Shown piece after piece: positions 1 through 47,307 of a DNA stretch of 47,307 nucleotides. The notes under the pieces are model-generated. The model worked only from the letters and a program-made list of their open reading frames with translations, had not been told where the DNA came from and ran no database searches. The position numbers and the translations under genes were made by a program. The number at the start of each line of letters is the position of its first letter. Positions within the stretch are counted from its first letter, which is position 1. The stretch spans positions 4,966,702 through 5,014,008 of the forward strand of contig NC_057758.1 of assembly GCF_004010195.1 (NCBI RefSeq). The letters run 5' to 3'. The DNA comes from Chiloscyllium plagiosum (taxonomy: Eukaryota).

Positions 1-1500
1 GAATATCCCTACTACCCTTCCTGTGCAGGGGGACAACATGAGCAGTACTCCAGTCCTCCGGCACCTGACCTGTATTTAAGGATTCCACAAAAATATCTGT
101 CAGGGCCCCAGCTATTTCCTCTTACCTCCCTCAGCAACCTGGGATAGATCCCATCTGGTCCTGGGGATTTGTCCACCTTAATAACCTCTAGCCTACACAA
201 CACGTCTTCCCTACTTATGTCAACGTGATCCAGACTAATCAAACTTCTATCTCTAATCTCAACATTCATCATGTTCCTCTCCTCAGTGAACACTGATGCA
301 AAATTACCATTCAGAATCTCACCCATTCTCTCATGTTCAACATACAGCCTTCCATCGTTATCCTTTCGTGGACCAATCATTTCTCTAGTTCGCCATTTGC
401 TTCTTATATAAGAATAAAATGTTTTGGGATTCTCCTTAATTCTGCTCGCTCAAGTCAATTCATTACCCCTTTTAGCCCACTTGACTCCTCGTTTAAGACT
501 TGTCCTACTATTCCGAAATTCTTCCAAGGCCCGTTCTGTTCTTAGCTGCCCAGACCTTATATGTGCTTCTCTTTTCCTCTTGGGTAGTCGTATAATTTCT
601 CATGTCATCCACGGTTCACGAATCTTGCCCTTCCTATCCTTTGCTTTCAATGGGACATGCCAGTCCTACACTACCTTTAACCTCTCTTTGAAAGCCTCCC
701 ACATCTCAAGTGCGGATTTCCCTTCAAAGAGCTGTGTCAAGTCCACATTTCCGAGCTCCCACATAATTTTGATGTACTTGGGCTTGGCCCAGTTTAGTAA
801 TCTTCACTTAGGACCACTGTCTTTTTATCTATGAGTATTCTAAAACTTACAGAATTGTGTTCACTGTTATCAAAGAAATCCCCCACCGCAACTTCTACCA
901 CCTGCTCTGGCCCGCTCCCCAGTACCAGGTCCAATATGACCCCTTTCCTCGTCGGACTATTGACATAATGCTCTATCCCTCAACCAAGTCTCATTCATAT
1001 CCGTAAAATGATACTCAAAGGTATTAATTCAAGCTCTAAATTCACCTGCCTTAACCTTTAAGCTTCTCGAATTAATACAAATGCATCTCAGACCACCTGT
1101 CCCTTTGTGTTCATCGTGTACTCCCTCCTACTCCCTCACTTAGTCACGCTGACGTTAATATCTCTTTCCTGACACGATTTAGTTACTACCTCCTCATTAT
1201 CTGCTAACTTCCTTACGTCGTTCCCACCCCGGTGTCACATTCGTTTAAAGTCTGCGCAACAGCGTTAGCGAGGGGACACTCGAGGACATTAGCTCCAGTC
1301 CACCCCAGGTGTAGAACGCCCAATTTACAAAAGTCCCAGGTTCCTCACAAACGGTGCCAATTTCCCAAAAATCTGAACCCAACACTATTGCACCATCTCT
1401 CAGCACTTCGTTCATCTTTTCTGTTCTTTCATTTCCATTGTGCCCAGCTATATCAGTGCACTAGCCTACCCAGAGCCCACTGGCCCCCGAGGAAAGTCCT
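1..1500 (-). mobile_element. Decayed CR1/HER1-type LINE fragment (ORF2 region before RT, plus ORF1 esterase-like remnant)
   Basis: ORF 12-380(-) contains EILNGNFASVFT and DKSPGPDGIYPRLLRE, typical of CR1-clade ORF2. Minus strand ~1280-1380 reads GFRFLGNWHRL*GTWDFCKLGVLHLGWTGANVL, resembling the SGNH-esterase ORF1 of CR1 elements (DGLHL motif decayed). Confidence 0.85.
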
Positions 1501-1589
1501 TTTTGAGGGAAATGTACCTTCCCAGCAGACCCTAGCTCCTCGCTCTCACTGCTCCCTCTGCTACTGAAAATGAAGGCTGGGAATCGCGT

Positions 1590-2110
1590 AATGTGTCACT
1601 GACTTCCTGAATCTGCCCAAAACCCTCTTCACAATCGACACAAGTCAGGATAATAAGGGAATAATTCCCAACTGCATTGTTGGATGAAAATTCAGCAACA
1701 CTCTGGGAATTCATCATCATGGAAGACAAACAGCCAAAATCTTTGGCATCACATTCACAAATGTCCGCGACATCAACTTGTAACGCTAAAGAGCAATAAT
1801 GTGTGCTCCCCGCAGGATGCACTACAGAATTTTTCAAAAGATACTAAGGCAGAAACCTTCCAAACATACAAGCATTTTCTTCGAGAAGGACATCTGTCAG
1901 TTGACTCCCATGCCACTCACCATCGTGACTTGACAATCTATTCGCTGTTTCTCCAGTGTGGCTGGATTAATGCTCGGATAACCTCCCTCACGGAATTGTG
2001 TATTTACCTACAGCATGCGGACTGGCAACGTTTCAAGAAGGCAGCTCACCAATATCTTCTTAATGGGCAGATTGCGATGAGCAACAAATTATGCTCTCAG
2101 CCATTGTCGT
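1590..2110 (+). mobile_element. Decayed LINE 3' fragment (second CR1/L2-like family)
   Basis: acaagtcagga...ttcaagaaggcagctcaccaatatcttct at the 3' end. The same family appears inverted at ~35380-35810. Confidence 0.65.
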
Positions 2111-2959
2111 CCACATTCCACCAGAGCAGACACAAAAAATAGCGAGATGACTTGGAAAATAGACTCGAAAAGGAAGTTTCAGTTGTATTATATAGTTTTG
2201 AATCAGTAAATTCAATCGGGTTTTAAACCAACAACATAATGAGGACTCAAATCCCTGGTAAATATTCTAGTGAATAAGAGATATTAAAGTTCTTTCTTCA
2301 ACAGTTGATGCAGTTGCACAGAAGAAGGGTATCTGAATTGCAAACATTAAGCCTGATTCTGTTAACAGATGCTGCCGGAGGTGTTGTGAATTCCCAGTAC
2401 TTTATCTTTTTTTTTTATCTGATATAAGCAGTTCTTCCGGTTTGTTTGCATCTGTCGGTTGGGCTGTGAGAAGGTCATCAATCATGACAGCATAGATTGC
2501 TGGAGAAACTCAAGTTTGCAGGTCGGACAACTGAAGTGGAGAGAAATCCGAGTCAGAAGTTTAGGTCCAGTGAACCTTCGCCTGAACTCAGGAGACAAAC
2601 TGTTCCTGGGACTCACCGATCAATGACAGGCTCAATTCTCAATCGCTGATTTAACGGGAGTTTATTGATATAAATGGCAGGTTTTTTGGGATGACATACG
2701 TTTTGGCAATAGAATGAGGAGTACGTTAGTGGGCATTCCAGTTTCTGAAGATGCCGAATGCGTTGGCGGGCGGAGGTGGAAAGGAGGGAAAATGACAAAT
2801 AAAGTCAAGAATTCCATTTTGCAGTAAAATTCTAGACGAAATGATGCAACGTCAGACTTGCTTTTCAGGAGAGAGATTTCGACTATTCAAGTACACATCA
2901 TTGAAAGAAGATTTACTGTTTATGTGAGTCATTACAATGTCAAATTCCTAACTTCGATC

Positions 2960-5210
2960 CATGCATTATTTTAATTTATAGCTGGGATGTGATCATCTTT
3001 GATTGTGACAACACGTTATTACCCTTCTTGACCACTCTATCGACTTGCTTTGCCACCTTCAAGGTACAATTGAACTTAAAAACGAGATCTCTCTGGATAT
3101 CAGTTTTCCCCAAAGCCTTTCCATTTACTGTGTGGTTCACTTTGAAATGGCTCTTCCGAAATGTTCCAGCCGGCATTGCCCGGATTGAATTCGAACTGCA
3201 ATTGTTCTGCCCAACACTACAATCTATCTATATTCTGCTGCATTCTCTGACAGTTAAATTCACTACCTGCTAATCAAGCAATCTTTGTGTCATCTGCAAA
3301 ATTGCTGATCAGACCACTTATACATTTCTATATATATCATAAACAGCAATGGCAACAACACGAATCCCTGTGGACCACCACTGATCACAGTTCGCCATTT
3401 TGAGTAACTCCCTTCCACTACTAATGTNNNNNNNNNNNNNNNNNNNNNNNNNNNNNNNNNNNNNNNNNNNNNNNNNNNNNNNNNNNNNNNNNNNNNNNNN
3501 NNNNNNNNNNNNNNNNNNNNNNNNNNNNNNNNNNNNNNNNNNNNNNNNNNNNNNNNNNNNNNNNNNNNNNNNNNNNNNNNNNNNNNNNNNNNNNNNNNNN
3601 NNNNNNNNNNNNNNNNNNNNNNNNNNNNNNNNNNNNNNNNNNNNNNNNNNNNNNNNNNNNNNNNNNNNNNNNNNNNNNNNNNNNNNNNNNNNNNNNNNNN
3701 NNNNNNNNNNNNNNNNNNNNNNNNNNNNNNNNNNNNNNNNNNNNNNNNNNNNNNNNNNNNNNNNNNNNNNNNNNNNNNNNNNNNNNNNNNNNNNNNNNNN
3801 NNNNNNNNNNNNNNNNNNNNNNNNNNNNNNNNNNNNNNNNNNNNNNNNNNNNNNNNNNNNNNNNNNNNNNNNNNNNNNNNNNNNNNNNNNNNNNNNNNNN
3901 NNNNNNNNNNNNNNAGGAGACATGTGACTTCAATTTCTCCACTTCCCTACCAAGGGGAAACCGATTACACAACTCACTGAAGTGCATGTATATACTATCT
4001 AAATACCTTTCCTCATCAAACAACTTTGTCACTTCGTCAAAGAATTCAATTAAATTGATATAACATGAATTTCCCTCGACAAAAAGAGATGCCGTTTACT
4101 GTTAAGCCAATTTTCTTTCAATCCTAAATACATCCTCTGCCTCAGTAAATATTTCAGCATTTTCCCCACCACTGACAGTACCTTGACCAGTCTATAATTG
4201 TCTTGATTATCCAATCTACCCTTCTCAAACAGAGGGACACCATCGTAATCCTCCGAAACTCCCGGACCTCATACATGTTTAAGGATGCTGGTAAGATATC
4301 TGTTAAGGCCCCAGTTATTTTCTATCTCGCTTCTCTCAGTAACCTGGGATAGAGCCAATCAGGATCTGAGGACTTAGACACCATAATGCCTTTTGCAAAA
4401 GCCAACACTTCATTCCTACTAATGCCGATTGATCTCGAGTAAACAAACATCTATCTTTAATCTCAACATTCGTAATATGCCTTTCCTTAGCGAATACCGA
4501 TGCAAAGTATTCATAAAGATTCAGATTCTTCGTATAACTGAGTGGGCTTAAACTTTGTTGTGTTACCCTCTTATTCCTTTCATACAAATAAAAAGCTTTG
4601 CAATTTTCCTTGATGCTGTTTGCTCAAGCTATTTCACGACCCTCTTTCGACCTCTTAATTCCTCATTTCAGATTGCCCCTACTTTCTCGATATTATTCCA
4701 AAGCATAGCCTGTTTTCAGTCACCTAGACCTTATGTTTGATTCATTTATCCTCTTAGCTCGTCTCACAATTTCACCTGGTTCCCACATTTGTTTTCGATT
4801 TCTAGTCCTAAATTTCACAGTTACGCGTATGTCCCGCACTCTACTCAATCTCTCTTTAAACATCAAATGTGGATTTACCCTGAAGCAGCTGCTCCCAATC
4901 CACAATTTGAACTTCTTCTCTCTCCTGAATAAATAATCAATATCCTGGGATATCGAGATGCCATTCTTGCCCATCCCTCAACCAAATATTACTAATAGAA
5001 ATAGCATCATAATCCCAGGTCCTAATTCAAACTCTAAATTCGTCTTCTTTGCACGTTAATGCACTTCTTGCATTAAAACAAATGCACACTTCAGGCCACC
5101 TGTCCCTTTGCGTTCGTCATGTGCTCCACTTCTCCGCAGCCTTCATCCACGCCAATGGTCAGGTTGACTTTATTATCGCGTTCCTTGCAGGTTTTAGTTA
5201 GTACTTCCTT
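2960..5210 (-). mobile_element. Decayed CR1/HER1-type LINE spanning the first N gap
   Basis: Minus-strand peptides YEYFASVFAKE, TVNGKALGKTDIQRDL and KVAKQVDRVVKK, plus a PQGS-like RT motif near 3355-3385. 4300-5200 is homologous to 100-1230. Confidence 0.8.
3428..3914. other. Assembly gap (487 N)
   Basis: Run of N. Confidence 0.99.
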
Positions 5211-6999
5211 ACTGTCCATTAATCTGATCATTTGGTCCCAATACATGTCCCCCTCAGATTCACTCCGTGTCTTTGTATTTGTATCTTCCTGTGTCTCAGT
5301 CTCTCTGCTTCCATATTGCTGCATGCACTTTTCGCATTGAATGTCTATTCCAGTTCTTCGAAGTCACTGTGTTATATCACCCCGTTTTCACCTATTTCTG
5401 CATGTCTTCTTTCCTCCTCTTTGTGTCTCCGCGTGTCCAACTGTATCTATCCATTTTCTGATTTTGGTTTTCCTCTCTAAATCACAATATGTCTTTTAAT
5501 TGATGTCTCATGTGGAAGAATCATTGAAATCAATTTTCTTCACTCGAGACAAACATCACTATATTTGTGTTTTCCCTTTAATGTTTGATATAGATTTAAG
5601 TTTTAATTTCTAAGTTGACTGCTAACTACGTAGAAATGTTTGGATTATGCAGCAATCACCATCTTTACGGAGTTTGAAATTCTGATTAATAAAGCAGGGT
5701 TGACCAAGAAAACCTTGCTTGATATTTGGGTAACACAGAAGTCCAAATATTCGCCTTGCCGAAGAATGCAGTTGCTGCATATATCTCTGGATGCGCTTTA
5801 TCTTATCCTCACCATTTATGTTCATATCATTTAGGTGCATTTTCACACTTATTATGTCTTGTAAGTAATTGCAAACCAACATTTCATACTGTCATAATGA
5901 TTCATATCATGGAAAAAAAATCCTTTATTCCAGTCGACTGCATTCATTTAGTCAGCTGGTTCTCAATCCACGCTCTTCTCCATGAGTCCTTGTTTTATTG
6001 TCAGATTTATGTGCAGTACATTAACAAATTTCTTTAGAATTCAATAATGTCACATCTACAATTTTCCTTTTTGTCCTGCTTGTCACCTTCACAATAAATT
6101 CAAAAATTTTGGCAGGAATGATTTCCCCATCGTGTTGCCATGGGAAAAATACTCGATTTCATTCAGGATTTTAATGTGCTCTGCAAAGCGCAATTCAAAG
6201 TATCAGTTCATTTTTAAACATGTTTCTTTTATTCATGCTTTAAATGAAATAATTCGGTAATAAATCCAAACATCACTGTGCTTTCTTAAGAGTTTGGGAA
6301 GAACAGGACATACAGCAATTAGAATGTTTATTTATAGACGCACCATGATTTCAATTGGCAGAATGGTCTTCCCACTATTTCGTAAATCAGCCTAAAATTG
6401 TGATTATAATAATTATTTTAAACGCTTCCCGGACTCAGAACCAGTACAATAACCCGGTGTTAAATGCTTTCCAATGACTCCCAACATAATTGCAAAATAA
6501 AACTGTGAGAGACATCAATTAAAAGACACATTGTGTGATATTTCGGGAAAGGCAGGCAGACAAACCTCATAATACTGGGTGCGGTCTAGTTTTTTAGGTA
6601 AGAATGTGATTGTTATCAACACAATTTTTGGAGAATTTCCATTCTGTCGAAGTACATATAGGCAAAGACTTATGGAAGTTAAAATCTTCCCACTGTTTGC
6701 TCTCAGTGTTTAATATATCCGATCAAGCAACCTTCTTCTTCAGTACATGCCGCGCGTCATACTTTCCAGTTTGTACATTGAATTCATGTGTTTGGGGTAA
6801 GATGTGAGTTCTGGGAGAGAAAGACGATGTCAAGTCAATCTTCACAATTTCCCGTGGCTTCCACAGGATATGGCTGTTTGCCAAAAATAATGTTGAAACC
6901 AATATTAGGTAGCGAAGCACATGATTTTCAGTACATGAAAGACATGATTAAAGCCAATGATGTTCCTGACATCATCTTTAACCAGTAGCATTCAGCTCA

Positions 7000-7100
7000 A
7001 TTTTCTAAAGAAGAACTATTGGACCTGAAATGTTGAATTTGCTTTCTCTCCGCAGATGTTGTCAAATCTGCGGAGTTCCTCCAGCAATTTCTGCTTTATT
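7000..7100 (+). mobile_element. Decayed short PLE-derived repeat; related copies near 2360-2590 and 41985-42250
   Basis: ttctaaagaagaactattggacctgaaatgtt...cagatgttgtcaaatctgcggagttcctccagcaatttct, homologous to the 42020-42110 sequence, with a decayed CTGANGA..GAAA arrangement. Confidence 0.5.
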
Positions 7101-7640
7101 TCATGTCTTAACGTCCCCTGTTCTTTTGCTTTTTTTCTGATTGGTAACGTTTTTGCTGCTGTGAAATAAATGCAGCAGACACACAGGAATTTACAAGGAA
7201 ATGATTTTTTCAACAAAGTTCGATAAATCAGTCAACCTTTCTGCTAAACTTAGCCAAAGGATAATTCGCGGATTCCAGCGAGTATCCCTGCTTTTCTGAG
7301 ATGCACAAAAATATAGAACTAGACTGATTCTGAACAAAACATGTATTGTGCCCCCGAGGTCAGCATTCACGGGATTTTGATCAAATGATGTCTCAGTTGG
7401 TTCCCTCTTTTGAAATAAGATCTTGTACATTTTTTTTATTCTAAATGTTCTTTTATTAATTTAAGCAGACTATTTCTTACTAACTAAGAAAGATGTAAAT
7501 GCAGGTGGCAAAGCTCAATAGCTTTATGACAAAACGAAGTAGTACTGTTATATTATGAGCAGTTTTGTATGCATGGGATAGGCAGGCGGGGATATCCTGC
7601 ACCACGTACGAGAATTCATCTGTATGAGTAGAACTGAACG

Positions 7641-7643
<3 letters not shown>

Positions 7644-7673
<30 letters not shown>
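7644..7673. repeat. (TA)n microsatellite
   Basis: About 15 TA units. Confidence 0.95.
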
Positions 7674-7676
<3 letters not shown>

Positions 7677-9300
7677 GGTAACCTTGTTGGTTTTTCTTGT
7701 TGATCCTGCATGTGAAAAGGGGGAATACCTGAAAGCAGAATCTGTGTATTTTCAAGATCCAATTCATTTGTCTGTGACTTGTGTCGTGTTAATAATTTTA
7801 CAGCCTCGAAATTCACCATCAGTATCGCAACAAACAATTTCCTTTTCAATGTACAATGCAGATGATCCCTCAGTTAACCTGATTTCCTATTTAGACGAGA
7901 ATAGTGAAATGTTCTCATCGTGTCCAGCAGAGAACGCCATGGTTGTAATTCTTCTCAATGCTTTCCTGGACACGTTGCATTCTTCAAAAGTTTTTCATTG
8001 AAACAGAAATATAGAGTACAGGAAAATCTTTAAAGGGCAGCGTGGTCGTAATAATATTAATAATCAAGTGAGGAGTTTCTGTTGTGTGATTGAAGACTAT
8101 TTTCTTCGCCTGTAATTACTGTCTCCATAGTGACTCACGCAACATTAGTTTCATAGGCTAAATTTAGGTTTGAGATTCAGGTCCTTAAATCGCTAGCGAG
8201 GCATTACCAAAACTTTCAAAAGGTGAGCATGAAGATAACTCAAAATACCATGAAATGTATGGACTGTATTCCATGGCTGAGGGCTACTATGAGATGAGCT
8301 CTGGAAGAAAGCAAATAGAGAGTAGCAAGGTTTAAAAGTAGGATTAAGGAGATGATTCAGGTTCTTTAAGTTTTGATGATGAATCGTGTAAGTCTCATAA
8401 TTTTATTTAATTGTAATGATTCAAGAAAACGTTTATTCCAAATCAAAACTGTCTACGCACGAGACATTTCTCAACGTGCCCAAGTGAATAAATAAGGGAC
8501 GGTAATGAATTATTCCATTCTCCAAGAAGTCTTAACTTCAACATTCCAATTATTGGTTGGCAGCGAACATACATAGCTGTTCCTTCATTTACAGATAATT
8601 CAACATCATCACGAAAATATATGGGCATGGTGCTGAGTCATTCACCTTTTCTCCTTAACACAGTGTTTCATAGCTCAGCCCTGTTGCAATGCTGGTATGA
8701 CCCATAGTGTGCTCCGAAGACACACATGTGTCTCTTTTTTTATTTCATTCTGTTATTGATTCCCTGCCTGCTAAGTAAATTTATGTGAAATCCGGTAGCA
8801 ACAATAAAACACGAATAGGTGCAAATCGATCAGAAAGTTTCATTTGCAAAAATTATACTTTATCTTGCAACCCATAGCATTGATGGCGAATCTGTATTTC
8901 AAGATACCTTCATCAGGAGAGTGAGAGAAGATAAATCCCGAACAGTGAATTGCAGATTCTTAAATACAGATGCTGAGCCTTATCGTTTTTGGAGACATTC
9001 GTTTCCTGGCCATCCAACAGTGAATGCGATCCGTATAAGAAGAGATGGCACCTCACGACCTGAGTTTATGAATGACCTATTTTCACCTAACTGAGAACTC
9101 ACGACAGCACTTTTTGGATGAGAGTTCCTCAGGTCGAATCGACAGGTGCCACCACGTATTGCTGCACTCCCATACCCAAAGTGGCACAGCTCGGCGTCCG
9201 CCCTCATAAAACAATTTTTATTTGAACATCGCAGGAAACACAAGATTATTCAACAGTTCTCAATACAGACTGTGGCAATATAATTTGTCTTGACATGATT

Positions 9301-9630
9301 TCAATGTTCTTTACATAGTTTGTTTTTCTCACATCGGGTGTCGTATTCTTGAAAATCGTTTTTCATTTTTGCTCGTTTTGTTTGTTCTTGTTTTACAAGC
9401 AGGCATCGTTTCTCTCGATGTACCCTATTCAGAGTACTCATAATCTTTGTTACGTCTGTCTGATCTTTACTTCGCCAATTACTTCTGTATTCTTCAAAAT
9501 CTATATAATACTTTCTAAGAGATGCGATAAACAATGTTCACGTCTCGTTTCTCCACCACCTCCTGTGTGCATTGATGCAGCCTTGAGTTTGGATGGTACT
9601 CGGTGCTTCCGTGCGCAATTTGCTTAAACC
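9301..9630 (-). mobile_element. Highly decayed CR1-type LINE 3' fragment
   Basis: Minus peptide VTKIMSTLNRVHREK resembles the CR1 ORF2 C-terminal VYKIMxGxDRV segment. Confidence 0.55.
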
Positions 9631-11015
9631 ACTGTTGATTTGTCTCCAGCACATCTGTAGTCGAGTTGGGCTGCTGGCAGAGGGTGGCATGATAATTCAT
9701 TAATGCTCAATAATTCATTCGCTACCAAGAGGAAACATCTCTTGCAGCTCTCAGTTGTTTCTGAAATGACTTCAGATATTTGAAATAATGACCTGATCAG
9801 CAATTATTTGCGTGGACGATGTTACCACTCAGATATATAGCGTAATAATAAACACAAAAATACAGAAACGCACAGCCACACATAAACACAGACACAAACA
9901 CAAACACAGAAACACACGCACAAACCGACGTACCCATTCACACTATCGATTCTGATTTAATCTCAATATGCTGAACCTATCATCCCTGTCCTAACGTACA
10001 TAAGTTGTTTATCCCCTTTAGAACATGGCCCATTTGTGTGTCTGTCTCTGGAGATGCAATTCCATGGTGGAGAAATCAAAATTGTTCTATTTCTGGAATT
10101 GATATGGTTCTTTTTCACCTCATAATTCTCAATATCATGGCTACAGTCTCACTTATATTTGCCTGCTCCTATTGCTTTCCCTGTGTATGACCTCCGTTGC
10201 TCAGTCTCATTCTTATCCCCCCTTTATTGGAGATTTTTCTTCCATCACAGTGCTTTATCAGAGTCTCGTCTTCATTGTCAGCTTTCGTGGTGGTTCGAAT
10301 ATTACTTATTGCCTCTGTGTATATGATGTGGTAATAGAATCTGTGTTGGGAATGTAATTCAGTTGATTTCTCCAGTATATTATTTTGAAACAATTGTTTT
10401 TCTACTGCTGCACCAGAAACCTAACTGAGTTCAATATACAAAATCTGCCTTGCTGACTGCAACGTAGCTTCCAGTGTTTTTTTTTAATCTGAATTTCATA
10501 ATAACATGCCTAGTAGCAGCACATCAACCGGCCTTTGCTTCCCTCCTTTTCAGATATCCTGCAAAGGCAGTTAGAATCCATTTCAAAAATTTCAACTGGG
10601 AATCAACATAAATTAGTTGGCATCTCGAAAGCATTAAACAGCAAGACATTTCTAAGAAATGTATGAACTAATCTGAATGAAAAATACGAATTAACTGCGA
10701 ATGCGAACGGATTGAAAGTCACGATTTTGAGATTACAGAGAAGAGCAGCGCATGTTATTTACTGTCTCTGGCTCCAATTGTGGCAAACGCTAAGCCAAAG
10801 TTGGAGGATGTGAGAGGTACCGCAGGTTTTGGAGTCCGACTTTCGCCCATGTGTTTCATAGAATCACCCACTTCGATAATGTTATTAAAGAGAGGCATGA
10901 GGGTATGAGATAATCTGTTTGTTCACTGAACTGCAACTGATTTGCATGTTGAAACTACGTTGTCTCGGGAGATTCACAGTTGGAATAAATGGAGAACGAT
11001 TTGACAGTGTCACAG

Positions 11016-11036
11016 AGATAAGCAGAACTATTAAAA
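11016..11036 (+). promoter_or_regulatory. Candidate core promoter of the GPCR (GATA site plus TATA-like box)
   Basis: AGATAA at 11016-11021 and TATTAAAA at 11029-11036, about 70 bp upstream of the ATG. Motif match only. Confidence 0.3.
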
Positions 11037-11105
11037 CCTGTTACAGAGCTCAGCAAAACGAGTTGGAGCTAAATTTCTGTGATTATATTAGTTTCTCAAA
11101 GAGAA

Positions 11106-11175
11106 ATGCATGAGCCGACCATTGCTCCAGTCTTCGCGATTTTGTATCCAATTCTTGCCATCGTTGGTGTCCCTG
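11106..11175 (+). CDS. GPR139/142-like orphan GPCR, coding exon 1 (MHEPTIAPVFAILYPILAIVGVP plus first base of Ala)
   Basis: ATG at 11106, hydrophobic first half of TM1, consensus donor G|GTAAGT at 11175/11176. It splices in frame to exon 2, restoring the TM1 G-x-x-A-N motif (GVPAN). Confidence 0.88.
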
Positions 11176-12781
11176 GTAAGTACCAGATGATAAATACTTC
11201 ATTGTTTTTCTTTAAAGTTAGTTCTCAGCAATTATGTCTGTTTTACAGGTTTGGACTGAATTGTTTTCCCAGTCAACGACTGTAACAAAGTTGTAACGTG
11301 TTCCATGGGAATCAGTGCAATTAATGTTATAGTGAATCATTGTGTGTTAACTATTATCCTATTTACTATGTTACACATTCCTAAAAATATCTTCGACTGC
11401 CTTGTTGAAATATTATGTTTATCTGTGATATTATTGGAAGAAATGTATTCGATAATTGAGAATAATGTTTCAATATCATACATTACAGTGCAAATTTCTG
11501 ATTTGAGTTTGTGGAATAATATCACAATAGACAGTCATTTCAAACAATATCTGCATCAGTTGTATGACAGCATGGGAAAATTAAGAATAACAGGCCAATA
11601 ATTACACTAATGCATTTCAAAATGAATACACCCTATTTTTTATTTGACTTTACATACAACACATTGAGGGATGTTCATTTCAGTATAGTGGATTCACACT
11701 GCCCACCTCCTAATGGCAATGTCGAATTATGACTTAAATCTAAAATCACTTAAACGATTTGAGAGAAAATGGCAGATTGTTTTGACTTGTTATGCATTTG
11801 TTTTCTTCCTTTGAAATGTTGTTTAATTAGGGAAATTATATTGAATATATGCAAATACTTTCTAAAACATTTAGAAGTTTTGAGCATCTTTTCCTAAAGA
11901 TCAACAACTAATGCTCATTATTGATTTCAAGTCATGTTGATGGAGTTCGCTTGTTCCTTGTTGCAGTTGGTATGGGGGTGATAGTGCTGCTTCACAACAG
12001 CTTTAGTGGATGTGTTATCCAAAGATCCAAGAAGATATTAAGGTAGACGACCCAAGCATTTTTGGAATATGATTGACCATGAAGAGTCTTAAGTGGGAAA
12101 TGGACACTTCAACCACACAAGAATGCATGGTTTATATTGTTGCTTTAACCAAAATCAATGAAACTAATCAAATGAGAGATATCAAGGCAAGATGATGAAA
12201 GATTTAAGTTGTAGGGTTGTGCAATGAAATGACGGAAATATGGAGCTGCTTTGGAATGAATTTCAGAAATTTGGTGAAAGCAGCTAAAGGTGCATCCTTA
12301 AAGGAAGAAGTGACTAACATCAGGCATAGGCGGGAGAGCAGCATTTGAGGCTGTGAACACACGTGACTCCAGAGTATTTCCTGAAATTAATTACAATTGG
12401 ACCAATGGGGTTATCGAAATGCACACATTACCATAAAGAGGTCAGGTTAGAATAGACAATAGACAATTAGGGGATGTAAGGCCATTGGTATGAACAAGAG
12501 CATGGCAAACAACAAGTTTGGATGATGACAGGTTGCATAGTCATCGTTAGGGATTGATTTAATAATCGTGAGTGAGGTTAGTGACTTGGACAGGTTGCAA
12601 TAATTCGTGTATAATATAATCTGTTTTGGATGTTGAACAGCTATAAGTAACTGTGGAATTACACCTGCTTATCAGTGACACAGCGCCGAACAGAAACAAT
12701 GTAATACAAACTTGAATGTAACACTATCTAGCATTTGTTAATATCTCAGAAAAAATCTACCTCTGTTTGTATATCCAATAG

Positions 12782-13692
12782 CTAACTTGTTGGTCATTAT
12801 AATCCTGTCCAGAGGACAGTGTGGACTGTCACAATGCATCACCTACTACCTGGTGGCGATTGCGGTGGCCGATGTTCTGTTTATTATCACAGGATGCGTT
12901 CTCAACCGGATTGTCCGAAAATACTTTATAAACAGTGTCCTGTCAACCACTCCTGGCTGCAGCCTCAGCACCGTGCTGGTCTATGCCACTCAAGATAGCT
13001 CGGTCTGGTTGACTGTGGCCTTCACTTTCGACCGTTTTGTGGCCATATGCTCACAGAGAATGAAGAACAGATACTGCACAGAGAAAACTGCCACAATGGT
13101 CGTCGGAATAGTCTGTGCCCTGAGTTGTATCACGAACGTGCCTTTATACTTCGTGTACAAACCCCTGTTTACCATGGACAGTGTTCCCTGGTTCTGTGCT
13201 GTTCAGGACACCTTCTACACATCGTCAATTTGGAAAGCATACCACTGGCTGGATCAGATCCTAACGCCATTTCTTCCATTTTTTCTAATTCTTTTGTTCA
13301 ACATCCTGACTATAAGACACATCAAAGTGGCCAGCAGAGCCCGCAAGAGGCTCTGCAGTACTCGGCTTGGTGAAGATACTGAGTTAGCCAGTCGCAAGCG
13401 GTCCATTGTCCTACTCTTCGCCATTTCGCTGAGCTTCCTCCTCCTATGGGCCACCTATGTTGGACATTTCCTCTACGTGCGGGTTACAGGAGAGCGCTAC
13501 ATCACAAGCATGGATTTCAATGACCCAGAATACATCTTTCAAGAGATGACCAACTTGCTACAGCTACTCAGTTCCTGCAACAACGTTTTCATTTATGTGG
13601 TTTCCCAGAATAAATTTCAAGAGGAGACGAAGAAACTGCTGTTGAGTCCCATAAAAATGTTTGCTGTTTTCTTTAAAGTGTACCATCAATAA
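12782..13692 (+). CDS. GPR139/142-like orphan class A GPCR, coding exon 2 (end of TM1 to C-terminus; spliced protein 326 aa)
   Basis: Acceptor ...atatccaatag|CTAAC at 12780-12781. Uninterrupted ORF with TM2 LVAIAVAD, TM3 WLTVAFTFDRFVAIC, ECL2 Cys (PWFC), TM5 LTPFLPFFLILLFN, TM6 FLLLW, TM7 LLSSCNNVFIY and helix 8 KFQEE. TAA at 13690-13692. Confidence 0.93.
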
Positions 13693-13693
13693 A
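13688..13693 (+). terminator. Candidate polyadenylation signal overlapping the stop codon
   Basis: CAA TAA A forms AATAAA, followed by U-rich sequence. Confidence 0.35.
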
Positions 13694-14059
13694 ACAACAT
13701 TCCTTCTATTTTTGACCTCTTATTTGTCCCTCAGTGTGGCACAACATGCAGGACTCTCCCGCACATAATACAAATTTGTCAGTTCATGACCAGTGCTTGA
13801 TTAATGCACAATCCATACTGCAACCGTTATCGTTCCCTGTTCCCAGTAATGTGGCATTTTTGAAATATCAGTCGTACTGTCATCCAAGAGGAGATGCTGA
13901 AACATGTTTCTGTCTGCTTCCTCAGATGAAGTGCAAAATATCCCACATTCGCCATTTCATCAACATTAAACTTCCTTGCAGGCGACTTTGCAAATATTTG
14001 GCTAGCATTTAAGAGTATTCAAATTTATTTAGGATTTTGAAAATGTCTTTGTGAATACA

Positions 14060-14180
14060 ACATCACTTTCTTTGTCTTTTTTTTGTTTACACTGTCTTCT
14101 TCGTTCACTTTCTTTCTTTCTCTCTTTTGTTCTGTTTTTCTTTCTCACTTTCTTTCTCTCCTTCTTTCCTTCTTATCAGT
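14060..14180. repeat. Pyrimidine-rich (CT/CTTT) low-complexity tract
   Basis: Near-pure T/C run. Confidence 0.75.
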
Positions 14181-14429
14181 CCATCAGTTTTTGGCCAAAG
14201 CTGAATTGACTGATGTCCATCAAGTCGATGCCTATCGAAGATAACGACTCTTAAATTTATTTGCAAGCTTTTCTATAGAGCTTTATTGCTGAATTGTTGC
14301 TACACCAAAGTACTATTGTTATTTCTTTATTTTTACAAGGTCTGTTCTCATTCGATTACTTTCCATTTACTGTCGCTCTTGTTTTGTCATTATTCCCAGA
14401 TTATTTGTTCTCTGCTTGGCCACTGGATT

Positions 14430-15910
14430 AACGGTTATGGACTTAGTATTGCAAATGGAACACTCTGCAATGGACCTGCTGGGTTGCAAACTCCAGCACT
14501 CATTGTACTGTCATCCACAATCTTTGACACACTGCATGTGCTCGCCAACTCCAAATCACTCACATATCTTTTGAATAATTGCCGTCCGAACACTGATCCC
14601 TGAGGCAGTCCACTGGTCACTGAGTGCTGACTGGAAACCATTTATTTTTGCCGGCGTTTTCCTTCCTGTTAATTAACCAATACTCTATCTCTGCTATCTC
14701 TGCTAACTGTAACGCCTTGAATCTTTATCTTACGCAGCAGCCTTTTGTCCAGATCCTTGTCGAATGTGGTTTGGAAATTTCGATGCACCGTATCTACTTG
14801 GTCCCCGTTGTCCACAGTGTTCATAATGTCTTGAAGAATTGAAGTAGATCGGTTAAGCATGAACTGGCCTTCACAAAGACATGCTGTCAAATGGAACAGC
14901 TTATATATAGATGCCTTGGTATTTCTTCCTTGATAAAAATCTCAAACATTTTTCCCACGACAGAAGTTAAACTAATTGGTCTATCGTTTCCACATCTTTC
15001 CCCAGTCTCCCTTTTTAAACGGTGTCACCACATTTGCTGCTTTCCATTCTGCCGGAACTGCCCCAGAATTCAGTGAATTTTGGAAATTTATCACAAGTGC
15101 ATTTGGTATTTCTCCCGCCATCGTTTGTATTCGCCTGGGCTGCATTCAGTCCAGGCCAGGAGACTTGTCTACCCTGAGCTCTATTAGATTGCCTAACATG
15201 GTCGCTTCTGTGATAATGATCTTTCCAGGTCCTCATCTACCTTCACCTTTTGTCTATTACTAGCATTTTTATTCGTGTCTTCCAATATGAAGACCGACAC
15301 AAAATACCTGTTCAATACCCTGCCATTTCCTCATACCACAGCAGTAAATCTCCTTCTCACCCTCCAAGAGACCAATGTTTACTTTACCCAATCTTTCGTT
15401 TATTATATTTCCAGTAACCTCTGCTATTTGTCTCTCCTCTAACCTAGTATTTTCTCATAATCTATGTACCTTTCTTGAGACGTCTTTTTCAGGCTTTCTG
15501 TTGACCGATTAAGCTTTCCAAATCTGCGAGGTTCCCTCTGATAATGATCATTTTAATGCCTTCCCTTTCAATCTGATAACCTCCTATTTCCTTCGACAAC
15601 CCTGACAGATTACCCCTAACCTAACATTGATATTTTCACTGGTGTTAACTTTGCTGAACAGGGCTGATACTTTGAAAAACATGCTTTGGAAGTCTTCCAC
15701 TGTTCGTCAGCTGTACCACCATGACATCTTTGCTTCTAGTTACTTTAGTCAACTCCCCGCTCATCCTGTTTTAGTCTCCCTTGTTTAAGGACAAGATCCT
15801 GGTATTGGATTTTCCCATCACAATTTCTGTCCATATTCCAAAATCAACCATACTGTGATCACTCTTTCGAAGGGGGTCCCTCAATATGATGTCATTAATT
15901 ATTCAAGAAG
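14430..15910 (-). mobile_element. Decayed CR1-type LINE ORF2 (RT region)
   Basis: Minus peptides VTSGLPQGSVFG, VSKIVDD (FADD-like), NFQTTFDK (DFxKAFDK-like) and WGSSGRMESSKCGDTV. Confidence 0.85.
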
Positions 15911-16540
15911 CCTCTTCAGATGATCAGTTCCCAGCCACCGTCCACAGTTGACATTTCTGTCCTCCAGGAAGTTGGTATCTGTTCATCCAGGACAACCTTA
16001 TGTAAGGATTGGAATCAAAAAAATGTGCGTGTTGATTACAAAAGAAGCTTACATTGACAGAGTGCCACCTTCAATCACAGGCGATCTCAAAGCATTTCAC
16101 TTTTAGCGAGCCACTTTCAGAATTGGATATTCTGCTGAATACTTGAAGAGCCATTCTTGCAGAATGAGATCCCGCAGACAGTAGATCTGACAATATTTGC
16201 ACCATCTGTTTTCAGTGAAGTTGTCTTAAGGATAAATAGAGGGAATCAGACACGGGGTTAAATTTTCTCCTTTCCGCCCTCCTTCCAATTGTAATCATTT
16301 GATTGTTTATATCCTGAAAGGATAGATAGAGCCCTCAGGTTAAACCTTAACACAATGTCAGTAGTTTTATCTTTTTGATTTCAAGACTTCGGGAGTCTGA
16401 TATTTTTCAGACATTTTTTAAATACACATGGTTTGCTCAGCAGATGTAAAAGAAAAAGAGAGCCATCAAATTCTATACGAATAGATGTTGTCTAAAAAGA
16501 GACAGGTTTTGCAGCTAAAACCCATTGGACGACATCAAGT

Positions 16541-16866
16541 GGGCGGCACGGTGGCACAGTGGTTAGCACTGCTGCCTCGCAGCGCCAGAGACCCGGGTTC
16601 AATTCCCGACTCAGGCGACTGACTGTGTGGAGTTTGCACGTTCTCCCCGTGTCTGCGTGGGTTTCCTCCGGGTGCTCCGGTTTCCTCCCACAGTCCAAAG
16701 ATGTGCAGGGTCAGGTGAATTGGCCATACTAAATTGCCCGTAGTGTTAGATAAGGGGTAAATGTAGGGGTATGGGTGGGTTTCGCTTCGGCGGGTCGGTG
16801 TGGACTTGTTGGGCCGAAGGGCCTGTTTCCACACTGTAATCTAATCTAAATCTAAATCTAAATCTA
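16541..16866 (+). mobile_element. Full-length HE1-like tRNA-derived SINE
   Basis: Pol III A box TGGCACAGTGG and B box GGTTCAATTCC, core gtgtggagtttgcacgttctccccgtgtctgcgtgggtttcctccgg, LINE-like tail gggccgaagggcctgtttccacac and a terminal (AATCTA)n repeat. Confidence 0.93.
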
Positions 16867-17289
16867 AGAGTGATGCGTCTACAACATTCTGTAAATGCCC
16901 TCTGACACAGGTACTCAAATATGCATTTCCTTTCGCCGGGAACCCTCCTAATATCAAAGCTTTGGTTAGGATTAATCAGCTCTATTAGTACGTTATGTCA
17001 TTCATATGTCTGACATAGTCTTTCCAAAACAAAGTTCTTGACTCTGAGTTAACGTGATCATGGCAAGTGCATTGCTGAAGGTCCGAATAAATGGTTTGAG
17101 ACGCATTTTTAATTTCAGGAAAAATGGATTTCTCCACACTTACTCCGGAGAATCTCCAGGTCAATTCCATCTCAATTGGAGAAGAATCACTTGCGAAAAC
17201 GCCGGCCATTTGGTGTTTCTCTGACGATCCCAAATGAAGAGTAATCATTCTCATAGTTAGGAGCATGTGAAAATTCGAGCAAACCACCC

Positions 17290-17930
17290 ATTCACCTCCG
17301 TACTTTATCCATCAATGTTAGAGATAGTGTGCACAGCATTGGACTATTGAATCACTTCAGGACACACAAGACTGATATGGACGAAGGTCATCCTTCACTC
17401 TTAGGTCAAAAGAAGGGGTGGGCTTTCCAAAAGGCACTCTGTGGCCGACCACTTCAAATTCACTTCCGCTTCAACAAGAACGTTCAAGTCCAGGGTTTCT
17501 TCCACCGCCAAATCCAAGAATCCTGTCGACTCGAGGAAGAACGCCACATTTTCTGCTTCGGGGCCCTTCAACCACACGGCATAAATATCGGCTTCAGTAG
17601 TTTGCAAATGACCCATCTGGCAACATCATCCTAGTTCCAACACCCAAACTCGGCACCGCCTCTTGTCCTGTCCCACCTGCCCATCTTCCTTCTACCCTAT
17701 ACGCTCCATCCTCACCATCAACCTATCACAATCACACCCAACCTGCATCCACCTATCACCGCCCCAACCACCTTCCGCCCAACCACATACCTCCCCTCTT
17801 ATTTATCTCTCAATCCTTTCCCCACCCGACTTGTTAAAGAAGGGTTTAAGGCAGAAACGCTGGCTCCCCTGCTTCTCAGACGTTTCCTGACCTGCTGTGC
17901 GTTTGCAGTGACACACTTTTCGACTTTTGA
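17290..17930 (+). mobile_element. Decayed Penelope-like element 3' part (GIY-YIG C-terminus and 3' UTR)
   Basis: Peptide RLEEERHIFCFGALQPHGINIGF matches the LEE..I..LGTLxPxGxN ending of PLE endonucleases. A decayed hammerhead-like aagaagggtttaaggcagaaacg follows at ~17836-17860. Confidence 0.7.
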
Positions 17931-18344
17931 AAAGGGCAGCTTTATAAGTACAGGATAGGCATTCAGCATAGATTATTCTAGATGCTATGAATATATCGCT
18001 CAGTCTAAAAGTATCAATCAATAAATCCCAATACTTCCTCGTTGTCTATGTTTTGTGCGGATATATCGGTTTGTAATACATCCTGCTTTTCCCCCAAATC
18101 TCCTTCGGTGAAAATGCTGATTTTCGGCTTCAGCTTCACAGTTACTTCACACAAGAATAGAAAAAGTCCAAATACCAGGAGCAAATTCAGGCATTCCAGC
18201 CTACCCCTCCATTTAATATAGTGATAGCTAATCTCAACTCTGTTTCACCTTCAAATATTATCAATTAAAATTCTGGATCACTTCATTAAATTTACTCAGA
18301 ATCCTGGCATTTCCCACATGTAGACTCACATTGTTATAGCGTAT

Positions 18345-19825
18345 TACTGTGTGGAAACAGGCCCTTTGGCCCAAAGTGGTTCATGCTGACCACAGTGCCC
18401 AGGCAGCCAGTTCCTATTGCCTGCATTTAATCTATATCCACCGAAACCATTCCCATCCATGTACCTATCCATTTTTATAATGATACTATTGTACCTGCCT
18501 CAAACACTTTGGTGGCAGCCCATTCCAGAAGAAGTTACCCCTCAGGTCCTTCCTAAATATTGCTCCTCTTAGCTCAAACCTTTGTGCTTTAGTTTTAAAT
18601 GCAACTTTCCTGAAAAAAAGACTACCCACATTCATCTACCTACATTCATTCTCATGCTCTTCTTAATTGTATACACTTCAATAATGTCACCCCTCATTCT
18701 CCGAATTTCTCAAGAATGAGTCCTATCTTGGAAACACTCTCCAAATAGCTCAGGACTATCAATCCTGGAAATATCCTCATAAATCTTCTTTGCACATTTT
18801 ACATATTAATTGTGTCTTTCGTTTAAGGGTGTAACGAAAATTTTGCACAAACCCCAGGTGAGGCCTCATCAATGCCCTGTACAACTGTAAAATAACGTCC
18901 CAAATCCTATACTCAGTGGCTTCACCCATGAAGACCAGCGTGCTGAATGCCTTCTTCACAACCCTGTCCACACGAACGCTGCTTACAATGAACTATGTAC
19001 TTCTACTCCTCGGTCCTTCTGTTCCACAACACTCCTCAGTACCTTACCATTTATTGTATACATCATTCATTGGTTTGACATTCCAAAATGCAACATCTCA
19101 AATTTCTATGTACTAATTTGCATTTGGCAAACCTTTGCTCACTTCCCCATCTGACAAAGATCACTCTGTAATTTTTGATAACTTTCCTCGTTATGAGTGA
19201 TACCTCCTAATTTTGTATCATCCGCAATCTTACTAATCTTGCATTATGCATTCACATCCACATCGTTAAAGTCAATAACAATAACAGAGATCACAGTATC
19301 GACTCTTGTGGTACACCTACTGGTCACATGCATCAAGTCTGAGAAATAACCCTCAATCATCACCCTTTACTTCCTGCCATGGAGTGAACGTTGAATCCAA
19401 TTACCTCACCCTCACTGGATTCCATGTAACCTAACCTTCATTACTGTTCTGTCGTACAGGATCTTGTCAATGGTCTGACGAAAGTCCATGTTGACAACTT
19501 CCACTGACCTAACTTCATCTATCCTCTTGGTTACCGCTTTGAAAAACTTTGAAAGGATTATCAGGTATGACTTCCTGTGCACAAATCCATGCTGATTATA
19601 CCGAATAAGAGTTTGACTATTGAAAAATTGTTTGAACCTGTCGCTCTATATCCTCTCCAATAACTTGCCTACCACTGATGTAAGGCTCACTGTGTTTTCA
19701 TTCCCTGGCTTGTTTTTGCTAACTTTCTTATAAAATAGAACGACATTAGCTATCCTCCTTTCTGCCATAACTTAACCAGTGCCTCATGGTGAAGTAAACA
19801 TATCTGTAAGTGAATCCCCCAGATT
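18345..19825 (-). mobile_element. Decayed HER1/CR1-type LINE, RT through 3' end
   Basis: Peptide MDRVVKKAFSTLVF..ILQLYRALMRPHL, FADD-like segment near 19215-19230, and a 3' tail at 18349-18372 matching the SINE tail. Confidence 0.88.
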
Positions 19826-21926
19826 CCGAAGAGTTTGAGACTTGTATATTGCCAAACCCAGCTCGGGCTTAAATCGTTCCCCCTTTATTCCTCTCCCTCT
19901 CACATATGGTTCGATATCTATTTCTTTTATTACAAGACTGTTTCGCTGTGGGATTGTCACAGTAAACTTCAAAAACGTCCAACATTTCCTGACTTCCTCC
20001 ACCACGTACTTTTCATCTATTTCCCAGTGACAGAAAACAAGTGGCTAGCAGCAGAATGCAATTCCTGAGGCAAGGAAACGGGGAACAACACATGTGCGAA
20101 ATCAGAAAGGGAATTTGCACATTGATGAGGCGGACTTGGTTCAGAATGTATTTCCCTGCGTAATTGGCTGGAGGACTGCAGCACTCTGTTGTTGTTTGGT
20201 CACGGTTTATTCCTTACGTCATGGAAACCAAAGCTCGTTCCACTGTCGTCACAATACAGCAATGGACCAATGATAACTGCTGAAGGAACGGATGCGCTCT
20301 GGCCCTCCACCCATTCAGAGTTCCTCGATTTTCTGAGCGCTACCATTGAATAATGAGCTTCTGAAGCGGTACTTTCCTGATCAGCGAATGTACTGCTGCT
20401 ACTACTCTCTCTGAATGAAGGTGGAACTTTACCCAAACTGAAACTTCCCCCTCTGTACATCATCTGGCAACACAACACTGGTTTTTATATTTCATGTCCT
20501 TTTCCTTGTTGTGTTGGGCCTGTATCATGAAATTGTAGAAACTGAAAGGAAAGGAATTAAATCCAGGAAAGAAGCAGGTGACTGTCAAGGAGAACAGTTG
20601 GTGAGCGGGATCTGTTAATCACCAAATTCAGGAGAATGGGGAGGTATACATTAGGTGATTTTACTGGTCCTCGGAAGCTGCCTGAACTGCTTTTGCAGCA
20701 CCACTAATCCAGAGTCTGGTTTCCAGAATCTGCAGTCATTGTGTTTATCTAGGTATACGTTAGTGACAGAAGAGTGAAAACTGTGGATGCGTGTGGCACG
20801 GAGGATTACAGATTTGAGGGAAGATTGAAGAGAAAGCTATTATAAAGATACTGGAAGTGTCAGTTCTGAATTTCAAACCTGAGCTTATTATTTTTATCAT
20901 TTATCTTAAAGGGTGCCCAATGGAAAAACTTAAACACAGAAATATTCTCCGACCGAACTCCCATCTGATCTCTAATGCTCCCTTGTTTCTTCTGTTTAAA
21001 GAACCGTTGTTTTTTGATGTCTTTATTCGAGACTCCGCAAACAAAATAAAAGCTCATAAACAGTAATTACTGCTCCAAATAATCGGCGAAATCAGCTCCG
21101 CACTGAAAAACAATCTGAAAGCAAAGGAGCAGTTCTTACAACCCTGATTCACTCCCATCCTCCATCCTGACTGCTTCTTGTTCACACAGACCATACTTGT
21201 TTCTGGCTGGATGAGGTTTTCTCTGGTTTTTAACCTTCCAAATAAAAAGGACACCCATCAGGTGGAGAACCAGGAAATTTGAGGACTGTTGGAAGATATT
21301 TCATTCCTTTCCAGTACTGGAATTTCAGCGACGTTGTCACACAAGGGAGAGGCCATTCACCTATTCGTAATGTGAAAGGCAATCCCTGCCTTATCTGTCC
21401 TATGAAAGCACGAGCCTGCTGTGACCAGCATCAATGGCAACATCGAACGGTTTCAAGAAAAAAAAATGGATGTAGCTGAAGCAGGTGCAGTGTATCTCAG
21501 TTGTTTTTTTTAATTCTCAAATGCCTGCTGGCATTATTCTGTCGATCTAAATTTTCTGTTATCAATTAATTAGTCTGTTAACATTGGCACCACGCCACTG
21601 AAGTTTGGAACAAATCTCCGGTGGAATCAACTTTGTCCGAAAAATCGAAGCACCTTTTTCTTCAAGGATGGTCATAGAAATTTCTCAATAACATTTGTCT
21701 TCGCGTTCCTTGGACTTAGCCTTCCATGACTCATATTGTGTCTCAGGGACGTCACACCTGTCTTCTTGAATTCTGTTATCTTCAAGTTTATTCACAGTTT
21801 TCTTTTTCTCGTAATCGTTCAAAGAGCTCATCCAGCTATAACATGTGATCTTTCCATGACTCGCAAAAGATTATTACTTCATCCAGGTAAACTGCACACT
21901 TTGTTAATACAGTCATAATTCTGTTC

Positions 21927-22137
21927 TAATTTGGAAATGCCGGTGTTGGACTGGAGTGTACAAAGTTAAAAATCACACAACACCAGGTTATTGTCCAACA
22001 GGATTAATTAGAATCACACTAGCTTTCGGAGCGCTGCTCCTTCACAACCACCTGATGAAGGAGCGATGCTCCGAAAGTTACTGTGCTTCCAATTAAACCT
22101 GTTGAACCATAACCTGGTGTTGTGTGATTTTCAACAC
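21927..22137. mobile_element. Palindromic Penelope-derived insertion with a decayed hammerhead (duplicate at ~25527-25736)
   Basis: Inverted arms aaaatcacacaacaccaggtta.../...taacctggtgttgtgtgatttt. CTGATGA-A-GGAGC-GAT-GCTCC-GAAA at 22052-22076. Flanking direct repeat TTCTGTTC (21919-21926 / 22138-22145). It interrupts the gypsy RT frame. Confidence 0.8.
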
Positions 22138-22275
22138 TTCTGTTCATGAGTCTTTGCAGTGTGGCAGGTGCTTTCTTCATTCCAATGTTTGTCAATTGGG
22201 ATTCATGCAGCTCATTTGGATTTATAAACGAGGAAACATTTTTTGCTTTCTCTGATAAAGATATCTACCAATAAA

Positions 22276-22592
22276 CATGCAGTGAGTCCAAATTTGGGCA
22301 GCACGGTAGCACAGTGGTTAACACTGCTGCTTCACAGCGCCAGAGACCTGGGTTCCATTCCCGCCTCGGACAACTGTCTGTGTGGAGTTTGCACATTCTC
22401 CCCGTGTCTGTGTCGGTTTGCTCCGGTTTCCTCCCACAGTCCGGAGATGTGCAGGTTAGGTGAATTGGCCATGCTAAATTTCCCGTTGTGTTAGTTGTAG
22501 GGGAATGGGTCTGGGTGGGTTTCTCTTCAGAAGGTCGATATGGACTTGTTGGGCCGAAGGGCCTGTTCCCACACTGTAAGTAATCTAAAAAA
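22276..22592 (+). mobile_element. HE1-like SINE inserted in the gypsy RT
   Basis: Homologous to 16541-16866 (A/B boxes, core, tail). Confidence 0.9.
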
Positions 22593-23083
22593 AGACTCCA
22601 ATGATGTTATCGGTAGGAATGCGATTTTGTTAGAGTTGACCTTCCGATAGTAAACATAAAATCTTGAATCCTATCAGGTGTAACAATTAACATCATCGGC
22701 GAATTCCACTCACTCTGACTCGGTTCAATGATATCTTCGTTCAGATTCGCATCCATGTCCTTCTGGATGGGTGTGGCTTTCAGAGGATTAAATCTGTCAG
22801 GGTTTTGATTTTCGGAACGGCACTTCCAACTTCTGCCTTGTACACAATAGTAGAGGTCCTCCCCATTATATTCTAGCATGTGTCCACGTACTATTGCGTG
22901 GACCTTTCAACTCAGTTCTTTACTCCAAAGAGAGAGAGTGATCGTTTTCTAATCCCTCCCACTCCTCAAGGACTTCCTCATTATTTCACGTGTTTTGAGA
23001 CACATCAAAATTCATAACATTCTGATTTGATTACTCTGTGTGCCGGGAGAAAATAACGCCAGCTTCTCCAGTTCCTTGTCTCT

Positions 23084-23583
23084 NNNNNNNNNNNNNNNNN
23101 NNNNNNNNNNNNNNNNNNNNNNNNNNNNNNNNNNNNNNNNNNNNNNNNNNNNNNNNNNNNNNNNNNNNNNNNNNNNNNNNNNNNNNNNNNNNNNNNNNNN
23201 NNNNNNNNNNNNNNNNNNNNNNNNNNNNNNNNNNNNNNNNNNNNNNNNNNNNNNNNNNNNNNNNNNNNNNNNNNNNNNNNNNNNNNNNNNNNNNNNNNNN
23301 NNNNNNNNNNNNNNNNNNNNNNNNNNNNNNNNNNNNNNNNNNNNNNNNNNNNNNNNNNNNNNNNNNNNNNNNNNNNNNNNNNNNNNNNNNNNNNNNNNNN
23401 NNNNNNNNNNNNNNNNNNNNNNNNNNNNNNNNNNNNNNNNNNNNNNNNNNNNNNNNNNNNNNNNNNNNNNNNNNNNNNNNNNNNNNNNNNNNNNNNNNNN
23501 NNNNNNNNNNNNNNNNNNNNNNNNNNNNNNNNNNNNNNNNNNNNNNNNNNNNNNNNNNNNNNNNNNNNNNNNNNNNNNNNNNN
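23084..23583. other. Assembly gap (500 N, probably a nominal size)
   Basis: Run of N of round length. Confidence 0.99.
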
Positions 23584-26500
23584 AACATATCTGTAAGTGA
23601 ATCCCCCAGATTCCGAGACAGAAAACAAGTGGCTTCCAGCAGAATGCAATTCCTGAGGCAAGGAAACGGGGAACAACACATGTGCGAAATCAGAAAGGGA
23701 ATTTGCACATTGATGAGGAGGACTTGGTTCAGAATGTATTTCCCTACGTAATTGGCTGGTGGACTGCAGCACTCTGTTGTTGTTTGGTCACGGTTTATTC
23801 CTTATGTCATGGAAACCAAAGCTCGTTCCACTGTCGTCACAATACAGCAATGGACCAATGATAACTGCTGAAGGAACGGATGCACTCTGGTCCTCCACCC
23901 ATTCAGAGTTCCTCGATTTCCTGAGCGCTACCATTGAATAATGAGCTTCTGAAGCGGTACTTTCCTGATCAGCGAATGTACTGTTGCTACTACTCTCTCT
24001 GAATGAAGGTGGAACTTTACCCAAACTGAAACTTCCCCCTCTGTACATCATCTGGCAACACAACACTGGTTTTTATATTTCATGTCCTTTTCCTTGTTTT
24101 TTTTTTTACATTCTGGGCTTATATCATGAAATTGTAGAAACTGAAAGGAAAGGACTTAAATCCAGGAAAGAAGCAGGTGACTGTCAAGGACAACAGTTGG
24201 TGAGCGGGATCTGTTAATCACCAAATTCAGGAGAATGGGGAGATATACATTAGGTGATTTTACTGCTCCTCGGAAGCTGCCTGAATTGCTTTTGCAGCAC
24301 CACTAATCCAGAGTCTGGTTTCCAGAATCTGCAGTCATTGTGTTTATCTAGGTATACGTTAGTGACAGAAGAGTGAAAACTGTGGATGCGTGTGGCACGG
24401 AGGATTACAGATTTGAGGGAAGATTGAAGAGAAAGCTATTATAAAGAAACTGGAAGTGTCAGTTCTGAATTTCAAACCTGAGCTTATCATTTTTATCATT
24501 TATCTTAAAGGGTGCCCAATGGAAAAATTTAAACACAGAAATATTCTCCGACCGAACTCCCATCTGATCTCTAATGCTCCCTTGTTTCTTCTGTTTAAAG
24601 AACCGTTGTTTTTTGATGTCTTTATTCGAGACACCGCAAACAAAATAAAAGCTCATAAACAGTAATTACTGCTCCAAATAATCGACGAAATCAGCTCCGC
24701 ACTGAAAAACAATCTGAAAGCAAAGGAGCAGTTCTTACAACCCTGATTCACTCCCATCCTCCATCCTGACTGCTTCTTGTTCACACAGACCATACTTGTT
24801 TCTGGCTGGATGAGGTTTTCTCTGGTTTTTAACCTTCCAAATAAAAAGGACACCCATCAGGTGGAGAACCAGGAAATTTGAGGACTGTTGGAAGATATTT
24901 CATTCCTTTCCAGTACTGGAATTTCAGCGACGTTGTCACACAAGGGAGAGGCCATTCACCTATTCGTAATGTGAAAGGCAATCCCTGCCTTATCTGTCCT
25001 ATGAAAGCACGAGCCTGCTGTGACCAGCATCAATGGCAACATCGAACGGTTTCAAGAAAAAAAAATGGATGTAGCTGAAGCAGGTGCAGTGTTTCTCGGT
25101 TGTTTTTTTTAATTCTCAAATGCCTGCTGGCATTATTCTGTCGATCTAAATTTTCTGTTATCAATTAATTAGTCTGTTAACATTGGCACCACGCCATTGA
25201 AGTTTGGAACAAATCTCCGGTGGAATCAACTTTGTCCGAAAAATCGAAGCACCTTTTTCTTCAAGGATGGTCATAGGAATTTCTCAATAACATTTGTCTT
25301 CGCGTTCCTTGGACTTAGCCTTCCATGACTCATATTGTGTCTCAGGGACGTCACACCTGTCTTCGTGAATTCTGTTATCTTCAAGTTTATTAATAGTTTT
25401 CTTTTTATCGTAATCGTTCAAAGAGCTCATCCAGCTATAACGTGTGATCTTTCCATGACTCGCAAAAGATTATTACTTCATCCAGGTAAACTGCCCACTT
25501 TGTTAATACAGTCATAATTCTGTTCTAATTTGGAAATGCCGGTGTTGGACTGGAGTGTACAAAGTTAAAAATCACACAACACCAGGTTATTGTCCAACAG
25601 GATTAATTCGAATCACACTAGCTTTCGGAGCGCTGCTCTTTCACAACCACCTGATGAAGGAGCGATGCTCCGAAAGTTACTGTGCTTCCAATTAAACCTG
25701 TTCGACCATAACCTGGTGTTGTGTGATTTTTAACACTTATGTTCATGAGTCTTTGCAGTGTGGCAGGTGCTTTCTTCATTCCAATGTCAATTGGGATTCA
25801 TGCAGCTCATTTGGATTTATAAACGTGGAAACATTTTTTGCTTTCTCTGATAAAGGTATCTACCAATAAACATGCAGTGAGTCCAAATTTGGGCAGCACT
25901 GTGGCACAGTGGTTAGCACTGCTGCCTCACAGCGCCAGAGACCTGGGTTCCATTCCCGCCTCGGACAACTGTCTGTGTGGAGTTTGCACATTCTCCCCGT
26001 GTCAGTTTCCTCCGGTTTCCTCCCACAGTCCAGAGATGTGCAGGTTAGGTGAATTGGCCATTCTAAATTTCCCGTTGTGTTAGTTGTAGGGGAATGGGTC
26101 TGGGTGGGTTTCTCTTCAGAGGGTCGATATGGACTTGTTGGGCCGAAGGGCCTGTTCCCACACTGTAAGTAATCTAAAAAAAGACTCCAATGATGTTATC
26201 GGTAGGAATCCGATTTTGCTCGAGTTGACCTTCCGATAGTAAACATAAAATCTTGAATCCTATCAGGTGTAACAATTAACATCATCGGCGAATTCCACTC
26301 ACTCTGACTCGGTTCAATGATATCTTCGATCAGATTCGCATCCACGTCCTTCTGGATGGGTGTGGCTTTCAGAGGATTAAATCTGTCAGGGTTTTGATTT
26401 TCGGAACGGCACTTCCAACTTCTGCCTTGTGCACAATAGTAGAGGTCCTCCCCATTATATTCTAGCATGTGTCCACGCACTATTGCGACAGACCTTTCAA

Positions 26501-26675
26501 CTCAGTTCTTTACTCCAAAGAGAGAGAGAGTGATCGTTTTCTAATCCCTCCCACTCCTCAAGGACGTCCTCATTATTTCACGTGTTTTGAGGCACATCAA
26601 AATTCATAACATTCTGATTTGATTACTGTGTCTGCCGGGAGTAAATAACGCCAGCTTCTCCAGTTCCTTGTCTCT
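23584..26675 (+). repeat. Segmental duplication, copy 2
   Basis: Colinear with 19797-23083. Confidence 0.95.
25891..26181 (+). mobile_element. HE1-like SINE (duplicate of 22276-22592)
   Basis: A/B boxes, core and tail present. Confidence 0.9.
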
Positions 26676-27864
26676 ATTATAGTAAGGTTTCAATATACTC
26701 ATGTAACGTACACGATTAAGATTTCTTTTCTATCCGGCATCTTTTACAGATAGTTTATCTGACTCAACATTTTCACAACTTGATCGGGACCACTAAATCT
26801 GGCATGGAAGGGGTCATCTAACATTGGTGACATTCCTCATGTGTCATCCCCACCGGGCAACATCCGAATGATAGAGATTTAAAGGCCACCTATTTACAAC
26901 CTCGCAATGTCTCCTTCACCTGCTGTTTAAATAACACAGCTACCTGATTTAATCTTTCCCTTACAGTGGTTACATAATCCGAGCCTGATTTTTCTTTAAA
27001 TAACTTCAAAGACCCTCTCTCTTTATGTCCAAATACTAACTGAATCGGGTGAAACTGAGTAGATTCGTTTGGGATATCTCTAATGACAACCAAAATTCAT
27101 GGAATACCTTTGCACCAATCTTCGTGCAATCCTAGCAGTAAGCTCTTAAAATGATCTTCAGCGTCTGATGTCACTATTCCAAAGCTCCCTGTAATTCAGG
27201 GTGGTACACAATTGATTTAAAGTGCTGTATGCCTAAGCTATCCATGACTTTGTGAAACAGCGTAGCAGTAAAAGTAAATCCTTGATCTGAATGAATCTCT
27301 CAGGGTCGCCCAAACTGAGTAAAGAAAGCTGCTAACTCCTCCAACACCCTTTTTGTCTTTCTACCCCGTAATGGAATTGGTTCTTGAAAAATGCTCGACG
27401 CATCCATTATGGTTAGGAAGTACTGGTTCCCACTTTTAGTTTATGGGTAGGGAACTACGCCATCAAATATTTCACGCATTAAAGTTTGTTCAAATGCAAG
27501 AATTGGCAACAAACATGCTGGTTTTCTCAGAGCCTATGGCTTGACAAACATTTGGGACTTTGACATGTGTAGCAAAATTTAACCACATTCTTGTGCAGTA
27601 CAGGCCAATGAAATGATTTTTGTCCCTTAGCCTGAGTCTTCCTCGCACCGGGGTGAATTCCTACTGGGAATTGAAGTGCTTCCACAACATGTCCTGACTG
27701 TATGCTGCCGGCAACAAAATCTGGTTCACTTCCAACCCATTTATCCTCTGCACAAACCTGGTCTACTCCCATGTTTGTCTTCGGATTGCAACTTTTTCCA
27801 GCACCACTCTAATCTGGACTCTTTCAGATAATAGCCTTCTGAATTATATTCTGATTCCTTTTCT

Positions 27865-27943
27865 GAGTGTATGTATTTTTACGTGTATGTATACGTGTGT
27901 GTGTATACATATACATATATTTCATAAATATATATATATATAA
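27865..27943. repeat. Compound (TG)/(TA) microsatellite
   Basis: gtgtatgtatacgtgtgtgtgtatacatatacata...tatatatatata. Confidence 0.85.
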
Positions 27944-28264
27944 TATTTTATTTTCTCGTCTTTCTGTTGTAAGCGATTAGCCTTTCAAGTCTAGCACCTC
28001 TTCCCGACGCTCTACCTGTAGATGTTTCTCCTCCCCATAACATCAAACAGTGTCTCTGCTAACTACTTCACACTTCTCCTTCATTTTTGGTTCTTGATGT
28101 TACTATTTTATTTTCTCGTCTTTCTGTTGTAAGCGATTAGCCTTTCAGGTCTAGCACCTCTTCCTGACGCTCTACCGGTAGATGTTTCTCCTCCCCATAA
28201 CATCAAACAGTGTCTCTGCTAACAACTTCACACTTCTCCTTCATTTTTGGTTCTTGACGTTACT
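27944..28264 (+). repeat. 160-bp tandem duplication (2 copies)
   Basis: 27944-28103 repeated at 28104-28264 with a few substitutions. Confidence 0.95.
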
Positions 28265-29223
28265 TATGACAGTAGGATCTTGTTATTATACAGTCTTGTC
28301 AGATTACAGGCTTCCTTTCTTTTAAATCTTCACTACTTTGTTCTTCCTTTGGCTTCTCCACAAGAAGGGGTGTCTGTCCTATCCTGCTAAATTGTTGAGA
28401 AGAACAATCTGTACTTCTGGATCTGACACTCTGTCAATGACTCGCACTGATCCTTTCCCAGCCTTGATTTGGTCACCAAAATGATCTTACAGAGGGCAAC
28501 GCTCAACTTCTGTTCATATCTTCCACAAATTACCCCTCTCTAAGTTAACATGACAGAAAGAGTGCAAATATGTTCATCTCTTACCGTTAGGGACGGATTA
28601 GTGCCCTTATCACTCAAAATTGTAACTTCTTTCCCTTCTCCCCCTTCTTCCTGAATAATCTTACCGGCTGAGGTGATGTTTGACAGCGATCAAACCCTAA
28701 CTCAATATTCAGCTCCTGCCTTGGCAGTGCCCTTTTTTGTTGCTCCTTAACTTCTCTTGTGGTTTCCTTTGCGAATTCAACTAATGCTACTGGCTGCGCC
28801 TCTCTTCACACATCTTTTCCCACAGTGCCCTTCTGTAATGACAAGTGCTGTGCCTTTTCCTGTCCCACCTTATCACAGTGGAAACAAGTGAGGCCTTTCA
28901 CTTCCTTTTCACCCGTCGCTATGCATCTAGTATCAATTCATAGTCACTCAAAATAGCCTTGCTTGGCATCTTTCGTCTCATGACCCCTCATCTGACAGCG
29001 TTGCAAATACCTCATAGCCCTGACTACAAGTTAAGCTTAAAGTAGCATTACCCACACATTCTCCGGCCTTTCCACCTGCCCGCCAAGTTTTCAAATTAAA
29101 CACAGAAGGCTACAAATCTTTCTCATCAAAATGCGACGATGTCGTGACATATGTGTCATCGCCATCCTGTTAACTTGACTTTCCTTAATAATTCGCAACT
29201 TATGATGTTCAGTCAGTCTCTTC

Positions 29224-29516
29224 NNNNNNNNNNNNNNNNNNNNNNNNNNNNNNNNNNNNNNNNNNNNNNNNNNNNNNNNNNNNNNNNNNNNNNNNNNNNN
29301 NNNNNNNNNNNNNNNNNNNNNNNNNNNNNNNNNNNNNNNNNNNNNNNNNNNNNNNNNNNNNNNNNNNNNNNNNNNNNNNNNNNNNNNNNNNNNNNNNNNN
29401 NNNNNNNNNNNNNNNNNNNNNNNNNNNNNNNNNNNNNNNNNNNNNNNNNNNNNNNNNNNNNNNNNNNNNNNNNNNNNNNNNNNNNNNNNNNNNNNNNNNN
29501 NNNNNNNNNNNNNNNN
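29224..29516. other. Assembly gap (293 N)
   Basis: Run of N. Confidence 0.99.
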
Positions 29517-31234
29517 TCTTCTAACATAATTTGCTTCAACAGCAATTGACGTTTTTTCGTAACTCTACTGCAGGTACATAGGTCTCTGCTACACCGACGT
29601 GCTTGCCAAAGTATTATTTTGGCTTTCCTTTTGTCCCCGGCTAAAACCAATTCCATCTGTTCGCTATTGCAAAAAGGAAGCCCTTCCATTGTCAGCACAT
29701 TTGGGAAATATGTTCACACCTCAGAACCTCGTTCACAATCTTCAGAACCATTTCCTCACTTTTAAGTTATCCAAGACAGGTCACCGAAAAAACAAAACCG
29801 ATGATCTCACTTATACTTTATTTAACAATCCAGGGCACTAATCGTCAACTGTTTAAATCGACTGGGAAAATGTCTACCTCAAACGTCTTGGAATCTGTAG
29901 AAGTCTCAGACTGGATATGTCCAAACCTTTCCAAATCCGTACAAATCTCGAGCTCGATATCTTTAATGTCACGGCGGTCAACCCCTTTGTTAATTAAGAA
30001 AAAACACTCAGAAAGACTCACCTCTCCTCGTAACCTGTCAAAATACGAATGAGAGAGAATTTGCAAAAGTAACATCAGCATTTCAATTCTGAAAGTGAAC
30101 ATTAAACAGCAACTGTTCACAATGGTCCGCCCTCGTTTCTTAAGTGCATTTTTTCTGCCTTCAACTCTGTACAATTACACTATTCCACTGGGACAAATAT
30201 TGAAGTTACATCAACTTAATTTCAAAACGACACAGAAACTGTTGTGTTCCGTGACTTCACTCTTAAGGCTGCTGATTTCCGTGGGTCATCTTCTTTCTTT
30301 TTATTGCTAACATATTTCATATGAAAAGCTATCTTCGATTCACACTCTTGCCTAATCTTTTGGAGAGCAAAACATATGTTCTCCAGGCATTTCTGTCTCG
30401 ATGGCACTTGCTGTGTCGCTAATTTACAAAATGTCTCTACTTTTATATCCCAACAACTGATCGTCTCATATGTCAGGTGTTGGAAATACAACTAATTCAC
30501 ATTTGACCAGATTTCCATATCCTGGGGCATAATTTAAACTGGTTAGTTAAATTCAGATTGTTGCCAAAAGAGCAACCAATACACAGGTATCCATTTCGCA
30601 GCCAATTGTTGCATATTTTCAATTTCCCAGAACTCACTGGGACTGCCATGCAGTATTGTACACAGGTGGTTGAAAGGTCTCAGTTCAGAACAGCATCCCC
30701 TCTCTGTTAAAGTTACAGTACATGCCTTGAACTTTATAACAATGTGATCAGATCACTTCGAAAACAAACATTTTATTTGTTTGATTCTCTTTGTTCTTTT
30801 ATGATTGCCTCCTAGATTCCTGTCTATGAACATTCACAGAAACAGTTATCCGAATGTGTACCGTGTTCTGCTACCCATCACAGCAGCTTATTCTAAGTCG
30901 GTGTGCCATCCAGGAGCCTCTCAGTGTCAGAAGATGAAGAGTCTTGAGACGGCTCAGTGAATGTCCTGTGGTATTCTGACCACCAGCGACTGTTTAATGG
31001 AGCTCGTTTAAGACTACAAGGGCTCAAACATTTCTATTTACTCTTCCTCCGATTATCAATCACGGGTCGGTGATAAGTGCGCTGGAAACAGAGAAAAAAA
31101 CTGCTTCCGTACTATTTTCAGTATACACAAGACAGAAACAATCCTCGAGGCGAGACAGAGATTCTCCTTGACCTCATCTTCGTGAAACACTCAGAAGGGG
31201 ACAGCACAGGTTTAAGTATACAATGAATCAGCTC

Positions 31235-31850
31235 AACAAGCACACACAGCTCTCATGCACTTTAATTTCCCTTGACTCTTTATCCCCTTTATCTCTCTCC
31301 CATTCGCACTCTTTCTGCCACTCTCTCTCTCAGTCGACCTTGCTTGCTATCTCTCGCTATCGCTCTTGCACACTCATGCTTTCTACCATTCACATTCCAG
31401 CTCCCACTCCTGCGAACTTGCTCTCTCACTCTCCTGCTCTCTCACTCGCAATCACATTTAAACGCTCAGTGTCACGTTCATTACAGGACATTCATGCTCA
31501 TATCCCCACTATCACGCTCACGAATCTACCGTCACTTTCACTACCTCACCGTCACGCCCATTGCCGCACAGTCACTCTCCTTCCCTCACCATCAAGCTCT
31601 CCCTGCCAGAGTAGCGCTCCCCCCACTGTGGTCAATGTCACTCTCAAAGTCAAGCTCACTCCCTCATCGTCGCTCTCACTCCCCCACAATCACGTTCACT
31701 TCATCACCATAGAGCTCAATTCCTCACCATCAATCTCATCTCGACCATCATTCTCACTCCCTCACTATCACGCTCAATTCCTCATCATCACCCTCACTCC
31801 CTCACCGTCACTTTTAATCCCTCACCATCACGCTCAATTCATCACTAATA
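31235..31850. repeat. C/T/A-rich degenerate minisatellite (ctcactccctcaccatcacg-like units)
   Basis: Recurrent ctcac/catcac motifs and G-poor composition. This explains the long spurious ORFs here. Confidence 0.85.
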
Positions 31851-31959
31851 CCTATTTCTGAACTGAACTAAATTCTATTGGTAAACTGATTCAATAACAT
31901 AGGTCCCACATATATAACAAAATATTAAAGCAAGTTCCTGAATGTGAAAAACATTTCAG

Positions 31960-33476
31960 GCGGGATATAATTCACTATAGCTGTCCCCTGCCGACAAGTA
32001 AAAGTGTGTTTCAGTGTTTGTCAACCATAATGGACATATCCAACAGATTTCAGTTATCACGTTTCAATGCAAAAAAAGTTGGTAGAGGGGTTAGTAGCTA
32101 TTTTCACGCTGCATGGACGATCCAGAGGGATTATAGTCGGACCAACATTCAAATGTTACTGTGAGGTTGTTCAAGGAGACTATGGATAGTTGAATTGAAC
32201 CATACTTAAATCTAGTGCATATCACAAATAATCATAGATAGCTTAAGGAAGGTTGAATCAGACCTTGAGAGCATACAAACAGGACGATCTGAATGATTGG
32301 GATAAAGGTATCCCATTCATCTTGCTTGCCATTGGAGATGCCCTAAACGAACCAACTCTGTTTACTCTCTTTGAGTTGACATTCGGACATCAAATGAGAC
32401 TCCTTTTGAAATTAATTCAATAAAAATTTGACAGAACCAAAGTCGGAGATGTCACACTTATATCATTTATCTTAGTTGAGGGAGGTGAATTACCTAAACA
32501 AGACCTAAAGAGGGCACAGTATACAGTGAAACAGGGGAAAATAAAAGCGCTGAGTCTCAGACGCTTTTCCAAGGGGATAACTTGTTAATACTGTTCCCAA
32601 GTAAGAGGTCTCTTCAAAGCCAGGTTTAGTGGCCCCTATCAAATTGAGAAAACGTTGAGTCAGGTAAAGTATTTATTAAAGATGTCAGATGGAACAAAAG
32701 TATTAAGTTTTCCCTGTGAACATGATGAAACCATATTATACAGGAGAGAATGCATTAGATAAACAGGTGTTCGTTAGTTACTGTCTCGCAGAATGAGGAA
32801 AATAATACAGATGATGTAGATTTTGAGATGCCTCAAAATAGATTTTAAGGAAAGGAGTTCTTGAGGCCTAGGATAGGTTAGTAACCTATCTGTCTCAGGA
32901 GCATGGACCACATTCGAAAGATTTGTTAATGCAATAAAGGACATATGTAAAAATCTGGCTTAATTCTTTCAAAGCCAGACAGTTCCAGATGGAGGTGAAG
33001 GGCATTCTCCAAGAGGACATCATCGAAACAAGTCAAAATGAGAGGAGTGCGCCGATCATCTTCATTGCTGAACCGGACTGGACTCATTGATTTTGCATGG
33101 AATACTTGAATGAAAATGCCGTAACAGAATTGGACTCCTCTACAATTCCTTGACTATAGGACTGTATAAAGAAAAGCGGACAAGCCAGTTCCATCACCAA
33201 GTCTTAAATAATGCGTGGTTTTTGGCAGGTTTCTTTATCAGAGATGGTGAAATCAATGTCTGTGTTTGTAACCACAAATGGACAAAATCGGTTCAAAGTG
33301 ACGCCCTTTCGAATGAAGAACGCTCCCACCACATTCCAAAGGCTTATGAACAGAGTTGCGACTGGTGTAATAACTATGCAGTATATGTGGACGAGGTAGT
33401 GATGTTTCCTAAGTCCTGGAATGATCACATGGTACAGTTGACTGAACTCTTTCAACGGATACGAGAAGCAAACTGA
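31960..33476 (+). mobile_element. Second decayed Gmr1-like gypsy element (integrase followed by RT)
   Basis: DWDKGIPFILLAIGDALNEPTLFTLFELTFG (~32295-32390) and FKARFSGPYQIE (~32613-32650), followed by DIIETSQNERSAPII (~33015), RGFWQVSLS..FRMKNAPTTFQRLMNRV and AVYVDEVVMF. Confidence 0.88.
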
Positions 33477-33479
33477 TGA

Positions 33480-33940
33480 AGTTCTTGGAAAGACTGTAAC
33501 GGACACTACATTGGATAACAGACAGACATCTCGGCACCAGGATATATGAATATCAACTAGCCACAGAAAGACATATCCAACTCTCACTGGTATCCTTCCA
33601 TACGGTTGAGGAAGTACACCACTTCGAATGTGACGTTTCAAACGGAACTCTGTCGATAAAAACACATTGTCTTGAATGCCATTTACCACTTCCTCAGAAA
33701 AGAACAGGAAATGACATCGCAGGAGGAAATAGCATCATCATACGAAATGGCATCACCAACTGAAGGAAACTCAAACATATAAATCGAAAGAGGGCGACGC
33801 CACCAGTGCTTCATCCGGAGGCTCACTGAAGATGTTACCTAGTATGGTGACGAAACGTTTGAAAATGAACTTACCAGCTCAGCGAGTAAACCTATATCCA
33901 GAACCTCAACCTGAGCTACAAATGTTCTCAATACTCTCTA
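33480..33940 (+). mobile_element. 5'-truncated Penelope-like element (decayed GIY-YIG plus 3' terminal region)
   Basis: KDCNGHYIG..RHLGTRIYEYQLAT homologous to the 37150 ORF. The 3' end ccagctcagcgagt..ctgagctacaaatgttctc is homologous to 38566-38629. Confidence 0.85.
33823..33862 (+). ncRNA. Minimal type I hammerhead ribozyme motif
   Basis: Stem I TCA(33823-25)/TGA(33860-62); CTGAAGA 33826-32; extra T; stem II GTTACC/GGTGAC; GAAA 33852-55; palindromic ACGT stem III; GUU cleavage triplet. Confidence 0.78.
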
Positions 33941-33944
33941 ATAT

Positions 33945-34560
33945 AATGTAACATTTTGGACCAGTAAATAGTGTTGATTGACGACTGGAAACGGAAAAAC
34001 AGTTTGGAATTAGGCTAATCTGTTGAAATTGTACCCCGAAAAATACCAAACACCAATCCAATTTGATTTTATTATATTGGCAATCTAAAAAGCCCATGAC
34101 GCAATCCGATGTTTTGGGGGATAAGAGCGGCAAAAACTGGACAGTTGAGAGGAGAACTGACAAGTCACCAGCATGTAAACCGAAAGCCAAAAATAGCTAT
34201 CTTAAATTTACTTTTATGGATCAGGAACTTGTGAAGCAGAAATCCCGAAGAAGAATGAAAGAAGATTCTAAATCTGATTGGCGTTTTGTAATGTTGAATA
34301 TTGGTAAATCTTAATCAGGGGTGGTGGGGCGCGGTTTCTCGCATTTGTGTTTTGGATGGAAGTTAGAAGATACGTCAGAGTGACGACCTATAAATTGCTG
34401 TTAGTTAATTATTCTCTGTTATTCTTCAGAAACGAAGTTGGTAATTGTTGCATTAACTAGCTCTTTGCCTATCGAATTTTCACAGATTACTGGGCGTGAT
34501 CATTTTTCCTGTGTTGCTGGTTTTAAATTAAGCAGGAAAATTGCCTCCGTGTCGCAGCAG
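33945..34560 (+). mobile_element. Possible LTR remnant
   Basis: Non-coding segment after the gypsy/PLE, starting near tgtaaca and ending ...cgtgtcgcagca. No second copy in the window to confirm it. Confidence 0.3.
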
Positions 34561-34608
34561 TGCTCCATGTTGAAATGTTTTCAATTAGTATTCGAACCCC
34601 TACAATGC

Positions 34609-34760
34609 GGATTGTGGTAGGGATCCGGAGCATCGAGTGGAGACCCCCGCACAAACACGTGGATATTGTGCAAAATCAATACCGATAGTTGCTCGAAGCT
34701 GGAATCCAACCTTGGTAGCTGGCGTTTCGCAGCAACAGTGCTAACCAATGGGCCACCCTG
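34609..34760 (-). mobile_element. Decayed HE1-like SINE 5' part
   Basis: Reverse complement ggtggcccattggttagcactgttgc..ggttggattcc resembles the A/B boxes of the 16541 SINE. Confidence 0.65.
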
Positions 34761-35379
34761 CTCCCCATGTTGGTCAGCAGCTTTCATCATCTGTGAATCA
34801 TGGAACTGAATCTTGGACTGCACCTGTCCACTGAACGCCTGTGTTTGTCGCTCTCAGCTGATTGTGCGCACAGTAACAAGAGGAAGTCGTGCTATGTGCG
34901 ATCGTGGGCAGAGACGGTTGGGTGGGACAGAACATGCATAGAAGATATCAGTGCAAATATGTGTAAAAAATAACTAGGGTTTAGGACATCGGCAGAGATC
35001 GAGGCGGAGCAACATTCTACGGAGTGATGCGATGATGTACTTGAGAAAATTAAAATAATACCCTTGGTAGACCATAGCATAGTTTTCATTTCTTTTCAGT
35101 ATACTAACGTGCTTTTCTTTTCAGCATATTACACTTTATTTAAAACATTCACCAGTTCAAAATTTAGGAGCAAATTATAAGGTTTTCTTGAATGAAAGAA
35201 AGAGGAGCTTACTAACCCCTCCAAACAAAATGAATAAAACGTGACATTAAACACATGCAAAAACATATATAAATTTAAGAAGTGGATAGTGTCTAGTGCA
35301 AAATAAAAGAATATTCAGTTTAAAAGTCCCTGAGCTGGTAGGTTTTAATCTGAGACCACAGCTATTTTCTCATGGCTTG

Positions 35380-35810
35380 TGGGTGTTGATGGCCAGGCTA
35401 GCATCTGTGGTCTGTCCCTATTTGCCTTTGTGAAAGTGATGGTAAGCTGCTTTCTTGAATCTCAGGGGATTTCCGGGGAACCTGTTGATATGGTATTCCC
35501 ATGTATCTGCTGCCCACATTCTTTTAGATGGAAATGCCCATGGGTTTAGAAGGTGCTGTCTGAGGATCGTTGCTAATTTCTGCAGTGCATCTTGTAGATA
35601 ACACAGACTGCTGCTACAGATTATCGGTGGTGGAGGGAGTGGATGCTTGTGGATATGGTGCCAATCAAACAAGCTGCTTTGTCCTGGATGGTGCCAAGAT
35701 CATTGAGCCTTGTTGGAGCTGGACTCATCCAGGAGGGTGGGAAGTATCAATCACACTCCTGACTTGTGCCTTGTAGATGTTGGACAGTCTTTGAAGAGTC
35801 AGGAGGTGAA
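35380..35810 (-). mobile_element. LINE 3' fragment (same family as 1590-2110)
   Basis: ctcctgacttgtgccttgtagatg and the RFKKAAYHHF ending are shared with 1590-2110. Confidence 0.75.
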
Positions 35811-36663
35811 CTCCTTAGTACTAGTTTAATCAATGTCTTATATTCTCAACAGTAGCAAAATTTGTAGATATATTCTTTGGAAAATTGATGTTCTCCAGGT
35901 TGTTTTGTTATTGGGTGAGATAAAAGGGACCAAGTCCCACTGTTACTTATCCTTTCTGCCAATGCAGCTGCTTGAAATTTAGGTAATTTGTTTATTCATG
36001 TGTCTGACACAATTGATTTTCCAAGCTGAATAATTTGCGGGTAAATCTTTCATCCCAATATGTGAATTTACCTGTCAAGGTGTAACTCAAGCAGGAGTTA
36101 CAGATCTGAGTTTCTATGCCTTTTGATATTGGCACAGACTGATTCTTGTTTCTTAATGGTTCCATAAGCTGGTTCAGCTTGTGGTTAGCTGATTGCTGCA
36201 GCCCGTTTGCCAGTGTTTTCTCCTTTCTGGTTGGGTATGTGAGGAGCGTGTTGGTGGAGTAGGTCCAGTGGGGTGTCAAAGGATCAGTTATATAGTTACG
36301 CAGGTATTAGACATGGGTTTTACCTGTCCAATGCTTCCTCATCAATTATCCTGATAAATAAGTTGGAACCTTCTGAAGTCTAACTCGGAGATGGAGACAG
36401 ATTGTTATTCGACCATCAATATGCTGTGTTACCTATTCTGGAAAGGGTACAGACCATTTTACAGGAAAATGAAGGACCGGCAGTCAGAGTCCATTGGAAG
36501 GAAGATTGGAGAGGCTAGAGTTTAAGAAGCAAATTAAAAAGCAGTACCGCAGAGCTTACTCCCAGTGCCACAAGCCAGACATAGAAGGATATTGCAAGGT
36601 TATGCATAGCTAGAGACATCCTGCAATGGAAGACCTCAAGAGTCCTGGGTTATTAGATTACGG

Positions 36664-36867
36664 CTGAAAATGTGTTGCTGGAAAAATGCAGCAGGTCGGG
36701 CAGCATCCAATGAGCAGGAGAATCGACGTTTCGGGCATGAGCCTGAAGAAGGGCTTATGTCTGAAACGTCGATTCTCCTGCTCCATGGATGCTGCCTGAC
36801 CTTCTGCGTTTTTCCAGCAACACATTTTCAGCTCTGATCTCAAGCATCTGCAGTCCTCACTTTCTCC
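36664..36867 (+). mobile_element. Palindromic Penelope-derived insertion with a hammerhead core
   Basis: Arms aaaatgtgttgctggaaaa..cgacgtttc / gaaacgtcg..ttttccagcaacacatttt. CTGAAGA-A-GGGC-TTAT-GTCT-GAAA-CGTC at 36743-36770. TSD TTATTAGA(T/C)TACGG at 36650-36663 and 36868-36881. Confidence 0.85.
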
Positions 36868-37124
36868 TTATTAGACTACGGGGAAATTAACTAGTCTTAT
36901 GGGAGAGAATTTAAATTAATTTGATAGAAGTTTGAGCACCAAAGTATAATGTTAAAAAAAAGAAACTGGCTGCATAGAGAACTGAGTGATAATTAATTAA
37001 GTGGGGTCACAGAAAATTTAAGAAATTCTCAGTTTATTTGGGGTGCTTATGTGTGAACTTGCAGTGTGAGGTTCAGAAGATTGATTGATTAAGTGCTGTC
37101 AACTTGCAGGTAGTGGTGTCTCAC

Positions 37125-37610
37125 CAGAGCGAAGGACACGATACCCAGCATGAGCAAAACTAATATAGTGTACAAAATTCCATGCAAGGACTGCACAAAA
37201 CACTATATAGGACAAACAGGAAGACGGCTAACGACCCGCATCCATGAACATCAACTAGCCATGAAACGCCTCGACCAGCTATCCTTAGTAGCCACACACG
37301 CAGACGACAAGCAACATGAATTCGACTGGGACAACACTACCATTATAGGGCAAGCCAAACAAAGAACAGCCAGGGAATTCCTAGAAGCATGGCACGCATC
37401 CACAAACTCCAACAACAAACACATAGACCTGGACCCAATATACCGGCCACCACAGCGGACAGCTGAAACTGACAACCGGAAGCAGCAGGGACAGGCCACT
37501 ATAAATGCCGGAGGAAACACCACAGAAGCGCTTCACAGGAGGATGTCACCTAGACAGGGGACGAAAAGTTTGCAACAAAAATTTCCAGCTCGGCGAACAG
37601 TACCATAACA
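37125..37610 (+). mobile_element. 5'-truncated Penelope-like element with an open GIY-YIG endonuclease frame
   Basis: ORF 37150-37608: NIVYKIPCKDCTKHYIGQTGRRLTTRIHEH...REFLEAWH..NSNN (VY-YIG, CxxC, catalytic R/E/N). The hammerhead CTGA is removed by an internal deletion near 37540. Confidence 0.92.
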
Positions 37611-38374
37611 TTATTGACACCATTAAGAATTTATTTCATAGCTCAATATTCAGATAGCAGACGGTAAGAGCTGGTGAAGTATATCCTGGAATTGGTAGTA
37701 GTGAACATTCAGAATGTTCAGTGTATTGAGTCAGCAATAAGCTCATGGTCAAAGGAATCACTACAGTTTCGATTCATCGGTAACACCCGCATTTATTGAC
37801 CAGTGACAGGATGGAGTCAGAGAAAGTGATTGGACGTTATAACCAGAGCAGAAGACAGTGGCCTCCAAGCTCCCATTTTCTTTTCAAAACGATAAGGGCA
37901 GTGATTAAATGAACTGTGGTTCACAGCTGGATCTGAGATGATCAATAGAGAGACAGACAAGGGAATGTGCCAGAAGCAAAGAGAAAGAGAGTGAACGAAT
38001 AAGTTCATGGATGCAGTTAGCCGCGATTTATAGAGTGAATATCTGGATTCAGCGTCTCAAACTGAATGTTAACAGTACCAAGGAGGGTAGGGAAAATGTA
38101 AAGAACAATAATACAGTTATACATTGTTGATAGAAATAAAAACTGCACTTTGAGTCTGAGCAGGCACACCAATAATCCAGTATAGGACAATGAAAATATT
38201 CAATAATGCAAAGTGTATGTTGGATCCGCCAATATCATGACCATCAATCAAACTGTGTAAAATGATAGGAAACATTCCAGTGTAAGTTCCTGCCCATTTA
38301 CTCCTACATGTCAGTCTAATATTCTCAGATTCTGGTCTCTACTATCTTTCTCTCTGGACGTGCTGATCTCTGTT

Positions 38375-38629
38375 GTTGTGGTTCTGTTCGCCGAGCTGGA
38401 AGTTTTTGTTGCAAACGTTTCGTCCGCTGAAAACTGACAACCGGAAGCGGCAGGGACAGACCACTATAAACACCAGAGGAAACATCAAAGAAGCGCTTCG
38501 CGGGAGGCTCCTAAGCACTGATGATGTCGCCTAGCCAGGGGACGAAACGTTTGCAACAAAAGCTTCCAGCTCGGCGAACAGAACCACAACAAGGAGCACC
38601 CGAGCTACAAATCTTCGCACAAACTTTGA
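38375..38629 (+). mobile_element. Short Penelope insertion with an inverted 5' terminal fragment
   Basis: 38372-38424 is the reverse complement of the 3' terminal region. Perfect 15-bp TSD GTGCTGATCTCTGTT at 38360-38374 and 38630-38644. Same family as 37125-37610. Confidence 0.92.
38503..38567 (+). ncRNA. Minimal type I hammerhead ribozyme motif
   Basis: GCA(38515-17)/TGC(38552-54); CTGATGA 38518-24; stem II GTCGCCT-AGCC-AGGGGAC; GAAA 38544-47; ACGT stem III; distal stem I GGAGGCT/AGCTTCC. Confidence 0.82.
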
Positions 38630-39689
38630 GTGCTGATCTCTGTTAGTACCGTAGATGATGCTCCGACTAAAACTATGGAATAACACATTGTTTGGAGCTT
38701 ATTTACCAGTAAACATGAAAACCCTCCACTTGGAAAATTAGAATCCATTAGAATCCATGACTAAATCATCAAAAAGAGGTTCAGGTAACCCAGTTCTTAC
38801 ATTATTATTTATGTTACAACAAAAGGAAACAATTACTCAGTTTCCATGGAATGGACGAGGGTTGCTGTAATATTAACCATCCATTACTCAATCTAATTGA
38901 TCTTTCTTCCCTGTCTGTGAGAGTACTGTCGGAACACTACAGGGTTGTAGATGTACCCGCCCACTCCAGCCTCCTCCGTTTATAAAACAGGAATTAAACA
39001 ACAGGCCAACTTCATAAAAAAGACTGCTGGGGAAATTTCGAGTGACCATAAACCAAGGTAACAATATTTATTGGCCAATGACTTTGTGTAATGCTGCTCC
39101 CAGTTTTAAGTGCCCTGTTATCAAAGTCTTTCATAACTCTGAGACATCATTCACTTCATTGAAACCGCTGATCATGAAAAGGGGGAATCAAATCTTCCTC
39201 ATATGCCTGGTACAGAGGGATAGGAGAAGGGCATTCAGCCCACAAAGGACTGCTGCAACTTGAAGAGATGGAAAGCTGAATCGTTACCACATTTTGCAAA
39301 AGAAACCATTCAAAGCATAGAGAACTGTTACTGCAACTACACAAGGTGTTACTGAAAGGACGCGTGGAGCAAATTTTGTTGTTTGCATTTCTGAGAAGGA
39401 ATGGACCTCCATCAGAAACAGTTTACTGGTTGCTCATACTGCACGTCTTGCTGTCTCATTTAATGTTTTGAGCCTGTTTCAGAGGCTAGGAGGACGCTAT
39501 TCAGTCAATAAAACTGTGACAGAGAGACAGGACGGGGCCATTCAGCCTCTCGCTTGTGTTATACGTGAATTGAAGGAGGCCATTCAGCCTCTTGCGCCTT
39601 TTACACAGGAACAGAAGGAAGTATTTCTGTTTTTAGTGTCTGCTACACTGCAACAATTAATTTAAGAAAGTTATGGAAAAGGATAAACC

Positions 39690-41110
39690 TCATGTAAACG
39701 TTGAAGTTCTAAATTGGAGGAAGTCCAATTCTGAACTCATTCGGCATGCACTTTGAAAAGCTGATTGAAAGAGACATTTTGCAGGTAAAGGGACGTTTAT
39801 CATTATGAACCGTGAAAATACCGTGTGTTGCTGGTAGGAAGAAGGACAAGAATGGTAGGTGTCGGAAAATCTGAATACATGGAGAAATGTGGCTAACGTC
39901 AAGCAAAAGCAGGAAGCATATGACATGTATAGACATCTGGGATCAAGTGACTCCCCAGCGAAGTATAAAAACATTAGAACTATAGTCAAAAGGGCGAAAA
40001 GGGGACATGAGACCGCTTTGGTAAAATCCAAAGATATTCTACAAATATGTAAAGAAAACAAAGGGCAATAAGTAGAGAATAGGGCTCTTTAATGATGAAC
40101 AAGTCGTCTATGTGTGGAACCACCAGAAATGGGTGAGATACTAAAGAAATATTTTGTGTCAGTATATACTGGGAAGAAAGATATAGAAGGTGGATAACTC
40201 GGAAAAAGAAATAGTGATGTTCTCACAAGGCTCCATATTACAGAGTAGATGGCGCTGGATGTCTGAAAATGTCATAAAGAACGACAAATCTCCGGGAGCC
40301 AATCGACGGTGTACTGGAACGCTGTGAAAAGCTGGAGAAGTGATTGCTATGCACCTTGCAGATATATGTGTGTCATTGATGACCACGGGGGAGATGTTTG
40401 ACGACTGAAGGATGGCTGGAATTGGGGTTAAGAAAGGTGTTCAGAAAAAGCCAGGAAACAGAGATCAGTGAGCGTGTCGTCAGTGACAGGCAATCTATTG
40501 GAGGGGATTCCAAAGAATTTGATTTTTTAAAATGTTTTTGGAAAGGCAATTGCCGTTTTGGAATAGCCAACATGGCGTTGTACGTTGGACATCATGTCTT
40601 TCATCCTCGTTGTTTTTTTTGAAGAAGTGACAAATACAATTGATGAATGCAGAGTGCTAAATATGATCTGCACAGACTTCATTAGCCGTTCGATAAGGCT
40701 GCTCATGTTAGATTGTTTAGCACAGTCATATCACACGGAATGCAGGGGAGGCGAGCCATTTGGATACTGAACTGGCTCGAAGGTAGGAGAACAGGCCGTT
40801 TTGGTGAAGAGTAATATTACAAACTGGAGGCTTCTTCCAAGCACTGTGCCCCAAGGATTCGTGCTGGCTCCACTATTTTTTCGAAATTTACATAAATGGC
40901 TTGGATTTGAATGAAGGAGTTATGGTTTCCAAGTTTACGGACAACATCACAAATGGAAGTGCAGTCAACAACGATGAAGGTTGGCACAGAGTAAAAAGGG
41001 ACCTTGATCAGATGGGCAGAAGATGGACAGATTGAGTTTATTTCAGATAAATGTGAGTTTTGCATTTTGCTATGGCACATCGGAGCTACATTTAGAGGTA
41101 GTGTTCTGGG
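39690..41110 (+). mobile_element. Decayed CR1/HER1-type LINE ORF2
   Basis: VLNWRK, DKSPG, VPQGFVLAP, SKFTDN (FADD-like) and DKCEFLHF motifs appear in the expected order. Confidence 0.85.
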
Positions 41111-41294
41111 AAGTACTTCCAAGACAGAAACTTTCATCAAAGTTATAGAACCACTGCAGAGTTGAACCATGCGCTTTGGCCAGTTGGATTTACACTGACT
41201 GTCCAAAGAGTATCCGACCTGACACACCCACAGCTTGTTTCTGAAACCCTGCCTTTCTCTCAGCTCAACACGGGATACTGCAGGCAATTAAACA

Positions 41295-41476
41295 ACGCCA
41301 ATGCACCTAAACTCCACATCTTTGGACTGTGAGAGTTAATTAGAACATCCAGAGGAAAACCACGCAGATACGTTCGAGAATATGCAAGCTCCACACAGAC
41401 AATCGCTGGAGGGTGGAATCGAACGCTGGTCCTTGATACTATGAGGCAGCAGTGCAAACCAAGCAGACATCGTGCC
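41295..41476 (-). mobile_element. Decayed HE1-like SINE
   Basis: Reverse complement matches the SINE core (ctgtgtggagcttgcatattctc..tctgcgtggttttcctctgg..cacagtccaaagatgtg). Confidence 0.8.
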
Positions 41477-41602
41477 ATCCAAGTGATTCTCAGAGACTGA
41501 ATGCACTCTCCCACTTTCTCCGCAAGCCTCACATATTTTCAAATGGTATCGAATTCCAGTGGGGTTATTGTGGTTCTGTTCGCCGAGCTGAAAGTTTGTG
41601 TT

Positions 41603-41642
41603 GCAAACGTTTCGTCCCCTGGCTAGGCGACATCATCAGTGC
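41603..41642 (-). ncRNA. Minimal type I hammerhead ribozyme motif (inverted copy)
   Basis: Exact reverse complement of 41666-41705. Confidence 0.8.
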
Positions 41643-41665
41643 TTGGGAGCCTCCGAGGCTCCCAA

Positions 41666-41705
41666 GCACTGATGATGTCGCCTAGCCAGGGGACGAAACG
41701 TTTGC
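41666..41705 (+). ncRNA. Minimal type I hammerhead ribozyme motif
   Basis: GCA-CTGATGA(41669-75)-T-GTCGCCT-AGCC-AGGGGAC-GAAA-CGT-T-TGC. Confidence 0.82.
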
Positions 41706-42019
41706 AACAAAAACTTCCAGCTCGGCGAACAGAACCACAACAACGAGCACCCGAGCTACAAATCTTCGCACAAACTTTGAAAACTTACGTCCAGTGGGGT
41801 ATCTTCGAAATGACATCTTTTTCCCTTACCTGAGAATTCCACCCCCTTTCAATCTCTGGTGGAATGGGACTTTAGCTGTGACTATTCTATCTTCTGCACC
41901 TCGACCACATCCCCTCCTTCCCATATCAAGTCGTCTATTGATACTGTATGCAAAATGCTTAAATTACTAAATTACAACAAGGAAGTGCAGGTGCTGGAGA
42001 TCTGAAACAAAATCTCTTC

Positions 42020-42296
42020 TGATGCAAAGTCTCAGATTTGAAATGTTGGCTCCGCTTTTTTTCTACAGATGCTGCCAGACTTCCTGCGTTTCATCAGCAA
42101 CTTCTGTATTTGCATATCTCATTTCCTGTTTAACACTTGTACAAAATTTGCCCTGCAGTGATGCAAAGTCTCAGATTTGAAATGTTGGCTCCGTTTTTTT
42201 TTACAGATGCTGCCAGACTTCCTGCGTTTCATCAGCAACTTCTGTATTTGCATATCTCATTTCCTGTTTAACACTTGTACAAAATTTGCCCTGCAG
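42020..42296 (+). repeat. ~139-bp tandem duplication (2 copies)
   Basis: 42020-42158 repeated at 42159-42296. Confidence 0.95.
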
Positions 42297-43994
42297 TTTT
42301 GACTTCGATATATCACTCTCACCAACATTTGCTTCTTCCTGCTATTTATAAGCTTCGGCGAAACTGATTCTGTCCCAGCTGAGCGACGTTGACTTTGGTG
42401 AGTTTCATTGTAGATTCAGCGAGATGTTTCTTGAGGCCTTTTCTTGATGTTAAGGTATCCTCTCTGACTCGTGTTCGTTCCTCTCAAGGGGAGTAGTGAG
42501 ACTCTCCATGGGTCTCCCCTAACGCTGGCGGAATGGAGAAAGACAATGATATCCCTACACTGCTGTACATTCGTCCCGATGGTTGAGACTGCTCTCACCT
42601 AGATGACCACTCCAGTGCTGGCAACCATGGTACTGTCTCATGGTCTCCATTCCTGATCCTGGGAAAGGGGATATCCTGCTCGTGACTGGAGCCATCCAGG
42701 AAGTGCTCGATGCCCATTCCCATAATACGGGTTTGGATAGGGCAGCTATTTCACACTGACTGAAAAGTGCAGGATCAGAGCCAAGGGCTGTCCAGGATAG
42801 CTCTGCACGGACGGTGCTTGCCCCAGTGCAGTTTATGTTTTAAAAGATGGCACTGATTCTGGGAAGCTGATTAATTCCAGCTTCTACGGTGAGTGGGGAG
42901 TTGCTCTGGAAATGAAGTGCAGTGAGACATGGTAGAAATGCAACATGATTCGCACTGTGAGTGCTCGAACGGCAATTAAGTGGGAAAGTTGGTCAGATCC
43001 CGTCAGCCTCACGGTCTAAATCTCTCCTGAGGATCGAGTCAACTGGTACTTTGTTGAATCACCGATCTACCCCACCTCCTCTCCATTTTTGTACAATACT
43101 CCAAAAGGTAAAATCGTTTGACAGTTTGTTCCCAATTTCGGTCACCTTGTAGCTACGTCTCTCTAATATCATAAAGTCATATCCAATTTCGTCAATTGAA
43201 CTGCTCAAATGTTTTTGAGAATACAACATATATTGAGATAGAATGTGTGTAATTCAACTTTTTGAACCATTATTCCTTGCTTCATGGTTGCCTTTATTCC
43301 TGACTTTGACAGTTCAAGAGACAGTCTGACATCATCATACTCTCAGAATTAGACATGATGGGAAATGTTTCGTGTAGCAACATCGCCGTCGCTGGGTTTA
43401 TCCTGTCCCACCGGCAGGAGAGAACCACCAGTGATGGTGGCATCCTGGTATACCGTGGTATACCGTGTTATGCTGAAATTCTGCAATGTTGATTCCAGAA
43501 CCCCAGATATCTCATGTTTTACAGTTCAAAGATTGGTCAATGAAATCGCTTGATGAAGGACATTAACTGCCATCTGAACCACCCCTCCGTGATAATTCAG
43601 TTCTCCTCGATGTTGGAAACAGATCAGAGAAAGCATTGAGAGTGACAAGGACACGAAATATACTCTGGATGTGATAGCTCAGTGTCAATCATCAAGCTTT
43701 CTCCACAGGCTCACCACTGACTGAGCAGGTCGAGACAGCAAATGCAGAGCAACCAGACTTTGGAAGTGATAGGCGTACCGATAAGAGAGAAACATTTTCA
43801 ATAAACTAATTGTCACAGACGATATGTCCCTAACAGCATCTGTCTGAGCACCCAACACACAGTCATGGCGGAGGTAACGTCTCAGCCTCATTTTGAAAAT
43901 ACGACCCATGCTATTATGTAGCACAGCCTCCTGCGAAGTATGACGTACCTCTAATGCTTCCAGCAAATGAAAACTAGGCATCCATGAGGCACTG

Positions 43995-44075
43995 TGGGCC
44001 ATCATCAGCTGCAGCATCAAAGGCATTCCCTCCATCATAAAGTCTGAAGTGGGTTGTTCGCTGAAGATTCCAAAA
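43995..44075 (+). mobile_element. Small LINE RT fragment
   Basis: Reads ..SCSIKGIPSIIKSEVG(L)FAED, resembling the CFINDLP..MFADD region of RT. Confidence 0.5.
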
Positions 44076-45139
44076 TCTTCAGTACAATTCAAAACTACAC
44101 CTATATTGAAACAGCCGATTCAGTCATCAATGGTTTTAAACAAGGACAGAACAAGGCCATTTAGCCATTCGAACCCATTTCCCAAATATTAGAGCGGACC
44201 TTTTAATCTTTTGTGCTGGTTACCCAGGCAACGGCAAGGAGCAATCAGCCTTTCAAAGCTGCTACACAGGAATATGAGGAGCAAGGGCTAATGAACTAGA
44301 AGCAGGAATAAATTATGGATAAAGCAGTCTTTGTCGGTTTAACAGAAATGAAGGATTGCAGTATTACAATGACCAGTGCTGGGTCCTCAAACTTCTTCCA
44401 ATTATATCAATGGTTCCGATGAATGGTACAGAACATAATGAAGTGAGACTTTTAAATGTTCAATCATATGAATGAGAACTAAAAATGCATTATTGGTTCA
44501 ACCGAAATGGTTAGTTATGTCGCATTATTAATCCACCACACAGATCAAGTCCAGGCACCATAAACCCAGGGATGATATCAGTTCAACACAGGGCAGAGCG
44601 TCGACCACTGCTCTGTCCAACCGTCAATCTGCCCAGAGTTTTCGACTGCACAACCTACTGCAATGACTCAATCTATAATCCATGACTAGATATTTATACT
44701 GTATCAGGAAAAATGCTGGCCACAGTAGCACATTTATATCCAGACAACCCGGAGTGAAGAATTTTGGAAGAAATTGAGATGAATTTTATTACACTTTCTC
44801 TAACGTTCAATGTTTTTGTACTATTCCAAAATATACTGGGAAAGGAGTAACAAGTCCAGAAACAAACCATGTGGTAGCATACGGACCACCAGTGGGCATG
44901 CTCATCTTCCTCTGTTAATATTAAGGAATTGCAAGAATCGAGCTGCACTGAGTCTTCAACGTCAATCTTTGCTGAACGAAACAGCCGTGAAATGATCAGG
45001 ATCGGGGATGCTCCAGCCGGAGATCCTCTGCTCCGTCCATTCTGTTTCTTTGTCTTCTGCTTTTCTCTTTTCCAGAGTGCTATCTTTAAAATTCTAACCT
45101 TTAATTTTTACTCAGAAAGGAATAAAGAAATCAAGCTCA

Positions 45140-45500
45140 GGGGGACAAGTCCTGGAGATGAGTCACAGACTGGAGGCTGGTGCGGGGACTGGAGGAGTGG
45201 AAATGAATCCCAAACCAGATGGTGGTTCGAGAGGTAAGTGCTCGTGATGAGTCCCGGACCAGATGCTGGTGTGGGGAGGAAGATGCTCGTGGTGAATTGC
45301 GGACCAGAGGCTGGTGTGGGGTGGCAAATCCCAGAAGCGTATCCCAGAGTAGAGGCTGGTACAAGAGGCAAGTCACGGAGGTGAGGCCCAGGCCGGAATC
45401 TGGCGTTGGGAAAGAGTCCCAGAACGAAGACTGGTGTGGGAAATGACTCCCGGACTGGGAACTGGAACAGGATATGAGTCCCAACTGGAGACTGGCACGG
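45140..45500 (+). repeat. Degenerate G-rich minisatellite (gagtccc..ga..gctggtgtggg units)
   Basis: Recurrent atgagtccc / ggctggtgtggg motifs about every 30-40 bp. Confidence 0.7.
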
Positions 45501-46254
45501 TGAGGCGAGGTATGAAAATTTTGAAGTCTGAATTTATGCGAAGATATGGCCTGGTGCAGTCTCGAGTCTCAATGGTGGCACATATTGTGGTGAGAAGAGT
45601 TTAAGTCGAGTCTGTTGTTTACTCCTTTATATTTATATGCTGGACTTCCATTGTTTATTCGTTCAATTTTGTTTAAATTCTTAACAATCTGTATCTAGTT
45701 GTCTTTTACCTAAAGTTGCACCATAGGTGATGGCATTATAAACGTTTCAATGCACTCATTAGAGTACTCGTGACAATATAGCCAATTCAATTCAAATGGA
45801 AGAGAGTCACTGTGTTTGATGCATTTTGCAAACAAAGCGGCTGCTTGTGCAGTTACACCACGTGTCCAGCAAAGGGTAGTATTACATCACTTTAAACACG
45901 AGAAAGAGAGAGACAGGAGGAGAGAGAGTGACAGTGTCAATGAATATTTTGATCGCCATATCAATGTATTCACTCCCGAAACAATAGCAAAGCAATTGCA
46001 CAGAGTTACACTCACAGAGGAGCACATTGATAAAGTAGAGTGCATACACAATGACACAGGCAAATACACTTTGACACACACACACGTAAACACACAGATA
46101 TCTGCACGCATTCAGTTCCTGAAGCCTGTCTTGCCATCCAATAACATCATGTCACATGAAATCCAGGCCTCAACTTTATTTCGTCTTTTGAAATATGGCA
46201 GGCAAGGTTAGGCCAGTGGCCGTAATTCGATTTGCATGAAATTAGTCTGGGAAA

Positions 46255-47307
46255 GGACAGGACTGGTCCAGAAGTGAAAGTTATACATTGGGCAAGGTAA
46301 ATTTTGATTATGTTCGGTAGAAAATTTCCAAAAATGTTTGCAGAAGCTGCTGCAGACAAACCGTATACTAGAAAGTGGGAGTCTTTGATAAGCAGGATAA
46401 GGGGAGTTCAGGGACATCACACTCCTGTATATGTGAAGGGCAATACAGGCAGAAGTATAGAACAGTACACGACAGGGGATATAGAGACTCTATCAAGAAG
46501 TAAAAAAAGAATTAGGACAATTTCAGGTGAAAGCAACAGGGATCAAGTCAATCCGTTGAGGAGCATACGGCGTTAGGAGTACAGTTACAACGGAAATCAG
46601 GAGGGCAAAGTGGGGGTATGAGATAGCTTTTCAAAAAGCCTGAGGAGAATCGAAAGGGATTTGAAAATTATGTAAGGGCAAAAGAGAAATTTCTGGTGAA
46701 TAGGTTCAGTTTAAAATCAAAAAGCCATCTAGGTGTGAATCCTCAGGAAATGAATTAGGTTCATTAGTTTTATTGTCATATACCCACATGAATACAGTAA
46801 AATGTTTGCAAGTCGCCACCCGTGACACAACTTTACGTTCAAAGGTACGCCCAGGTACACGATCTTTTTACAAAGCAAAAAAAGGCAACAAAGTCAAAAT
46901 ATAACGCATTGCACTTCTTCCAGTAATTAAGGAAAAACAAAGAAACACAGTTAACCGTTCAAAAACATAGTCCATATGCATCTGGGCATGCTGGGTTCAC
47001 AATTCTCACACAGGCTCGACATGCTCTATCCCCTGCCTGAGAGGTTGCTCCTGCTAGATAGGTGAGATCCTCCACAAATATATTGGTCAGTGTTTACCGT
47101 GTAAGAATACTTGGAAGCGAGGGAACGTCGATTCTCCTGCTTCTCGAACATCGCTGATCTGCTGTGATCTCCAGTATCTGCAGTCCTCACTATCTCCCTA
47201 TGCAATGCTGTCGAACAGAGAGACTTAGGGTTGCAGATGCATAGTTCTTTAAAATTGGCATCACAGCTAGATATGGCAGTGAAGAAGGCGTAAGATATGT
47301 TTGCCTT
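46255..47307 (+). mobile_element. Fragmented CR1/HER1-type LINE, interrupted at ~46760-47060 and by a PLE end fragment at ~47123-47198
   Basis: gtgaaagttatacattgggcaaggtaaatttt, gaaatcaggagggcaaag, gtgagatcctc..cagtgtttac and RDLGLQMHSSLKLASQLDMAVKKA. aacgtcgattctcctgct..tctgcagtcctcact matches 36765-36862. Confidence 0.75.

What the first reader, a model, noticed from the sequence alone, without database searches (positions are those of the whole stretch)
22049..41705. Four distinct hammerhead variants with co-varying stems across Penelope subfamilies
The cores CUGANGA and GAAA are constant while the stems change and still pair. Stem I is GCA/UGC (38.5k, 41.6k), UCA/UGA (33.8k) or CAC/GUG (22.0k, reconstructed from both arms). 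Stem II is GUCGCCU/AGGGGAC, GUUACC/GGUGAC, GGAGC/GCUCC or GGGC/GUCU (36.7k). Stem III is always a 4-nt palindrome (ACGU or AGCU), too short to close alone, which implies dimeric cleavage as described for minimal hammerheads. All four have one extra nucleotide between A9 and stem II. Triplets are GUU, GUC and CUA. Ribozymes of this class are known, but I cannot tell whether these particular variants have been described.
Basis: partly seen in the sequence, partly recalled or inferred. Interest (0 to 1): 0.72.

Follow-up and report, generated by a model that had tools for sequence, protein, structure and literature searches.

The report
Minimal hammerheads of shark-type Penelope elements
These are real but ordinary copies of the tiny, likely self-cutting RNA motif already known from the ends of Penelope-type jumping genes; they come from two lineages of such elements, two of the four are damaged in this window, and the stem changes are genuine but few.

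Summary
The motifs are real: 7 in the window against 0.035 in shuffles. They sit at the ends of Penelope-like elements (PLEs). The 33.8k, 38.5k and 41.6k motifs belong to two sister Poseidon-type subfamilies; 22.0k and 36.7k to two Neptune-type families. Exact cores number 13,153, 17,627 and 80,723 in the genome, controls 0. The extra nucleotide after A9, the palindromic stem III, family covariation and weak dimeric cleavage are all in Cervera and De la Pena 2014. Corrections: 22.0k and 36.7k are broken here; the 38.5k/41.6k stem II carries a family-wide purine-G mismatch; among the four, only one stem I pair is a compensatory change between alignable families, besides the palindrome swap. Three more appear in relatives of 36.7k. 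Most copies here are fold-backs predicted to hide the ribozyme. Cleavage was not tested. Indirect support: 2 of 4 U6-PLE joins sit exactly at the predicted cut. Against: about 190 RNA reads cross it uncut. The scan noted this class, the U6 joins and the start/stop overlap before, on other DNA of this genome.

The parts
22049..22083 (+). Family C (Neptune-type) minimal hammerhead, damaged: core and stem II intact, stem III palindrome and stem I 3' strand mutated; right arm of a fold-back stub
   Evidence: intact family form
21929..22044 (-). Left arm of the family C fold-back stub; holds stem II, GAAA, AGCU, CUA and the stem I 3' strand but not the start of the core
25648..25682 (+). Second copy of the damaged family C motif, inside a 3-kb repeat (20029-23083 = 23617-26675, 97.1%) that flanks a 500-N gap
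33484..33941 (+). 3' end of a family B (Poseidon-type) element: decayed endonuclease region and terminal repeat
   Evidence: blastn to L011, 80-85% identity; endonuclease frames upstream of B motifs
33823..33862 (+). Family B minimal hammerhead, intact in sequence; predicted cut after 33859; UGA of CUGA is the stop of the incoming frame, A9-U-G10.1 reads AUG
36655..36868 (.). Family D (Neptune-type) fold-back stub, 186-bp inverted repeat plus tail
36743..36774 (+). Family D minimal hammerhead, damaged: begins at C3, lacks the stem I 5' strand, G10.1-U11.1
   Evidence: family form
37120..37610 (+). 3' end of a family A element: GIY-YIG-like frame and a hammerhead remnant near 37540-37575 with the CUGANGA core deleted
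   Evidence: 86% identity to full element L216; Pfam GIY-YIG E 0.014, below cut-off
38372..38629 (.). Family A insertion: 58-bp inverted arm, 200-bp sense arm, 12-bp target-site duplication
38515..38554 (+). Family A minimal hammerhead, intact in sequence, G.G mismatch in stem II; predicted cut after 38551; holds AUG and UAG of the element's frame
41603..41642 (-). Family A minimal hammerhead on the minus arm of a 181-bp palindrome
41666..41705 (+). Family A minimal hammerhead on the plus arm of the same palindrome; predicted cut after 41702
42019..42084 (+).

Best explanation
These are minimal type I hammerhead motifs in the terminal repeats of Penelope-like retrotransposons, which likely cut slowly and only when two copies from the same family pair up, probably helped by the element's protein. 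Shown: the motifs, their families, their place at the ends of RT/GIY-YIG elements, and two same-strand copies about 2.5 kb apart in full family A elements. Inferred mechanism: in an element transcript that holds two repeats, the two ACGU (or AGCU) palindromes pair with each other as stem III, and each core takes its cleavage triplet and stem I 3' strand from the partner copy; G12 and G8 then cut after GUU, GUC or CUA. Only a minority of transcripts would be cut; most new DNA copies come from uncut RNA. In families A and B a cut would drop the AUG that lies inside the ribozyme and so end translation of that RNA. The copies in this window are truncated insertion by-products, mostly fold-backs, and likely do not cleave.
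For: Not chance; exact cores 13,153 (A), 17,627 (C), 80,723 (D), reversed-pattern controls 0. Full elements with two A motifs 2,502-2,503 bp apart in 2 loci, each fetched twice, among the 50 RT loci scanned; one frame of 837 codons from the AUG at A9-U-G10.1 to the UAG at the tip of stem II, with 3 decay stops and no frameshift; Pfam RVT_1 E 1.9e-11. GIY-YIG E 1e-4 with a Cys linker upstream of D; RT-like frames and Cys linker beside C. Compensatory changes between family masters: I.3 in A/B; I.1, I.3 and II.4 in D/E/F; ACGU versus AGCU keeps a palindrome that cannot pair within one strand. Literature: monomers inactive, dimers weakly active (PMC4209133); the Anolis Poseidon hammerhead cuts in a core-dependent, protein-assisted way, its ORF starts at stem II, and uncut RNA is the main substrate (PMC11167929). 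Of 30 U6 loci read, 4 join family D sequence and 2 of these start at the first base after the predicted cut, against 2 of 56 ordinary D copies.
Against: No cleavage assay. The double-hammerhead fold is never the predicted minimum: 5.2 to 15.4 kcal/mol above it for six natural homodimers. D1/D2, the most abundant forms, have a U.U in stem I. In one RNA run depth across the family A cut is flat (about 196 to 191) and no end pile-up is listed; that poly(A) single-cell library is a weak test. The U6 evidence rests on 2 loci. In A/B the core also codes for protein, so coding constraint can explain part of its conservation. E and F copies were found with patterns that fixed parts of their stems, which inflates cell counts.
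Confidence: 0.72

Rival explanations
1. The motif is kept mainly as a folded protein-binding, promoter-edge or start/stop signal, and cleavage is rare and unimportant.
For: Catalytic mutants do not affect PAc insertion in vitro and no RNA-seq ends were found at its cut; Naiad PLEs multiply without canonical hammerheads (PMC8557442); reads cross the cut uncut; in A/B the motif overlaps both start and stop; many D copies begin 0-5 nt before C3 (87 of 95 stubs).
Against: The full catalytic core, NUH triplet and palindrome are kept in Neptune-type families C-F too, where no long frame starting in the motif was seen; U6 joins at the exact bond.
Confidence: 0.18
2. With the element's protein bound, a single motif cleaves as a monomer and the palindrome serves something else.
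For: PAc cleavage needs protein; the parts read do not show that it needs two copies.
Against: A15.1-U16.1 closed by a 2-nt loop is not formed in the predicted monomer folds; the ACGU to AGCU double change makes sense only between strands; S. mansoni monomers did not cut.
Confidence: 0.08
3. The matches are chance hairpins made by the fold-back structure of the insertions.
For: Four of the five loci named are inverted repeats.
Against: Stem II lies within one arm; the 33.8k copy has no fold-back; shuffles give 0.035; tens of thousands of exact copies.
Confidence: 0.01

Closest known systems
Minimal hammerheads (min-HHR) in pseudo-LTRs of metazoan PLEs, Cervera and De la Pena 2014 (PMC4209133; main text parts 1-2 of 4 and supplement parts 1-2 of 3 read)
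   Same: Core, extra nucleotide between 9 and 10.1, G10.1-C11.1, palindromic 15.2-16.2, short stem I, several consensus families per genome with covariation, mostly lone truncated copies, inverted pairs 100-700 bp apart, triplets GUU, GUC and CUA. The Clonorchis sinensis (2) row of Fig. S3 has the same stem I, core, extra U, triplet and a mismatch at stem II pair 4 as family A.
   Different: No shark-type sequence among the Fig. S3 rows read. Copy number here is about 2 x 10^5 by extrapolation against about 4,000 and 9,000 for coelacanth and Xenopus, with different descriptors and genome sizes.
Poseidon element PAc of Anolis carolinensis, Frangieh et al. 2024 (PMC11167929; parts 1-2 of 4 read)
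   Same: RT then GIY-YIG; ORF starts at stem II of the hammerhead; two preferred insertion ends 30-40 nt apart (here 36 nt).
   Different: In family A the stop codon of the upstream frame also lies in the motif, 8 nt after the A of the AUG; in B it is the UGA of CUGA. The parts read do not report this for PAc. PAc was assayed; these were not.
Neptune-clade PLEs (definition from Craig et al. 2021, PMC8557442; passages read)
   Same: Cys-rich linker between RT and endonuclease in families C and D; fold-back and tail structure.
   Different: Clade assigned by the linker only; no tree with named references was built.
PLE-associated small hammerheads of Lunse, Weinberg and Breaker 2017 (PMC5785218; not held, only title and a review's passage seen in PMC6765202)
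   Same: By title and review: small variants that cleave as dimers.
   Different: Could not check whether these sequences are in its lists.

Membership tests
min-HHR of metazoan PLEs | CUGANGA and GAAA core with NUH triplet | tested here: met
   7 of 7 window motifs
min-HHR of metazoan PLEs | [quoted passage not shown] | tested here: met
   7 of 7
min-HHR of metazoan PLEs | G10.1-C11.1 pair | tested here: met
   6 of 7 window motifs; the 36.7k copy has decayed to G-U, its family has G-C
min-HHR of metazoan PLEs | Palindromic minimal stem III | tested here: met
   5 of 7 window motifs; the 22.0k pair is mutated, family C has AGCU
min-HHR of metazoan PLEs | Short stem I that pairs | tested here: met
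   3 bp in 4 of 7 window motifs; broken at 22.0k, 25.6k and 36.7k; family forms 2-4 contiguous bp
min-HHR of metazoan PLEs | Located in terminal repeats of RT/GIY-YIG elements | tested here: met
   A flanks a full ORF on both sides; B and D follow endonuclease frames; C precedes RT-like frames
min-HHR of metazoan PLEs | Site-specific self-cleavage as a dimer | not testable with these tools
   Indirect only: U6 joins; RNA lays inconclusive
Penelope/Poseidon clade (families A, B) | RT followed by GIY-YIG without a Cys linker | tested here: met
   L195 frame runs from RT to endonuclease without the motif; A and B endonucleases 58% identical over 121 aa
Penelope/Poseidon clade (families A, B) | RT phylogeny groups with named Poseidon elements | not tested
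   No named reference sequences were fetched
Neptune clade (families C, D) | CX2-5CxxC linker before the endonuclease | tested here: met
   Seen in L223 and L239 (D) and L248 (C); L217 (C) keeps part of it. Nematis shares this feature.
Neptune clade (families C, D) | RT phylogeny groups with named Neptune elements | not tested
   No tree built
Canonical type I hammerhead (Rfam models) | Match to an Rfam hammerhead model; long stem I with loop contacts | tested here: not met
   No hammerhead family among 15 matches at E<=5; stem I is 2-4 bp
Non-LTR retrozyme (tandem non-coding repeats with a hammerhead in each unit) | Two or more consecutive head-to-tail units, each with a complete motif | tested here: not met
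   Window copies are lone or inverted stubs with no head-to-tail units; definition from bioRxiv 10.64898/2026.07.22.740005

The most novel reading that the evidence does not exclude
Stem I and the stem III palindrome form a partner code: because both helices form between two copies, a ribozyme can cut only with a partner of its own clan, so some 2 x 10^5 genomic motifs do not cross-trigger each other. The cut happens in vivo (U6 joins), acts in Poseidon-type elements as an off-switch that removes the start codon, and host A-to-I editing of fold-back copies erases the GAAA core. Limits: cross pairs lose all stem I between A/B and D/E/F and half of stem III with C, but A with B keeps 2 of 3 pairs and D, E and F can cross-pair.
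Probability: 0.25. Interest if true: 0.55.

Novelty: new member of a known kind. Interest (0 to 1): 0.25.

Why it matters
As a class this is known and the window copies are likely inert. Its use is as a test set: what PLE hammerheads do is still open (PMC8557442 says so), and this genome offers at least six natural families with matched and mismatched stems. They allow a direct test of whether cleavage needs a like partner, whether the element's protein supplies the missing stability, and whether cutting off the start codon controls translation.

Tried and rejected
Rfam scan: no hammerhead match. DNA search of the genome with window 41655-41760 returned nothing because common words are skipped; patterns were used instead. 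A first family C pattern had a 4-nt loop and found 6 copies; the 3-nt loop gave 17,627. A stricter first descriptor missed family A because of its mismatch: 1 in the window, 11 in 386 kb. An apparent pile-up of family C 5' ends at the cut (33 of 114) was dropped as an artefact of a 2-nt indel between subfamilies under an ungapped walk. The '45 of 51' background count printed is an off-by-one error and was not used. An extra G before D copies (a lead from earlier notes) was inconclusive: of 28 stubs matching 4 nt upstream of C3, the next base was G in 11, T in 13 (T is templated in one subfamily), A in 4. The run search listed no holder on record as RNA; run X22 laid 0 reads. Other CUGANGA...GAAA strings in the window (2745, 33473, 44061, 46640 on +; 42097, 13925, 8916 on -) failed the descriptor. 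The tool's shuffle control reached significance for cells but not for the number of covarying pairs (170 of 500 and 448 of 500 shuffles as high), and it ignores relatedness, so it is not taken as a formal covariation test. No protein fold, complex prediction or protein database search was run; none would change the verdict.
Full report
Setting. The window is G000:C49:4966702-5014008 in a 3.56-Gb genome. I call it shark-like from recalled SINE likeness and from earlier notes of this scan; I did not test this. The only clear host gene seen is a rhodopsin-type receptor at 12742-13692 (Pfam 7tm_1, E 3e-23), far from the motifs. Family letters A-F are my own labels.

Observation. A text scan found 14 CUGANGA...GAAA strings; 7 pass a minimal-hammerhead descriptor, against 0.035 on average in 200 shuffles. 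They are 22052, 25651, 33826, 36743, 38518 and 41669 on + and 41639 on -. Pair-by-pair reading shows 33.8k, 38.5k and both 41.6k motifs complete, with 3-bp stem I, ACGU and GUU. The A motifs have G.G at stem II pair 4. At 22.0k the core-bearing arm has AGUU, UUA and no stem I, and the other arm lacks the start of the core. At 36.7k the motif starts at C3, has one stem I pair and G-U at the base of stem II. Rfam found no hammerhead.

Families and numbers. Exact patterns gave 13,153 A, 17,627 C, 80,723 D, 303 E and 350 F cores, with 0 for each reversed control. B gave 2,614 first-look candidates, 40 scored. The descriptor found 42 motifs in 677,958 bases of 70 arbitrarily placed stretches, 0.45 in shuffles, which extrapolates to about 2.2 x 10^5 (a rough figure).

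What carries them. A and B follow GIY-YIG frames that are 58% identical over 121 aa. Among 50 loci fetched around RT hits, two places hold two same-strand A motifs 2,502-2,503 bp apart. In L216 one frame of 837 codons runs from the AUG formed by A9, the extra U and G10.1 to the UAG at the tip of stem II of the second motif, with 3 premature stops; 73 of 87 A copies keep both codons. Its RT matches Pfam RVT_1. In B the incoming frame stops at the UGA of CUGA. No Cys linker lies between RT and endonuclease, which fits the Penelope/Poseidon clade (definition in PMC8557442, passages). D follows an endonuclease with a Cys linker (GIY-YIG E 1e-4). C precedes RT-like frames about 29% identical to the A protein and a Cys linker; the one C frame scanned had no Pfam hit. 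C and D are therefore Neptune-type by the linker; no tree was built. In the window the copies are 3' ends (33484-33941; 37120-37610) or fold-back stubs (22.0k, 36.7k, 38.5k, 41.6k), one with a 12-bp target duplication.

Covariation. A and B align without gaps over 82 columns (27 copies). One pair changes on both sides as a family trait: stem I pair 3, G-C in 79 of 84 A copies and U-A in 40 of 46 B copies (4 further copies unassigned, and one B row is a false hit). Stem II pair 3 goes C-G to U-G, pair 4 is purine.G in A (78 of 84) and A-U in B, pair 7 is U-A in A and U.U in B. D shares downstream sequence with E and F. Across them stem I pair 1 goes C-G to U-A (E), pair 3 U-A or U.U to G-C (E, F), and stem II pair 4 C-G to U-A (E, F; the aligner gapped F there). 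90.1% and 91.9% of cells pair, against 10-52% when partners are slid. The number of covarying pairs does not beat the shuffles, and E and F were picked by patterns that fixed parts of the stems; F's stem I was not fixed. So four family-level double changes plus the ACGU/AGCU swap: real, few. Within a family the variation is mostly CpG-type decay, as expected of dead copies.

Mechanism. A 2-nt loop cannot close stem III, so I infer the double-hammerhead form: palindrome with palindrome, and stem I made from the 5' strand of one copy and the 3' strand of the other. Nearest-neighbour energies put this fold 5.2-15.4 kcal/mol above the best dimer fold in six natural homodimers (the A2 copy used has a stem I mutation), which fits weak, protein-assisted activity. 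Cross-family pairing gives 0 stem I pairs between A/B and D/E/F, 2 of 4 stem III pairs with C, 2 stem I pairs for A with B, and up to 4 (partly G-U) within D/E/F. So partner choice would work between clans, not within them. Transcripts through the four fold-backs folded are predicted long hairpins (-105 to -176 kcal/mol) that bury the core or its 3' half.

Evidence on cutting. Following earlier notes, I read the 30 best of 48 scored U6 loci. Four join family D sequence; L263 and L280 start at the first base after GUC, L275 and L279 start inside the ORF. Ordinary D copies start there in 2 of 56 cases. This is suggestive on small numbers. One RNA run (X21, poly(A) single-cell, about 2% read, species label shared with the best DNA holder, not shown to be this animal) laid 952 reads on a full A element and 352 on window 41655-41785, mostly in one orientation, with flat depth across the cut and no end pile-up. 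Read ends cluster at two insertion ends 36 nt apart, like the PAc tail. A>G changes were listed at 12 places in RNA against 1 in a DNA run. Two groups of loose read ends (9 and 7 reads) differ from family A only by A to G, at 8 and 7 places by my reading, including the GAAA. This looks like A-to-I hyper-editing of fold-back RNA, but no matched DNA was available and the reads may come from any copy.

Comparison with what is known. Cervera and De la Pena 2014 (PMC4209133; main parts 1-2 of 4, supplement parts 1-2 of 3) list the extra nucleotide, G10.1-C11.1, the palindrome, covarying families, inverted pairs, inactive monomers and weak dimers. Their Clonorchis (2) motif is near family A in layout; no shark row was seen. 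Frangieh et al. 2024 (PMC11167929, parts 1-2 of 4) show core-dependent, protein-assisted cleavage, an ORF that starts at stem II and no need for cleavage in insertion. A 2026 preprint (10.64898/2026.07.22.740005; part 1 of 5 and passages) scanned one chondrichthyan genome for tandem motifs; its supplements were closed and may list related sequences. PMC6765202, PMC6155905 and PMC13725137 were seen as passages only. Lunse et al. 2017 was not held. Five searches showed no paper on these particular variants; that is limited to the open library.

Earlier scan notes report the same class, U6 joins, copy numbers and start/stop overlap on other DNA of this genome. I found the overlap before reading those notes on it; the U6 test was their lead.

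Verdict. New members of a known kind. Interest 0.25.

Noticed in passing
window 20029-23083 and 23617-26675: A 3-kb direct repeat at 97.1% identity on both sides of a 500-N gap; may be an unmerged assembly overlap, so the 25.6k motif may not be a separate copy.
   Followed up: no
L261, L268, L269, L273, L278, L281-L286 (U6 loci): 11 of 30 U6 copies run almost directly into the head of the abundant SINE-like repeat also seen at window 16534-16850 and 22295-22589; L271 joins it internally; L264 is followed by a tRNA-like sequence (by eye).
   Followed up: partly
window 41655-41785, run X21: Reads with clustered A-to-G changes that turn the GAAA core into G-rich sequence; likely ADAR hyper-editing of fold-back copies.
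   Followed up: partly
family A, e.g. window 38526-38543: Two subfamilies keep different purine-G mismatches (G.G and A.G) at the same stem II pair and almost never a C; the 3' G is the middle base of a Gly codon in the start frame.
   Followed up: partly
window 12742-13692 +: Single-frame rhodopsin-type 7TM receptor of 316 aa (Pfam 7tm_1, E 3e-23).
   Followed up: no
window 2536-2588 -, 7020-7064 +, 17837-17919 +, 20657-20735 +, 47139-47197 +: Further old fragments of the D/E terminal-repeat clan without intact cores.
   Followed up: no
G000:C9:98397780-98397879 and G000:C4:6293770-6293982: Same-strand pairs of E motifs 65 bp apart and F motifs 187 bp apart; possible short head-to-tail, retrozyme-like units that could form cis dimers.
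   Followed up: no

Follow-up and report, generated by a model that had tools for sequence, protein, structure and literature searches.

The palindromic sequence at 41555-41800 of the window (the whole 47,307-nucleotide stretch of Chiloscyllium plagiosum DNA that was analysed) is very probably the dead product of a single integration event, a stub-sized insertion of a Penelope/Poseidon retrotransposon that bears an endonuclease. The analysis showed its family identity, its target-site duplication (TSD), an inverted arm lacking a tail, a direct arm carrying one, and differences in the junction from copy to copy. The stub is laid out as target duplication, tail-less inverted terminal repeat (pLTR), direct repeat, 37-bp tail and target duplication, and this architecture is already in print (PMC3846280, PMC8557442, PMC4209133). 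Inverted 5'-truncated copies with a one-sided tail of 30-40 bp are described as typical of Penelope-like elements (PLEs; PMC8557442, PMC8969392), as are palindromes at the inverted junction (PMC3846280).

Structure of the insertion

The features of the stub and of its relatives in the window are as follows (coordinates, strand, description).

41555-41565 (+): left TSD, 11 bp, the last 2 nt lying within the inverted arm
41564-41654 (-): inverted tail-less pLTR arm, 90 nt plus a 'spacer' base that matches the parent sequence
41603-41642 (-): inverted-arm hammerhead motif of the minimal type, with its predicted cut following 41606; mirror of 41666-41705
41647-41661 (no strand): head-to-head junction, single in the window
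41655-41744 (+): direct pLTR arm
41656-41685 (+): last 9 codons and stop of the element RT-EN ORF, by likeness to the end of protein P0002
41666-41705 (+): minimal hammerhead motif of the direct arm, 3-bp stem I, predicted cut after the GUU at 41702
41669-41698 (+): boxes of the direct-arm motif, namely CUGAUGA (41669-41675), an inserted U, stem II (41677-41694) and GAAA (41695-41698), followed by ACGU
41675-41781 (+): 35-codon open frame with its ATG at the start of stem II, from frame reading and the analogy with PAc
41745-41781 (+): 37-nt 'tail', direct side only
41782-41789 (+): 8 extra nt preceding the right TSD
41790-41800 (+): right TSD
38360-38644 (+): sister insertion of the same family, with a 15-bp TSD, a 54-58-nt inverted arm, a direct arm and a tail
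37120-37610 (+): longer copy from a related subfamily, in which the C-terminus of a GIY-YIG endonuclease leads into the same pLTR and the end has no tail
33778-33930 (+): diverged relative (69% over 150 nt) that shares the TATAAA spacing, the hammerhead core and the tail

The near-perfect 90-bp inverted repeat with a 1-nt spacer, on which the original prediction was built, was confirmed: the arms (41564-41653 and 41655-41744, 90 nt each) pair at 87/90 positions, with mismatches at 41567, 41591 and 41598, against a window-wide chance expectation of ~7e-43. The flanking 11-bp direct repeat with an offset right copy was likewise found (TCCAGTGGGGT at 41555-41565 and 41790-41800; chance ~1e-4 for 20x20 offsets), the right copy sitting 8-9 nt past the usual family end at 41780-41781. 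The extra bases at 41782-41789 are possibly further element sequence, and one contig of sequencing run X1 tracks the reference to 41786. The palindrome is asymmetric, the 37-nt tail being present on the right side alone. The arms are within 1 nt of each other in length, the left one extending one parent base beyond the right. The inverted arm begins inside the left TSD, sharing 2 nt with it in the palindrome and 3 nt in the sister copy 38360-38644, which weakly suggests primer pairing. The 15-mer at the junction (41647-41661) occurs once in the window with up to 2 mismatches allowed.

The window carries three further family copies. The sister insertion, 3 kb from the palindrome, has the same layout and a different junction: its direct arm begins ~78 nt further upstream. 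Since its arm lengths are other than those of the palindrome, the junction is not a family constant. Divergence between the two arms of the palindrome (3/90) resembles that between copies (3/126 positions, sister copy against right arm). A TSD search at 37110, 33793 and 25564 gave nothing convincing, and at 21965 only a 9/10 match.

EN+ PLE insertions (Arkhipova et al. 2013, PMC3846280; Craig et al. 2021, PMC8557442) share with the stub the head-to-head arrangement of an inverted 5'-truncated and a direct pLTR, and in both systems the pLTR holds the first ORF codons and TATA and Inr-like motifs. The one-sided tail is 30-40 bp there and 37 here, and the TSD is 8-10 bp there and 11-15 here. The present insertion differs from those described there in consisting of two arms only, of lengths within 1 nt, with no ORF body.

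Two other element classes were ruled out. A MITE or foldback DNA transposon does not agree with the one-sided tail or with TSDs of 11 and 15 bp in two copies of the same family. A non-LTR retrozyme was rejected on the presence of one motif per strand, head to head, whereas retrozymes (bioRxiv 10.64898/2026.07.22.740005) are head-to-tail tandems with at least 2 same-strand motifs; retrozymes and the stub have in common that they are PLE-derived, non-coding in effect and carry a type I hammerhead.

Family identity and coding remnants

The longer copy supplies the link to an endonuclease (EN). At 37120-37545, directly before the pLTR, it encodes IVYKIPCKDC..YIG with two Cys between GIY and YIG, a segment absent from the stub. 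The Atlas score for GIY-YIG was 0.94, the Pfam match to PF01541 was below the cut-off (E=0.0096) and the longer frame had no match at E<=0.01. The proteins closest to the endonuclease of 37120-37610 belong to Chiloscyllium and Hemiscyllium (bamboo-shark), at 84-91% identity, a result that by itself points to a related shark as the probable host. One of these shark proteins, P0002, is 87% identical to the window endonuclease (84.5% over 142 aa to 37120-37545) and has a reverse transcriptase (RT) with YVDD (RVT_1, E=3e-6, just under the cut-off; P0013 passes it). No RT is left in the window copies and the RT link comes through P0002.

No CxxC was found upstream of EN in 6/6 homologues with the EN start located (7 examined of 20). 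A CX2-5CxxC linker marks Neptune and Nematis, while Penelope/Poseidon are without it (PMC8557442), and the combination of an upstream RT and no CxxC linker in the sequence of P0002 points to Penelope/Poseidon by the criteria of that paper. The hallmarks of EN+ PLEs, namely an inverted pLTR, a one-sided tail of 30-40 bp and a TSD of variable length, were all found.

The arms had been described as free of coding sequence, which does not quite hold, as they contain remnants of the element ORF (its last 9 and, probably, first 35 codons). The frame at 41656-41685 (+) translates as RLPSTDDVA*, resembling the C-terminus of the shark RT-EN protein P0002 (which ends RRLPSTEDVT). An ATG at 41675 starts a frame that is open through the end of the tail; this 35-codon frame is a probable N-terminus of the PLE ORF, by analogy with PAc, a Poseidon element of Anolis (PMC11167929). 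The 35-codon peptide had no match among 20 homologous proteins, mostly C-terminal fragments, and the translated flanks gave no clear gene. The PLE origin that had been proposed for the element is supported.

This PLE endonuclease also occurs, at 68-91% identity, in several shark gene models that bear the names of host genes (MAP3K7, NT5DC1, CUEDC2, EYA3-like and others; P0001, P0012, P0014, P0017, P0019), either as exonised stubs or through annotation artefacts.

Sequencing runs and junction variation

Four of 24 listed runs, three of DNA (X1, X5, X11) and one of RNA, were compared with 41490-41960. The DNA runs gave 9,364, 10,289 and 10,639 contigs on this interval, nearly all on the element, which shows a very abundant family and is not a copy number. 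Flank depth was 20-39 in X1 and X5, and left-side flank depth was 0 in organism B. Single contigs cross the left flank-to-arm junction in both X1 and X5, and the right junction in X1.

Loose contig ends, their flanks mixed, accumulated at 41742-41744 (51 contigs in X1) and at 41779-41781 (63+177 in X1, 24+44+129 in X5, 76+198 in X11), both among the 24 of 406 entries listed. These two piles correspond to the tail-less and the tailed end, 37 nt apart.

Of 17 joints, 15 were listed; all have different coordinates and 14 are represented by one contig of one run each. The exact junction of the palindrome is collinear with the reference and so cannot register as a joint in this comparison. Sequences that reach 41654/41655 and then leave the reference continue into the parent sequence (26, 41 and 21 contigs; 35 and 81 RNA reads). 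No empty-site joint was found among the 15 of 17 joints listed. The differing joints argue against a self-propagating unit, the exact-junction count covering the window only. An opposite-strand joint at 41717/41727 recurs (X1, depth 7; X5, depth 298; 3 RNA reads) and could reflect either a single expressed locus or a junction present in several copies.

The RNA run, of which ~2% was read, gave 327 reads, ~9:1 in one orientation on the right arm; the predominant orientation is element sense under the usual library convention. None of the 327 reads from this portion lay on the unique flanks. Mismatches in the RNA run comprised A>G at 10 places, T>C at 7, C>T at 13 and G>A at 14, in reads that are not assignable to this locus.

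Ribozyme motifs and predicted folding

Each arm carries CUGAUGA-U-[stem II: GUC..GAC]-GAAAC-GUU, with the predicted cut after 41702 (+) and 41606 (-). The motif is of the minimal, dimer type, with no loop III and a palindromic ACGU; stem I, as read from the letters, has 3 bp (GCA/UGC), and stem II has 3+3 pairs flanking a G.G mismatch. Judged from sequence, both arms contain the elements of a minimal hammerhead (CUGANGA, the extra base, G10.1-C11.1, GAAA, NUH and palindromic 15.2-16.2). No hammerhead family was matched in Rfam at E<=1 in 39000-44000; the 5/5 matches there were miRNA hairpins at 23-32 bits, below gathering scores of 44-100, and were discarded as generic hairpin matches. In a six-row alignment stem II was 96.7% paired, with zero compensatory changes. 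A metagenome scan with the family hammerhead pattern gave 0 matches and was uninformative because the pattern is that of a shark repeat.

The claim of a full hammerhead consensus in each arm therefore stands for the core motif, present in both, and has to be qualified for the rest: the type is minimal, with a 3-bp stem I, a G.G mismatch and no Rfam hammerhead. The motifs look intact because the copy is young (2-3% divergence), and ribozyme function is only predicted.

Metazoan PLE minimal hammerheads (Cervera and De la Pena 2014, PMC4209133) have the same core boxes, the extra nucleotide after position 9, G10.1-C11.1, palindromic 15.2-16.2 and no loop III. Opposite-strand motif pairs ~100-700 bp apart are described in the same source, where a single minimal hammerhead is inactive and dimers are weak. 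The present motifs differ from those described there in a stem I of 3 bp (4-5 there), a stem II of 6 pairs with a G.G mismatch and a separation of only ~25 nt, and they are known from sequence.

The predicted energy of the hairpin was -182 and -191 kcal/mol, and that of the stem III duplex was computed as -1.7 to -3.5 kcal/mol. The pair probability of stem II was 0.81-0.94 when the right arm was folded by itself and 0.37-0.43 for the left arm by itself, but 0 when the whole element was folded. When folding of a growing transcript was modelled, the hairpin was already closed at all lengths tested from 41670 onward. The original prediction had hairpin folding compete with ribozyme folding, which is mostly wrong: transcription from either side makes the antisense arm first, so that the hairpin wins with little competition and stem II probability falls from ~0.9 to 0. 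Cleavage by PLE hammerheads as dimers was reportedly described by Lunse et al. in 2017. The two motifs of the palindrome are on opposite strands, and a dimer is therefore impossible in cis. On this modelling the hammerheads would be passengers, locked inactive within the 90-bp hairpin of a read-through transcript.

Proposed integration model and self-priming

As a tentative account, with a probability somewhat below even, the stubs may record PLE integration by a dimeric protein that primes both nicked target strands at two RNA start sites, many of the cDNAs running off ~30 nt below the pLTR TATA before they are joined. In the likely mechanism the element endonuclease would nick both target strands ~11 nt apart, and each 3'-OH would prime reverse transcription on element RNA. 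The top-strand nick would prime at the start site that leaves no tail (~+70 from the ATG), and the bottom-strand nick at the one that includes the tail (~+107 to +115). Joining of the two short cDNAs at their 3' ends would then give a head-to-head palindrome in the order TSD, inverted arm, direct arm, tail, TSD. The near-equal arms would be explained if both cDNAs halted just short of the probable RNA 5' end, 8-9 nt before it, the end itself lying ~30 nt below the conserved TATAAA; their near-symmetry suggests a shared stop.

Support for two start sites comes from PAc (Frangieh et al. 2024, PMC11167929). The PAc protein, a predicted dimer, cuts and extends both target strands and initiates reverse transcription at two sites within the RNA, one on either side of the tail, with no need for hammerhead cleavage (PMC11167929). 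The loose-end piles at the two 3' boundaries are as expected of two such sites. The PAc ORF starts at stem II, as here; its cut site is at +26 (+28 here), its tail lies between two start sites as in the shark element, and its RT start falls at +111-118, within an AC-rich stretch, where the shark element has its tailed end at +107 to +115. PAc was assayed as a protein, whereas the present evidence consists of genomic products, and the PAc text covered gives no account of the inverted arm.

Evidence on the stop is divided. The spacing from TATAAA to a CTTC(A/G) Inr-like motif is identical in 3/3 window copies with upstream sequence, one of them the diverged relative (69%). The palindrome arms start 38 and 39 nt from the TATA, the stub itself being without TATAAA, and arm ends lie 30-34 nt from the TATA in 6 of the 12 entries listed, which fits run-off at an RNA 5' end placed from these motifs. 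The corresponding extension test gave 9e-5, a value that assumes uniform lengths of 1-40 and is indicative only, as short contigs favour short extensions. Against run-off as the sole stop, many joints lie at 41671-41750, and the direct arm of the sister copy (38426) already begins on the upstream side of the TATA. The run comparison showed no accumulation of molecule starts at the RNA 5' end.

Retroviral strong-stop DNA offers a comparison for cDNA run-off at an RNA 5' end. In L1 twin priming the second target strand primes an inverted segment and the product is flanked by a TSD; the inverted part of L1 is a different, upstream part of the RNA, whereas here the same part is copied twice. No paper stating a twin-primed run-off model was found in the literature covered, most subscription papers lying outside that coverage.

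The same PLE stub could also arise by snap-back self-priming of the first (antisense) cDNA, which would produce the inverted arm, followed by endonuclease trimming at the tail boundary. This route, which we consider somewhat unlikely, departs from the main reading at the proposed priming step alone. Self-priming on the antisense template is the proposed and favoured cause of inversion in PMC3846280, the tail has been attributed to EN-mediated resolution (PMC8557442), and the copy at 38372 has junction microhomology and a shorter inverted arm. The palindrome junction would, however, need 2-3 untemplated bases for the loop of a snap-back, and none if two RNA-templated ends are joined. Three joints have one arm starting in the tail (41746, 41747, 41750) and a longer other arm, their far ends being unseen, which also speaks against this route. 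The C of the left arm at the equivalent of 41710, a variant present in ~11% of X1 family depth, is compatible with a second RNA template and equally with a later mutation.

Alternative origins

The original prediction left a choice between truncation with inversion and a unit that moves by itself. The first is upheld by the same layout with another junction in the sister copy and in other repeat families. The second, a non-autonomous palindrome transcribed and re-inserted whole by PLE proteins with its junction inherited, is very unlikely. A pLTR alone suffices in cis to mobilise other sequence (PMC3846280), and the joint 41717/41727 does recur in two DNA runs and 3 RNA reads. As far as the comparison was run, however, the sister copy has another junction, the 15-mer is single in the window, 15/15 joints listed differ, and sequences that depart from the reference at 41654/41655 enter parent sequence. 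The stub is moreover without TATAAA, and the flanks drew 0/327 RNA reads in the ~2% of the run that was read.

Co-option of the hairpin by the host, as dsRNA, editing substrate or small-RNA precursor, is less likely still. The hairpin is very stable and has weak miRNA-like scores in Rfam, and heavy editing has been described for Penelope of a lizard and for palindromic repeats of frogs (PMC5625713); yet all 5 Rfam matches are far below their gathering scores (23-32 against 44-100 bits), no RNA read lay on the flanks in the portion read, the left flank has depth 0 in organism B and no A>G excess is attributable to this locus.

That the palindrome is an artefact of assembly, through fold-back of a repeat, or else a DNA transposon of MITE type is highly improbable: the window does contain assembly gaps (1,280 N) and a 3-kb near-duplicate, and no contig spanning the palindrome centre was among the 24 of ~30,400 pieces listed, but the arms differ at 3 positions, both flank-to-arm junctions lie on single contigs, TSD length varies (11, 15 and 14 bp), the repeat is asymmetric and it is linked to an RT-EN ORF.

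Other features of the window

Two other palindromic arrangements share the layout of the 41555-41800 element. The stub at 36650-36881, of another repeat family, has 89-nt arms (88% complementary) with an 8-nt spacer, a hammerhead-like CUGAAGA..GAAAC core, a one-sided tail of ~35 nt and a 13/14-bp TSD. A stub of a third family, with 80-nt arms and the tail on the left, is present at 21965-22135 and again at 25564-25734, because the surrounding sequence is duplicated on the two sides of an N gap (20029-23083 and 23617-26675, 97%); the duplicate perhaps represents uncollapsed haplotypes.

An intronless ORF of 316 aa at 12742-13692 (+) encodes a rhodopsin-family 7TM domain (PF00001, E=3e-23). A tandem duplication of ~139 bp (98.6% identity) occupies 42020-42297. 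A dispersed repeat, which we take to be SINE-like, occurs at 41277-41487, 16534-16850, 22295-22589 and 34609-34767, the copies being 71-84% alike.

Implications

As a single locus the insertion matters little, since dead PLE stubs of this sort are very numerous. Collectively, the stubs bear on how PLEs make inverted ends, and the population of junctions tests the integration mechanism: if the proposed model is true, the junctions, thousands of them in the shark, would locate the promoter and tell twin priming from self-priming. The stubs are also ready-made 90-bp hairpins, and those included in transcripts could supply substrate for A-to-I editing or dsRNA sensing.
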